Virus record (IMG/VR): IMGVR_UViG_3300016484_000532
Location: 1 to 54,515 of that record
Strand: one strand, 5' to 3'
DNA from: a virus
Taxonomy: Duplodnaviria; Caudoviricetes
Length of the DNA: 54,515 nucleotides
Under the pieces are notes generated by a model, which was not told the origin of the DNA, made no database searches, and worked only from the letters and a program-made list of their open reading frames with translations. Positions 1-54,515 of this stretch are shown piece after piece. Within the stretch, counting starts at the first letter, position 1, and each line of letters begins with the position of its first letter. The position numbers and the translations under genes are program-made.

Positions 1-659
1 CGGGCGAGGCCAGCCCGGGAGTGACTCTCCCAGAGCTTGATCCGGAAGATCCTGACATCAAAGCGCTCGAAGAAGAGTTTCCTGAGATCGCCAAACTCAA
101 CCAGGCGACCCGTGCGGAGAATTTACGGCTCCGTCAGGAAATGGAAGCGCTGAAAAGCAGATCAGACCAGATGCTCAAACAATGGGAGTCGGAGCAAGTA
201 AAGAAGCAGCAGGCTGAGGTCGATGAGGTCAACACTCAAATCGACGCCAACCCGGTACTTCGTTACCTCCGAGCAGAAGGAGACGAAAAGCTCTGGAGCG
301 CAGCCGTTGAGATCGATCAACGCCTGAGGAATTCGCCGGTCTGGGCCGATAAGCCTATGGCTGACCGATTTGCAAAGGTCGTTGAGCGACTGGAAGAGGA
401 CTTTGGCCCGGTAAAGCTGCCGGCCGATTATCAGTCACCTGCCAGGACGACTGCTGCCAACCAAAAGCAAAGACGGGTGCAAGACGATGACACGCTCACG
501 ATCAACACCCTGTCCGACTTGAAGGGCGGTAGCAGCCCAGATTCTAGCGGCGTCAATGCGGAGAACATGACGGCAGCTGAGATAGGCGAATACTTCTTGA
601 AGATGGATCCGTCCCAGCTTTCCAAAATGGACCCCACGGAGATTCTGCGAAGACTCTGA
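1..659 (+). CDS. Putative capsid scaffolding protein (5' truncated)
   Basis: Acidic, helical coiled-coil ORF directly upstream of the major capsid gene; the frame is open from the window edge. Confidence 0.65.
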   Translation, partial: GEASPGVTLPELDPEDPDIKALEEEFPEIAKLNQATRAENLRLRQEMEALKSRSDQMLKQWESEQVKKQQAEVDEVNTQIDANPVLRYLRAEGDEKLWSAAVEIDQRLRNSPVWADKPMADRFAKVVERLEEDFGPVKLPADYQSPARTTAANQKQRRVQDDDTLTINTLSDLKGGSSPDSSGVNAENMTAAEIGEYFLKMDPSQLSKMDPTEILRRL

Positions 660-706
660 TCAGGGACGAATGGCCATGTCGTGAGACACGCCAACCCAAT
701 CAACCC

Positions 707-729
707 AACCGCCGAGAGGCGGTTTTTTT
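707..729 (+). terminator. Rho-independent terminator between scaffold and capsid genes
   Basis: AACCGCC-GAGA-GGCGGTT followed by a T run. Confidence 0.75.
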
Positions 730-773
730 ATGCCCGCGTCGTGATGACGCTCTTCCCGTAGCAGGAAAATTAA

Positions 774-2072
774 ATGGCACAGACTCAAATCCCAGTCGGG
801 TCACCGTTAGCCCGCAAAATTTACGGCGCAGCGCTCTTTGCTCGCGTCATCCAGGCTCCGGCCTTCACCCGCTCGCTCACCGGCGACGCTCCTTCACAGG
901 GCGATGCCGAAGCGAAGCTGAAGGGTCAGACTGCATCCACGATGCCTATCGTGCGTGTAACCGACCTTTCCAAGACCCAGGGCGATGCAGTATCCGTCGA
1001 CCTGTTCGACACCATCAACGGTAAGCCGATCGTTGGCGATCGTTCAGCTGAAGGCAAGGGCGAAAAGCTCACCTCGTCTTCAATGGACATCCGCATCGAT
1101 CTCCTCACCAAGGTGGTCGACGCGGGTGGCAAGATGGCTGCACAGCGTACCGTTCACAACCTGCGTGGCGTTGCCATGGCGCAGATGGAAGGTTACTTCC
1201 CGCGTCTGTATGACCAGCTGGCAATCGTTCACCTGGCTGGTGCGCGTGGTTCTCTGACCGGTCGTGACTGGATCGTACCGACCGCAGCTGATCCTGATTT
1301 CAGCGACATCGCAGTCAACTCGATCAAGGCTCCGACCTACAACCGTCACTTTGTTGTGGATACTGCATCTGCAGGCAACCTCATCCAGGGTGGCCAGCAG
1401 CTCGGCAGCATCGACAGCACCGACATCATGACTCTGGCGCATATCGACAGCCTGTCTCTGCAGTTGGACGATCTGGAATACCCGATCCCCAACGTCAAGA
1501 TCGCTGACGATCCGGCTGCAAACGATGAGCCGATCAAGGCCATCCTGTGGCTGACCCCGCGTCAGTGGTATCACCTGAAGACGGAAGCCGGCACCAGCAA
1601 CACCTGGCGCACCTTCCTGCAGAACGCCTGGGCGCGTAAGAGCTACGGCTCCAAGCACCCGCTGTTCTCAGGTGAACCGGGCCTCTGGAACGGCATCTTG
1701 GTTCGCCAGCTGCCGCGTTTCACCATTCGCTTTGCGGCGGGTGAAAACGTCAACATCGTTACCGCGGCAAACCGTTACAGCGCCACTGAATCTGCTCAGG
1801 CAGTGAACGCTGGCCTGACGGCAGGTTACGCCGTTGAACGTGCGATTCTGACCGGTGGTCAGGCGCTGGCAATGTGTTACGGGCGGAATAACAGCAGCGG
1901 CTATTATTTTTCGTGGGCGGAAAGAAAATACAATTTCGAACGCGCTCTCGAAGTAGCGGGCGACGCTATGTTCGGTATGTCAAAGCTCCGTTTCAACTTC
2001 ACTGATGCCAACGGCAACAGCGAACCGACTGACTACGGTGTCTTTGCGATCGATAGTGTCGTTCGCACTTAG
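774..2072 (+). CDS. Major capsid protein, N4-gp56/DUF4043 family
   Basis: 432 aa; PIVRVTDLSKTQGDAVSVDLF and DYGVFAIDS motifs typical of this family; AGGA RBS. Confidence 0.9.
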   Translation: MAQTQIPVGSPLARKIYGAALFARVIQAPAFTRSLTGDAPSQGDAEAKLKGQTASTMPIVRVTDLSKTQGDAVSVDLFDTINGKPIVGDRSAEGKGEKLTSSSMDIRIDLLTKVVDAGGKMAAQRTVHNLRGVAMAQMEGYFPRLYDQLAIVHLAGARGSLTGRDWIVPTAADPDFSDIAVNSIKAPTYNRHFVVDTASAGNLIQGGQQLGSIDSTDIMTLAHIDSLSLQLDDLEYPIPNVKIADDPAANDEPIKAILWLTPRQWYHLKTEAGTSNTWRTFLQNAWARKSYGSKHPLFSGEPGLWNGILVRQLPRFTIRFAAGENVNIVTAANRYSATESAQAVNAGLTAGYAVERAILTGGQALAMCYGRNNSSGYYFSWAERKYNFERALEVAGDAMFGMSKLRFNFTDANGNSEPTDYGVFAIDSVVRT

Positions 2073-2091
2073 CCTTATAACTTCAAACCTG

Positions 2092-2115
2092 AAACCCGCC
2101 TCGGCGGGTTTTTTA
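2092..2115 (+). terminator. Rho-independent terminator
   Basis: AAACCCGCC-TC-GGCGGGTTT plus T run after the capsid gene. Confidence 0.8.
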
Positions 2116-2132
2116 TTACCTGAGGTAATCAA

Positions 2133-2555
2133 ATGTCTCTATACACCGCACCTACGCTGACTCGCTCACCGGCTACGGACAAGAGCTACGCCTACACCGA
2201 CCAGGGTAGCGTCACTCTGACCCCGGCCACGGGCGACGTCGTCAACTTCCTTGTGATTCCGGCTGGTACGGAAATCCGCGAGGTCGTCATCAACAACGCT
2301 GACCTGGGTACCGCAGCTCCGATCAACCTGGGTTATGCCCCGCTTGATGGATCCGCTGGCAGCGCAACGGCTTTTGCTTCTGCGTATGCCGCCGACACGG
2401 CTGTAGCAGCCGGCCAGCCTTACCACGTCATCCTTGCTTCGCCGATCAAGGTTGAGCGGGATTCGTTCCTTCAGGCTGTGTTTGGCACGGTCACTGGTGG
2501 CGCTTCTGGCGCAATCACTGTCCAGGCCAAGGGCATTCTGCTCGGCGCCAAGTAA
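2133..2555 (+). CDS. Putative capsid decoration/cement protein
   Basis: 140 aa, small-residue beta-rich protein following the capsid gene; GAGG RBS. Confidence 0.6.
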   Translation: MSLYTAPTLTRSPATDKSYAYTDQGSVTLTPATGDVVNFLVIPAGTEIREVVINNADLGTAAPINLGYAPLDGSAGSATAFASAYAADTAVAAGQPYHVILASPIKVERDSFLQAVFGTVTGGASGAITVQAKGILLGAK

Positions 2556-2606
2556 GGGCATTGAGAGGCGGGTTTCGGCCCGCCTTTCCATCTCAAGGAG
2601 AAACGC

Positions 2607-2981
2607 ATGCTGCGCGTGAAATACATCGGCCAGAAGGCCAGCCAGTTTTTTAGGTTCGAAGATCTTGAGGTCACCTGGTTTGGGCAGGGAGATGTCCAGC
2701 TGGTGCCGGAACAGTTTGCTGGAACCATCAATTCCCACCCCACCATTTGGGAAATCGTGGGACACGCAAAGGATAGTAAACCTGCTGGAATCACTGAAGA
2801 AAAAGTGGAAGAGCCGGTCGAAATCCCTGCGCTCGTTGACATCAACAGCATGGACAAGGCAGCCCTTCAGGCTTATTGCCAGCGCGAATTCGGGTTGACG
2901 ACTGATCCCAAGTGGCCCGTGACGCGTCTTCGCAAGTACGTCCAGGACGTCATGGGACAGAAGCTCTACGACGCAAAGTAA
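2607..2981 (+). CDS. Hypothetical phage protein
   Basis: AAGGAG RBS; 124 aa; in operon. Confidence 0.6.
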   Translation: MLRVKYIGQKASQFFRFEDLEVTWFGQGDVQLVPEQFAGTINSHPTIWEIVGHAKDSKPAGITEEKVEEPVEIPALVDINSMDKAALQAYCQREFGLTTDPKWPVTRLRKYVQDVMGQKLYDAK

Positions 2982-2984
2982 GTC

Positions 2985-3614
2985 ATGGCCTACACCAACG
3001 CAGACGACACAATCAGTTTGGAATCCCTCGTTGGACCCATGATGCTCGATTGCCCCTATCCGATTGCGGAGCAGGGAATTAGATGGGCTGCTATCGAATT
3101 CTGCGAACGAACGAAATGCTATTCCAATATCCAGACCAAGACGGTAGGGAGCGGGATCCAGTCCATCATTTTGTCGCCAAGTGACGATGCCCTGATCACA
3201 GACCTTATAGAGGTTGAGTGGAACGGCAAAGAAATCACCCCAATAACCCAAAAAGAAGCCGATCAGCTGCGGCTGAGGGCGTCTGTAGGCGTTCCTGAAG
3301 GGTATTACAGGCCAAATCCAGAATCGATTGTCTTGGTTCCAGCTCCTGAGGCGTCTGGAACACTCAAGATTTACATGTCATTGACGCCAACCAGAACAGC
3401 CAACTCAATCCCACGGTTCCTTTATGACCTGAACTGGGAGGCGATCGAGCACGGGGCCAAAGCTCGTTTGATGAGCCTTGCCAATAGACCTTGGTCTGAT
3501 CCGCAAATGGCTGGATACCACAAGCAACAGTTTGAAATGCTGATTGGCAGTTACAGCATTCGCGCAGACAAGGACGGCACACGCCTTCCGCTGCGCGTAA
3601 AACCCAATTTCTAG
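2985..3614 (+). CDS. Head-tail adaptor-like protein
   Basis: AAIEFCERT...AIEHGAKARLMSLANRPWSDP pattern of podophage adaptor proteins; position. Confidence 0.65.
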   Translation: MAYTNADDTISLESLVGPMMLDCPYPIAEQGIRWAAIEFCERTKCYSNIQTKTVGSGIQSIILSPSDDALITDLIEVEWNGKEITPITQKEADQLRLRASVGVPEGYYRPNPESIVLVPAPEASGTLKIYMSLTPTRTANSIPRFLYDLNWEAIEHGAKARLMSLANRPWSDPQMAGYHKQQFEMLIGSYSIRADKDGTRLPLRVKPNF

Positions 3615-3627
3615 TCGGGAGACCAAG

Positions 3628-4287
3628 ATGTCATTAACCGCGCAGAACATCATGGATCGTGCATCCATGATTATCCAAGACCTTACCAACGTAAGGTGGC
3701 CTGCAACTGAGCTGACCAACTGGCTCAATGACTGCCGTAGAGAATTGGCGGTAGCCCGACCGGATATTTACTCTGTATCCACAACGATGCCTCTTGCTGC
3801 AGGGGCGAAGCAATCGCTTCCCTCAGGCGGTCTTCGGCTGATGGATATTCCCAGAAACACAAGTGGGCCTGCGATCACGGTCACAAATCGGGGATTCCTG
3901 GACCAGCAGAACCCATCATGGCATCAGATGACGCAGTCGGCCACGATCAAGCATTTCATGCTGGATGAAAGATATCCCACCAGCTTTTGGGTATATCCGC
4001 CAGCGACTAGCGCTGCATCGGTTGAAGTTATCTACCAGCAGGCACCAACGGATTACACCGCTTCATCAACGCTCTCTTCGTTCGAAGAACTCTACGGCGG
4101 GGCGATGGTGGACTACATCTGCTATCGAGCGTTCTCCAAGGATTCCGAATACGCAGGAAACGCGGATCGAGCAATCGCGCATTACACCCAGTTTGCAAAT
4201 TCATTGAAGACCGGCGCTGTAGTCAGTGTGTCAACTAGCCCCAACGCACAGAACGTCGGGGGCACCAAGCAGGCTCCACAGGGTTAA
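3628..4287 (+). CDS. Head-tail adaptor-like protein (DUF6682-like)
   Basis: RWPATELTNWLND, FWVYPP and YRAFSKD motifs. Confidence 0.65.
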   Translation: MSLTAQNIMDRASMIIQDLTNVRWPATELTNWLNDCRRELAVARPDIYSVSTTMPLAAGAKQSLPSGGLRLMDIPRNTSGPAITVTNRGFLDQQNPSWHQMTQSATIKHFMLDERYPTSFWVYPPATSAASVEVIYQQAPTDYTASSTLSSFEELYGGAMVDYICYRAFSKDSEYAGNADRAIAHYTQFANSLKTGAVVSVSTSPNAQNVGGTKQAPQG

Positions 4288-4290
4288 GCC

Positions 4291-4626
4291 ATGGCAGATC
4301 GGATCAAGCTCGTCCAAGGCGACACCGGACCTCAGCTTCAGCTCACCCTGACGGATGAGTTGTCGGGGCTGCCTATCGACTTGACCGGGGCGACGGTGAC
4401 GATGAAGTTTCGGGCGGCAGGGAGCGATACGACCCTTTTCACTCGAACCGCTTTCATCAACCCGGAGACGGCGATTAATGGCTTGTGCGTAGTTCACTGG
4501 CTGACGGGTGATCTCGACGTTGAACCCGGATCCTACGAAGGCGAAATCGAAGTCGTGTTCCAGGATGCCATGCGGCAGACAGTCTATGACCTTCTCAAGT
4601 TCACGTTGCGGCAGGACTTCAACTGA
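4291..4626 (+). CDS. BppU N-terminal-like Ig-fold virion protein
   Basis: QGDTGP...PIDLTGATV...GSYEGEIEV pattern. Confidence 0.6.
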   Translation: MADRIKLVQGDTGPQLQLTLTDELSGLPIDLTGATVTMKFRAAGSDTTLFTRTAFINPETAINGLCVVHWLTGDLDVEPGSYEGEIEVVFQDAMRQTVYDLLKFTLRQDFN

Positions 4627-5678
4627 TGAAGACAAGCTGGTCAGCCAGGATCCTCAAACTTGCATCGACTGTCCGGACGATTTCGGCGGATGCGAGCGCG
4701 AGACAATTGGCTGTATCGGTACGCGCAAGCACCATAGCGTTTAGGGCGTTGGTTGGTCGATTCGTTGTTTTCCTGGACAAGGAAGATGCCGCTGCGTTTA
4801 CGGATCATAAGGCCATTGAGCTGCGTAAATCATGCGCTGATTCAATCGCCGCGCTTGACAGGTTAAGTAACGAACTTCGCGCCAAAAAGGAAGACGGGGC
4901 TTTTATCAGCGACGCAGCCAAAGCCGCAGCCGTAAAAAACCTACAAGATTTAGCCTCTATTCTTGAGCGCAAAAACATAGCGTTTGGTAAGACCGCTTCA
5001 GACGCGGCCCTATTTATTGATGCGGCCGTCCGGTTTTCTGGCAAGAGTCTGTCTGACTCTGCTGTTTTCTCTGAAACCAAAACAAAAACATTCTCCAAGA
5101 CGGCAGCCGATAACTTTGCCGCTTTGGATGCCGCAGCAAAAGGGTTGAGTCGAGGGCTTGTAGAAAGCTGCGCTGTTATTGACGCGGCATCAAGGACGGT
5201 CACCAAAGGATTGTTTGATATTGCCACGGTTACGGACGACGTGGATGGGCAGGCATCGATCCTCGACGACGAGACGATGAGCTTCTTAAAAGGGGTGAGT
5301 CACCAGGTTCGAGCGCTGGACGCCATTGAATTGGTTTCCGGATTTAACCGCACCTTTGCTGATGCGCTGAATGCTTTCGATTTATTGAGCAACGGCGTAC
5401 TCAAATCCCCAAATGAAAGCCTAGCGGCGAGTGACCAATACACGCACCTGTTTGATAAGAGGCCGATCGATACAGCGGTTTTTGCAGACCTCGTTGCACG
5501 GACAGGACTGAAAGCTATCCCGGACTCAGGGTTCTTTTCTGACTTTGCAAGTAAATCAAACGGCAAAGCATTTATCGAACAGACCTCGATCACCGACACG
5601 GGGTTTTTGCGAAGTCAGGGGTACTCGGACTTCACTTATTTCGCGGAAGACTTTGTCGGTGCTTCCAGAACTTTTTAA
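4626..5678 (+). CDS. Repetitive virion protein with about 18-19 aa KxxxDxxxxxD repeats
   Basis: Recurrent K..D.A...D periodicity; start overlaps the upstream stop. Confidence 0.55.
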   Translation: MKTSWSARILKLASTVRTISADASARQLAVSVRASTIAFRALVGRFVVFLDKEDAAAFTDHKAIELRKSCADSIAALDRLSNELRAKKEDGAFISDAAKAAAVKNLQDLASILERKNIAFGKTASDAALFIDAAVRFSGKSLSDSAVFSETKTKTFSKTAADNFAALDAAAKGLSRGLVESCAVIDAASRTVTKGLFDIATVTDDVDGQASILDDETMSFLKGVSHQVRALDAIELVSGFNRTFADALNAFDLLSNGVLKSPNESLAASDQYTHLFDKRPIDTAVFADLVARTGLKAIPDSGFFSDFASKSNGKAFIEQTSITDTGFLRSQGYSDFTYFAEDFVGASRTF

Positions 5679-5690
5679 GAGGTTAAACCC

Positions 5691-6152
5691 ATGCTCACTA
5701 ATGAATCGTTGAAGATCCAGGGCCAGCTCAACATCGTCCTCAAGGACAAGTCTGGCAATGTCAAAGAGGAACGTGAAGTAAAGAACCTGGTGGTCAACAC
5801 CGGTCTTGCTTTCATCATCAGCCGTATGGCCGGCACCACCAAAGGCGTTATGTCTTACATGGCTCTGGGTTCAGGTACGACGGCAACCGCTGCTGGTCAG
5901 ACGGATTTGGTCAGCATCCTTGGTGTTCGCGAAATCATCGACAGCACGACGATCTCAGGAACCAACAACGAAAAGATCGTCTATGTCTCTTCGTTCGAAG
6001 CTGGAGACGCCACTGGTGCAGTGACGGAAGCGGGCATTTTCAATGCTTCAACGGCCGGCGACATGCTTTGCCGTACCGTTTTTCCGGTAGTGAACAAGCA
6101 GGCAGACGATACGCTTGCCATCACCTGGACCTTGACCCTCAGCGCAGTGTAA
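5691..6152 (+). CDS. Conserved phage tail/virion structural protein
   Basis: KNLVVNTG...ALGSG...TEAGIFNA...GDMLCR...W motif; GAGG RBS. Confidence 0.65.
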   Translation: MLTNESLKIQGQLNIVLKDKSGNVKEEREVKNLVVNTGLAFIISRMAGTTKGVMSYMALGSGTTATAAGQTDLVSILGVREIIDSTTISGTNNEKIVYVSSFEAGDATGAVTEAGIFNASTAGDMLCRTVFPVVNKQADDTLAITWTLTLSAV

Positions 6153-6170
6153 CAGACGGAGGCGTCGATC

Positions 6171-6566
6171 ATGGCTACGTTAGTTTTACGCAACACAAAG
6201 GGGTCGCCCTTAACCAACACCGAACTCGACGCCAATTTCTCAAACTTAAACGATTACAAGGTCGAAAAAGATTCTGCAACAGGATCAGCGCAGCTCCCCG
6301 CTGGAACGACCGCGCAACGATCCGGCAATGCAGGCTCCGTTCGCTACAACAGCCAGACCGATGACTTTGAAGGCAAAAAGTCAGGTGGCTGGGGCAGTAT
6401 CGGCGGCGGGTATACCTCCAAAATCATCACGGCAGATACCACCCTGAATGCCTCAACAGAATACGTGGCCGGAAGCGCAACTGAAATTGCCGCAACCGCC
6501 ACACTCCGAATTCCTGCGACAACCCTTGTGCGGTTCGCCATCTACACCACCGGCGCAAGCCTCTAG
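6171..6566 (+). CDS. Tail fibre-associated protein
   Basis: KGSPLTNTELDANF and LPAGTTAQR...RYNS fibre-type motifs; GGAGG RBS. Confidence 0.55.
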   Translation: MATLVLRNTKGSPLTNTELDANFSNLNDYKVEKDSATGSAQLPAGTTAQRSGNAGSVRYNSQTDDFEGKKSGGWGSIGGGYTSKIITADTTLNASTEYVAGSATEIAATATLRIPATTLVRFAIYTTGASL

Positions 6567-6577
6567 GAGAGATACCC

Positions 6578-7768
6578 ATGCCAGCTCGTCTTGATTCTGC
6601 CTCAGGCGGAGCCATCGTCCTTGTTCCGGAAGACGGCGCAACCGTCGTCAATGTGACCGTTCCCCGCGCCGGAATCCAGGCCTATAGCGCCGAAACCCCT
6701 ACGGCTGCCGCCTCCGATGCGGAAATCGTCGCCGGAGCGCTGACGGCACTCAAGAGTATGACCCCGGCTCAGATCAAGCTGGCGGTTCAGACCTTTGCAC
6801 CGCAGACGCCCATCTACGGACTCTTCCGAAAGGCGGTTCAGGGCGTGGTGGCCTGGAGCAAGACAGGAGCCTTTACGGTTTCTACCGCCATGACGCTCTA
6901 TGTGGAGGTCAATGGCGTCACCAAGACGATTGCTTCCGGAACGGCAGTGACCATGCCGACGGCTACAGCGGGAACGGATTACGCCATATGGGCCAATCCA
7001 GACGGTACCCTTCAGGCCACCACCAACTTTGCCAGCCCTCCCGTCACCAACGGGCGACTGGTCGGGGGTTTCCACTATGCACCGGGCGGTAATGCCACCG
7101 GCACGACCGGGGGCGATACCACGCCCGCCATCAACCCCTACAGCTTTTGGGATCTGAAGTTCCGCCCTCGCTGCGGCGATCCTCGCGGCATGGCCTTGAT
7201 TGGCGGTGGATTCTGGTGCGATATCTATCTCACCAACACCGATCCCGGCACCAATGGCACCAGTAGCTATAACAAGACCATTGCCGATGGCTCTTCGCCA
7301 CCCAAGATCCCGACGCTCTACGGCGGCAACGGGGCAACGGCCTATGGTTCCCTGACCTTCTTCGAGGCTCAGGAAGTCGCTCACGCCTACGGCAAGCGCC
7401 CCCTGTTCCAGTCGGAATTCATGGCGGCGACCTACGGAACCACGGAAGGCTCCTCTATCGGTACCGATCAGGGATCAACCATTCTGAATGCCGCCTACAC
7501 CTCAAAGCACGGCATCATCCAGGCTACAGGTGTCATGTGGGTCTGGGGTCAAGAACGCGGCGGTGCTTACAACACGGCGGGAGCTTGGCAATCCGACACC
7601 GGCGGTCGCGGTCAGTCTTACGGCGCGCCTAACGCGGCGATCTTTGGCGGCCCCTGGAACGCCGGGGCGTACTGCGGTTCGCGTTCGTCGGCCTGGTACC
7701 TCGCTGCCTCGGACTCGACCAACAGCATCGGGTTGCGGTGCGCCTGTGACCACCTGCAACTTGATTAA
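6578..7768 (+). CDS. mtd: Major tropism determinant-like receptor-binding protein, DGR target (C-type lectin-like fold)
   Basis: GGFHYAPGGNA, SFWDLKFRP and DPRGM motifs like BPP-1 Mtd; the C-terminus carries the VR matching the TR. Confidence 0.9.
   Translation: MPARLDSASGGAIVLVPEDGATVVNVTVPRAGIQAYSAETPTAAASDAEIVAGALTALKSMTPAQIKLAVQTFAPQTPIYGLFRKAVQGVVAWSKTGAFTVSTAMTLYVEVNGVTKTIASGTAVTMPTATAGTDYAIWANPDGTLQATTNFASPPVTNGRLVGGFHYAPGGNATGTTGGDTTPAINPYSFWDLKFRPRCGDPRGMALIGGGFWCDIYLTNTDPGTNGTSSYNKTIADGSSPPKIPTLYGGNGATAYGSLTFFEAQEVAHAYGKRPLFQSEFMAATYGTTEGSSIGTDQGSTILNAAYTSKHGIIQATGVMWVWGQERGGAYNTAGAWQSDTGGRGQSYGAPNAAIFGGPWNAGAYCGSRSSAWYLAASDSTNSIGLRCACDHLQLD
7631..7750 (+). repeat. DGR variable repeat (VR)
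   Basis: 120 bp aligns ungapped to 8178-8297 with 13 mismatches, all opposite TR adenines. Confidence 0.97.
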
Positions 7769-7769
7769 A

Positions 7770-7785
7770 GGGCGCGAAAGCGCCC
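7770..7785 (+). promoter_or_regulatory. DGR target-recognition hairpin downstream of VR/IMH
   Basis: GGGCGC-GAAA-GCGCCC immediately after the mtd stop, as in BPP-1-type DGRs. Confidence 0.85.
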
Positions 7786-7792
7786 GTTCAGG

Positions 7793-8179
7793 ATGAACGA
7801 AGAAGCACAACCGGATGAGGCAATCGCGTGTTACGACCAAATGGCCATCGTCGAAAAGTACGAACGGGCCATTGCCTACCTCTACCCCATTGCGCAATCC
7901 GTACCAAGAAAGCATGGGGTGGCACGGGATATGTTTCTTCACTGCCTGATGGGACAGCCGGACCTCTTTTTTCAGGCCGGGAAATCCAATCAGGTGGGAA
8001 AGCTTTATGCGGCAGATGCGGGACTCGCGCATCTTCGCTTTTGGATGCGATTTCTTCACGCCCAACGCTGTATGAGTCATCGCCAACTCGAATTCGCGCA
8101 AGGATTGGTCAGCGAAGTCGGTGGCATGCTTCATACGTGGATAAAGCGGAAGAAAAAGCAGGGGTCTACCGGGACATAA
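7793..8179 (+). CDS. avd: Accessory variability determinant (Avd), four-helix bundle
   Basis: 128 aa between target and TR; PRKHG...LYAADAGLAHLRFWMRFL...EVGGML..W motifs. Confidence 0.9.
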   Translation: MNEEAQPDEAIACYDQMAIVEKYERAIAYLYPIAQSVPRKHGVARDMFLHCLMGQPDLFFQAGKSNQVGKLYAADAGLAHLRFWMRFLHAQRCMSHRQLEFAQGLVSEVGGMLHTWIKRKKKQGSTGT

Positions 8180-8297
8180 CGCGGCGATCTTTGGCGGCAA
8201 CTGGAACAACGGGGCGAACTGCGGTTCGCGTTCGTCGAACTGGAACAACGCTGCCTCGAACTCGAACAACAACATCGGGTTGCGGTGCGCCTGTGAC
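8178..8297 (+). ncRNA. DGR template repeat (TR)
   Basis: AAC-rich copy of the VR (12 AAC triplets in VR frame); diverges after TGTGAC (IMH*). Confidence 0.95.
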
Positions 8298-8444
8298 ACA
8301 TGATTTCCGCTCTGCCGTCACCAAGGTGCGGCAGGCCGTCCACTTCAACATGTGGTCAGCCGGTCAGATCCTCCTTCGGGGAATACACGTCGGGGTCTGG
8401 CAGAGCGTCGAGTACCAAGGACGGGAAAGACGCGGCCAGCATTG

Positions 8445-9437
8445 ATGGGTACCCGACACAAACACCTAATCGAACGGATTGCATCCGACAGCAACCTTCG
8501 ACTGGCCTACGCCAGAACCACCAAGAACAAGCGCATGACCTGGGGTTATCTCAACTTCAAGGAATATGACGAAATGCGGCTTCGGGAAATCCAGGCGGAG
8601 CTGCTCGAAGGTCGTTACCGGATCGGGCCTTATCGGGAATTCACCATCTATGAACCCAAAGCCCGGAATATCTCGGCGCTCGGATTCAAGGATCGACTGG
8701 TGCAGCACGCGATCTGCAACGTCATTGGCCCGATCTTCGAGAACCTTTTGCTCCCTTACACCTTTGCCTGTAGACCCGGCAAGGGAACCCATGCGGGTGT
8801 AAAGCACATTCAGGCGCGGCTTCGGCATACCGGCGCAACCCATTTTTTAAAGACGGACTTCAGGCGGTTCTTTCCCAGCGTCCGGCATGAAGTCTTGCAC
8901 CCAATGATCGAACGCAAGATCGGCTGCCACCGAACCCTGTCCGTTCTCCGGGAAATCATCCCGCCAGAAGGGCTGGGATTACCGATTGGAAGCCTCACCT
9001 CGCAGCTTTTTGCCAACGTCTACGGCGGGGCAGTGGATCGGTTTATCCACTTTGACCTTAAGGAGCGGAATTGGGCGCGGTACATGGATGACATCATCAT
9101 CCTGGGTCATGACGTGGATCACCTTCGAGAAACCTTTTTTCGGATTGAGGCCTTTTCCAAGGAGCAACTGGGACTCTCCATCAGCAAATGGCAGGCGGCT
9201 TCCGTCAGTCGAGGCATCAATTTCCTCGGCTACCGAATCTGGGCTACCCACAAGCTGCTCCGGAAAAGCTCCGTGATACGCGCCAAGCGCAAGATCAGAG
9301 CCGCCATCGAGCATGGCGACCATGAGGCACTCAATAAATTCGTAGCAGCCTGGGCGGGACACGCCCGCTGGGCTGACACCAATAACCTCTTAATTCATTT
9401 GGAGAACAACTATGAACTTGGGCACCACCATCATTAA
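8445..9437 (+). CDS. brt: DGR reverse transcriptase
   Basis: YMDD catalytic motif, GLPIGSLTSQLFAN (DGR-type SQ), FLKTDFRRFF, FLGY; likely start MGTRHKHL at 8445. Confidence 0.95.
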   Translation: MGTRHKHLIERIASDSNLRLAYARTTKNKRMTWGYLNFKEYDEMRLREIQAELLEGRYRIGPYREFTIYEPKARNISALGFKDRLVQHAICNVIGPIFENLLLPYTFACRPGKGTHAGVKHIQARLRHTGATHFLKTDFRRFFPSVRHEVLHPMIERKIGCHRTLSVLREIIPPEGLGLPIGSLTSQLFANVYGGAVDRFIHFDLKERNWARYMDDIIILGHDVDHLRETFFRIEAFSKEQLGLSISKWQAASVSRGINFLGYRIWATHKLLRKSSVIRAKRKIRAAIEHGDHEALNKFVAAWAGHARWADTNNLLIHLENNYELGHHHH

Positions 9438-9897
9438 CTCCCGAGAAGATCTCGACGCCTTGGAGGGCACCGTGGAACACGCGGAATTCATGAAGCTTCT
9501 CGAAGGAAGCCTTTGGCTCATCGTTCGGGATGACATCAACCGTCGCTTTGTTGCGCTGGAAGATAACAGCGTGATCGAGAAGTTTGGGTTTACCCGCGCC
9601 GACTTCCCGAACGCTCAGCCACCTGAGCTTCCGGAATGGACGCCACCTCCCTCTACCATCCCAACCGTCGTATCGCCCCTACAGGGCAACGTGGCCCTGA
9701 TTCAGACCGGAAAGATGGATGCGGTGCAGGCGCTTCTGAATGACCCCGCCACGGACCCCATGATCAAGGTGGTATGGGACAAGGCCTCACAGTTCCGAAG
9801 AGATTCTCCAACGCTTCAGGCGGTCGCCCAGAAACTGAACTGGTCGGAATCCGACCTTGACGCGCTGTTTGAATTGGCTGCCACCATCAACGCCTGA
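9412..9897 (+). CDS. Tail fibre assembly-like protein
   Basis: GGAG RBS; C-terminal W...FRRDSP...LDALFELA pattern common after phage fibre genes; overlaps the RT end. Confidence 0.55.
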   Translation: MNLGTTIINSREDLDALEGTVEHAEFMKLLEGSLWLIVRDDINRRFVALEDNSVIEKFGFTRADFPNAQPPELPEWTPPPSTIPTVVSPLQGNVALIQTGKMDAVQALLNDPATDPMIKVVWDKASQFRRDSPTLQAVAQKLNWSESDLDALFELAATINA

Positions 9898-9934
9898 AAT
9901 CGTCAAATTCAATTGATGCACTAAGAGAAGAAAC

Positions 9935-10111
9935 ATGCAAAAAGTCGAACTCACCATCCAGACCTTGAACCTTGTGATGGGGTATCTCGCCAAGCAGCCT
10001 TGGGAGAATGTGAACTCGATCATCAATGCAGTGCATGACGAAGTCGGGCCACAGGTCGCACCCAAGCAAATTGACGAAGTCTCTGATGAGCCTGTCGGAG
10101 GAACGGACTAA
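9935..10111 (+). CDS. Small hypothetical phage protein (58 aa)
   Basis: MQKVELTIQTLNLVMGYLAKQPW...; stop overlaps the next ATG; below the ORF-track cutoff. Confidence 0.6.
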   Translation: MQKVELTIQTLNLVMGYLAKQPWENVNSIINAVHDEVGPQVAPKQIDEVSDEPVGGTD

Positions 10112-12321
10112 TGCTTTTAACCGTCCCAGGTTTCCAAGGTAAAGTAAGCGTAACGGCGGCACAGCGCCTCGATGATTCGCAGGCAACCGAAGCAAAGAAC
10201 TGCCTCATTCAGTCAGGCGACTTGGTTCCATTCCGTGCGCCTCTTTCAAATACCAACACAGGATCTCCTGCAACCGGGACACACACGATCTTCAAGCACT
10301 CTTCGCGCTGGGTCCGCTGGGACACAGAGGTCAATGCAGTTCGCGCTCCTGTTGCAGACGACGTCAATCACAGACTGTATTACACCGGGGATGGGAGCTA
10401 CCCGAAGGTTACCGACTCGTCTTTGATCGGTGGGGGTTACGGCTCCCCTTCAGGTTCACGCCGCGTCGGGCTTCCTGTTCCATCGACTCCAGAAAACCCA
10501 AGCTACAACCAAGCAGGGCAAGGGACAATCACTTCGATTACTCTCTATTCTGGAACCAGTTCAGCCAACAGCATTAACCCGGTCATTTACTGCACTGCGG
10601 ATCACGGCCTGAAGAATGGCGACTACGTTATCCTCGATTACCCAGGCATCGATGCAACCGCCTATGAAGTCGAGATTCCATCCGGCTCGACCAGTTCTTT
10701 TCGAGTAAAAAGTCTTCGCCTCAAACAAGCGCCCTTTGGTAAAGCGGTCCGCCCAGCTAACGTCAAAGGGGTTTATCAGCCGGTCAGGATCTACTCCCAA
10801 AACCACGGGTTTAGCGCCGGCGACAAAGTCGCTCTTTACTGGTCAGGTAGCGGTAGCGGCAATGTCAACATAGCAATCAATACGATCTATGAGGTCGACT
10901 ACGTTGATGCAAACAGTTTTGATCTGATCGGAACGGAAGTAAACAACACGACGGAAGACACCCTTAAAGGCCGAGGCAAGCAGATTGTCGTCCGAGTTTC
11001 AGCCGCTGCTAATCCTTTTACGGGATCAGGGACAGAAGGCAATGTCTCGATCGGATGGGACGGATCCAAGTATGTCGTCTACACCATTCCGGAAACAGGT
11101 AGCGATGCTTGGATCAAAACGGACGTTGCGTCGTCCAAACGAGACCGCTCATACCTCGTCACCTGGGTCAACGGCTACGGGGAAGAAGGATCACCATCGG
11201 ATCCCACAACGATCATTTCCATTACGCCTGACACGTCTGTCGTTTTCTCTTCCTTCCCTACGGAAACTCTAAACGGGGCCAATGACTATTGGATTACCCA
11301 CATGAGGCTGTACCGAACGGATAGCACAGGAAATTGGCGGTATGTCGACGAACTGGCATACGGCACCCAGTCGTATACGGACACTAAACTCGACGGGGAT
11401 CTTGGTGAGATTCTGACGACGGAAGGTTGGTACGCACCGCCTGACGGCATGAAGGGCATTAAGATGATGCCTGGGGGCTGCATTATTGGGTTCTCAGGGA
11501 AAACGATCCTCGGTTCAAAGCCATACCTCCCCTATGCCTACCCCTATGAGAATCGCGTCCAAGTGGATCAGAACGTCGTCGGGCTTGTGTGTACCGCAGC
11601 CGGTGTCGTTGTTCTCACCGAAGGTAATCCTTCGCTTTTGATCGGGACAGATCCTGCATCTTGGGCGGTCGTTAAGCTCGAAATTCCGCAGTCCTGCACC
11701 AACGCTCAGTCCATCGTGGACATGGGAGACTACGGTCTATTTGCTTCCCCAGATGGGTTGATCGCCATTAGGCAGAACGATCCGCAGGTAGCGACCGCCG
11801 GAGTTTTCTCTCGCGAGCAATGGCAGAACTATGGGCCAAGCACAATCGTCGGAAGTTTCTACGAAGGAAAATACTTTGGAACTCACGGGTTTGGCGCTTC
11901 AAGATCCGGTTTCATTCTGAATCCTTCGTCGGGGGATTTTGTCGAGATCGACGTCCCCGTGCAGCCTGTTGCGTTTTATAACGATCTCACCACAGACACC
12001 CTTTATTTCTTGGGGTACGACGGGGTTATCTACCAATGGGATCGAGGCACCACAAACCTTTCGGTCACCTGGACATCCAAGACATTCCAAGCCCCGTTCC
12101 CGACCAACATGGGGGCAGCTCAGGTCGTCGCAGATGGGACCGTCACATTTAAGCTCTATGCAGACAGCGTCCTCAAACACACCCAAACGGTAACTGACGG
12201 GAATCCTTTTCGCCTACCTGCAGGATATAGAGCCAGAGATTACGCAATTACGCTGACCGGGAACCAAAGGATCCGCATGGTTGCTGTCGCCGGTACGATA
12301 GCAGAACTCAAGGAGGTCTGA
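10111..12321 (+). CDS. Tail nozzle/stabilisation-like protein with two inserted HG..GD.V beta modules
   Basis: 736 aa; YYTGDG.YP, RSYLVTWVNGYGEEGSPS, FRLPAGYRA motifs. Confidence 0.65.
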   Translation: MLLTVPGFQGKVSVTAAQRLDDSQATEAKNCLIQSGDLVPFRAPLSNTNTGSPATGTHTIFKHSSRWVRWDTEVNAVRAPVADDVNHRLYYTGDGSYPKVTDSSLIGGGYGSPSGSRRVGLPVPSTPENPSYNQAGQGTITSITLYSGTSSANSINPVIYCTADHGLKNGDYVILDYPGIDATAYEVEIPSGSTSSFRVKSLRLKQAPFGKAVRPANVKGVYQPVRIYSQNHGFSAGDKVALYWSGSGSGNVNIAINTIYEVDYVDANSFDLIGTEVNNTTEDTLKGRGKQIVVRVSAAANPFTGSGTEGNVSIGWDGSKYVVYTIPETGSDAWIKTDVASSKRDRSYLVTWVNGYGEEGSPSDPTTIISITPDTSVVFSSFPTETLNGANDYWITHMRLYRTDSTGNWRYVDELAYGTQSYTDTKLDGDLGEILTTEGWYAPPDGMKGIKMMPGGCIIGFSGKTILGSKPYLPYAYPYENRVQVDQNVVGLVCTAAGVVVLTEGNPSLLIGTDPASWAVVKLEIPQSCTNAQSIVDMGDYGLFASPDGLIAIRQNDPQVATAGVFSREQWQNYGPSTIVGSFYEGKYFGTHGFGASRSGFILNPSSGDFVEIDVPVQPVAFYNDLTTDTLYFLGYDGVIYQWDRGTTNLSVTWTSKTFQAPFPTNMGAAQVVADGTVTFKLYADSVLKHTQTVTDGNPFRLPAGYRARDYAITLTGNQRIRMVAVAGTIAELKEV

Positions 12322-13895
12322 TGGGTTTAAGACAAGTACCGTCAAGGCTAGACCCGGAGCTTCGAGGATTCCTTCAAGACCTCCGCAATGAGGTTGGCCG
12401 TATTGGTGGGGACAGCTTTAAGTACGTCCTCCTTGGGGATATGCGGACTGCGCTGAGTTCTGATTTCCTGCAGCCGGGAGACATTTCACGAATTGTCGAC
12501 GAGGCTCAAGACAGAATACGGGACGACCCCTTTTGGCAATTTCTTGGCGACAAGATCAATCTGATCGATGGGCCTCCCACATTGCCCGGATCAATTCAGG
12601 CAAGACTAGATACAGCACAAGAAACGGTCGAAAACCTTATGGCTGCGGCTGATGCCCAGCTCCAAACCGCTATTGACGCGAATGGTTCTGCGATTGTTAC
12701 GCTCCAAACGGTGACGGCAGGCCAAGCCACTCAGATCACGTCCCTTGGTAGTCGGCTAGGGACCGCAGAAAGCAAAGTTTCCATGCTGATGTCGGCCACG
12801 CCGACCGATGCCCTGTGGTGGACAGGACTTAGCACAGATGTCGACAACACAAAAAATAGCGTGGCGATGCTCATGTCCACTACCCCAGACGGGGCGCTAT
12901 GGTGGACTGGACTCAAATCTCAGGCAGATGCGTCGACAAGCAACGTGTCGATGCTTATGTCTTCGACACCGACCGGGGCATCTTGGTGGGCAGGACTGAG
13001 TACGGATACTGCGAATTCCAAAAGCAACATCGCCATGCTGATGTCCACCACTCCGACAGGCGCTCAGTGGTGGTCAGGTCTCAAGACACAAGTCGACGGC
13101 AACTCAAGCCAGATCAATATTCTGAATACCACCACAGCCACCCAAGGGCAAAGTATTCAGCAAATCAGCAATAAAACAAATGGAAACACGGCTTCCATTG
13201 AGGTGCTTCAGACGGTCAACAATGGTCTGACGGCACAGTATTCCGTCAAGCTCGATGTCAACGGTCGCGTCGTTGGATTCGGCCTTTACAACCAGCCCAG
13301 CGGATCTGCGTTTTATGTTCGTGCAGACAAATTTGCGGTCGGCGATCCAAGTACCGGCGACCGCATCCCATTTATTGTCAGTGGGGGAAATGTCTATATC
13401 GATACTGCGTTCATCATCAACGCATCCATCGATTCAGCAAAAATTGCAGACGCAGCAATCAACAATGCCAAGATTGCAGATGCAGCAATCAGTGCTGCAA
13501 AGATCGGACAAGCGCAGATCGACACGTTAAGGGTCGCAGGGAACGCCGTCACTACAATGGCCTTTGCTTCATCCGGCGGTGGTTACACCAATGGGTGGAT
13601 CAATTTGCCGAACGGTACGCAGGGCGTATTTCTTTTAGGGATCGCGGGGGTGAGTGAGTCTGGCGGCGTTCACCCAGTCCAAGCCAACTTTGTTTTGAAG
13701 TTTAACGGCTGGGAAATTGCAAACGGTGGCAATTCAATTCACGAGGGCTGGGGTCAAGGGATTGTCCAAAACGCATGGCTTGGCGGGCTTGGTGGTGGGT
13801 ACTATGGTTTTGAAGCCTACACATACGACGGGGGAGGTGCAGGTCATTTGTATCAGTGGAGCGTATCGGTGGTCTGCATTGCCTTAATGAGGTAA
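12321..13895 (+). CDS. Tail fibre/tip protein with DUF1983-like domain
   Basis: AQYSVKLDVNGRVVGFGL...RADKFAV...PFIV.GG.VYI..AFI..ASI..AKI pattern after a coiled coil. Confidence 0.75.
   Translation: MGLRQVPSRLDPELRGFLQDLRNEVGRIGGDSFKYVLLGDMRTALSSDFLQPGDISRIVDEAQDRIRDDPFWQFLGDKINLIDGPPTLPGSIQARLDTAQETVENLMAAADAQLQTAIDANGSAIVTLQTVTAGQATQITSLGSRLGTAESKVSMLMSATPTDALWWTGLSTDVDNTKNSVAMLMSTTPDGALWWTGLKSQADASTSNVSMLMSSTPTGASWWAGLSTDTANSKSNIAMLMSTTPTGAQWWSGLKTQVDGNSSQINILNTTTATQGQSIQQISNKTNGNTASIEVLQTVNNGLTAQYSVKLDVNGRVVGFGLYNQPSGSAFYVRADKFAVGDPSTGDRIPFIVSGGNVYIDTAFIINASIDSAKIADAAINNAKIADAAISAAKIGQAQIDTLRVAGNAVTTMAFASSGGGYTNGWINLPNGTQGVFLLGIAGVSESGGVHPVQANFVLKFNGWEIANGGNSIHEGWGQGIVQNAWLGGLGGGYYGFEAYTYDGGGAGHLYQWSVSVVCIALMR
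12783..13118 (+). repeat. Four 84-bp (28-aa) tandem coding repeats MLMSxTPxxAxWWxGL
   Basis: ATG-CTN-ATG recurs at 12783, 12867, 12951 and 13035. Confidence 0.9.
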
Positions 13896-13897
13896 AC

Positions 13898-14326
13898 ATG
13901 AAATTAGTTGACTACGACAATACTGGTTTCATTGGCAGGGTGTTAACCCACCCCAATATCGAAGAGATACTGCCGATTCCTCCATTTGTTATTCCTGGGG
14001 ATCCAAGGGCGTTTGAACGAATTGAAGTCGCGGACGATCTTGAAGTTTCTTATGACAAGCAATACGTCTCAAATCAAGAAGTTGTCGACCGCCCAAAATG
14101 GACTCCGACGGTATCAGGCACATCTATCCCCGCTGATGGGGTAACAGCCATCACTGTCTCTGGAATCCCCGCCTCAGTTAAGGTGGATCTCTTTGGTCCT
14201 GCATCAGATTCATGGTCTGGTGCTGCTGGAGATGTTTCAGTCGCTGTCGGCCTTCCTGGCGCTTACACCCTTCTGATCGATGCGTTCCCATACCAACTTG
14301 TCGAGGTGAAGTTCAATGCCACCTAG
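13898..14326 (+). CDS. Hypothetical tail-associated protein
   Basis: GAGG RBS; follows the fibre gene. Confidence 0.55.
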   Translation: MKLVDYDNTGFIGRVLTHPNIEEILPIPPFVIPGDPRAFERIEVADDLEVSYDKQYVSNQEVVDRPKWTPTVSGTSIPADGVTAITVSGIPASVKVDLFGPASDSWSGAAGDVSVAVGLPGAYTLLIDAFPYQLVEVKFNAT

Positions 14327-14552
14327 AGTCATTCTTGGGACACCCGATCAGCGCAAGGCGCAGCGCAAGAGGTTCCTCGATAACACCGATTGGATGTGCC
14401 GGAGGCAAGAGGATCAGTTGCGACAGGGTAGACCCACCTCGCTTTCAGACGAACAGTACAACCAGCTTCTCGATTACCGTCAGGATCTTCGGGACTGGCC
14501 GCTCTCTGGCGATTACAACGAAGCGTTTCCTATCCCTCCGGGTTGGATGTAA
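14316..14552 (+). CDS. Phage tail assembly chaperone-like protein
   Basis: TDW...YRQDLRDWP...FPIPP motif. Confidence 0.75.
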   Translation: MPPRVILGTPDQRKAQRKRFLDNTDWMCRRQEDQLRQGRPTSLSDEQYNQLLDYRQDLRDWPLSGDYNEAFPIPPGWM

Positions 14553-14938
14553 TGAGACTAAAGCCTGCCTATATTCGTTCCTGCTGGCCTTGGATCCGTG
14601 AGGGTCTAGAGGAAGTCAAAAAACTCAGAGGCGGTACATGGCGCCTTGAAGACGCTTACGCCGAATGCGTCAACGGCAACGCCCATTTATGGATTTGTGA
14701 TGACGGTTTCGTCATTTTCAAGCCGATCGTGGATGACTATTCCGGCGAAAAGATTCTTCTGGTTTGGCTGGCCTGGGGAAAGAAAAAGGGCGATCTGATC
14801 GACGAGTATCAAGATCAAATCGTGGAGATTGCCAGGGATCAACAGTTTGACGTACTAAGGTTTTATCGCCACGCCAAAGGCCCGGTTGAGCATAACGGCT
14901 GGAAAAAGACCTACACCATTTACGACATGGAGCTTTAG
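14552..14938 (+). CDS. GNAT-like phage protein
   Basis: Position before the ejection genes; WPWI..GL...LW...LLVWLAWG pattern. Confidence 0.45.
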   Translation: MRLKPAYIRSCWPWIREGLEEVKKLRGGTWRLEDAYAECVNGNAHLWICDDGFVIFKPIVDDYSGEKILLVWLAWGKKKGDLIDEYQDQIVEIARDQQFDVLRFYRHAKGPVEHNGWKKTYTIYDMEL

Positions 14939-14940
14939 CC

Positions 14941-15513
14941 ATGGCACCCGCAGAACACACCCAGCTTCACGAGTCCCCCTGGGATCAGATGATGGCCCAA
15001 ATCGGGCAAGAGCGCTGGAAGCATTACAAGAAAGACATTGTCCCGATTGAGAATCGCTACATCGAGAACGTGAAGTGGATGGGAACTCCAGAAGCAGCAG
15101 ACCAAACAGCCGGCCTCGCGGTATCTGGAGTGAGATCTCAGGCGGATCCTTTAATCCAAAACGCCCAGGAACAAATGGCAGTGTCCGGATTAAACCCGAA
15201 CAGCGGCGCCTACAAAATGAAAGTAGCCGACATGAATAATCGGGTAGCGGCAGGGGTCGCTGATGCGGACATTACGGCACGGACCGGTCAAAAGAATGAA
15301 TACCTAAAAGGCCTTGAAGGCGTTGTTGCAATGGGTAACAACCAAGCAGGCGAATCCATCGCGAACATGTCTGATGTTGCCGGCATGGCCCGCGACAGAG
15401 CAATCACCAATGCCGACATGAATGCCAAGGAAAGCATGGCGCTGGGGTCCGGGATTGGGACGGCGGCAGGGCTTGGTCTTGGAACCTATGCCCGTAAATA
15501 CGGAGGGATGTAG
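14941..15513 (+). CDS. Putative internal virion/ejection protein
   Basis: Ala/Gln/Met-rich helical protein with a C-terminal glycine zipper. Confidence 0.55.
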   Translation: MAPAEHTQLHESPWDQMMAQIGQERWKHYKKDIVPIENRYIENVKWMGTPEAADQTAGLAVSGVRSQADPLIQNAQEQMAVSGLNPNSGAYKMKVADMNNRVAAGVADADITARTGQKNEYLKGLEGVVAMGNNQAGESIANMSDVAGMARDRAITNADMNAKESMALGSGIGTAAGLGLGTYARKYGGM

Positions 15514-15515
15514 TC

Positions 15516-15920
15516 ATGGGTGGTGGTGGCGGATCAACTCAAAACTATGAAGCGTCAATTCCTTTTGCGCTGCTGGCAAGAGAGCAATGGCGGGATTACA
15601 AAAAACGGTTCATGCCGATTGAAAAACAGCTGATCAGTGAAGGCACAAACCAAGGTCAGTTTCTTACTGAGCCACAAATGGCGCAGAACTCTGTCAATCA
15701 AGCGTTCAACACTCAGTCTGGTTCCATGAGCCGCGATCTTGCCCGAAGGGGCGTCTCCATGACGCCTGATGAGCAATCGGCCGCAAATCACGGACTGGAA
15801 ATGGCCAAAACATCGGCGCTGGTGGGCGAATCAAACGATGCCAGAAATAATGTTTGGGATCGGATAAATGGCGTTATGAATGGCGGGTTATCAGTCGCCA
15901 ATCGATCAATCAGGAAATAG
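15516..15920 (+). CDS. Putative internal virion/ejection protein
   Basis: MGGGGGS start; shares W..YKK...PIE motif with the previous gene (paralog-like). Confidence 0.55.
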   Translation: MGGGGGSTQNYEASIPFALLAREQWRDYKKRFMPIEKQLISEGTNQGQFLTEPQMAQNSVNQAFNTQSGSMSRDLARRGVSMTPDEQSAANHGLEMAKTSALVGESNDARNNVWDRINGVMNGGLSVANRSIRK

Positions 15921-15922
15921 CC

Positions 15923-16792
15923 ATGGCAGGACTAATCGATACTGGTATCACCTACCGCAAACAGGCAAATGCCGCATTTGGTCAGGTGGCTAAAAATGCT
16001 GCAGAAATTGCAAATGCGAACAGAAAGCTGAGTGCCGCCGAAAAAGCCGGAAAGCTCAATGCTGCAGGGCAGGGGCTTGGCATGGGCTATATGGCCTATG
16101 AGTCCGGTTTACTTGGTAAGGGCGCTGAGAAACTTGGGATGAGCAAGGATGTTGTAAGTGCATTAACGCCAACTCCAGCGCCGACACCAACGGCACCCGG
16201 CGGCACAACAACGGTCGCCGAAGACATGGCGGCAAAGCCTCTTACGGCGCCAGTCACCCCTGGTACTCCAACGACCGGCGATGCAATGTTTAGTGGCGAG
16301 ATGCCTGGTGGAAACTTATCTGCAGCTGCTGATGTTGCGAAAGCCATGGATCCGTCTGTTGCCACCAGTGCGGTGACAACAAATGCTGGAAATGCAACCA
16401 ACATTGCCAACACTGCAGGGCAAACAGCCAATACCGCAAGCCAAGCAGTAAATACCGCAAGCCAAGCAACGGAAGCTGTCTCAGGCTCTGCCCCAACGGG
16501 TGGGCTGGGTACGATTGGTGGCGCTATCGAGGGCTTTAGCTCCGGTATGGCGGCTGGCGGGCTTGCCGGTGGGGTTGGAGGTGGGATCGGTGGAGCTATT
16601 GGCGGGACGCTTGCATCACCTCTTGCAACGGCTGGAACACTGGCAAATGCCGTAGGATTGACCGGCCTTGGAACAACGCTAACAGGAGCTGCTGGGACCA
16701 TTTCTGGAGGAGCGTCTCTTGCAGGAACTGCTATTGCTGGTGGGGCCTCGACTGCGCTTTCAAGTCTTGGTGCAATGATTATGGCGTTTTGA
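15923..16792 (+). CDS. Putative ejection protein with long Gly/Ala-rich hydrophobic C-terminus
   Basis: AGGA RBS; GxxxG-rich tail. Confidence 0.55.
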   Translation: MAGLIDTGITYRKQANAAFGQVAKNAAEIANANRKLSAAEKAGKLNAAGQGLGMGYMAYESGLLGKGAEKLGMSKDVVSALTPTPAPTPTAPGGTTTVAEDMAAKPLTAPVTPGTPTTGDAMFSGEMPGGNLSAAADVAKAMDPSVATSAVTTNAGNATNIANTAGQTANTASQAVNTASQATEAVSGSAPTGGLGTIGGAIEGFSSGMAAGGLAGGVGGGIGGAIGGTLASPLATAGTLANAVGLTGLGTTLTGAAGTISGGASLAGTAIAGGASTALSSLGAMIMAF

Positions 16793-17343
16793 TTGCGACC
16801 CAGCTGGCTGAGTCCTTTGCCAGAATCCCCAAAAAGGATAAACCCATAGATGAAGTTCTTTTGGCGGGGTACTACCGGATTTGCCACACGGATCAGCTCA
16901 TTCAATCGGTAATCGACCGGCGCCTACCCGAGCTTGATCGAGCATTCTGGACCCGGGCGGCTGCAGAAGAAAAAGGTCACAGCGATCTTTACCTCAAGGA
17001 TCTTGAGGATTACTACGGCGATCAGTTCCCCACTTTCTTGTATCGATATATTCCGTGCCCTGAAATGTGCAGCCTCATGCGCTGGGCAAAGGAAACACCA
17101 CTTCACCTTGGGGTTTACAGGGCTTACATGGAAAGCGCTCTGGTGGGGATGAGCGAAGCCTCCAAGGAAGCATTCCGAATTGTCCTGCCGCGCACGGCCG
17201 CCGCTCATCTTGCGCTAGATCCTCAGCATGTCGAGGAGTGCATCGAATATCTTGGACATTTTGCATCCCAGCAAATAACGGAACACATCAAAACAGTCGA
17301 AGAGGCATTCATACATGAAAGCCTCTGGATCGGTTTTCCTTAA
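16789..17343 (+). CDS. Haem-oxygenase-like di-iron (PqqC/CADD-type) redox protein
   Basis: E60-E61-x-G-H64, E115, H140-xxx-D144-xx-H147 ligand pattern; TTG start overlapping the upstream TGA. Confidence 0.65.
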   Translation: MIATQLAESFARIPKKDKPIDEVLLAGYYRICHTDQLIQSVIDRRLPELDRAFWTRAAAEEKGHSDLYLKDLEDYYGDQFPTFLYRYIPCPEMCSLMRWAKETPLHLGVYRAYMESALVGMSEASKEAFRIVLPRTAAAHLALDPQHVEECIEYLGHFASQQITEHIKTVEEAFIHESLWIGFP

Positions 17344-17344
17344 C

Positions 17345-17370
17345 GGCCCGCCAAGTGCGGGTCTTTTTTT
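17345..17370 (+). terminator. Rho-independent terminator
   Basis: GGCCCGC-CAAGT-GCGGGTC followed by T7. Confidence 0.8.
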
Positions 17371-17440
17371 ACCTTCAAATCGTGGACGTTGGCGCAATTT
17401 ACAAGCTGCGCTGCAATAGCAATTAGTCTCCCGGAGATCC

Positions 17441-18922
17441 ATGTCAATGAATGGTTTTGCAGCTGAAGGATTTGCCAATGGGCTGGTCACTGGTCTTGAA
17501 GCAGTCAACAAGTTGGTTGATTCCGCAGACAAGCGAAGAAATGACGCTAATGAACTGGCTTACAGAAAGCGGTATTGGGACGCATCAGCGGCTCAGAACG
17601 AGGCTGACGCCAGATTCAAAGAGCAGCAAGCTGCTTCACAGGATCTTGAGCTTGCACAAAAACGTGAAGAGCTTGATCGATCCAAGCGCATGCAGCAATG
17701 GCCTGAGGTAGAAAGGATCCTCACCGAAACTGATCCATCTCGCCCAGGGTTCAGGCCGTTTAACGAGCGTGATTTTGAATCCCTCAAATCGATCGGAATC
17801 GATCCTTCTTCCTTTGCACAGCCGGGTCTCGCGCAGCAAATCCAGTCAATGGGTAACGACATCATGTCGGGGCGTCGCGATATCAATGACCCGGAAGCCT
17901 TAAAGACGTTTGCCCCATTCGTGAACAATTTTGTTCAGCGGGATATCGGAGGGGTTAGCCGTGATGACAGCGGTAAACCTTTTCGCGTCGCAACCAAAGA
18001 GGTCGTCGGGTTCGATACCTATGTTGACCCCAAGGACCAACAACGCAAATACAACCCGAAGATTGTGCTGAAAGGGGCTGACGACGAAGGCAGATACGTT
18101 GAGACATCGCCTCGCCCGTACACCCTTTACGGCAGCAGCGATCCGCGTGATCCCGTTGCCTTTCTCACTGACGAACAGATGATTAACACGTCTTTGGCGG
18201 CCATGAACTTGAATCGTCAGATCCATGAAAACCCGGGCAGCTATGACGCATTTGTGCGGTATGCCAAGGGTAAATCGGGGATGTACGACACCAAGCCGAT
18301 TTCCGCACTGGATGAAGCGCGTGTCGCAAAAACCCAGGAAGAGATCAGGACCGAACAACTGCAACAGAGGAAAACTCTGGCTCAGACGGAGACCGAAGGG
18401 TATCAGCAGGCAAGGCAAAAGTACGAAGCGCTCATCAAGCTCAAAGAGTATGGCGGCTGGGACAACAAGGCAGAACTTGATCGGAAGATTAAGGAGGCCG
18501 AGCTTGAGCTTAAGAACGCCCAGATCGATTCGCAGGATGCGCTGACGCAGGAGCGCATGGCAAACCGCAACTCTAAGAAAGCTAAGAACGGATCAGCGGG
18601 GCCGCATTATTTTGATCCCGCGAAAGCCGAGCAATGGATGGAAAGTCAAGGTTACGGGAACAAATCGCAAGGCGGACTTCCTCCCAAGATTGATACCGAT
18701 CCGGCGGCCGGAAAGCAGCGCTCACAGATGCTGGGTGACGTGCAAGACATGATGTCAATGACGCCAGAGCTGCCACAGGCGGCGGCACAAACCGTCGTGT
18801 CCAGGGGAACCCGTACAGTTAAACCGATCAATGGGGTTCCGACGACGGTCTACGTCTACCAGAACCGCATGTATCCCGTAGGCGCTGCGCCGCAAGAACC
18901 CCAAAACCAAGCACCTAAATAG
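17441..18922 (+). CDS. Putative ejection/DNA transfer protein
   Basis: GGAG RBS; N-terminal GFAAEGFANGL pattern and coiled coils; precedes the giant gene. Confidence 0.55.
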   Translation: MSMNGFAAEGFANGLVTGLEAVNKLVDSADKRRNDANELAYRKRYWDASAAQNEADARFKEQQAASQDLELAQKREELDRSKRMQQWPEVERILTETDPSRPGFRPFNERDFESLKSIGIDPSSFAQPGLAQQIQSMGNDIMSGRRDINDPEALKTFAPFVNNFVQRDIGGVSRDDSGKPFRVATKEVVGFDTYVDPKDQQRKYNPKIVLKGADDEGRYVETSPRPYTLYGSSDPRDPVAFLTDEQMINTSLAAMNLNRQIHENPGSYDAFVRYAKGKSGMYDTKPISALDEARVAKTQEEIRTEQLQQRKTLAQTETEGYQQARQKYEALIKLKEYGGWDNKAELDRKIKEAELELKNAQIDSQDALTQERMANRNSKKAKNGSAGPHYFDPAKAEQWMESQGYGNKSQGGLPPKIDTDPAAGKQRSQMLGDVQDMMSMTPELPQAAAQTVVSRGTRTVKPINGVPTTVYVYQNRMYPVGAAPQEPQNQAPK

Positions 18923-18932
18923 CGAGAACTCG

Positions 18933-21900
18933 ATGGCTGTTTACGACCTTGATGGTAATGAAGTCGACCTTACTCTGAATGACGAAGAAAAAGCGATTGC
19001 GGGCGGATCGCGCTCAACGCCTACGCCGCAACGCGCTCGCGCTTCGCGTCTGAGCAGTGGTTTGCTTGGTGACCCAGAGTTCAGGTCCAAGGTTTCTCAG
19101 ATCGAGAACAATGAAGGCATTCCGCAGGGGCTTATTCATGCGGTTATAGCCAAGGAGTCTTCAGGAAATCCGGACAGCGTCAGCCCCGCCGATGAAAGCG
19201 GGAAAAGAGCCTGGGGTCTTGGGCAGTTTCGCGAATCAACGGCTAAAAGTATCGCAGAGTCCACAGGTATCCCGATCTGGCAAAACGGACGAGTCAATCT
19301 CGACCCAAACGTGCAGCTCTCTGCAATGGCCGCTCTGCTTCGACAAAACAAGGAAAGCCTCGGGGGTGATTGGTATGACGCCGCATGGGCCTACCATGCC
19401 GGACCTGACAATGTGCGCTCATACAAAAGCACAGGACGTTACTCCGCCTACGAAGACAAGATAGACCCGAACTACAAAAGCGACATCATTCGCTTGCGGT
19501 CTCGGCTTGAAAATCAAGGCGCAGACGCTAATGAGCCTGCGGCAAAAAAGAGCATTCTCGATTACGGCATTCCGATGACACCGGAAATTGCTGCATGGGA
19601 ACCAGAGAAGCCCGCTGCTCCCGCCCCAGTTCCTGCCGCACCCACAAGTCCATCGGCTATGGATCGGGTCAAGCAAGGGTTATCTGCAGTTCGAAATATC
19701 GATCTCAGTGGTCCCGGCGTCAAGCAGCTGCATCCCCCGGTCCCGCAAAACGTCCCGACATTCGATCCTGATTATCAGGAGATGGAAAAGTCGCTGAATA
19801 TGACGCTGGCTCCCGGATACGTTGAGCGCGTCAAAAATATCTATGAGGCAGCCACGCCCGATGATCGGCAGCGGCTCATGTCAGCCCCCGGGCAAGCTGG
19901 GGCTGTTGCTCGATTCATTGATAAGAAGTACCAGGCTTCAAATAACCTGTATGGATCGGTGCCGGAACTTCAGTCCCTCAGTGGCAGAAGGGAAGACGTT
20001 GAGGCCAGAAACCGACTTAATGGCATGGAGCCTTTGGCTGCTAAAACCATGGCAGATCGGGAAGTTCGGTTTGGGTCACGCCCCATATTCGGCCAAGCCA
20101 AGTCGACCGACTTCAATTTTGAGCGAGCTGCCGAACTAAACGGACGCGATATTCCGGAACAAGCACAACCGCAAGATCAGTCGTTTGGGGATCGCCTGGT
20201 CAACGCTGCTGAAAAGAACTGGAACGCAAGTCCGATCAGACGCGGAGCCATTCAGGGGGTAGACCTGCTGCAAGGGCAAGCGGCCGGCATGCACAAAATG
20301 ATTGCCGATGCAGGCGAGATGATGGGCGTACCGGGCGCAGCGGCCTATGGACGAGCACAAACCGCCGCTCGGCAGAAATTGGGCATGCGCCAAAACGAAA
20401 TGGGGCAGAGTCCTGACAAGTTCACCAGAGCCTTCGAGGGAGCGATTGCGTCGACCATATCGAATGCACCCGGATTGGCTGTAGGTCTTTTGAAGGGCGG
20501 CGAAGTTGTCCCCCTGATGATGATGAGTACGCAGGTCGCTGGCGATGAATACAGCAACGGCGTAGAGCGTGGACTGACAAAGTCACAAGCCCTGTCGAGG
20601 GCGGTTGCGTTTGGCGCAATGGAGTACATCGGGGAAAAGCTCGGGTTCAGAGATCAGATCGACATGATCAAGAACTCGGCCGGCGGCAATGTCCAGAACG
20701 TAGAAAAGCTGTTCCTCAAGACCCTCAGCGAGCAAATTGCCGGCGAAGAGCTGACCACCATTGGTGAATGGCGGATCGATAAATCAAAGGCGATCGGTCT
20801 CAATCCAGACTCCACAGCAAAAGAGCTGCTGGATCAGATGAAGGACACGCTCTACCAGACGGTCATGCAGACCGCGATGCTGGGTGCGCCTGGAGCCGCG
20901 TCAGCGGTCAACCGCAAACTGCGTGAAAGCGATGCCAGATACGACCAGCCGTTTGCGGACGCATTCAAGCCCGTGCGTGAAACGCATGCGGCCCGGGATG
21001 TTTACGACACCACAATCCGTACCCCGCTTGGTGAATTGCGGAATGATCCCGAATACCGGGAAATCGTCAGCAACCAGACCAATATCGATGACAGCGGCCT
21101 TGCCCGGGGTAAGGCAGCCCGTCAGATCTTGGCAGAACGAAGAGCATCCAAATATCTTGGACATATCGAAACCAATGGAGTCCCTTATGCCGAAAGTACC
21201 GATGTCAGCAATACGGGGAATGTTGTCCCCGCAGCAGGACAAGATCTCGAAACGAAGCAAGTCACCGGTTCTTCCGGCGGCCAACAAAATGCCGAAGCCA
21301 AAAATGGGCAAGAGCAAGAAGGGCAGCTGCTAGGTGGAACATCAGCGCTCAATCTAGCGGCTTACAGCATCACCAACCCGGATCCTCTGAATGAAAATGA
21401 TGAGCCGCTATCCGCGTCGGACGCCCTGTTTGAGCTTGAAGTTCTCCGCGACAGGGCAAACAAAGGAAAGCTGAACACAGAAATCTTTGCCTGGTCGCCA
21501 ATCGGCAAAAGGCTCGGTACAAACGTCTTGCAATCTTTCCTGGGCGAAATAAAAGCCGGCCGTTTCGGTTTCATCGACCAGCTTGCAAATCGAATCAAGG
21601 AGACATCAGGTGCCCAGCAAAACACCGAAACAGGCTCGACTGATGGCGGCTTGCAGCCACGGAGCCAAGTACAAAGCCTGCCCACCGGCGAAGGTGGCGC
21701 GGGAGTTCAACCAAGCGGACAAGAAAACCGGGATCTTACGCAAAAAGCCCCGGTAGGTCCGTTTTCGATGCAGCGTGGGCCGGGCGGTATCGCGATCCTT
21801 GATGGAAGCGGTACGCCGGTCAGCACTCATCAAACCATGGCCGACGCCATCGAGGCATTCGACCAGTTATCCGCGCAATCCAGCCAACAGGAGTATCAAG

Positions 21901-24900
21901 ATGAATTGCAAACTTCCGCCGCGTCCGGCAATGAAACAGGCACCGGTCAAGTCATCCCGGGTAGTGGACAACAAGTTGCCCAAGGAACTGAACAAGGGTC
22001 CGGGCAAGAAGCCCAGCAAAAAGGACATCATGGACTAAAACCAGAAGCTGAGTCTCTTCTCAAACAGGCTGAAGCGCAAGACGCGCTTGGCAATGCGGTC
22101 GAGGCTCAACGACTGAGGAGCTTGGTTGATCAAGTCAACAAAGGCGAATTCGTACCGGAGGCTTACCTAGATGCCAATAATCCCGATGGAAATGCTGGAA
22201 GCGGCGTATCGAAGTCTTCTGGAGGAGAGGCTGGCGCTGGAACTTCTGGAGTTTCTGGACAGGTATCCTCTGAAACCGGGAACGCTGGGACTGGTGGAGA
22301 CAGTGGATCTTCACTGAAAGAGCGGCGCGAAGCGAGGAAGCAGCGCAAATCAGCTGAGGCGCCAATCATTCAAAATCGGGATCGCTCAAACCCGGCATCG
22401 ATTCAGCAAATGCAGTCGATTGCGGCAAATCCGCATTACCTGAAGCTGGCCCCTGGAAATGATTTTGCCAGCGGCGCTCCCGTTGTTGTCGGGGGAAATA
22501 TCCCCGCAGAACAGCTGGGCAGAGAAGATATTGCCGTCACCGCGAAAAACCGCGAAATTCCTTTTCGTTATGCGGTGGTTGAAGCTTCAAAACTGGTGGC
22601 ATCGCACAATGCGGACGGAACACCAAACCCCGAATACGACAGCCCTCCCGCAGAAAAATCAAAAGCTGTTGCGGGAAATGGCCGTATTGCAGGTTTGCAG
22701 AAAGCCCACAAGCAGGGATCTGCGTTTAATTATGTTCAAGGGATGTTTGACGACGAGTATAGGCACGGGATCAGTCCTGCCGTGATTGGCAAATTGGCAA
22801 AGCCAATTCTGGTTCGCGTCATGCCGGAAGCCGAAATCACCAGAGACATTGGAGATGAATCCAATATCGGCAGCGGTCTTGAACAGTCCCCCCTTGAAAA
22901 AGCCAGGAACGATTCACACCGAATTGACCTGGGCGGCCTTGATTTTACGGATGACGGGGAAATCAACGAGCAGACCGTAAAGCAGTTTGTTCGCACGATG
23001 CCGGAAAACGAACAGGGCGGATTGCTGGATACGGATGGATCCCCAAACCGCAACGCTTACGATCGACTCAAGTCGGCAATCTTCTATAAGGCCTATCGAA
23101 ACGACGAGCTGGTTCGTCTTTTCTCGCAGACAGCAGACCCTGAAGCCAAGTTGGTTATTTCTGCGCTGGCGCGGGTGTCCCCAAAAATGGCGCGACTTGA
23201 AGGTGCGGGCAAGCTAGATATAAGCGATATTGTGGCGCAAGCCGCCATTGCGATCGTGAATGGACGCCGCAAGGAAATGAGCATGTCGATGATTGCAGGG
23301 CAAATCGACATGCTTGAAGATCCTGGTACGGCTGAGATTATTGCGCTATTTGCTGAAAACCCGCGAAGCAATAAGATGGCGATTGAGGCGCTGTCAGAAG
23401 CCGCCGATTTTGCATACGAAGAAGCAAATAATCCCGCTGAGGATCTTTTTGGCGAGCGCCAGCAGGCGACACGCGAAGATGTCCTCGCAAGAATAAGGAG
23501 CCGTCGTGGACAAAAGCAAGACGAAACACTGGAACACCCCAGAGGGGGCAAGCCTTCTGAAGGCAATGCTGGGCAGGAAGAAAATGGACGAGAAGGACAA
23601 GGAGACGCTGGCGAAATTCAAGGAGGAGAACAGGAAGGCCAAGGAGGAACAAAAGCCCTAGCGCCGCTCAAGCAGCGCCGCGCAGCCCGGAAAGAACGCA
23701 AAGCCTCATTTGCTACGCCGGAACAAGAACAGCGTCGAGCGGATTTGGTCCATCAGCTTGCTTTCCTGCGCGGGCGTCTGACGAAAACAAAGACGGCGTT
23801 TAATCGTCGCGAAATCGAAAAAGAGATCAAGCAGGCCGAGAAGGAATTAAGCAAACTGCCGGAAGGCATACTGACTCCGCGTGGAGCTGCGGATCTTCGA
23901 GGAAAGAATGTAGCCGAGAGCGAGCTTGTCAAAACTTGGCTACAAGGCGCTAATGATGTCCTTGATTATGAGGCCAAAAATCCAAGCGGCAAAACCGCCG
24001 ACCAGCTGTGGGAAGAGTACGCCTCATCCTGGGAAATATCAGGCCAGTCAGCTCCCATCTCAAAAGCATATTTCCAGAAGGTGCTGGCCTATAGGGCTGG
24101 CTTATCGCCGGAAGAGATTGCGGACGATCTTGATACTGCAGAGGTCGAAAACCTGGTTGATCAGGTTCGGAAACGGTTTGGCGAAAAAAGAGCGACAGAC
24201 ATCCTTGAAAATGCTGCAAGGGCAGCATCACGAAAAGAAGGCGCGTATTTCCCGCTGGTTCGTAAGGCGGCTGAAGATCTCCTTAAAAACCGCGAAATTG
24301 TCACGCCAAGCGAAGACGATAATGTTGGAGTAAACGCGGCCGGCGAACCTTTGTTTGAAAGAAAGGATGGTTCTCGATACAGGATCCACAACGGAGAGCC
24401 GGATTTTGGTGGCGATCTCGCGCCAGTTGAAGGTGACCTTTTTGGCGCACCTACCAAAGAAGACCAGCAGCGCTCCGAAAAAGAGGCGGTAGATGCCTAC
24501 GCGAAGGAAAAGGCCCGCCAGCGCAATGCGACCGGACAGGAAGTATCTGGCGGTCTTTTTGATCAGGATAACCGTCAGGCGGATGTGTTTTCAGAGCCTG
24601 CGACCCGTATTGGCCGATTGACGACACCAGGAGCAACCTACGGAACCTCCAACAAGGTGTTTACTTCCGATGCTGCTGATAAAGCCCGTGAACTGCTCAA
24701 AAAGAAACTGGGACAACTAAACACCGGACTCGATCCGGAAATGATGCAGGCCGGCATCACCCTTGCGGGCTATCATATCGAGGCAGGCGCTCGATCGTTC
24801 GCGGCCTACTCAAAGGCCATGATCAATGATTTGGGTGATGCAGTAAGGCCATATCTCAGGTCTTGGTACGAAGGTGTCCGCTATTACCCTGGTATTGATG

Positions 24901-27900
24901 CGTCAAAAATGACGTCGTCGGCCGATATCGATAGCGGAAGCGTAGAATCTCTTGCAGAAATCACTCAGGGTAAAACAAATGTCACTGACCTCAATAGCAA
25001 CTCCAATCTGGAACGAGATAGCGGCGACGCAGAATCTACAAACAGATTGGGCGAAGAAGATATTCGCCATGGGTCCGGACGAGATGTTGGCGCAACTAGA
25101 TCAGGAATACAGAGCACTGAAGGAAATACACGGGGAGACCGTGGCATCAGCATATCTGGACATGAAGCCGCTGCTTCTGGAGAACCTAGCGATCTCAAAA
25201 TATATCGAGGAGCACCAGTGGCTGAGGGCGGCGCTTCCGGAGGTGCTGTCAGTGACGGAGGCGGTATTCTTGGCGTCTCTGGATCACCCATTGAGCCAGA
25301 TACAGCAAACCAAACTGCAAAGGTTGCTCAAAGCCGATCTGAAGTAAGGCGGGATCAGGCCAAGCAGACAGAGGCCGACAAGCAGAATCACTCTGGATCC
25401 AGCCTTCAGGAGATTCGTGCTGCATTACCCACCCTGCTTTCAGGGCAGCAGGAAGACGTTTTCAAGGCGGAAACTCGCTTCAGCGCACCTGATGGTTACG
25501 GAATGCTGTTTACCAACGGCACCGGCACCGGGAAAACCTTTACAGGTCTTGGCATCATCAAGCGATTTAGTGGTCGCGGAAAAAATAACATCCTCATACT
25601 TGCGCCTAACAACGAAATCATACGCGCATGGGTAAAGTCAGGCCGCATCCTGAACCTTGAAATCAACCCGCTCGACAACACCAAGGATGCTGGCAAAGGC
25701 ATCACGATCACCACCTACGCCAACTTTGGCGCAAACGATGCTCTAGCCAGCCGCAACTGGGATCTGACCGTAGCGGACGAGGCGCATTACCTCATGCAGG
25801 ATGCCTCAGGCACTCCAACGCACGTTATTCAAAACCTTCGCGCCATTACCAAGCATCCGGACGGTGTTTATCGCCGCGCTGAAATGCTGCATCAAGATCT
25901 GCGGGACGAAATGGCGGATCTGAGTAGCCGAATCGATAGCGTTAGCAAGCAACTGTCGAACTCGGACACGATGGATTCGATGATCCCCGATCTTCAAAAG
26001 ATCCTGGCCGATCTTGAACCCAAGCTGGAATCCGCAAGATCAAAGTGGGAAACAGCCAAAGACAGAGTCAAGGCGGATGTCGCTGGTTCGCAAAATGCAA
26101 ATCGTCCGCGCTCCCTGTTCCTGTCGGCAACCCCGTTTGCGTATGAGCCGACCGTCGATTGGGCGAACGGTTACCTCTTCGACTACAACGAAGGGCAGCC
26201 TGACGAATCCAAGGAGTTCAGAGGCTACAACTCAGGGCAGAACAAAGACCGCTTCTTTATGACGCATTTCGGCTATCGGATGCGTTACAACAAACTCACC
26301 AAGCCGGATGCCAAAGTCGATAGCGGATTGATGCAGCGCCAGTTTAATACCTGGCTCAAAAAGCGCGGATCCCTTTCAGGAAGAATGCTCGATGTTGCGG
26401 CCGACTATGACCGTCGCTTCATTTTGGTGGAATCTGCGATTGGTACGCGCATCGATCAAGCGCTGGAATGGTTCCATGACGAAGCAGAGCGCGTCAGGGA
26501 TGCGGGCGGCAACTCGAATGGGGTAAGCGAGCTTGAGGACGCAATCGCGGACAAGTTCGATTACCTCTCCCGTCGATACCTTCTGGAAGCCATCAAGGCG
26601 ACCGAGGTCATCAAGCACGTCAAGGAACACATGGCGCTGGGTCGCAAGGTGGTGGTGTTCCATGACTACAAGAAAGGGGGCGGTTTCCATCCCTTCAAGA
26701 TGGAGCGACGATCTGACCCGCTTTTCAATGAGGCGCTAGACCGATTCAATGCCGAGTTTCAGGATTTGCTGAAGATCGACTTTGCCTCAATGCCAAGCCC
26801 CATCGAGGTGTTCAAGCGCGAATTCCCAGATGTTCTTCTTTTCAATGGCGATGTCTCCAAGAAGCAGAGACGCGCCAATGTCGAAAAGTTTCAGTCTGAT
26901 GATTCAGGTCCGCAGGTTTTTCTTGCCCAGACTGCCGCAGCCAGGGAAGGAATCAGTCTCCACGACACGACCGGCAAACATCAGCGCGTCCTTTTGAACC
27001 TGGGCCAGCCCACGCAGCCGACCACCTCGATCCAGCAGGAAGGCCGAATTTACCGCACCGGACAGGTTACGGATGCCATTTTCCGCTACCTCAATACCGG
27101 CACCAACTGGGAAAAGTGGGCGTTTGCGACCACGATCGCACAGCGCGCCAGTGCCGCAGAAAATCTAGGTATGGGCGAACAGGCTAGAGCGCTCAAGGAT
27201 GCCTTTATTGCGGCATTTGAGGAGTCCGACAATTACCGCGCCGGCATGGAAGGCGAGGGCAAGGGCGGCAAAGAACGCGATCGCCTGGCTAATGAGGCGC
27301 TCACTGAATGGGATCGCGCCAAGGCTTTTTATTACGGCACCCAGAAAAAAACCAGCAAGACCAAGGCGCAGGAAGGGGCGGATTACTTCGCAACGCCAGA
27401 GCCTTTAGGCCTCAAGATGGTGGAATGGCTGCAACTGCAACCGGGAGACAAAGTTCTTGAGCCAAGCGCCGGCCATGGTGCGATTGCCCGCTGGATGCCT
27501 GAGAATACGGAGCGCACCGCGATTGAACCTTCGCGTCAGCTCCTTCCAAAGCTCGCCATGGTATTCGATGGAAAGATCGTCGATACCAACTTTGAGCAGC
27601 ACAACATCGTCAACAAGTACGACGGGATCGTGATGAATCCCCCGTTCGGGAGCGGCGGAAAGACTGCGGTCGAGCACCTTGCAAAGGCGGCGCAGCATCT
27701 TCGGGATGGCGGCCGAATTGTGGCCTTGATTCCTTCCGGCCCGGCATCAGACAAGCAGTTCTCAAAGTTCTTCCATGAGGAGACGCGAATCCCTGTTGCT
27801 CCGGTTCTGAATACCAAAGCGCTGGGTCCGGTTTATGTTGGTGACACGATCAAAACCAACTACAGCTGGATGCAGGAAGGCAAGGTAACGGGAACGCATG

Positions 27901-30900
27901 GGGATCAACTCCTTGTCAGGAGGGCCGGCGTTAATGGTGTAACCCATGTTGATCCATCCTGGGTTACAGAGCTTGTTGCAACGGGGCGCCGCGAAAAGGT
28001 AGCAAGGCAGGCCGAAAATCTGTTCATGGTGGCCGACATCCAGCTGCCATCCTCCGTTTTCGAGCGCGCAGGGACCAGCGTCAACACCCACATTGTCGTC
28101 CTTGAAAAGCAGGAAGATCCCGAAAAGGCAAAGCTGATCCAGCAATCCAATCGGGATTACAGCAATGCCAAGGATATCAATGACTTTTTCGATCGCATCG
28201 AGGAGGCGAGCCTGCCGGCAAGAGTCGGCAAAGATCAGTCCTCAGTAGCGGATCAGGTAGCGTCTGAAACTAAGCCGGCTGCAGCAAAGGGTCAAGCAGA
28301 AGGCAATCGGTACGTCACCGATGCGCCAGCTATCACTTACACGACCAAAAGCGGCAAAACGCTGGAAGGCGTAATTGCGCGTGATCTTTCGCAAGATGAA
28401 GCAAAGGCCATCGATCCTTACACATGGAAGAAGGATGGCGGCTATTTCATTCGCATGAAGCACGTCGATCGTCCTCAGCCGATGTTCAGCCGCAGCCAGG
28501 TTTTCTTCTCCGCTCTGGAGCGCGGTATTTATTCATCCAAGATCGAGACGCAGCCCGCTACTCAGTGGCGCGCATGGTTGCAGGGCAACAAGGCCAAGCT
28601 CGGGATCAAGGACGAAGAGATTGCATGGACCGGACTTGATGATTACCTAACCCTCAAAGGAAAAGAGCGCCTATCAAAAGCAGATATCACCGCATTCCTG
28701 AAGGATAACGGGATACAGGTTGGTGAAGTAACAAGGATGCCGATCGAAGAAATGTCTGACGATCGCGTTCGCGAGGAATATGAAAAAGATTTAGGTGGAG
28801 CGGATCTGGGGCTTAGTTTTGTGCCTACCGTAAAAGAGATGCGCGAGTGGCTTGCTGATATTGCTGAAGAGGGAACGCATGGAACGCCCAAATACGAGCA
28901 ATGGTCGTTTTATGGCGCAGGCAAGAACTACCGCGAGCTTTTGCTGACGCTTCCAACCAAATCGGAGCGTGAAATCGCCGACAACAAAATGAAAGCGTTC
29001 ACGGATCGCGTGACCAAAAGGCTTGGTAGAGAAGGTTGGGGTCTTGAATCAATGACCCCTGGTGAGCTGGCTGAATACGACCAGCTAAATGATGCCGCAA
29101 TGAAAGCGTCCAGCGTCAAGCCAACCACTTACAAGTCGGCGCATTGGAAAGAGTCAAATGTTCTTGCTCACATCCGCTTCAACGACCGCACTGATGCTGA
29201 CGGCAACAAGGTTCTCTTTGTCGAGGAGATCCAGTCAGACTGGGCGCAGGAAGGCAGGAAGAAAGGTTTTAAGGGTGAGAAAGTAAAAGGCTACGAGGTT
29301 TCTTGGGAAGGCCGCCCAATCATGGTCTACGAAACAAAAGAGGAAGCAGAAGCGCACGTTAGTCGCGCACTTAAAAATGATCCCAACGCGCCAATCGCCA
29401 TAAAAGAGGTAATGGCGAAAAAAAATGCACAGCAAGAGTCAGGAAAGGTTGAGGAAGCTCCTTTTGTCAAAGATACCAAGGCCTGGGTATCTCTCGCCCT
29501 GAAGCGCATCATCCGGTACGCGGCAGAAGGCGGATACGACAAGGTTGCGTTTGTGACCGGCGAACAAGCGGCTGATCGTTTTGACCTGAGCAATCAGGTC
29601 GATTCCATTCTCTACAAAAAGAACAATGACGGCACTTATAAGCTGTCAGCTCAGGTGCATGGGCGCGGCCAGTTGCTTGGTGACGCAATTAGCGAAGACG
29701 CGCTCGAAGATCATGTTGGAAAGGAAGTTGCCCAGAAGATCGTCAATGGCGAAGGCCGGAAAACTGAGGTGCAAGGGAAATATGACCCCAGCATGCCGTT
29801 CGGCAAGAACTATATGAATGAGCTTTCGGGCATTGATCTCAAGGTCGGCGGTGAAGGAATGAAATCCTTCTACGACCAGATTGTTCCGCAAGTGGCGAAT
29901 GATGTCTTGAAAAAGCTCGGCGGAGGTCGACTGGAAAGCGTTGAGATCGATACGCGATCACCAGAAAATGATTCCTGGTATGAAGAGCTAACCGACAAAG
30001 ACATCCTAAAGCACCCCGGATTCGTCATTACTCCCGCCATGCGAGACAAAGCCATGGCTGGTCTGCCGCTCTTCATCCGCAACGTAGGGGGCGGAAATCC
30101 AACCGGACTGAGTCTTAATGTCGTAGACAAGATGGCGCGGGTCATCTGGGACAAGCTCGGGATAGCTCCCGGTGTGAATCTTCGGACGGTAGAAACGGAG
30201 TCGGATCTTCCAAAGGAGATACTTGATCGGGCCGCCAAAGAAGGCGCACTCGGCACGATTGAAGCCGTTCAGCATAAGGGCACCATTTATCTTGTAGCGG
30301 ATAAGCATACCAGCGCCCTTCATGTAGAGGAATCAATCCTGCATGAAAGCACACACCTTGGTGGCCGCATTTTCTATGGGCGAGACATTCTGAAAATGTA
30401 CACCCGGCTTTACTTTGCGCTGGGGAGAGAGGCAGGGATTCGGGATTGGGCTAAACGCCTTGGTTTCAGCATGGACTCTTACTTTAAGACCGCCAGCGAT
30501 ATGGTGAAAGCAGGGACCATGCAGCCAACGCAACGGTTCTCTTATCTGGCAGATGAGTTCCTAGCTCACGCCCAGGGATCAAAGGCCTATCAGTCGCTGC
30601 CCCGGAAAGCGCTGCAGTTGTTTAGAGAAATCCTTGGTGCAATCCGAAACTGGATGAAGTCGAAAGGATTGATTGAAAGCTCAAAGCTCAGTGATGCTGA
30701 CCTTGCATACCTTCTTCGCAATCTTCATCGCGCAGCGCAGGGCAAAAGCTCTGCAATGGCTGGGGATTCTATATTCAAAAGATCCGGCAACGGTTCGGAA
30801 GCCCGATTCTCTCGCAAAAACGTACTTGGAGATGAGCCTGCCGCAACGTGGACAGCTCCAGGCGCAACCCGGCTGGATAACTTCATTTATAAGATGCAGG

Positions 30901-33560
30901 ACAAACTGATCGACACCAAGCGCGTCGAGCAGGCGATCAAAGACATCGAGGACGAGTGGAGTCCGTACCAGAAGGAAATGCTCTATCACGGTCGCGCAGC
31001 CAAACAAACGGAAGATTTCATGACCAATGAAATCAAGCCGCTGGTCAAGGCTATGCAAGAAAAAGGCGTCTCGATGAACGAGCTTGAGACCTATCTTTGG
31101 AATCGGCATGCCCAAGAGCGCAACGAGCAGATCGCCAAGATCAACCCTCGCATGGAAGATGGCGGGTCCGGGATCCTGACGGAAGACGCGCAGGATTACC
31201 TTAAAAGCCTACCCAGCGATAAACGCAAGGATCTTGATGCGCTGGCCGGATTAGTGGACAAGATCAACAGCGGCACCAAGAAAATTCTGATCGATTCAGG
31301 TCTTGAGGTTCCAGAAACCATCGCAGCTTGGGATGAGACCTATAAGTTCTATGTCCCCCTGATGCGCGGAGAATCCGATATCTCGCACCGAGGCAACGGA
31401 ACCGGGTCAGGATTTGACATTAGAGGCCCAGCAAGCAAACGCGCCATGGGTTCAGATAAGCCGGTTGTTGATATTCTCGCCAACATGCTGATGCAGCGCG
31501 AACGGACCATCGTTCGAGCCGAAAAGAATCGGGTCGCCCTTGCGCTATATGGGCTTGCGATCCAAAACGAGAACCCCAGCTTCTGGCTACCGGTCAATCC
31601 CGAAGCGATTCGTGCGCCAAAACGCACACGAAATGAGCTTGCAAGCATGGGTCTGGATTCATCTGAGATAGATGGATTGATGCGGGAGCCTGCCTCTCGA
31701 TACATCGATCCACAATCAGGCCTTGTGGCGTCCAGAATCAACCCTGCGCTCCGCAACCGAGACAATGTCCTGGCTGTTCGAATCAATGGCAAAGATCGGT
31801 TCGTGTTTTTCAATACCGGAGATCCCCGGGCAGCTCGAATGGTGGAAGCGCTAAAGAATCTTGACGCCGATCAGCTAGGCTCATTCTTGTCAGCGATCCG
31901 AACGGTTACACATACATTCGCCGCGATGAATACCCAATACAATCCGGTATGGGGTCTGTTTAACATTTTCCGCGATACGGTTGGGGGATGGCTGAATCTG
32001 ACTAGCACCGCTATTGCAGGAAAGGAAAAGGACGTCCTGTCGCATGTTGGCCCCGCTATTGTTGGCATTTATGCGGATCTTCGCGCCGACCGCGCAGGCC
32101 GGCCTCGATCCTCCGGTGAATGGGCAAAGCTCTGGGAAGATTTCCAAGAGCATGGCGGCAAAACCGGGTATCGAGACAGCTTTAGAACATCCGAAGACAG
32201 GGCGAGAGCGCTGCAGAGAATGCTGGATCCTTCATCTTGGGCGGATGACGGGCTTGGACGGTTCTTCTCTATTGATGGACGGCTAAAGGCTCCAATGGAA
32301 ATGGTTCGAAAGGCGGCATCCCCAGTGGCAACCCCGGTCTTCGGATGGCTATCTGATTTCAACGAAACCACGGAAAACGCAATTCGGCTGTCAGCATACA
32401 AAGTCGCTATTGATTCAGGGCTTTCAGCGGACAAGGCAGCAATCATCGCCAAGAATCTGACGGTCAACTTTAATAAAAAGGGGCAACTGGCATCCCAGCT
32501 GGGTGCGCTGTACGCATTCTTCAATGCAAACGCCCAGGGCACCGCAAGAATTCTTGAGACGCTGAATGGGCCGAAAGGCAAGAAAATCATCGCTGGCGGG
32601 CTTCTGGTTGGCGTCATTCAGGCGTTCATGATGGCGGCAGCCGGATACGACGACGATGAACCGCCGCAATTCACCCGCGAACGCAATTTTGTGGTTCCAG
32701 TGGGTGATCGTTACTTCTCGTTCCCATACCCTCTGGGCTATCACGTCATTGTGAGTACCGGGCGCATTCTGACTGAGATTGCTTTGAGCGGTGGCAAAGA
32801 CGCAGGGAATAAGGTCTTTGACTTGATGGCGGCCTACATGGAGTCGTTCAACCCGATGGGGTCTGGCAAATCAATTTCCGAAGTCATGTCGCCGACGATC
32901 ACCGACCCGATTGTGGCGATAGAGCGGAATACCGACGCCTTTGGTCGGCCGATTGCACGGCTTGACCGCAGCGAACTCAGCCCAACCCCCGGATTTACCC
33001 GCGCAAAGGATACGGCCAGTGCGTTCGGAAAATGGTTTGCGGAGGTCATCAACACCCTTTCAGGCGGAAGCGACTACAGGCCTGGTCGCGCATCACCGAC
33101 ACCAGATCAAATCGATTACCTCATCGGTCAGGCAACCGGCGGCGTAGGCAGGGAAGCCATGAAAATTGAACAGACTGTCAGCAGTCTGGTAACTGGTGAA
33201 GAACTGCCTCCGCACAAGATCCCATTGTTGGGACGGCTTTATGGTGACATCCATTCCCAATCCGCTGAGGCAAATCGCTTCTATCAAAACGTGACCAAGC
33301 TGAATGAGCATGAAGCCGAGATCAAGGGTCTGGCAAAGAACGGCGGCGACTATCAGACCTACATGCAGAAGCATCCGGAAACGCAGCTCATTGCATCAGC
33401 CAACGCGCTGCAGAACGGCGTCTCTGAACTGAGGGCAAGGAAAAGGCTGGCCATGTCAAAAGGTAACAGCAAGGAACAAGTCAAACAGATCGAAAACCAG
33501 ATCGTCGTGTTCATGAAATCACTGAACGATCGCATGACGGCTTTGGAGGCCAAGCAATGA
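18933..33560 (+). CDS. Large polyvalent (DarB/DdrB-like) virion protein: SLT transglycosylase, DdrB-like ParB-fold, SF2 helicase, N6-adenine methyltransferase, HExxH metallopeptidase-like, LPD38-like
   Basis: 4875 aa; AKESSGN/GLGQF/AYHAG; QNRDRS/VAGNGR; GTGTGKT/DEAH/GISLHD/QQEGRIYR; LEPSAGHG/NPPF; HESTH; NTDAFGRPI/QIDYLI. Confidence 0.88.
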   Translation: MAVYDLDGNEVDLTLNDEEKAIAGGSRSTPTPQRARASRLSSGLLGDPEFRSKVSQIENNEGIPQGLIHAVIAKESSGNPDSVSPADESGKRAWGLGQFRESTAKSIAESTGIPIWQNGRVNLDPNVQLSAMAALLRQNKESLGGDWYDAAWAYHAGPDNVRSYKSTGRYSAYEDKIDPNYKSDIIRLRSRLENQGADANEPAAKKSILDYGIPMTPEIAAWEPEKPAAPAPVPAAPTSPSAMDRVKQGLSAVRNIDLSGPGVKQLHPPVPQNVPTFDPDYQEMEKSLNMTLAPGYVERVKNIYEAATPDDRQRLMSAPGQAGAVARFIDKKYQASNNLYGSVPELQSLSGRREDVEARNRLNGMEPLAAKTMADREVRFGSRPIFGQAKSTDFNFERAAELNGRDIPEQAQPQDQSFGDRLVNAAEKNWNASPIRRGAIQGVDLLQGQAAGMHKMIADAGEMMGVPGAAAYGRAQTAARQKLGMRQNEMGQSPDKFTRAFEGAIASTISNAPGLAVGLLKGGEVVPLMMMSTQVAGDEYSNGVERGLTKSQALSRAVAFGAMEYIGEKLGFRDQIDMIKNSAGGNVQNVEKLFLKTLSEQIAGEELTTIGEWRIDKSKAIGLNPDSTAKELLDQMKDTLYQTVMQTAMLGAPGAASAVNRKLRESDARYDQPFADAFKPVRETHAARDVYDTTIRTPLGELRNDPEYREIVSNQTNIDDSGLARGKAARQILAERRASKYLGHIETNGVPYAESTDVSNTGNVVPAAGQDLETKQVTGSSGGQQNAEAKNGQEQEGQLLGGTSALNLAAYSITNPDPLNENDEPLSASDALFELEVLRDRANKGKLNTEIFAWSPIGKRLGTNVLQSFLGEIKAGRFGFIDQLANRIKETSGAQQNTETGSTDGGLQPRSQVQSLPTGEGGAGVQPSGQENRDLTQKAPVGPFSMQRGPGGIAILDGSGTPVSTHQTMADAIEAFDQLSAQSSQQEYQDELQTSAASGNETGTGQVIPGSGQQVAQGTEQGSGQEAQQKGHHGLKPEAESLLKQAEAQDALGNAVEAQRLRSLVDQVNKGEFVPEAYLDANNPDGNAGSGVSKSSGGEAGAGTSGVSGQVSSETGNAGTGGDSGSSLKERREARKQRKSAEAPIIQNRDRSNPASIQQMQSIAANPHYLKLAPGNDFASGAPVVVGGNIPAEQLGREDIAVTAKNREIPFRYAVVEASKLVASHNADGTPNPEYDSPPAEKSKAVAGNGRIAGLQKAHKQGSAFNYVQGMFDDEYRHGISPAVIGKLAKPILVRVMPEAEITRDIGDESNIGSGLEQSPLEKARNDSHRIDLGGLDFTDDGEINEQTVKQFVRTMPENEQGGLLDTDGSPNRNAYDRLKSAIFYKAYRNDELVRLFSQTADPEAKLVISALARVSPKMARLEGAGKLDISDIVAQAAIAIVNGRRKEMSMSMIAGQIDMLEDPGTAEIIALFAENPRSNKMAIEALSEAADFAYEEANNPAEDLFGERQQATREDVLARIRSRRGQKQDETLEHPRGGKPSEGNAGQEENGREGQGDAGEIQGGEQEGQGGTKALAPLKQRRAARKERKASFATPEQEQRRADLVHQLAFLRGRLTKTKTAFNRREIEKEIKQAEKELSKLPEGILTPRGAADLRGKNVAESELVKTWLQGANDVLDYEAKNPSGKTADQLWEEYASSWEISGQSAPISKAYFQKVLAYRAGLSPEEIADDLDTAEVENLVDQVRKRFGEKRATDILENAARAASRKEGAYFPLVRKAAEDLLKNREIVTPSEDDNVGVNAAGEPLFERKDGSRYRIHNGEPDFGGDLAPVEGDLFGAPTKEDQQRSEKEAVDAYAKEKARQRNATGQEVSGGLFDQDNRQADVFSEPATRIGRLTTPGATYGTSNKVFTSDAADKARELLKKKLGQLNTGLDPEMMQAGITLAGYHIEAGARSFAAYSKAMINDLGDAVRPYLRSWYEGVRYYPGIDASKMTSSADIDSGSVESLAEITQGKTNVTDLNSNSNLERDSGDAESTNRLGEEDIRHGSGRDVGATRSGIQSTEGNTRGDRGISISGHEAAASGEPSDLKIYRGAPVAEGGASGGAVSDGGGILGVSGSPIEPDTANQTAKVAQSRSEVRRDQAKQTEADKQNHSGSSLQEIRAALPTLLSGQQEDVFKAETRFSAPDGYGMLFTNGTGTGKTFTGLGIIKRFSGRGKNNILILAPNNEIIRAWVKSGRILNLEINPLDNTKDAGKGITITTYANFGANDALASRNWDLTVADEAHYLMQDASGTPTHVIQNLRAITKHPDGVYRRAEMLHQDLRDEMADLSSRIDSVSKQLSNSDTMDSMIPDLQKILADLEPKLESARSKWETAKDRVKADVAGSQNANRPRSLFLSATPFAYEPTVDWANGYLFDYNEGQPDESKEFRGYNSGQNKDRFFMTHFGYRMRYNKLTKPDAKVDSGLMQRQFNTWLKKRGSLSGRMLDVAADYDRRFILVESAIGTRIDQALEWFHDEAERVRDAGGNSNGVSELEDAIADKFDYLSRRYLLEAIKATEVIKHVKEHMALGRKVVVFHDYKKGGGFHPFKMERRSDPLFNEALDRFNAEFQDLLKIDFASMPSPIEVFKREFPDVLLFNGDVSKKQRRANVEKFQSDDSGPQVFLAQTAAAREGISLHDTTGKHQRVLLNLGQPTQPTTSIQQEGRIYRTGQVTDAIFRYLNTGTNWEKWAFATTIAQRASAAENLGMGEQARALKDAFIAAFEESDNYRAGMEGEGKGGKERDRLANEALTEWDRAKAFYYGTQKKTSKTKAQEGADYFATPEPLGLKMVEWLQLQPGDKVLEPSAGHGAIARWMPENTERTAIEPSRQLLPKLAMVFDGKIVDTNFEQHNIVNKYDGIVMNPPFGSGGKTAVEHLAKAAQHLRDGGRIVALIPSGPASDKQFSKFFHEETRIPVAPVLNTKALGPVYVGDTIKTNYSWMQEGKVTGTHGDQLLVRRAGVNGVTHVDPSWVTELVATGRREKVARQAENLFMVADIQLPSSVFERAGTSVNTHIVVLEKQEDPEKAKLIQQSNRDYSNAKDINDFFDRIEEASLPARVGKDQSSVADQVASETKPAAAKGQAEGNRYVTDAPAITYTTKSGKTLEGVIARDLSQDEAKAIDPYTWKKDGGYFIRMKHVDRPQPMFSRSQVFFSALERGIYSSKIETQPATQWRAWLQGNKAKLGIKDEEIAWTGLDDYLTLKGKERLSKADITAFLKDNGIQVGEVTRMPIEEMSDDRVREEYEKDLGGADLGLSFVPTVKEMREWLADIAEEGTHGTPKYEQWSFYGAGKNYRELLLTLPTKSEREIADNKMKAFTDRVTKRLGREGWGLESMTPGELAEYDQLNDAAMKASSVKPTTYKSAHWKESNVLAHIRFNDRTDADGNKVLFVEEIQSDWAQEGRKKGFKGEKVKGYEVSWEGRPIMVYETKEEAEAHVSRALKNDPNAPIAIKEVMAKKNAQQESGKVEEAPFVKDTKAWVSLALKRIIRYAAEGGYDKVAFVTGEQAADRFDLSNQVDSILYKKNNDGTYKLSAQVHGRGQLLGDAISEDALEDHVGKEVAQKIVNGEGRKTEVQGKYDPSMPFGKNYMNELSGIDLKVGGEGMKSFYDQIVPQVANDVLKKLGGGRLESVEIDTRSPENDSWYEELTDKDILKHPGFVITPAMRDKAMAGLPLFIRNVGGGNPTGLSLNVVDKMARVIWDKLGIAPGVNLRTVETESDLPKEILDRAAKEGALGTIEAVQHKGTIYLVADKHTSALHVEESILHESTHLGGRIFYGRDILKMYTRLYFALGREAGIRDWAKRLGFSMDSYFKTASDMVKAGTMQPTQRFSYLADEFLAHAQGSKAYQSLPRKALQLFREILGAIRNWMKSKGLIESSKLSDADLAYLLRNLHRAAQGKSSAMAGDSIFKRSGNGSEARFSRKNVLGDEPAATWTAPGATRLDNFIYKMQDKLIDTKRVEQAIKDIEDEWSPYQKEMLYHGRAAKQTEDFMTNEIKPLVKAMQEKGVSMNELETYLWNRHAQERNEQIAKINPRMEDGGSGILTEDAQDYLKSLPSDKRKDLDALAGLVDKINSGTKKILIDSGLEVPETIAAWDETYKFYVPLMRGESDISHRGNGTGSGFDIRGPASKRAMGSDKPVVDILANMLMQRERTIVRAEKNRVALALYGLAIQNENPSFWLPVNPEAIRAPKRTRNELASMGLDSSEIDGLMREPASRYIDPQSGLVASRINPALRNRDNVLAVRINGKDRFVFFNTGDPRAARMVEALKNLDADQLGSFLSAIRTVTHTFAAMNTQYNPVWGLFNIFRDTVGGWLNLTSTAIAGKEKDVLSHVGPAIVGIYADLRADRAGRPRSSGEWAKLWEDFQEHGGKTGYRDSFRTSEDRARALQRMLDPSSWADDGLGRFFSIDGRLKAPMEMVRKAASPVATPVFGWLSDFNETTENAIRLSAYKVAIDSGLSADKAAIIAKNLTVNFNKKGQLASQLGALYAFFNANAQGTARILETLNGPKGKKIIAGGLLVGVIQAFMMAAAGYDDDEPPQFTRERNFVVPVGDRYFSFPYPLGYHVIVSTGRILTEIALSGGKDAGNKVFDLMAAYMESFNPMGSGKSISEVMSPTITDPIVAIERNTDAFGRPIARLDRSELSPTPGFTRAKDTASAFGKWFAEVINTLSGGSDYRPGRASPTPDQIDYLIGQATGGVGREAMKIEQTVSSLVTGEELPPHKIPLLGRLYGDIHSQSAEANRFYQNVTKLNEHEAEIKGLAKNGGDYQTYMQKHPETQLIASANALQNGVSELRARKRLAMSKGNSKEQVKQIENQIVVFMKSLNDRMTALEAKQ
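21187..21333 (+). CDS. Candidate nested gene (+1 frame), 48 aa basic peptide
   Basis: GGAG 6 nt before ATG; spans a low-complexity linker of the giant protein. Confidence 0.45.
   Translation: MPKVPMSAIRGMLSPQQDKISKRSKSPVLPAANKMPKPKMGKSKKGSC
21610..21756 (+). CDS. Candidate nested gene (+1 frame), 48 aa, MPSKTPKQARLMAA-type small phage protein
   Basis: AAGGAG 7 nt before GTG; resembles a small free-standing phage protein pattern recalled as MPSxSxKQxRxMAA.AH...VAKEFNxADK. Confidence 0.7.
   Translation: MPSKTPKQARLMAACSHGAKYKACPPAKVAREFNQADKKTGILRKKPR
21901..22038 (+). CDS. Candidate nested gene (+1 frame), 45 aa Lys/Pro-rich peptide
   Basis: AGGAG 7 nt before ATG; spans a linker. Confidence 0.45.
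   Translation: MNCKLPPRPAMKQAPVKSSRVVDNKLPKELNKGPGKKPSKKDIMD
22171..22317 (+). CDS. Candidate nested gene (+1 frame), 48 aa Leu/Glu-rich helical peptide
   Basis: GGAGG 9 nt before ATG; spans a Gly/Ser linker. Confidence 0.55.
   Translation: MPIIPMEMLEAAYRSLLEERLALELLEFLDRYPLKPGTLGLVETVDLH
23506..23661 (+). CDS. Candidate nested gene (+1 frame), 51 aa charged helical peptide
   Basis: TAAGGAG 5 nt before GTG; spans the linker after the ParB-like domain. Confidence 0.6.
   Translation: MDKSKTKHWNTPEGASLLKAMLGRKKMDEKDKETLAKFKEENRKAKEEQKP
24979..25347 (+). CDS. Candidate nested gene (+1 frame), 122 aa globular helical protein
   Basis: AGGGT 7 nt before ATG; natural protein-like composition while the main frame is a G/S-rich linker. 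Confidence 0.65.
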   Translation: MSLTSIATPIWNEIAATQNLQTDWAKKIFAMGPDEMLAQLDQEYRALKEIHGETVASAYLDMKPLLLENLAISKYIEEHQWLRAALPEVLSVTEAVFLASLDHPLSQIQQTKLQRLLKADLK

Positions 33561-34012
33561 TCGACGCACTCAACAAGCACCTTCCACTAGAGATCAACGC
33601 GCACGTTCGGTACAACGGACATGCCCAGATCCTCAAGTTTCATGGCTACAGCAAGCTGGCTGAAAGATATGCGGAAGCGGCTGAGGAAGAGCTGGGGCAT
33701 GCAAACAAGGTGATTCGCCGGCTGCAACAGCTGGGCGGATGGCCTGACTACACCCCGGCTTTGCCGATCAAGGCGCAAGCAAAATGGGATGTAAAAGCCA
33801 TGTTCGAAGCGGATCTAGCAACAGAACAGCGGGTGCTTGATAGCTTGACCCGGATCATTCAGCAGGCGGACGAAAAAGAGCAGGATTGGGAAACCGACAA
33901 CGTCTTCCGCACCTTGGTGAGCGATACGGAAGACGACATCGAGTGGTATACCAAGCAGCTCATGCAGATCGATGAGCTTGGGGTTCAAAACTATCTGCAG
34001 GCGCAGATCTAG
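33557..34012 (+). CDS. bfr: Bacterioferritin-like protein
   Basis: Aligns by eye along the whole of bacterioferritin incl. C-terminal GVQNYLQAQI; ATGA overlap with the giant gene. Confidence 0.85.
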   Translation: MIDALNKHLPLEINAHVRYNGHAQILKFHGYSKLAERYAEAAEEELGHANKVIRRLQQLGGWPDYTPALPIKAQAKWDVKAMFEADLATEQRVLDSLTRIIQQADEKEQDWETDNVFRTLVSDTEDDIEWYTKQLMQIDELGVQNYLQAQI

Positions 34013-34401
34013 CAGTCACCCATTTCCATAGCCACGGGCGGGCAGGGCATGCGGAAATCGTCACGGCGATCGCGGCTCTCCCGATCCTCAGTCTCATCGA
34101 CGGTCACCGGAACCACCATCCGGCCATCATCCCCGTAAGCTCGATAGGAAGGGCGTGAGAAATCCCTCGCACGGGAAGCGGGAAGGGTAGGAACCCATGT
34201 GGACCCTTGGCGCTTGTATCCGCCTCTGGTGAGGTCTCTGGCTGTGGATCCAGGTATCGTGCGGTAAATCTGATCGTCGTCGATCGCTGTCCCTGGTGCA
34301 GAAAGATCCCTGGCGTTGGTTCCCGGTATGGTCGGATTGACGTAGGTGACGGCTTCAGCGTTAGCTGAAAGCACAAAAAAGAGTATGGCGATCGATTTCA
34401 T
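34009..34401 (-). CDS. Putative secreted protein with three 24-aa T(I/L)PxxxARD repeats
   Basis: Signal-peptide-like MKSIAILFFVLSANAEA; GGAG RBS. Confidence 0.6.
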   Translation of the reverse strand: MKSIAILFFVLSANAEAVTYVNPTIPGTNARDLSAPGTAIDDDQIYRTIPGSTARDLTRGGYKRQGSTWVPTLPASRARDFSRPSYRAYGDDGRMVVPVTVDETEDRESRDRRDDFRMPCPPVAMEMGDC

Positions 34402-34429
34402 TGCGCTCTCCGTAAGGTTTGAACAGCGC

Positions 34430-34660
34430 TGACCCCCAGGTGGGGCGGCCCCATAAAGGCCCCATGATCCCCTGAGAACCCAGTAATTACTGGGGTTTGT
34501 TGTGCCGGAGGTCTGCACCCTTGCTATATTAGCAATTTTATCTGACGCTGAAAATATCTGAAAAATACAGGGCTTCAGATGGTATAGCATTTGGTAATTT
34601 GATGCCTGATTTAAGTTATTCTAAAGTGGTCGGCCCCAAAAAGCCCCATCGGCCCCACTC
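34430..34660. other. Candidate attP region
   Basis: Non-coding, AT-rich centre flanked by five GCCCCA direct repeats (34446, 34457, 34631, 34641, 34650); directly upstream of the integrase. Confidence 0.65.
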
Positions 34661-35671
34661 ATGGCATCCATTCAAAAGACAGAAAAAGGATACCGCGCTC
34701 AGATCAAGCTGAACGGAATCCGAGAATCCCAATGTTTCCGTACTTTGCGCGAGGCTAAAGCCTGGGCGGATGCGCGCACCTATGAGATTGCGGAATCCGG
34801 AAAGAAACCAAAGCGCGAGCAGGTGACCGTGGCAGCGGTCATGACCCGTTACGCTGAAGAGGTGTCGACCTCCAAGCGAGGAGCAGCCTGGGAACGAATC
34901 AGAATCAGCGCCATGCTGATTGATCCGGCATTCCCGTCGAGCGTATTGCTTGGTGAGTTGACCCCAGAAATGGTGTCTCGATGGAGGGATGCAAGGTTAA
35001 AAGAAGTGAAACCGGGAACAGTTCTGCGAGAGATCGGACTGGTCTCAGCAATCTTCGATACCTGTATTCGAGAATGGGATCTGATCGATCAAAACCCGAT
35101 CAAGAAAATTCGCAAACCCAAAAAGCCAGAACATCGGGACGCGCTTTATAGCTGGAGACAAATACGAGCGATTCTCAAGGCAACAGGCTACAGATGGAAC
35201 GGGAATGTGAGAACCGTAGCCCAAACTACTGGAATGTGTTTTTTGGTAGCTCTCAGGACCGGAATGAGGGCTGGGGAATTGACGGGGTTGACCTGGGATC
35301 GTGTTTATTCGGACCACGTTTTTTTGCCTGTAACCAAGACAAACAAACGATACGTCCCTTTGTCGTCGAAAGCAGCCAGGCTAATCGAGAGGATGCGCGG
35401 GTATGACCCTAACCTTGTGTTCGGGATCAATCCTCAATCTCTGGACGCTAATTTTCGGAAGTACCGGATCAGAGCTGGAATTGAAGGGATGACGTTTCAC
35501 GATTCAAGGCATTACGCGGCAACGCAAATGGCGAAACGGGTGGATGTTCTGACGCTGTGTAAGGTTTTTGGTTGGACCAATCCAAAAATGGCGCTCACCT
35601 ATTACAATCCGACAGCATCAGACATCGCTAAGATGCTTGACGGGCAACCAGCGCCCGATCGATCTCGCTGA
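34661..35671 (+). CDS. int: Tyrosine recombinase/integrase
   Basis: TGMRAGE, FHDSRH and YYNP catalytic motifs. Confidence 0.93.
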   Translation: MASIQKTEKGYRAQIKLNGIRESQCFRTLREAKAWADARTYEIAESGKKPKREQVTVAAVMTRYAEEVSTSKRGAAWERIRISAMLIDPAFPSSVLLGELTPEMVSRWRDARLKEVKPGTVLREIGLVSAIFDTCIREWDLIDQNPIKKIRKPKKPEHRDALYSWRQIRAILKATGYRWNGNVRTVAQTTGMCFLVALRTGMRAGELTGLTWDRVYSDHVFLPVTKTNKRYVPLSSKAARLIERMRGYDPNLVFGINPQSLDANFRKYRIRAGIEGMTFHDSRHYAATQMAKRVDVLTLCKVFGWTNPKMALTYYNPTASDIAKMLDGQPAPDRSR

Positions 35672-35846
35672 CAGGAATCTTCCCGACCTTGTTCATTCGA
35701 ATCGCACCCTGGGCAATCAGCTTAGTGAGCGTGGGGTGACTAAGGCCGAGCATTTCTGCGGCTTGCGCTTTAGTGACATGGCTAGGTCTTGGATGTTGTT
35801 CCGCATAAAGCTGGACCGCTTTCAGCGCAATTTCAAGTTCAGTCAT
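35628..35846 (-). CDS. Excisionase-like HTH protein
   Basis: VTKAQAAEMLGLSHPTLTKLI HTH; adjacent to int; GGAGGA RBS. Confidence 0.7.
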   Translation of the reverse strand: MTELEIALKAVQLYAEQHPRPSHVTKAQAAEMLGLSHPTLTKLIAQGAIRMNKVGKIPVSEIDRALVARQAS

Positions 35847-36006
35847 GGCTCTCCTCCAAAAGCTCATCGCCCAACACGCCGATCATTCGCTGAATGTCTT
35901 CACTCAGGTAGTCAGGAAAGCACCGCTTCCCATCAATACTTGTCAGGCAATACGACTCCAACGCAGACAGAAGCATCAGTACGTCGAGTTTGTCTTTCTT
36001 AGTCAT
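35839..36006 (-). CDS. Hypothetical protein
   Basis: Coupled overlaps in the leftward early operon. Confidence 0.5.
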   Translation of the reverse strand: MTKKDKLDVLMLLSALESYCLTSIDGKRCFPDYLSEDIQRMIGVLGDELLEESHD

Positions 36007-36292
36007 GGTCTTCCCCCCGCGCCTTGGCGAGTGCGGCTTGTGCCTTTTCAAACGCATCAGATAATTGCTCTCCGTGAGCCGTCATCACATATTCCAATGC
36101 CTCAAAAAGCTCCGGCGCGGCGGCGATGAGGTGGGCGTTGGCGTCTTGGATTTTCTCCGGGTCTGGTAGGTATTGAATCCACCCCCATCCGCGCACCTCA
36201 GCAATCATGTGCGCATCCCTACGTTCACCAGAAAAAATGTAGCCATAGTCGTCAGTAAACCACGGCCCCGGCGTGAATTTTGGTTCGCTCAT
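35999..36292 (-). CDS. Conserved phage hypothetical protein (TPGPW...ANAHLIAAAPEL family)
   Basis: Characteristic motifs; GGAGG RBS. Confidence 0.75.
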   Translation of the reverse strand: MSEPKFTPGPWFTDDYGYIFSGERRDAHMIAEVRGWGWIQYLPDPEKIQDANAHLIAAAPELFEALEYVMTAHGEQLSDAFEKAQAALAKARGEDHD

Positions 36293-36338
36293 GCGTCCTC
36301 CTGGCAGGCATTTGCCTTATCAATAATCTCGCAGAGCT

Positions 36339-36788
36339 TTAAACCTTTAGGGTTTGCATGTAATTCCACAGCTCTCTAAGTTTTGCGTTGGTGTTTTTTT
36401 GGATGTCGGATAGCAATCCGCCCTGGCTTGCCAGAACCATCGCTTCATCGATGATTCGCATAACGTCTGATTTCTCTTGTTCGGTCAGGTCTCGTTCTGG
36501 GTAGTCCCATTTGTTGTTGCCCATGAATCCAACAAACTCCCCGCAATCCCCAATAGGAATGGCTCCGCTGAAAGCGATATGCCTCCAGTACCATCCGATA
36601 TATGGCAATCGCTTTCCGTGTCCATGCTCGTCATTTTCATCGTCCTCATAGTCAGCACGTCTTCCAAGAAAATCGTTGTACTCAGAGTCGAGAATTGCAT
36701 CCTCCAGGTATTCCTTTGGAAAGGACCTCAGCTTTTCCCTGCGTTCCTCATAAGTTCCACGCAATGCCAGATATAGATTTGTACTCAT
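36339..36788 (-). CDS. Hypothetical protein
   Basis: Likely start MSTNLY with AGGA RBS. Confidence 0.6.
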   Translation of the reverse strand: MSTNLYLALRGTYEERREKLRSFPKEYLEDAILDSEYNDFLGRRADYEDDENDEHGHGKRLPYIGWYWRHIAFSGAIPIGDCGEFVGFMGNNKWDYPERDLTEQEKSDVMRIIDEAMVLASQGGLLSDIQKNTNAKLRELWNYMQTLKV

Positions 36789-36882
36789 TTGGTGTCCTAT
36801 CGGTTGAGCTATAAGGGATGGGACTGCTACTGGACCAGTCGATTCACCCCCACCAAAGCAGGGGAGCAATCCCATTTCTTAT

Positions 36883-36956
36883 TGGTTTGGGGACAAGGAT
36901 TCGAACCTTGGTTGACGGGATCAAAACCCGTTGCCTTACCGCTTGGCTACCCCCGA
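36883..36956 (-). tRNA. tRNA-Gln(TTG)
   Basis: Cloverleaf with D-arm GCCAAGCGGTAAGGC, anticodon ACGGG-TTTTGAT-CCCGT, GGTTCGAATCC T-arm, encoded CCA. Confidence 0.9.
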
Positions 36957-37041
36957 AAAGTGCCTGTCTTTCCAGGCTTGTCAGGGGCTTTCGCAGGATC
37001 CCCGGCCCGCACCAACTCACAGCGTGGCTTGCTGTCCGGAT

Positions 37042-37242
37042 CTAAACGGTTGGATCTGATACGGCTTCATACAGCCAGTAGCCTTGATCTTCCCAGGATC
37101 CTTCGATAAGTCTTTCTCGATGCAGCTTCCCCATTTCATCCGCGACCTCGCGATTGCTTTTGCCAAGAATGAAAGCCATTTGAGCTGCGGAAACCTGGCG
37201 CCCGACGATGTGCTTCAGAATTTGTGTGCGTAGGTCGGTCAT
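37042..37242 (-). CDS. Small winged-helix-like protein
   Basis: HTH-like pattern; ATGA overlap. Confidence 0.5.
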   Translation of the reverse strand: MTDLRTQILKHIVGRQVSAAQMAFILGKSNREVADEMGKLHRERLIEGSWEDQGYWLYEAVSDPTV

Positions 37243-37688
37243 GCTGCTTCCTCTTCTTCTTCATCTTCATCAAGATCCACTCCGCGATCAGCTGCAATCG
37301 CTAAAAGGAACTCGATGAACTCGGTAAATTCACGCTTCCTCATGCGGCTTGTGCTCACCCCTAGCATGACAATCCTCCCGTCCGTGGTCTGGGTCAGTCG
37401 AGCCATTTCGGCCCTAAAACTGGCGGAAAGGATTACTTTCCAGTCGTCCTTGCTGATCTTCTGCATGACCCCATTGATTGGCCACTCGATCTGCTGAGAA
37501 AACGCGGTCAGAATTCGCCAAAGCATTCGGTTCTGATCTACGTTTCTCAGCTTTTCGTGAACCCCTACCGTGACCTCAAGGGGAGCGCCGGATTCAGCCT
37601 GGCCAGACCAGCATTTGAGAACCCCCCAGAGCGCCTCAGCGTCCCAGGGGTTTCGCAAAACAAATCGCTGAACCTGCTCTTCGCTCAT
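37239..37688 (-). CDS. ninB: NinB/Orf family recombination protein
   Basis: RNVDQNRMLW...DDWK...GVSTSRMRKREFTEFIE motifs. Confidence 0.85.
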   Translation of the reverse strand: MSEEQVQRFVLRNPWDAEALWGVLKCWSGQAESGAPLEVTVGVHEKLRNVDQNRMLWRILTAFSQQIEWPINGVMQKISKDDWKVILSASFRAEMARLTQTTDGRIVMLGVSTSRMRKREFTEFIEFLLAIAADRGVDLDEDEEEEEAA

Positions 37689-37939
37689 TCAGCCCCTGCA
37701 AACTCCTGAAGCTCATCCAGCAATTCGCTGATGTTGTCAGCCTCGGTTTTGATGGCCTCGGTTTTGTCAGCAGCCAAAGCCTTCACAATCTTCCGAAGGA
37801 TTGAAGTCTCAACGAAGGTCGTCTTGCTTACCGCCTCGATGCCGGCCGTAAATTTCAGGACCGCATCGGCTCGCTCAGTGTTGAGCGCCAACAGCTCCGG
37901 GATGCACTCTTTGAGCGCGCTCAAATTGACCTGATTCAT
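37685..37939 (-). CDS. Small helical protein, possibly GapR/DsbA-like DNA-binding
   Basis: 84 aa; ILRKIVK helix; family assignment tentative. Confidence 0.45.
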   Translation of the reverse strand: MNQVNLSALKECIPELLALNTERADAVLKFTAGIEAVSKTTFVETSILRKIVKALAADKTEAIKTEADNISELLDELQEFAGAE

Positions 37940-38187
37940 TACGCGGCCTCCTTATCTTCTTTGTCAGAAACGGCTTTGATTTCCGCATGGATCTGGGCAA
38001 GCTCCCAAGTCAGAAATCTGGTCAGATCGTTGGTGAGCCTGGTCGATGATGGGGGCACAGCTCCGACGGCGTTGACGTAAGCGCTCACCCTTCTGGTGAT
38101 CGTGAGCTGCTGTTCATGTGCGACCGCTCCCTTCTCATTGACGAACAGTTCCCCGTCGCTGGTTTCATATCGGGTGACTTGTTTCAC
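37939..38187 (-). CDS. Hypothetical protein
   Basis: YETSDGELF motif common in phage small proteins. Confidence 0.55.
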   Translation of the reverse strand: MKQVTRYETSDGELFVNEKGAVAHEQQLTITRRVSAYVNAVGAVPPSSTRLTNDLTRFLTWELAQIHAEIKAVSDKEDKEAA

Positions 38188-39743
38188 GCTGCCTCCTTAA
38201 TGGCTGTTTGTGCTTTGAACTTTTCGTACTCGATCAGGATCCCCCGGATGCGAGAGTGATCCTTGAAGTCATGGACCTTCAGGAATTCAAGAATGTGAGG
38301 CTGGTGATCAATCACGGCCGCCTGCTTGATCTCTGCCGTCTCGACGACTTGAGGTTCTGGCGTCGAAACAGACTCCGCAGCCGCTTCTGTCACGACTGCG
38401 ACAGCCGCCTCTTGTTCACGCGCCTTGCGTTGAGCCTCGATCTGGGCCTCAATTTCCTTTTGCTTTCGCGCAATCTCAGCGTCCTGGCGCTCTTTCTCCT
38501 CGCGGATCCGCAGCTGCAGGATGGCGTTGAAATCTTCTGAAGGCTTGAGGCATAGCGCCGCAAAGTCAGGGAAGAGGTGTTTGTGATCTTCTGATGCTTT
38601 GCGGTTGATCTCGATCAGTCGCGCCTTGTCGTTGGCGTCGAGCTTGGCGTTGGCAAGAGCGGCGTTCAGCGCATCCTCCATGCCGGTGATTGTCTTCTTG
38701 CCTTTGATGGCTTCAGAAAACGGCGCGACGGCGACCAGGAACGGACACCCAAGCTGCCCATTGATCTCTCTAACGTATGCGTCGAAATCTTTTTGGGTCT
38801 TCTGCACAAGCTCGACTCGAATCGATTCCTTGCGAGCCTTCACCAGCTTGTCCAGCGTCCGCTCCTTGGTCATCGCGATCTCATCGATTTCGTCGATCGC
38901 TCTAAATAAGGCATCAATCGACCCTGTCTGTGACATCGCGTGATTCTTGGCGGCTTTCAGTCGATCCCGTACTTCCTTGCAAAACTTGACGGTCTTCTCG
39001 GCGTCCGCAAAGTCTTCGTCCGTATCAAGGTCCGTCTTGATGCCTTCGAAGACGGCAACCGCATGTGACTTGAACGCATCGATGTTTGACGCTGTGACCA
39101 TTCCGGTGACTTCGATATGCAGGGCAGGCAGCGCTTCAGGCGCTTTACCGACCGGAGCAACCCGTTCTTCAACGTGTTCGTATTCCTGTAGGTCGGCTTT
39201 GAACTGCGCCCAGCCCGCCACAATCCGCTGCTGATACGCCTTGTCTGGATAAACCCACATGTGCGCGGTGTTCTCTTCAGTGCCGCCTGTGCAAGTAAAC
39301 AAAACTTTTTCAGCGCCGGTCACAAGCATGATCTGCTGAACCTGCGGTTGGTGATGATCGGGAAGTACGTTGTTTCTGACTGACGCCAACAGATCCTTCG
39401 AATACTGTTTGCACTCCCAGGCCACGTCTTCCATGATCGTGATGCCATCGCAGGAACAAGAAATCTCCCCATCCGAAAACGTCCGGGGTTTCAGGTCGTC
39501 ACCGATAAACGCTTGCGCTAATGCCCGACCCAGCGGCTCAACCTCATGACCGTTATCCAAAACCCGCTGTTGTGCAGGCGATCTTTCGGGTGCTATTCCG
39601 GTCTTCTTGAATTTCAAAAGATCCGTTCGCGTCTGATACGGACTGATGCCAAGCATGGCGCTGGCTTCTGACGCTCCAAAATGGTTAGCTCGGAATTCAT
39701 GCCACTCAGGGGTGCCTTGAATCAATTCGTGGGTTTGTCTCAC
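38184..39743 (-). CDS. YqaJ-like (lambda-exonuclease family) protein with coiled-coil tail
   Basis: QGTPEWHEFR, GASE, SCDG, ECK, QVQQ motifs. Confidence 0.9.
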   Translation of the reverse strand: MRQTHELIQGTPEWHEFRANHFGASEASAMLGISPYQTRTDLLKFKKTGIAPERSPAQQRVLDNGHEVEPLGRALAQAFIGDDLKPRTFSDGEISCSCDGITIMEDVAWECKQYSKDLLASVRNNVLPDHHQPQVQQIMLVTGAEKVLFTCTGGTEENTAHMWVYPDKAYQQRIVAGWAQFKADLQEYEHVEERVAPVGKAPEALPALHIEVTGMVTASNIDAFKSHAVAVFEGIKTDLDTDEDFADAEKTVKFCKEVRDRLKAAKNHAMSQTGSIDALFRAIDEIDEIAMTKERTLDKLVKARKESIRVELVQKTQKDFDAYVREINGQLGCPFLVAVAPFSEAIKGKKTITGMEDALNAALANAKLDANDKARLIEINRKASEDHKHLFPDFAALCLKPSEDFNAILQLRIREEKERQDAEIARKQKEIEAQIEAQRKAREQEAAVAVVTEAAAESVSTPEPQVVETAEIKQAAVIDHQPHILEFLKVHDFKDHSRIRGILIEYEKFKAQTAIKEAA

Positions 39744-40489
39744 GCTGCTTCTCCTTCATTTTTAATGGCGAGTTCGATGTCATAGATCGCGTTTACCTGA
39801 TGTTCTGTCAGGGTGTTCGTTGTGGACACAAAACTGATAACTTCGTCGGCTGTTTTGCCCCTCCGCATCCATCCTTCGTACTTCGAAGCAGAAGCAATAA
39901 ATGCCTCATCCGAAAGCCCGGGAAGGATGTCGTTTGTTTTTGGTTGCGCTGGCGGAGCTGGATTAACGACCCGCTCGGATCCTTCAAGGATGCGATCCGC
40001 TTCGTCTTGGTCGTAAATTCCGGTGTAGCCAAAAGCCAGTCGAGCAGCCTGTATCAAGGCCTTATGCCGAAGCATGCGCTTGGGGTGTGAAGTCCATGGA
40101 CCAACATTTGAGCGTTTGCATTCAGACATGTATTCGGTAACCCGGATCGGTCGGCTGCGATCCTTGCGGTACACAATGCAAGTGCAAGCCTCATCGGTTT
40201 GCTCAAAATCAAGACCGTCAAACTGCGGATGTTCATTGATGATCCGACTCCATCCATCCACGCCAACAACCGGAACGATTCCGTTGTTCTTGTCAGGAAA
40301 AGCGTAGATCTCGCGGGTCCAAGGATTCAGGCCGTACTGATTGGCAACCACCATCAAGGCGGTCATCTGTGCGTCAGAAACTTGGCCTTTGAAAGCTGTA
40401 GCCTTCAGGGTGTCTATGAGCTGGCTGCCGTCGCCCATATTGAGCTTGGTCGCCAGCTGGTTGGTTAATGTAGTAAGCGCATTGCTCAT
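39740..40489 (-). CDS. bet: Phage recombination protein Bet/RecT
   Basis: YGLNPWTREIYAFP, VVGVDGW, PKRMLRHKALIQAARLAFG. Confidence 0.92.
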   Translation of the reverse strand: MSNALTTLTNQLATKLNMGDGSQLIDTLKATAFKGQVSDAQMTALMVVANQYGLNPWTREIYAFPDKNNGIVPVVGVDGWSRIINEHPQFDGLDFEQTDEACTCIVYRKDRSRPIRVTEYMSECKRSNVGPWTSHPKRMLRHKALIQAARLAFGYTGIYDQDEADRILEGSERVVNPAPPAQPKTNDILPGLSDEAFIASASKYEGWMRRGKTADEVISFVSTTNTLTEHQVNAIYDIELAIKNEGEAA

Positions 40490-40618
40490 GTTCGTTCTCG
40501 CTGATGATCGTCGTTATTAGGTGTGACCGGCCCACGTTTTCCCGGGAACTGCCTCGGAGAGGGCTAACAGGCTCTCTGTCCGGTCTGCGGGATATGCCTC
40601 TAACCGCCTTGGCTACGT

Positions 40619-40750
40619 TTATGCGCGTTTAGCTGATATCAACCGACATTCCGTTGTGCGGGCTTTCTGAACCGCGTGAAATGCTTTTGCGTACTGTCGT
40701 TCAAATTGCCAGGTCAGGTATTTGATGTAGATCCGGCGCATCACTGTCAT
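40619..40750 (-). CDS. Small hypothetical protein (43 aa)
   Basis: ATGA-coupled to the upstream ORF. Confidence 0.4.
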   Translation of the reverse strand: MTVMRRIYIKYLTWQFERQYAKAFHAVQKARTTECRLISAKRA

Positions 40751-40929
40751 GGCGTCGGCTCCGTGTTAATGAAGCTCCGCACAAACCGCGCCTCATGGAA
40801 ATAGTCGTGGGACACCAATTCGTGATGCAGATCCTCAAGAGCTGCGAGCCTGACCTTGTGAATGAATTGCATGGGCCTGAACTTTGCGCCAACCAACATG
40901 CGCCAATAGCGTTTCCAGTTCAGTTTCAT
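40747..40929 (-). CDS. Small hypothetical protein
   Basis: ATGA-coupled on both sides. Confidence 0.5.
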   Translation of the reverse strand: MKLNWKRYWRMLVGAKFRPMQFIHKVRLAALEDLHHELVSHDYFHEARFVRSFINTEPTP

Positions 40930-41054
40930 TTCTGCGCCACCTGCACGGATCCCTGTTCCATCATTTCCGCGTCAAGCTGATCCATGCGACCCATGATCAA
41001 AAGGCAAATCAGCATTAGCAGCAAACCGATAAATTGCTTTTCTGTTTGTTCCAT
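40926..41054 (-). CDS. Small membrane protein (42 aa), first gene of the leftward operon
   Basis: GGAG RBS; hydrophobic FIGLLLMLICLLIM stretch. Confidence 0.55.
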   Translation of the reverse strand: MEQTEKQFIGLLLMLICLLIMGRMDQLDAEMMEQGSVQVAQK

Positions 41055-41161
41055 TTGCGTTCTCCAAAAATTGCCCCCTGTCCTTGTGTCTCTGAATGAA
41101 GCCATTCACTACAGGGCATTGATGCTTCCGCGCTGACCTGGGCAGCTAGGGGGCGAAAAGA

Positions 41162-41207
41162 ATGCTACCCAAAAGGGTAATCCGTAGTCAATACCCATGA
41201 GGGTATT
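41162..41207 (-). promoter_or_regulatory. PL-like promoter with two operator palindromes TACCC-N4-GGGTA
   Basis: Operators at 41166-41179 and 41192-41205; -35 TTGACT and -10 TAGCAT with 18 bp spacing. Confidence 0.8.
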
Positions 41208-41222
41208 TATTTTTTTGGAGGC

Positions 41223-41246
41223 AAAAAAAACCCGCCGAAGCGGGAT
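41223..41246 (-). terminator. Terminator downstream of the repressor gene
   Basis: Minus strand CCCGC-TTCG-GCGGG plus T8. Confidence 0.8.
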
Positions 41247-41275
41247 CCTTTCAATGAGGCAGGTAGAAAAATTGA

Positions 41276-42022
41276 TTAATTGCTGCCGCCACGTCGACGA
41301 AGCCGGCGAATGTGGTCAACCGCAGTTCCAATGATTTTTATGGGCTGAAAATCCGAGCGCATGGGTTCGTAATCTTCATTTAAAGGGACTAGCTCGAAAT
41401 AGGATTCGCCTTTTTCATTAAGGCCTCGTGGTCGATATTTTTTGAAGGTTGCTTCTTCTTCGCTGTTTTTAGCTACAACATAATCACCTGGACCAGGGGA
41501 AACATCTGGATCCACGATGATGGTGTCTCCGTCACGAAAATCCGGCTCCATGGAGTCGCCTTTGATGATGAGCGCAAAGGTGTGCGGGCCAACCTCCTGA
41601 TAAACAGGTAGCCAATCGTCACCGTCACCAGGGGATAAATAGTCAGCGACCTCACTCCAATTCCCGGCTTGCACCCAAGATATCAACGGCACCCTTTTAC
41701 CAACAGAAAGAGTTTCTGAGACGTTTGATGATGCTGCATCAAGTCTGGGCGGATCAATACGTCGTATGTTGGCCAAAGAGGATATTCCGGTCTCTGTCGG
41801 TTGATCTAGCCACAAATGAGGCAAACCAAGAGATTTCTCTATATCTCGGGCTAAGTCTTCTCCAATCCCGCGCTGATCCTTTCCGGATCCCACCGCAAGC
41901 ATCCTGTGAACATTTGGAGCGGGCCGACCTATTGCTTTTGCGAAAGCGGCTTTGTTTCCGTCAAAGCGCTCCTTGATGAGCAAGAGAACTCTGTCCCGCC
42001 TGCAGTATTTGATGATTTCCAT
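41276..42022 (-). CDS. cI: CI-like repressor (HTH plus S24 autopeptidase)
   Basis: VPLISWVQAG cleavage site, GDSMEP, TFKKY; likely start MEIIK at 42022. Confidence 0.9.
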   Translation of the reverse strand: MEIIKYCRRDRVLLLIKERFDGNKAAFAKAIGRPAPNVHRMLAVGSGKDQRGIGEDLARDIEKSLGLPHLWLDQPTETGISSLANIRRIDPPRLDAASSNVSETLSVGKRVPLISWVQAGNWSEVADYLSPGDGDDWLPVYQEVGPHTFALIIKGDSMEPDFRDGDTIIVDPDVSPGPGDYVVAKNSEEEATFKKYRPRGLNEKGESYFELVPLNEDYEPMRSDFQPIKIIGTAVDHIRRLRRRGGSN

Positions 42023-42058
42023 TTCTTGATTACACCCGAAAAAAATCCTACTGGGGAT

Positions 42059-42102
42059 TCTCCAAGAGGGTATTGCGCGCACAGTACCCTTGGGGGTACT
42101 AT
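42059..42102 (+). promoter_or_regulatory. PR-like promoter with two operators
   Basis: TCTCC-AAGA-GGGTA (42059) and TACCC-TTGG-GGGTA (42085); -35 TTGCGC and -10 TACTAT. Confidence 0.8.
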
Positions 42103-42108
42103 CTTCGC

Positions 42109-42333
42109 ATGAGCCTAAAAGACTACATGCGGACCCTCTCTGCTGAAGAAAAGAGGGATTTTTCAGATCGCTGTGGCGCATCACTGTCGCACCTCAAATT
42201 TGTGGCTTACAGAGCGAAGCATCCAAGCGCTGAATTGGCTGTGCGAATAGAGGAAGCCAGTAACGGTGCAGTGACCGCAGAATCGTTGCGCCCTGATGTT
42301 CCCTGGCACGTCATTCGCGGGAAGGCCGCATGA
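42109..42333 (+). CDS. cro: Cro/YdaS-like HTH protein
   Basis: Divergent from cI; IEEASNGAVTAESLRPD motif. Confidence 0.85.
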   Translation: MSLKDYMRTLSAEEKRDFSDRCGASLSHLKFVAYRAKHPSAELAVRIEEASNGAVTAESLRPDVPWHVIRGKAA

Positions 42334-42421
42334 AAACCCGTGCGCCGCGACGGCAAAAAGCGGCAATTTCTCTCCTCTAACTTCCCCTGTCTTAGGGCCG
42401 GGTTTTTTTGGGTCATAAGCG

Positions 42422-42610
42422 ATGCCGGAAAAAAAGATTGATGAACTGAAGATCCACGTCACTGAGACGATGAAAAGGGATCTGCAGGACATGGCCTTGA
42501 TTGAGGACAGAAAGGTTTCGGATTTAGCGCGACACATCATTGAGCTTTACCTCTATGGCGCAAAGCATCGCGTGAAGCTCCAAGAAACAGAAGGGGCAAA
42601 TAGGGACTAA
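42422..42610 (+). CDS. Small regulator in the CII position (ribbon-helix-helix-like)
   Basis: LKIHVTETMKRDLQDMA...VSDLARHII pattern. Confidence 0.55.
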   Translation: MPEKKIDELKIHVTETMKRDLQDMALIEDRKVSDLARHIIELYLYGAKHRVKLQETEGANRD

Positions 42611-42786
42611 TGACGAAGTCAGCTCACACATTAAAGACCAGCGTCGGGCCTGAACCGTGCCTGCAATGCACGGTGTGTATGCAGGAATTCTGCAGAACAA
42701 AAGCGCCTCGCTGCGATGCGTTCAAGCATTACGTCAAGACCGGCGTCACTCCGGAAAAATCACCTTATGGCTGGGTGGTCGACTGA
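42610..42786 (+). CDS. Small Cys-rich protein (58 aa)
   Basis: CLQCTVC...C...C; TAATG coupling. Confidence 0.5.
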   Translation: MTKSAHTLKTSVGPEPCLQCTVCMQEFCRTKAPRCDAFKHYVKTGVTPEKSPYGWVVD

Positions 42787-42787
42787 C

Positions 42788-43087
42788 ATGGATAGGCGAT
42801 GGGATCCCAGAGAAGACGAGATTCTAGTCCAGCTCTATCGGCAACTGGGAGCGAAGCGTCTGGCGCGATTCATCCCGCGATCTGCACACGCAATTCATAC
42901 CAGAGCTTACGCGCTAGGGCTTACCAATCGATACGCCTGGACCAAGGTTGAAGACCTTACGGTCCGGCTTTTTTATGGCTGGGTCGACATCAAGGAGATT
43001 GCCAAAAGCCTTGGGCGCAGGACCGTTGGGTCCATTTATGCCCGGGCATGGCGACTTGGTATCGCTAAAGAGCGGGAGGAGTGGTGA
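42788..43087 (+). CDS. Tandem Myb/SANT-like HTH repeat protein
   Basis: Two W...ED..L...Y...A....R....I..RA..LG repeats. Confidence 0.6.
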   Translation: MDRRWDPREDEILVQLYRQLGAKRLARFIPRSAHAIHTRAYALGLTNRYAWTKVEDLTVRLFYGWVDIKEIAKSLGRRTVGSIYARAWRLGIAKEREEW

Positions 43088-43278
43088 GAACTAGCCGTAT
43101 TGGTCTGTTGGATATCGCCACGAGGTCACAGGTTGTGAGCCTTTGCCGAGCAGGTCTTCGCCCATCAGAAATCTGCGAGCGTCTTGGAATCTTCGGAAAC
43201 TCTGACGAAAACGCGGTGAGGCAGGTCTGTGGTGAGCTGCAAAAGAAAAGAGCCTTTGGGTACACGCGGACAAATTAG
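43081..43278 (+). CDS. Small HTH-like protein
   Basis: GLRPSEICERLGI; GGAGGA RBS. Confidence 0.45.
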   Translation: MVRTSRIGLLDIATRSQVVSLCRAGLRPSEICERLGIFGNSDENAVRQVCGELQKKRAFGYTRTN

Positions 43279-43280
43279 TC

Positions 43281-44156
43281 ATGCACTTCTTCAAATTTCA
43301 TATCGGTGATTACCGGCAAGCCACGATGCACCTCACCAACGAGGAAGATCTGGCGTACCGACGTTTGCTCGAAATGTACTACGACACCGAGCAACCAATA
43401 CCCACCGATATCCCATGGGTTTCCCGCCGCTTACGTTTGGATACCCACTGCATCGAATCGGTACTAAATGACTTCTTTACCCTGACCGAAAAGGGGTGGG
43501 TCAACCACCGTGCAGACCAAGAAATTGCCGACTATCACGCATGGATGGAAAAGCAGAAAGCCAATGGTAGCAAGGGTGGCAGACCGAAAAAAACCCATGG
43601 GTTACCCAGCGCTAACCCAACCCAAACCCAAAATAACCATAAACCAGAAACCATAAACCATAAACCAGAAATAAAACCCTCCCCTACCCCTCCCGAGGAG
43701 GGGGGTGTTGTGTCGATAGCAAATGGAACTAACCCACGCGCCAAGGGAGAGCATCCAGCATTTGCAGCAATTTGGGCGCAGTACCCCAAAAGGCCGGGAG
43801 CCTCCCGAGCCTCAACGCTGAAAGCCTTCAACGCCAGGGTCAATGAAGGCGTCGCTCCGGAGACCATGCTCTTCGGCGTCAGGGCTTATGCGGCGTATTG
43901 CGCCAAGGCAATCGCAGATCCCAAACACATCAAGCAACCAGAAACCTTTTTCGGCCCCGGTCAGCACTACCTCAGCGACTGGAGCTACACCCCGCCGCAG
44001 GGAGGATCCCATGCAAGACATCAAGACACTGACAACTCAGCTCCAGCCAAGGTCCGACGAGCCATCGCAGAGCGCGAAGCTCGACGACAAGCGGAGGGCA
44101 CTGGGCCTCCCGGCGGGGAAGTCATCGACGGGGAATTTACGCGAACGGCATTTTGA
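43281..44156 (+). CDS. Replication initiator, DUF1376/YdaU family
   Basis: FHIGDYRQATMHLTNEEDLAYRRLL..YY; NGSKGGRP; C-terminal W..YPKR/PETF. Confidence 0.85.
   Translation: MHFFKFHIGDYRQATMHLTNEEDLAYRRLLEMYYDTEQPIPTDIPWVSRRLRLDTHCIESVLNDFFTLTEKGWVNHRADQEIADYHAWMEKQKANGSKGGRPKKTHGLPSANPTQTQNNHKPETINHKPEIKPSPTPPEEGGVVSIANGTNPRAKGEHPAFAAIWAQYPKRPGASRASTLKAFNARVNEGVAPETMLFGVRAYAAYCAKAIADPKHIKQPETFFGPGQHYLSDWSYTPPQGGSHARHQDTDNSAPAKVRRAIAEREARRQAEGTGPPGGEVIDGEFTRTAF
43590..43710 (+). repeat. Candidate replication origin iterons inside the initiator gene
   Basis: Five tandem AACCA(T/G)A heptamers at 43635-43669, an AACCCATGGGTT palindrome and AACCCA repeats. Confidence 0.55.
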
Positions 44157-44475
44157 TCGGCTCTGGGAGCGTATGAGCGAGACATTCGGACACACCTGGG
44201 TATCGAGTTTTGGAACCGAACCAAATGCGGCATGGATCGATGGACTATCCGACATGAACGAGGAAGACATCGTGTTTGGTCTGGGTGCGCTGAAGAGCTG
44301 GAAATCAGATTTCCCGCCCAACCTTCTGCAGTTCCGAGCGCTTTGTCGGCCGGTGATCGAGGAGGCGCACAGGATTCATCGACCAGCTTTGCCTGAGCCT
44401 GCCGAATCAAGGGCGAAGCGAATGCAGTCAGGACGCGAAGCGATTGCGGCAATCAGGGAAAAGATGGCTTTGTGA
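44011..44475 (+). CDS. Replication protein P-like helicase loader
   Basis: LWERM...FGHTW.S.FG, W..GL, FPPNLLQFRALC; GGAGGA RBS. Confidence 0.7.
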   Translation: MQDIKTLTTQLQPRSDEPSQSAKLDDKRRALGLPAGKSSTGNLRERHFDRLWERMSETFGHTWVSSFGTEPNAAWIDGLSDMNEEDIVFGLGALKSWKSDFPPNLLQFRALCRPVIEEAHRIHRPALPEPAESRAKRMQSGREAIAAIREKMAL

Positions 44476-44858
44476 GTGATTTTGATGAGGCGTATGCGCG
44501 GCTGCAAGGCCGCGTCGAAGCCGCAAAGTTTGAGCGGAAAAGAAAATGGAATTTGATTCAGGCGGAAGCACCGGAAATCGCTGACTTTTTGACGGAAATG
44601 AATCAGGCGTTCGGAAAAGCGGAGCAAACATGGGTGGTTCTCGATGGAAAACGGATTTTGGGACCAAGGCTGATGACTAGCATCGACCACTGGGAAGAAG
44701 ACGTTGCATGGTTGGAGGCGCAGCAAGAGGGTGAGGTCTCGGTGATCGATGCTGACTGGTTCGCGGAAAAGGTTTTTGACCTCATGCGGAAAGGGCAGCT
44801 TACTCGGGGCGAAGCAAGGCAGGCAGCATTCAGATTGATTAAGGGGAGGTTGGCGTGA
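44472..44858 (+). CDS. Hypothetical protein
   Basis: GTGA coupling. Confidence 0.5.
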   Translation: MSDFDEAYARLQGRVEAAKFERKRKWNLIQAEAPEIADFLTEMNQAFGKAEQTWVVLDGKRILGPRLMTSIDHWEEDVAWLEAQQEGEVSVIDADWFAEKVFDLMRKGQLTRGEARQAAFRLIKGRLA

Positions 44859-45118
44859 CCGAGTATTGGCATGAGCTTTTAGAAGCTGCCCGAGGTGAAT
44901 GGCTGGACCGCGCTAGGGCTATGGCGAGACAGATCGCCATTAAGCGTGGGGTTGTGACGTCGGACGATCTTTGGAAGGCATGCCCACCCCCTGCGGAGGT
45001 AGATCCGCGCGTCATGGGAGCTGTGTTCCAGAAGGAAGAATTTACCCAGATAGGGTTTGTGAAATCAACGCGAACAGCCTGCCACAAACGGCCTATTGGG
45101 CAATGGGTTTTGAAATGA
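44855..45118 (+). CDS. Hypothetical phage protein
   Basis: GGAGG RBS; coupled. Confidence 0.55.
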   Translation: MTEYWHELLEAARGEWLDRARAMARQIAIKRGVVTSDDLWKACPPPAEVDPRVMGAVFQKEEFTQIGFVKSTRTACHKRPIGQWVLK

Positions 45119-45378
45119 GCGCAGCAGCCAAACGCCATCTTTCTAGGGTCCATGAAATCCCGTGCGTTATGTGCGGAGCCACCCCAGTCGAAGCCCACCA
45201 TATTCGCGATGGTCAGGGTATGAGTCAGCGGGCAAACGACTGGATGGTTGCGGCACTCTGCGCTGAGTGTCACCGAGGAGATAACGGGGTTCATCACTCA
45301 AGAACCCTGATGCGTATTCATAAATTGACCGAGCAGGACTTGGTCGCACGAACACTGGAAGCACTGTATGGCCGCTGA
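45115..45378 (+). CDS. Ref/DUF968-like HNH nuclease
   Basis: CVMCG, EAHH, LCAECHRG...GVH. Confidence 0.75.
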   Translation: MSAAAKRHLSRVHEIPCVMCGATPVEAHHIRDGQGMSQRANDWMVAALCAECHRGDNGVHHSRTLMRIHKLTEQDLVARTLEALYGR

Positions 45379-45802
45379 AGACAGCATGGTTGGGAAGCAA
45401 ATCAATTCATGGACGGTTCTCGAAAAAATCGAGAAAGGCAAAGGCGTGATCTTTTACCAATGCGTGTGTGTCTGTGGCGCCGAAAAAGAGGTTGCTGCGA
45501 TATCGCTTAGGAATGGCCATTCGAAAAGCTGCGGCTGCGTCAAAAGCGAGGCAAAAGCGGCAAAAGAGGATGTGACGCCACCAGAGGCAATAGAAGCGCT
45601 TTCCCTCATTAGTGAAGGTTATTTGCCAACAGCGGATCAGATCGGGCTTACGGGTTCGCCCGCGTGGACGTTTGAGTCAATCGCGAGGATTTTTGGCATC
45701 GACAGAAATCGCTTGATTAAAGAAATCAAAGCATCTGGTTCCCGGTTTGGTGATGAAGGGAAACAAAAAAAGGAGCCGGCGCAGGGATGGGCAGTCAGCT
45801 AG
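45368..45802 (+). CDS. Zn-binding domain (CxCxCG...SCGC) fused to an HTH-like region
   Basis: N-terminal motif typical of HNH/AP2 endonuclease accessory domains. Confidence 0.55.
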   Translation: MAAEDSMVGKQINSWTVLEKIEKGKGVIFYQCVCVCGAEKEVAAISLRNGHSKSCGCVKSEAKAAKEDVTPPEAIEALSLISEGYLPTADQIGLTGSPAWTFESIARIFGIDRNRLIKEIKASGSRFGDEGKQKKEPAQGWAVS

Positions 45803-46116
45803 AAGAGCTTTTTGCGTATCAGGTCCGCGCCGTTGGTTTGCCAGATCCTGTGCGCGAACACACGTTTGCAAAGCCGAGGAGGTGGCGATTCGATTTTGCG
45901 TGGCCAGATTTTTGTGTGGCCGTGGAGATCGAGGGGGGCGTGTGGAGTCGGGGTCGTCATGGCCGAGGTTCCGGAATTGTGGGTGACATCGAGAAAAGCA
46001 ACGCGGCCGTCATGCGTGGCTGGCGGCTTCTCAGGTTTACCGGCGACATGGTGAAAAAAGGTGAAGCAATTCGGCTTCTTGAGGATTGGTTTAAGAACGA
46101 GGCAAAAAGTGAGTAA
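45787..46116 (+). CDS. DUF559/Vsr-like endonuclease
   Basis: RRWRFDFAWP, AVEIEGG, GWRLLRFT. Confidence 0.8.
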   Translation: MGSQLEELFAYQVRAVGLPDPVREHTFAKPRRWRFDFAWPDFCVAVEIEGGVWSRGRHGRGSGIVGDIEKSNAAVMRGWRLLRFTGDMVKKGEAIRLLEDWFKNEAKSE

Positions 46117-46555
46117 AGGGACATTGAATCAGGTGACTTTGATCGGAAACCTTGGGCGGGATCCTGAAGTGCGGGTAACCCCCAACGGGATGTCGGTCGC
46201 GTCATTGGCTTTGGCGACTGTCGAATCGCGCAAGAACGCCAGCGGCCAGTACGAGGACGAAACCGAATGGAACCGCGTCACCGTCTTTGGAAAGACTGCG
46301 GAGTTCATTGGAAATTACGCGAAAAAAGGCAGCAAGCTCTCAATTGTTGGGCGTCTACGCACCCGGAAGTGGCAGGACAAGGAAGGCAAGGATCAATACA
46401 CCACGGAGATCCTTGCGAATGATGCCCAGATTTTGGATCGCAGAGATCCGAATCAAGCCCAGTCAAGGCCGGGTCAGGCCGCGCCACAGCAAAGTAGCTC
46501 CGGGCCGTCTCCGAGCGAACCGGTTTATGACTTCGACGATTCGATTCCATTCTAG
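46109..46555 (+). CDS. ssb: Single-stranded DNA-binding protein
   Basis: NQVTLIGNLGRDPE...GRLRTRKW...DDSIPF. Confidence 0.95.
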   Translation: MSKGTLNQVTLIGNLGRDPEVRVTPNGMSVASLALATVESRKNASGQYEDETEWNRVTVFGKTAEFIGNYAKKGSKLSIVGRLRTRKWQDKEGKDQYTTEILANDAQILDRRDPNQAQSRPGQAAPQQSSSGPSPSEPVYDFDDSIPF

Positions 46556-46563
46556 AGGAACCC

Positions 46564-46683
46564 ATGATCTTTTTTGTGACGATGGTTGTGTGGGGTTTTG
46601 TAAGTGCTGAAACGGCGCTCATCACATTGGCTGTGCTGACGGTTTCCGACTGGATGCGGCAGACCTGGCTGGATGCCCTATGA
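46564..46683 (+). CDS. Small membrane protein
   Basis: GAGG RBS; hydrophobic 39 aa. Confidence 0.4.
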   Translation: MIFFVTMVVWGFVSAETALITLAVLTVSDWMRQTWLDAL

Positions 46684-46823
46684 AGAATCCGCCGGACTTT
46701 TTCGCGTTTGGAGGGGTTGTTGCGCTGACGTTATGGGTCATCGTCGTATGGATATTGGTTTTGATCGTGACGCCCATTGTCTGGATCTTTGACAGGCTTT
46801 GTGAGGTTGTTCGTGGAAGATAG
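46680..46823 (+). CDS. Small membrane protein
   Basis: ATGA coupling; long hydrophobic stretch. Confidence 0.45.
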   Translation: MKNPPDFFAFGGVVALTLWVIVVWILVLIVTPIVWIFDRLCEVVRGR

Positions 46824-47037
46824 GTATCGGCACGTTGCACAGTACAAACCGAAATGGCGAAGGGTGGATAAACATCCGCCACCGCTCGGGGGTAAGTGCC
46901 TTTTTAAGACGGCCAGGGGGCCAGCGGTTATCGGCGTCTGGTACGCCGAATCGGGGTGGGTGTTCTGGTGTTCGCTACCAGCGCATTCGGCTGAAGACAA
47001 GGAATACATCAAAAGTCTAGAGGCGGGGGCCAAATGA
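46813..47037 (+). CDS. Hypothetical phage protein (W...PP...W..LP pattern)
   Basis: GAGGT RBS with GTG start. Confidence 0.5.
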   Translation: MEDRYRHVAQYKPKWRRVDKHPPPLGGKCLFKTARGPAVIGVWYAESGWVFWCSLPAHSAEDKEYIKSLEAGAK

Positions 47038-47741
47038 CGACGCATTATCAACAGCAAAAAAGGTTCATGAGTTTATTTGAGCAGCCAGTTCACAGGAATG
47101 AAGCTGGCGCTGAACTTTATGTGAGGCTGGTCAACGAGGAATACGGTGAACTGTTGAAAGCCTGGGATGACGCCACCAACAAAATTGGCACACCTGCGTT
47201 TAACCCGGAGGCTGCCATCACTGAAACAGTTGATGGAATCACGGACTCGCTAGTCGTTTTGAATGGTCTCCTTGTGTCGCTCGGTGTGGATGGAGACGAA
47301 CTCTGGAAATACATGAATCCACCAGGCGATGGAACGCTGTATCAGCAGGTTTCTGTTATTTCTGGGGAACCCATCATGCTCAACGGAATGAGGGCACACG
47401 ATTGTCTTGAGCGGATTGGTGTATGGATGGGGCGAATCAATTCTGTATGGGAGAAGCTGGAAGGGCATGTCGAGGATGAGGCCGCAGACGCCGCTATCAG
47501 AGTCATCTCAAGCGCAACAATTCAGGCAATTGCAAACCTTGCAGACATGATGAATGCGCTTGGAGTCAATGGGCAGGACTGCTGGGATGAGGTCTACGCA
47601 TCAAACATGAGCAAACTTTGCCCTGACAGCGGAAAGCCTATCTTCCGCGAGGATGGAAAGATCCTGAAGGGAAGCGCATTTAGAAAGCCCGATTTACTTT
47701 CCATTATTCAGCGTGACCTTGGAGGTGAAGATGACGTATGA
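47034..47741 (+). CDS. MazG-like/PRA-PH-like NTP pyrophosphohydrolase
   Basis: LVNEEYGEL, DGITD and EVYASNMSK...REDGKILK motifs. Confidence 0.8.
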   Translation: MTTHYQQQKRFMSLFEQPVHRNEAGAELYVRLVNEEYGELLKAWDDATNKIGTPAFNPEAAITETVDGITDSLVVLNGLLVSLGVDGDELWKYMNPPGDGTLYQQVSVISGEPIMLNGMRAHDCLERIGVWMGRINSVWEKLEGHVEDEAADAAIRVISSATIQAIANLADMMNALGVNGQDCWDEVYASNMSKLCPDSGKPIFREDGKILKGSAFRKPDLLSIIQRDLGGEDDV

Positions 47742-48060
47742 CCGCGCGTATCAGGATGCAGGTGAAGAGCAAATTCCCGCGTTTGTCTCCCAAATGTCTG
47801 TGAGCGAGATCCTTGCGGAACGCGGCAATCGGTACGGCGCATTCTCTGGTCACGCCAAAATCACTCAAGGGATTAAGTGCGCGATGGCTAGAACCGACAA
47901 TTGGCCCGAACTGAGTGACAGCCAACGCGAATACCTTGAAATGGTGGCTCACAAAATCGGAAGGATCTTGAACGGAGACCCCAACTACCTCGATTCATGG
48001 GTCGATATCGCAGGCTACGTTCAGCTCGTCATCGATCAACTTGAAGCCAATGAGTCGTAG
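47731..48060 (+). CDS. DUF6378-like protein
   Basis: ILAERGNRYG...HKIGRILNGDPNYLDSWVDIAGY. Confidence 0.75.
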   Translation: MTYDRAYQDAGEEQIPAFVSQMSVSEILAERGNRYGAFSGHAKITQGIKCAMARTDNWPELSDSQREYLEMVAHKIGRILNGDPNYLDSWVDIAGYVQLVIDQLEANES

Positions 48061-48418
48061 GAAAACCCCCCGTGACATCGTTCGCTCCATGCTGACCAGC
48101 TGGGGCGAATATGAAGCGCTGGGTTTGTACTCCGCGAAAGCGCAGCGCTCCATGCTGGGACGTATTGGCGACTCACATCCCACCGGAGATGGGCGTCCAT
48201 TGCCTCCGATATGGATCCCAGGGGACGTGCAAATCATGTGCAGGTTGGTTGCATTGATGCGAGAGACATCGAGGGCCGGCGAGGTTTACTACCGGCTTCT
48301 TCGCAAAAAGTACGTCGCTCAAGAGGAGATTCGTGGCCGGCAAGTCAACCGAGCAGAGCATGCGATTACGCTTTTGTGGCTGAAATCGCGTTCCCCACAA
48401 ATCGTTAATGATGTCTAA
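48050..48418 (+). CDS. Putative late antiterminator (Q-like)
   Basis: Last early gene before a terminator and the lysis cassette; L.SWG motif; mainly positional. Confidence 0.45.
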   Translation: MSRRKTPRDIVRSMLTSWGEYEALGLYSAKAQRSMLGRIGDSHPTGDGRPLPPIWIPGDVQIMCRLVALMRETSRAGEVYYRLLRKKYVAQEEIRGRQVNRAEHAITLLWLKSRSPQIVNDV

Positions 48419-48506
48419 GTGTCTTTCGTAAGGTAGTTTTTCTTCAAGCTGGAGCGATAACGCTCAGAAACACCTCATTTTTATTGGTTCTCGCTGAACC
48501 AACCCT

Positions 48507-48535
48507 GGCCGCCCCCCCTCATAGCGGCCTTTTTT
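48507..48535 (+). terminator. tR'-like terminator upstream of lysis genes
   Basis: GGCCGC...GCGGCC followed by T6. Confidence 0.7.
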
Positions 48536-48549
48536 ATGCCTGGTGCCCC

Positions 48550-48786
48550 ATGGTTAATCCTGTCGTTGCGTGGTTGATAAGCCAACTTGCCGGCGTCATC
48601 CTTGGATCTGATGTGTTTGGACGAGTCCTTGGCGTGGTCGAGCGCTGGGCGGAAAAGGAAATCAGTTCTGCAGACAAACGCCATGGGGTACTCGCTGAGA
48701 TCGAAACGATCGGACTGAAGCTGACCGAATCGGCCGCAAGGTTTGGCGTTGAGTTGGCGGTCCAGTACCTGAAGCGGGTGAAGTAA
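48550..48786 (+). CDS. Holin-like/lysis-associated small protein
   Basis: First gene of the lysis cassette; hydrophobic N-terminus. Confidence 0.45.
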   Translation: MVNPVVAWLISQLAGVILGSDVFGRVLGVVERWAEKEISSADKRHGVLAEIETIGLKLTESAARFGVELAVQYLKRVK

Positions 48787-49022
48787 TGCTATCGACCAAC
48801 GCCGGACAGAACACCAAAGGATTCTTTGAGATCGCCCTCGGCGCCATCATCCTCATGGATGGCGGACATGAAAAGACGATTCTTATGGGTCTTTGCCTGA
48901 TCTGCATGGCGGCCGTTTCCTTTGCCACCAAAGGCTCCGGTATCACACCGGAGAAAGGACAGGAGCTTCTCGACACCGCCAAGGAACTCAAAGACGTCCT
49001 GGGTGAGGGGCGCAAAGAATGA
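48786..49022 (+). CDS. Putative holin
   Basis: Two hydrophobic segments and a charged C-terminus; upstream of the endolysin. Confidence 0.5.
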   Translation: MLSTNAGQNTKGFFEIALGAIILMDGGHEKTILMGLCLICMAAVSFATKGSGITPEKGQELLDTAKELKDVLGEGRKE

Positions 49023-49444
49023 TCACGTCCAAAGATTGCTTCGCTCGGTTTGGGGATCCAGCCGCGAATGAATCAAAGTTCATGACCGTCTTTGACGTTC
49101 CTACTGAGCTTGAAATTGGTTTTATCCCGAAGAAGATCTACTGCAATAAGGTCATGCAGGAACCTTTGCTGCAGGCATTTAAGAACCTGATCGCCACCGG
49201 CCATGTAAAGGAGCTTCGTTCATGGGATGGATGTTTCAACATTCGAAAGAAGCGAGGCGCCTCCAGTGCGAGCTTGCATTCCTGGGGTATCGCAATCGAT
49301 CTGAATGCAGCATGGAATGGGTTCGGCAAGGAACCGACGCTCTCCGCTGGCTTTGTGAAGTGTTTCACGGATGCCGGATTTGATTGGGGTGGTCTTTGGA
49401 AAACCAAAGATGGCATGCACTTCCAGCTTGCCAAGCTCCCATGA
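49019..49444 (+). CDS. Endolysin, peptidase M15 family
   Basis: SLHSWGIAIDLN, WGG.W, DGMHFQ Zn-peptidase motifs. Confidence 0.9.
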   Translation: MITSKDCFARFGDPAANESKFMTVFDVPTELEIGFIPKKIYCNKVMQEPLLQAFKNLIATGHVKELRSWDGCFNIRKKRGASSASLHSWGIAIDLNAAWNGFGKEPTLSAGFVKCFTDAGFDWGGLWKTKDGMHFQLAKLP

Positions 49445-49662
49445 TCCGAATCCTTCCCCTTTTTATGTTGACGGGATGCGTCAACGCACCGGTTGCGCCT
49501 AACCTCAAATTACCTGAACCGGCAAGGGAATGTCCTCGATTGACCATGCCCCCGGTTCCACAAAAGGTCTTCCTCCAAATCGACGGGGAAAACCTCAAAG
49601 CCGACGACGGCGGAGATATGTTGCTGCGTGGATATGTGCGGGCACGTTCTCTGCTCAAGTAG
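49441..49662 (+). CDS. Lipoprotein, o-spanin-like
   Basis: MIRILPLFMLTG-C lipobox; Pro-rich. Confidence 0.65.
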   Translation: MIRILPLFMLTGCVNAPVAPNLKLPEPARECPRLTMPPVPQKVFLQIDGENLKADDGGDMLLRGYVRARSLLK

Positions 49663-49791
49663 CAGGGTGTTCTCACATGATCTGCGAGCCTAAGGGAAAC
49701 CTTCTGTTTGAGGATCTAACACATGGCTTTTATAGCGCACCCACAGGTTTCACTTTTGGCGTCGATTGCCGACCGAATCCGGAGATTAACA

Positions 49792-49992
49792 ATGAGTGAT
49801 TGGCTCAAGCTCGCAGTGACCCTGTTGGGGTTTGGAATCCTGACCTGGTCATCAGTCCAAAAGCTCGAATACCGCGTCGACAAGATTGAAACCACCCTCG
49901 AACAACACCTTGATAAGCACGAAGCCCAGTACGACAACATTCAGAAATCGCTGCGTGACATCGAGATCCAGCTCACAAGACTGCAGAAGTAA
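49792..49992 (+). CDS. Small membrane-anchored coiled-coil protein
   Basis: GGAG RBS; N-terminal TM segment and heptad pattern. Confidence 0.55.
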   Translation: MSDWLKLAVTLLGFGILTWSSVQKLEYRVDKIETTLEQHLDKHEAQYDNIQKSLRDIEIQLTRLQK

Positions 49993-49999
49993 ATGAATC

Positions 50000-50554
50000 A
50001 TGGCCCAGAAAGCCAAAACCGAACAGCCTAAACAGGCGGTCGCCGCAAAGGCAAAAAGAAAAAGAAGGCCCAAAACGGAGCTTCCTGAAGACATCAAGAA
50101 CCCCGTCGGAAGGCCAACAAAGTTTGAAAACGAGAAAACGCTTGAGCTGGTTTACAAGCTCGCGCTTCTTGGTTGTAACGATGAAGAAATTGCAGACATT
50201 CTAAATATCCATTTCGATACGTTGTACGAATGGAAGAAGGTCTATCCACAATTTTCCGAGGCGCTCACGCGAGGCCGAGAAATCGCCGACGCTGAAATTG
50301 CCAACTCCATGTACGAAAGAGCAAAGGGTTGGCGTCATAAACTCGAAAAACCGATGACCATCAATGGTGAATTGAAGATGGTCGAGGTGGAAGAGGCATT
50401 CCCTCCTGATACCAAGGCAGCCACGATCTGGCTGACCAATCGTCACGGCAAGAAATGGCGAGACAAGCAGGAGCAGGAGGTCAAGATGACCCACTCCTTT
50501 GAGGATCAAATCAAAGAACTCATGAAGGAAGATGGCGGAAGTCAGCCCATCTAG
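50000..50554 (+). CDS. Terminase small subunit
   Basis: GRPTKF, HTH, PPDTKAATIWLTNR...WRDK; precedes the large subunit. Confidence 0.85.
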   Translation: MAQKAKTEQPKQAVAAKAKRKRRPKTELPEDIKNPVGRPTKFENEKTLELVYKLALLGCNDEEIADILNIHFDTLYEWKKVYPQFSEALTRGREIADAEIANSMYERAKGWRHKLEKPMTINGELKMVEVEEAFPPDTKAATIWLTNRHGKKWRDKQEQEVKMTHSFEDQIKELMKEDGGSQPI

Positions 50555-52058
50555 TTCGGTAGTGCAGGATGCGCTGCGGATTCTCCGTAGAGATTTCACG
50601 GTCTACGCTCCAAAAGCCCTCAAGATCAGAGGAAAGGACGGATCCATCATCCCGTTCCGGCTTAATAAGGCGCAGCAGCACCTCCATGAGCAGATCGAAG
50701 ACCAAAGAGCCAGGACCGGAAAGGTCCGAGTGATCGGACTCAAAGGAAGGCAGCAGGGGTTTTCAACGTACACCGAAGGCCGGATGTACTGGCTAACCTC
50801 GATGAACTTCGGTAAACGCGCATATATCCTGACGCACCTGGCTGAGGCGACCACCAACCTCTTTGGGATGACGCGCAGATATCACGACTCGTGTCCTGAT
50901 GTTCTAAAGCCCAGTACAGCGGCCAATTCAGGAACAAAGCTGGTGTTTGACCGTCTCCAATCGGAGTTCAGCGTCGCAACAGCAGGAAGCTCTGGAACGG
51001 GGCGTTCGGCAACCGCACAGTTCTTTCATGGATCTGAGGTGGCTTTCTGGCCGAATGCTGCGGATCACATGGCGGGTATTGGTCAGATTGTTCCTGATGC
51101 GCCAGGCACCGAGATCATTCTCGAATCCACAGCCAACGGTGTTGGGAATCTGTTTCACGGCATGTGGCAGGACGCCGAAGCCGGTCTTTCTGAGTATCTC
51201 CCGGTCTTTGTCCCTTGGTTCTGGCAGCAGGAATACCAGAAGCAACCACCTCAAGGCTGGCTTCCGGATGCGGAAGACGCGGATTACGGCAAAGCCTTTG
51301 GTCTGACGATCGAGCAGGTCTACTGGATGTACCAGAAGATCCTCACCGATTTCAGGGCGGATCGCAGCCTCTTTGATCAGGAATATCCCGGCTCACCCGC
51401 CTTAGCGTTTAAGCGTGTCGATGGTGACCCGCTGATTTCAATGGATCTGGCAATGGCAGCGGTCGCAGCTGGTAAGGGCGACATTGAGCCAACGGGCGCC
51501 ACCATCATGGGTGTTGATCCCGCCGAATACGGCAACGACGACACGGCAATGGCTATTCGTCAGGGACGTGTTGTTGGTGAGATCAAGTCATGGCACGGCC
51601 GAGGCCCAATGGAGGTCGTGGGTCTTGTGGCGCGAGAAGCTGACCGCGTAGGACCAGACATCATCAATGTGGATTGCACCGGGATTGGCTCTGGCATTGC
51701 AGACCGCCTGATCGAACTAGGTTACCCGGTCAATCGCATCCATTTTGGTGAGAGAGCGATCCAGAACGATATCTACGCGCTCAGGCGCGATGAAATGTGG
51801 GGCGAGATGCGCGATTGGCTATTGGACAAACCCGCAGCCCTACCCGATGACACAAGACTGTTGGGCGATCTCACTGGTCCCCAGCACTCCTATGACTCAA
51901 GCCGCCGGCTGAAACTGGAATCGAAAGAACAGATGAAAAAGCGTGGACTTAAATCTCCCGATCGAGGCGATGCGGTGGCGCTGACATTTGCAGTGCCGGC
52001 AATGGATATGCGAAGCAACGCGATTGATCACGGTCGACGCAGCAACTGGAGGTCTTAA
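50532..52058 (+). CDS. Terminase large subunit
   Basis: LKGRQQGFST Walker A, HGSEVAFW, ESTANG, GVDPA nuclease, SPDRGDA. Confidence 0.93.
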   Translation: MAEVSPSSSVVQDALRILRRDFTVYAPKALKIRGKDGSIIPFRLNKAQQHLHEQIEDQRARTGKVRVIGLKGRQQGFSTYTEGRMYWLTSMNFGKRAYILTHLAEATTNLFGMTRRYHDSCPDVLKPSTAANSGTKLVFDRLQSEFSVATAGSSGTGRSATAQFFHGSEVAFWPNAADHMAGIGQIVPDAPGTEIILESTANGVGNLFHGMWQDAEAGLSEYLPVFVPWFWQQEYQKQPPQGWLPDAEDADYGKAFGLTIEQVYWMYQKILTDFRADRSLFDQEYPGSPALAFKRVDGDPLISMDLAMAAVAAGKGDIEPTGATIMGVDPAEYGNDDTAMAIRQGRVVGEIKSWHGRGPMEVVGLVAREADRVGPDIINVDCTGIGSGIADRLIELGYPVNRIHFGERAIQNDIYALRRDEMWGEMRDWLLDKPAALPDDTRLLGDLTGPQHSYDSSRRLKLESKEQMKKRGLKSPDRGDAVALTFAVPAMDMRSNAIDHGRRSNWRS

Positions 52059-54136
52059 TGGCGTCTGAATTTGACACCATGGTCCTTGATGAATCGTACA
52101 ACTACGATCGCCCAGGACAAGAACAGCCGATTACTGCGGCAAAAGGCGGTCTCGATTGGATGCAATACCAGCGCATCATCGAAGAAATCCGCTATCAGCC
52201 TAATTGGCGACAAGAAGCCGACAAGGTCTCCGACTATTACGATGGCAATCAACTCGATCCGGAAACGCTGGCAGAGCTTGAAGAGAAGGGCATGGCTCCT
52301 CTCATCACTAATTTGGTCAAGCCAACGATCGATATGGTTCTGGGTATGGAGGCCAAGACCCGCTCAGACTGGCGTTGTATCGCAGATGCAGAGCAATTTC
52401 AGGATGTAGCCGAAGCATTCAGTCAGAAGCTGCATGAAGCAGAACGTGAAACCCGGGCAGACAGGGCATGTTCTGATGCGTATGCCGGGCAGGTTAAATC
52501 GGGATTGGCGTGGGTCGAGGTCTCCCGAGAAGCGGATCCGTTCCGCTATCCCTACCGCGTGTCCGCCGTCCATCGCCGCGAAATGTTCTGGGATTGGGTC
52601 GCAAAAGAACCTGACCTCAGTGATGCCCGATATGTGGTGAGAAAGCGCTGGTTTGATATTGATCTAGTCGCCCTGCATTTCCCAAAGGCAAAGCCGGTAC
52701 TGACGGCAGCTCTTGGCCGCTGGGGTGGCAACTGGATCACCGCAGCCACTGAGAACGCAACACTAGCCAATGCGTTTGACCAGGAACGCGGCATGACCGT
52801 GTCGGACTTTGAATGGGTCAACCCCAGACGGCAACGGATCTGTCTGTTTGAGATCTGGTATCGAACCTTTGTCCGAGGGAAGATCCTACGCCTTCCTGAC
52901 CGCGTGGTGGAGTTCGATCCCAAGAACGAATATCACCAGTTTGCGGTGAAAGCTGGGATGGTAGAACCCGAAACAGCAGTCTACGCACGGATGAACCTGT
53001 CTATCTGGGCGGGTCCGCACCGGATCTATGACGGCAAGTCAGACCGCAAGCGCATGCCTTACATCCCGTTCTGGGGATATCGCGAGGATCTCACCAATAC
53101 GCCGTATGGTTTGATTCGAGGCATGGTCAGCCCGCAGGACGAGGTGAACACCCGTCGCCGCAAGCTGATGAACCTCCTGTCCAGCAAACGAATCATTGCG
53201 GATTCTGACTCGCTCGACACCCGCATCAACTCATTTAGCGACGTAATCCAAGAGATCGCACGTCCCGATTCAGTGATTGCGCTCAACCCCAGCCGTAAAA
53301 ACCAGAACGGTTTCAGGGTCGAAACAGAATTGAATCTGGGTGAGCAGCAATTCCAGATCATGGAAGAGAACAAAAAGGCTCTTCAGGAAGCAGCTGGTAT
53401 CTATCAGGCCATGTTGGGTAAGGACACCAACGCCACATCAGGCTTTGCCATCAATAGCCTGGTAGAGCAGGGGACAACGACCCTTGCTGAAATCAACGAC
53501 AACTACCGCTATTCGAGGCGTCTGGTTGGCGAAATGATCGTCGATCTCATCCGTGAAGACATGACTGGCCGCCCAGTCGAGGTGATATGCGGAGAGGGCA
53601 AGCGGAAACGCACGATCATTCTTAATCAGCCGGTCCAGAACCCAGAGACAGGCGAAGTTGAGGTCATCAACGACGTTTCACGCAGCACCGTCAAGGTTGC
53701 GCTTGAGGATACCCCGTCAACGCCATCCTACAGAGCGCAGCAGCTCGACATGATTTCAAGGGTGATTCAGGCGGTTCCTCCGCAGGCTCAAGCCATCATG
53801 GCGCCTGCATTTATCGAGATGACCGAACTCGAAGACCGTCAGCAGCTGGCAGATCAGCTTCGAAACATTCTTGGCATTGGTGGCGAAGAAGAAGGGCAAG
53901 ACCCAGAAAAGCAACAGTTACAGCAGCAGCTGCAGCAAGCCATGCAAGCCATCGAGCAGCTGAAGAACGCGCCGCAAACCATTCAGGCTCAAGCAAAAGC
54001 GCAGGAAGCGCAGATCAATGCCGAAAAGTCCAAAGCCGAAATCTCTATGGATGAGCGACTCACTGCAGTCCAGATCGCCAAGATTGAAGCCGAAACCAAA
54101 AAGATCCTCCTTGAAAATGAATTGGGGTCAATGTAA
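52058..54136 (+). CDS. Portal protein (P22-like)
   Basis: 692 aa after terminase; YYDGNQL, PYGLIRGM.SPQDEVN.R, C-terminal coiled-coil barrel. Confidence 0.9.
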   Translation: MASEFDTMVLDESYNYDRPGQEQPITAAKGGLDWMQYQRIIEEIRYQPNWRQEADKVSDYYDGNQLDPETLAELEEKGMAPLITNLVKPTIDMVLGMEAKTRSDWRCIADAEQFQDVAEAFSQKLHEAERETRADRACSDAYAGQVKSGLAWVEVSREADPFRYPYRVSAVHRREMFWDWVAKEPDLSDARYVVRKRWFDIDLVALHFPKAKPVLTAALGRWGGNWITAATENATLANAFDQERGMTVSDFEWVNPRRQRICLFEIWYRTFVRGKILRLPDRVVEFDPKNEYHQFAVKAGMVEPETAVYARMNLSIWAGPHRIYDGKSDRKRMPYIPFWGYREDLTNTPYGLIRGMVSPQDEVNTRRRKLMNLLSSKRIIADSDSLDTRINSFSDVIQEIARPDSVIALNPSRKNQNGFRVETELNLGEQQFQIMEENKKALQEAAGIYQAMLGKDTNATSGFAINSLVEQGTTTLAEINDNYRYSRRLVGEMIVDLIREDMTGRPVEVICGEGKRKRTIILNQPVQNPETGEVEVINDVSRSTVKVALEDTPSTPSYRAQQLDMISRVIQAVPPQAQAIMAPAFIEMTELEDRQQLADQLRNILGIGGEEEGQDPEKQQLQQQLQQAMQAIEQLKNAPQTIQAQAKAQEAQINAEKSKAEISMDERLTAVQIAKIEAETKKILLENELGSM

Positions 54137-54515
54137 TGGCGGGCCTAGATTCCACCAAACAAAAACGACTACCCACACTGGATCAGGCAAAGGCAATCGT
54201 CAGCAATGAAGCCAATGACATCACGCTTCCGGAACCGGCCGGCCCCGCATTGACGCAGGCAGGGCGAAACATCCAGGCGTATTTCAGTGAAGATCAGCCC
54301 GTTCAACCGGCACTGAGCCGAAATGAGCCAAAGCCTCCACCGGAACCGCAAAAGCCGGCGCCGAAACCCACGGCAATCGCAGCAGAACCTGTTCCTGATC
54401 AAAAGGCGGCAACGGTCCTTTACGGCATGAACAGCCTGATCAAGGACTTCGGCATGACGCCGCATGAGGCTGCTGGCGCGATGGGTAATTTTGCCCATGA
54501 ATCGGACTGGTTCGG
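54136..54515 (+). CDS. Partial protein with Pro-rich linker and start of a phage tail lysozyme-like domain
   Basis: Open to the window end; TAATG coupling; GMTPHEAAGAMGNFAHES motif. Confidence 0.65.
   Translation, partial: MAGLDSTKQKRLPTLDQAKAIVSNEANDITLPEPAGPALTQAGRNIQAYFSEDQPVQPALSRNEPKPPPEPQKPAPKPTAIAAEPVPDQKAATVLYGMNSLIKDFGMTPHEAAGAMGNFAHESDWF

What the first reader, a model, noticed from the sequence alone, without database searches (positions are those of the whole stretch)
21610..21756. Nested ORF resembles a free-standing small phage protein family
The +1 frame reads MPSKTPKQARLMAACSHGAKYKACPPAKVAREFNQADKKTGILRKKPR after AAGGAG-7nt-GTG. From memory, this matches small stand-alone phage proteins of pattern MPSxSxKQxRxMAA.AH...P.xVxKEFNxADK. 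The main frame here is featureless. If the match holds, it is the best evidence that the nested frame is the older, selected one and that the giant protein overprints it.
Basis: partly seen in the sequence, partly recalled or inferred. Interest (0 to 1): 0.8.

Follow-up and report, generated by a model that had tools for sequence, protein, structure and literature searches.

The report
Conserved small gene inside giant gene
A 48-codon gene from a widespread family of small phage proteins lies in a different reading frame inside a 4,875-codon phage gene, and comparison with related phages indicates that evolution preserves the small gene there, not the giant's reading of that stretch.

Summary
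Window 21610-21756 (GTG start, AAGGAG 7 nt upstream, TAG stop) encodes a 48-aa peptide in the +1 frame of a 4875-aa polyvalent (DarB-like) virion-protein gene (18933-33560).

- **Family:** the peptide matches phrog_16759 at E 1.7e-9. A family profile finds 3086 representative proteins. Most are 45-135 aa stand-alone genes beside terminase or portal genes, or N-termini of virion proteins.
- **Control:** 0 of the 10 longest other alternative-frame ORFs in the giant hit any PHROG.
- **Not an artefact:** contigs from four other studies cover the stretch at about 97% identity without indels.
- **Orthologue:** a giant about 50% identical (L223/L249) carries a nested family member at the same site and frame. 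There the nested frame is 30/48 identical and the giant frame 13/50. Another orthologue (L006) has only a linker.
- **Other hosts:** three unrelated large ORFs (L056, L132, L228) also host nested copies.
- **Copy number:** no second copy was found in the four records or genomes searched.
- **Variation:** close relatives show 1-3 changes in the two zones against 7.6 expected.

Best reading (0.7): a functional embedded gene, translated by internal initiation, which the giant reads as a disordered linker. Expression is untested and the protein's function is unknown (probably head- or virion-associated).

The parts
21597..21602 (+). Shine-Dalgarno-like AAGGAG, 7 nt before the GTG. The giant frame reads it as K-E of ...RIKETS.
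   Evidence: The pattern AAGGAG-N5-9-ATG/GTG occurs 10 times on both strands of the window. By my comparison with the ORF list, 3 of these lie at starts of long ORFs, so the motif supports a start but does not prove one.
21610..21756 (+). Nested ORF: 48 codons plus TAG, in the +1 frame of the giant. Member of the phrog_16759 small basic protein family, two-cysteine loop subtype. Predicted helix 6-16, loop, helix 27-38, lysine/arginine tail.
   Evidence: AlphaFold2 mean pLDDT 90.9. It is the only copy in the 54.5-kb record. Predicted RNA structure from -30 to +30 of the start is -7.6 kcal/mol, weaker than at 95% of positions sampled inside the giant.
18933..33560 (+). Host gene: 4875-aa polyvalent (DarB-like) protein. 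Domains: SLT 56-167, ddrB-ParB 1146-1296, ResIII/helicase 2188-2762, methyltransferase 2840-2941, LPD38 4574-4766.
   Evidence: Listed variants among close relatives outside the overlap are 25 synonymous and 14 non-synonymous in this frame.
21318..21608 (+). Giant residues 796-892 ('module X', ends ...RIKETS), directly upstream of the nested gene.
   Evidence: 53% identical to residues 1752-1851 of the L006 giant, that is, at a different place in that orthologue.
21609..21758 (+). Giant residues 893-942: the giant-frame reading of the nested gene, a low-complexity inter-module linker.
   Evidence: No counterpart in L006. 13/50 identical to the L223 giant frame against 30/48 in the nested frame.
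21759..22295 (+). Giant residues 943-1121 ('module Y', starts PFSMQRGPGG). It is conserved in L006, L223 and L249 and marks the orthologous site.
50000..54136 (+). Terminase small subunit (50000-50554), large subunit (50532-52058) and P22-like portal (52058-54136). This is the module where stand-alone family members usually sit, and it has none here.
   Evidence: assignments; no second copy; usual position in other phages.

Best explanation
This is a functional embedded gene. A pre-existing small phage gene lies wholly inside the gene of a giant, virion-delivered polyvalent protein, in its +1 frame. The small gene encodes a 48-aa helix-loop-helix protein with a basic tail, of the phrog_16759 family.

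How it most likely works:
- The late mRNA of the giant gene is read twice over 21610-21756. Ribosomes coming from the ATG at 18933 read it as a disordered linker between two modules of the giant.
- Other ribosomes start at the internal AAGGAG-7nt-GTG and make the free 48-aa protein.
- A linker tolerates almost any sequence, so the nested frame dictates how this DNA evolves.

Origin (inferred): capture of a stand-alone gene at a module junction of a highly mosaic gene, by read-through fusion or cassette insertion. This is easy because about a fifth to a quarter of stand-alone copies already have an alternative frame free of stops.

Function of the small protein (inferred from context only): a head- or virion-associated protein. 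Its relatives lie beside terminase and portal genes or form the N-terminus of proteins labelled virion structural.

Shown: family membership, the nested architecture and its reproducibility, and conservation of the nested frame at an orthologous site. Inferred: translation, origin and function.
For: 1. **Membership.** phrog_16759 E 1.7e-9. 118 small homologues, up to 87-89% identical. 15 of 15 invariant or near-invariant columns kept. Confident two-helix model.

2. **Real DNA.** Contigs of four runs from four other studies lie on 20900-22500 at about 95-99% identity with no indels. X3 record 9, X9 record 20 and X12 record 6 bridge the whole ORF.

3. **Orthologous site.** The L223 giant is 51.7% identical over 538 aa upstream and 42.6% over 209 aa downstream. 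It has a nested family member ending just before the same module Y, in the same relative frame. In the zone the nested frame is 30/48 identical (BLOSUM score 133) and the giant frame 13/50 (score 35). Differences by nested codon position are 19/14/28. L249, a 97.7% relative of L223, has it too.

4. **Recurrence.** Nested copies also lie in L056 (2339-aa ORF with ddrB-ParB and LPD38), L132 (at least 441-aa ORF with InPase and DarB-like hits) and L228 (open frame of at least 1550 aa). Their flanks are unrelated to each other and to the window's.

5. **Single copy.** A family-profile search found one copy in the window record (92% complete), in G002 (L056's record, 100% complete with terminal repeats), and in the MAG assemblies G001 and G003.

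6. **Depleted variation.** X3 against the window has 37 differences in 1329 nt, with 1 listed in the 147-nt zone and 2 unplaced. L249 against L223 has 84 in 3678 nt and 0 in the 153-nt zone. Expected together 7.6; Poisson P = 0.004 if 1 was observed, 0.056 if 3. The one listed change, 21744 A>G, is synonymous in the nested frame (K45) and K>E in the giant frame.

7. **Start signals.** AAGGAG at 7 nt, and an unusually unstructured start region at the 95th percentile of positions in the giant.
Against: - No expression data: no RNA holder was listed and no proteomics is available, so translation is inferred.
- The start is GTG, while nearly all relatives use ATG. The orthologue L223 has no obvious SD.
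- A codon-usage test is ambiguous. The nested frame scores at the 1.5th percentile and the giant frame at the 6.5th percentile of real-gene windows.
- The variation test rests on small numbers. It is not significant if the two unplaced X3 differences fall in the zone, and one search left 63 variants of the four runs unshown.
- Each nested copy has closer relatives among stand-alone genes or separately called proteins than among nested copies: window 83-85% against 60% to L223. Part of the conservation could therefore come from recent import or recombination, not in-place selection.
- The orthologue L006 does without the gene.
- L056 against L132, both nested, differ almost evenly over codon positions (8/11/14). 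That fits dual constraint but also relaxed constraint.
Confidence: 0.7

Rival explanations
1. Silent relic. A stand-alone small gene was swallowed when two ORFs fused or a cassette was inserted. Only the giant is translated here, and the small ORF still looks intact because the event, or a later recombination with a stand-alone copy, is recent.
For: - Each nested copy has closer relatives among stand-alone genes or separately called proteins.
- GTG start here, and no clear SD in L223.
- L006 lacks the gene.
- The codon-usage test is ambiguous.
- A degenerate 20-aa remnant (L244) and a copy without a standard start codon (L155) show that copies do decay.
Against: - Five different host ORFs keep a full-length copy with start and stop.
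- At the orthologous site of giants only about 50% identical, the nested frame is much better kept than the giant frame.
- Variation is depleted in the zone in two independent pairs of close relatives.
- No second copy was found in the four records or genomes searched.
- The start region is unstructured.
Confidence: 0.2
2. Frameshift fusion. Ribosomes start at the nested GTG, slip -1 in the lysine codons of the tail into the giant frame, and make a large protein with the small domain at its N-terminus, like the N-terminal fusions seen elsewhere.
For: - In all five host ORFs the giant frame equals the nested frame minus 1.
- N-terminal fusions of the domain to 400-1245-aa proteins exist.
- The window has ...C AAA AAG... 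in the tail.
Against: - None of the five nested ORFs has a canonical X_XXY_YYZ heptamer. L056, L132 and L223 use AAG AAG or mixed codons.
- Three of four related runs carry AAA>AAG at 21744, which removes the A-run.
- The shared frame has a simpler cause. Four of the five have Leu-Met at residues 11-12, and stand-alone genes of that type are stop-free in this frame in 9/24 cases against 4/24 for the other frame. The chance that all five share one frame is 0.08.
Confidence: 0.03
3. Assembly or sequencing artefact. Compensating indels created a false giant ORF or put a normal in-frame domain out of frame.
For: In-frame internal copies of the domain exist in some 337-713-aa proteins.
Against: - Contigs from four other studies show no inserted or deleted letters over 20900-22500.
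- The same out-of-frame layout occurs in L223, L249, L056, L132 and L228.
- The match starts at profile position 1 with its own start codon and ends at a stop.
Confidence: 0.02

Closest known systems
phrog_16759 small phage proteins, and the same domain at the N-terminus of phrog_22033 / phrog_25121 'virion structural proteins'. Examples: Pseudomonas phage PhiPA3 gp316, Stenotrophomonas phage BUCT555 QQM14872.1, and phage EL Q2Z0Y7 (the last by fold match).
   Same: HMM match from profile position 1, the M-P-S start, the near-invariant Q8, A9, M12, A13, H17, V29, A30, F33, N34, A36, D37 and L43, a length of about 50 aa, a basic tail and a two-helix model.
   Different: Those are separate genes, often beside terminase and portal genes, or N-terminal domains. 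This one lies out of frame inside a 4875-aa gene and starts with GTG. The family's function is unknown in every library searched.
Embedded out-of-frame gene pairs of phages, for example lambda Rz1 inside Rz. This rests on established knowledge; of PMC5295617 I saw only the search listing and the start of the abstract.
   Same: A small gene lies wholly within a larger gene, on the same strand, in the +1 frame, with its own start signals.
   Different: Rz and Rz1 are two subunits of one complex. Here no functional link between the two products is shown, the small gene belongs to a widespread family that normally stands alone, and the host reads it only as a linker.
Overprinting in viruses. Of the review PMC8227390 I saw only the search listing and the start of the abstract.
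   Same: One stretch of DNA is open in two frames, and the older frame shows the stronger conservation.
   Different: In classical overprinting a new protein is born inside an old gene. Here the old gene is the small one, and the new reading is a spacer of a giant ORF that grew over it.
Phage polyvalent proteins (Iyer et al. 2017, PMC5512222; I read passages by term search).
   Same: The host gene has the phage-type domains ddrB-ParB and LPD38 plus SLT, helicase and methyltransferase domains. The paper says such proteins are likely packaged in the capsid.
   Different: The words 'overlapping' and 'frameshift' do not occur in the main text. I could not see the paper's supplementary domain files, which might list a small domain of this kind.
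Pfam DUF3008 (PF11450)
   Same: In the ESM Atlas a neighbouring cluster of the homologue P0038 has 37% of members carrying DUF3008 (feature score 0.93). This is a lead only.
   Different: 0 of 106 family members, the window peptide included, match DUF3008 at E<=1. It is not filed there.

Membership tests
phrog_16759 small basic phage protein family | Significant profile match over the whole domain, starting at profile position 1 | tested here: met
   E 1.7e-9, residues 1-41 on profile positions 1-43 of 58. The family profile A1 against the window gives E 5.8e-31; the window peptide is itself a row of A1.
phrog_16759 small basic phage protein family | Invariant M-P-S start and the near-invariant core residues | tested here: met
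   All 3 invariant and 12 near-invariant columns of the 106-sequence alignment are present. M1 is encoded by GTG.
phrog_16759 small basic phage protein family | About 45-65 aa, two helices and a basic C-terminal tail | tested here: met
   48 aa with tail ...GILRKKPR. Helices 6-16 and 27-38, mean pLDDT 90.9. Best BFVD matches include phage EL Q2Z0Y7, TM 0.81 by query length.
phrog_16759 small basic phage protein family | Encoded as a separate gene (usual state) | tested here: not met
   It is nested in the +1 frame of the 18933..33560 ORF. This concerns gene layout, not the protein.
Embedded (out-of-frame) overlapping gene pair | The small ORF lies wholly inside a longer ORF on the same strand in another frame | tested here: met
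   Reproduced in contigs of four other studies without indels.
Embedded (out-of-frame) overlapping gene pair | Purifying selection on the embedded frame while embedded | tested here: met
   Orthologous site in L223: nested frame 30/48 identical, giant frame 13/50. Variation is depleted in the zone, P 0.004-0.056. Small numbers, and import from stand-alone copies is not excluded.
Embedded (out-of-frame) overlapping gene pair | Both products are made | not testable with these tools
   No RNA holder run was listed and there are no proteomics. Only indirect signs exist: SD plus GTG and a weakly structured start region.
Phage polyvalent protein (host gene) | One polypeptide with several unrelated effector domains, including phage-type LPD38 and ddrB-ParB | tested here: met
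   SLT, ddrB-ParB, ResIII/helicase, methyltransferase and LPD38. Hits to DarB-like phrog_10089 and to phrog_10691.
Pfam DUF3008 (PF11450) | Match to the Pfam model | tested here: not met
   0 of 106 members at E<=1. The window peptide has no Pfam hit at E<=10.
Programmed -1 ribosomal frameshift site | Slippery X_XXY_YYZ heptamer in the upstream frame, conserved among relatives | tested here: not met
   None in the five nested ORFs. The window's AAA AAG becomes AAG AAG in three of four related runs.

The most novel reading that the evidence does not exclude
The small protein and the polyvalent giants are functional partners. The gene has been captured repeatedly and independently in linkers of unrelated virion-delivered giant proteins: five host ORFs, of which three are recognisable as polyvalent by domains and a fourth by homology to the window's giant, carrying three peptide subtypes. 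Co-expression from the giant's own mRNA would then be selected, for example because the small head-associated protein helps to load the giant into the capsid or travels with it into the host. It would be a linker-resident helper gene that moves between stand-alone and embedded states by recombination.
Probability: 0.2. Interest if true: 0.8.

Novelty: new variant of a known kind. Interest (0 to 1): 0.62.

Why it matters
Gene callers do not report a small ORF inside a longer one. The close relatives of this phage occur in at least 18 sequencing runs, yet no protein more than 89% identical to the peptide is in a collection of 5.8 billion protein clusters. A conserved phage gene is therefore invisible exactly where it is embedded.

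The case also shows a less discussed route to overlapping genes. An old, widespread gene is overgrown by a mosaic giant ORF that uses it as spacer, and the old frame stays the constrained one.

It gives a concrete pair to test for a link between an uncharacterised, very common head-module protein (3086 representative clusters) and capsid-delivered polyvalent proteins. It also suggests that the linkers of giant phage genes should be screened for hidden genes.

Tried and rejected
- **Family libraries.** Pfam gave no hit for the peptide, for nine relatives beyond chance-level matches, or for the 106 members, which gave only single chance-level hits. NCBIfam gave none for 5 proteins. A PDB sequence search with the family profile gave none at E<=1. 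Foldseek against PDB gave nothing below E 4. BFVD gave only family members and two proteins named DUF6321-containing; DUF6321 did not appear in the Pfam scans, so it probably covers another part of those proteins.
- **DNA search.** blastn of 20800-22600 against the phage collection found no match.
- **GC by codon position.** Uninformative in this 53.5% GC genome.
- **Codon usage.** The log-odds test is ambiguous for both frames.
- **Promoters and terminators.** One weak promoter-like site at 21129-21158 and no terminator in 20600-22600, no more than in shuffles.
- **-1 frameshift idea.** Rejected.
- **Conserved upstream sequence.** The window and L132 share ATCAAGGAGACA before the start. Other loci show only ordinary SD motifs, so I read nothing into it.
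- **More relatives of L056's nested gene.** The scan returned 56 loci. I checked only L168 (L056's own contig) and the four contigs not seen before (L171, L211, L216, L217), and found no new nested case.
- **L228's large ORF.** Only a 6% match, to portal-annotated genes of four Burkholderia phages, so it stays unclassified.
- **Expression.** No RNA holder was listed.
- **Complex prediction.** No job was sent, because I do not claim a binding partner.
- **Shorter spanning frames.** Spanning alternative frames of 50-300 aa around many stand-alone copies were not examined one by one. Some could be real overlaps, so the count of nested cases is a lower bound.
- **Literature.** 'nested gene / alternative reading frame / phage / virion protein / gene fusion' (at least 4 of 5 terms) found 0 papers. 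'DUF3008' found 0 papers.
- **Closed material.** I did not open supplementary files. Those of PMC5512222 may list small domains of polyvalent proteins.
Full report
**What is there.** The window is a 54,515-bp IMG/VR virus record, estimated 92% complete.
- Bases 21597-21602 read AAGGAG. Seven bases later GTG opens a 48-codon frame that ends with TAG at 21754-21756.
- The frame lies wholly inside the ORF 18933..33560 (4875 aa), in its +1 frame.
- The giant has an SLT domain (56-167), ddrB-ParB (1146-1296), ResIII and helicase C-terminal domains (2188-2762), a methyltransferase (2840-2941) and LPD38 (4574-4766). It also hits DarB-like and other giant PHROG families.
- According to Iyer et al. [quoted passage not shown]

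**Is the resemblance real?** Yes.
- The peptide matches phrog_16759 (E 1.7e-9, from profile position 1). It also matches the N-terminal 48 positions of two families labelled virion structural protein.
- None of the ten longest other +strand alternative-frame ORFs in the giant hits any PHROG.
- tblastn finds 22 phage records. In the four I opened, the match is one of the following:
  - a separate 52-aa CDS right after the portal gene (BUCT555);
  - a separate 56-aa CDS (PhiPA3 gp316);
  - the N-terminus of a 328-aa protein (Erwinia phage Hallingskeid) or a 262-aa protein (Escherichia phage Turkey5).
- The 5.8-billion-cluster collection holds 118 proteins of 41-68 aa at E<=0.01, up to 87-89% identical.
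- A profile of 106 of them finds 3086 representatives at E<=1e-3 and 1050 at E<=1e-10. Of the best 150, by my count about 33 are longer than 150 aa. In those the domain is mostly N-terminal, and in a few it is internal and in frame.
- No Pfam, NCBIfam or PDB entry covers the domain.
- AlphaFold2 gives a confident two-helix hairpin with a basic tail (pLDDT 90.9).

**Where do relatives sit?** For every locus I asked whether another frame of the same strand stays open across the whole small gene.
- Among 80 IMG/VR loci only L056 has the gene inside a long ORF (2339 aa). Six have the domain at the N-terminus of proteins of 400-745 aa or running off the contig.
- Among 80 metagenome loci only L132 does (at least 441 aa).
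- Among 21 evaluable MAG-contig loci, L223 (at least 2158 aa) and L228 (at least 1550 aa) do.
- Stand-alone copies typically lie next to terminase large subunit and portal-sized genes, or next to homologues of the window's terminase small subunit.
- The window's own terminase-portal block (50000-54136) has no copy. The nested one is the only copy in the record.
- The same holds for L056's complete genome and for the assemblies holding L223 and L228.

**The host site.** Three orthologous giants can be compared.
- L006 is 56% identical over 879 aa to the window's giant from the nested site on, and 43% upstream. It has a low-complexity linker directly before module Y (PYSVQKTPDG...) and no trace of the small gene.
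- L223 is 52% identical upstream and 43% downstream. It has a linker, then a nested family member, then module Y. L249 is a 97.7% relative of L223 with the same layout.
- The window has a linker, then module X, then the nested gene, then module Y. Module X sits about 950 residues further on in L006. The giants are therefore mosaics rearranged at linkers, and the small gene occupies one such junction.

**Which frame is under selection?**
- Between the window and L223 the zone is 30/48 identical in the nested frame and 13/50 in the giant frame. Nucleotide differences favour nested third positions (19/14/28).
- Against stand-alone relatives, nested third positions are nearly saturated (34 of 48 differ from L088) while 40 of 48 residues are the same.
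- Among close relatives, contigs of four runs from four other studies cover 20900-22500 without any indel.
- Of the 40 listed variants, 39 lie outside the zone. Of these, 26 are at giant third positions, and 25 are synonymous against 14 non-synonymous, so the giant is under purifying selection in its flanks.
- One listed variant lies inside the zone: 21744 A>G, synonymous for the nested K45 and K>E for the giant.
- L249 and L223 differ at 84 of 3678 places and at none of the 153 in the zone.
- Together 7.6 changes were expected in the two zones, and 1 was seen, or at most 3 if the two unplaced X3 differences lie there. P is 0.004 to 0.056.
- This is what dual coding predicts: giant-synonymous sites are nested second positions.

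**Signs of translation (indirect).** The SD is near-optimal. The predicted RNA structure from -30 to +30 of the GTG is -7.6 kcal/mol. Inside the giant the mean is -13.9 (sd 3.9), and only 5% of sampled positions are as weak. At 29 gene starts the mean is -10.7.

**Results against my reading.**
- Expression is not shown.
- The start is GTG, and L223 lacks a clear SD.
- Codon usage is ambiguous for both frames.
- L006 lacks the gene.
- Each nested copy has closer relatives among stand-alone genes or separately called proteins than among nested copies. The states therefore interconvert, or the copies recombine, and some of the conservation may be imported.
- L056 against L132 (both nested, flanks unrelated) differ evenly over codon positions (8/11/14).

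**Why always the same frame?** In all five host ORFs the giant frame is the nested frame plus 2.
- Among 120 distinct stand-alone genes, the +1 frame is stop-free in 33 and the +2 frame in 23.
- In genes with Leu-Met at residues 11-12, as in four of the five nested copies, the figures are 4/24 and 9/24.
- The chance that five share one frame is about 0.08. A sequence constraint is enough to explain it.
- A -1 frameshift that would join the small domain to the downstream giant is not supported. No slippery heptamer exists in any of the five, and the window's A-run is lost in relatives.

**Conclusion.**
- The DNA at 21610-21756 is first of all a member of a very common small phage gene family. 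The giant polyvalent gene reads through it as a linker.
- Most likely (0.7) the small gene is still expressed by internal initiation.
- Its role is unknown. Context points to the head or virion.
- It is a new variant of the known class of embedded phage genes. It is notable for its direction (an old gene overgrown by a giant ORF), for its recurrence in at least five giant ORFs, and for being invisible to gene callers.

Noticed in passing
window 21318-21608 versus L006 (giant residues 1752-1851): A module of about 97 aa in the giant ('module X', ends RIKETS/RIRETS) sits at residue 796 in the window but at residue 1752 in the orthologous giant of L006. At the L006 position the window has an unrelated segment of about 50 aa between the conserved YFPLVRK and DLFGAPTKEDQQRS. 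This points to module shuffling at linkers.
   Followed up: partly
window 21440-21572: A cluster of 15 variants in 133 nt, 13 of them synonymous in the giant frame and mostly shared by all four related runs. It ends just before the nested gene, where listed variation stops until 21744.
   Followed up: partly
proteins P0193, P0223, P0232, P0253, P0256, P0261, P0270: The same domain occurs internally and in frame, without the M-P start, in lysine/glutamate-rich proteins of 274-713 aa with no Pfam family (tested for all but P0270). Possibly these are internal head or scaffold-like proteins.
   Followed up: partly
L035, L046, L049, L050, L054 and others (MPSK-domain proteins of 400-745 aa): Large proteins with the domain at their N-terminus lie directly after a homologue of the window's terminase small subunit. 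Three of them (L035, L046, L049) were scanned and have no other Pfam or PHROG match.
   Followed up: partly
L155 (728-865) and L244 (774-836): One homologue begins with ATT instead of a standard start codon. Another is a 20-aa remnant. These are possible decaying copies.
   Followed up: no
L008, L089, L100/L104, L105, L112, L126, L129, L226, L242: Alternative frames of about 200-300 aa stay open across the small gene in these loci. I did not determine whether any is a real overlapping gene.
   Followed up: no
window 23495 and 49208 (+ strand); 38198, 37953, 27914 and 894 (- strand): Further AAGGAG-N5-9-ATG/GTG sites that, by my comparison with the ORF list, are not at starts of long ORFs. The one at 23495 is inside the giant gene.
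   Followed up: no
window 54136-54513: The ORF that follows the portal gene runs off the end of the record. It starts with a proline- and lysine-rich stretch. I did not search it.
   Followed up: no
L223 (contig of 57,898 bp binned in a MAG titled Spartobacteria): This contig carries an orthologue of the window's giant and of the ORF before it (17441-18922). It is about the size of the window record, so it is probably a related phage genome binned with a bacterial MAG. The label is at best a weak host hint.
   Followed up: no
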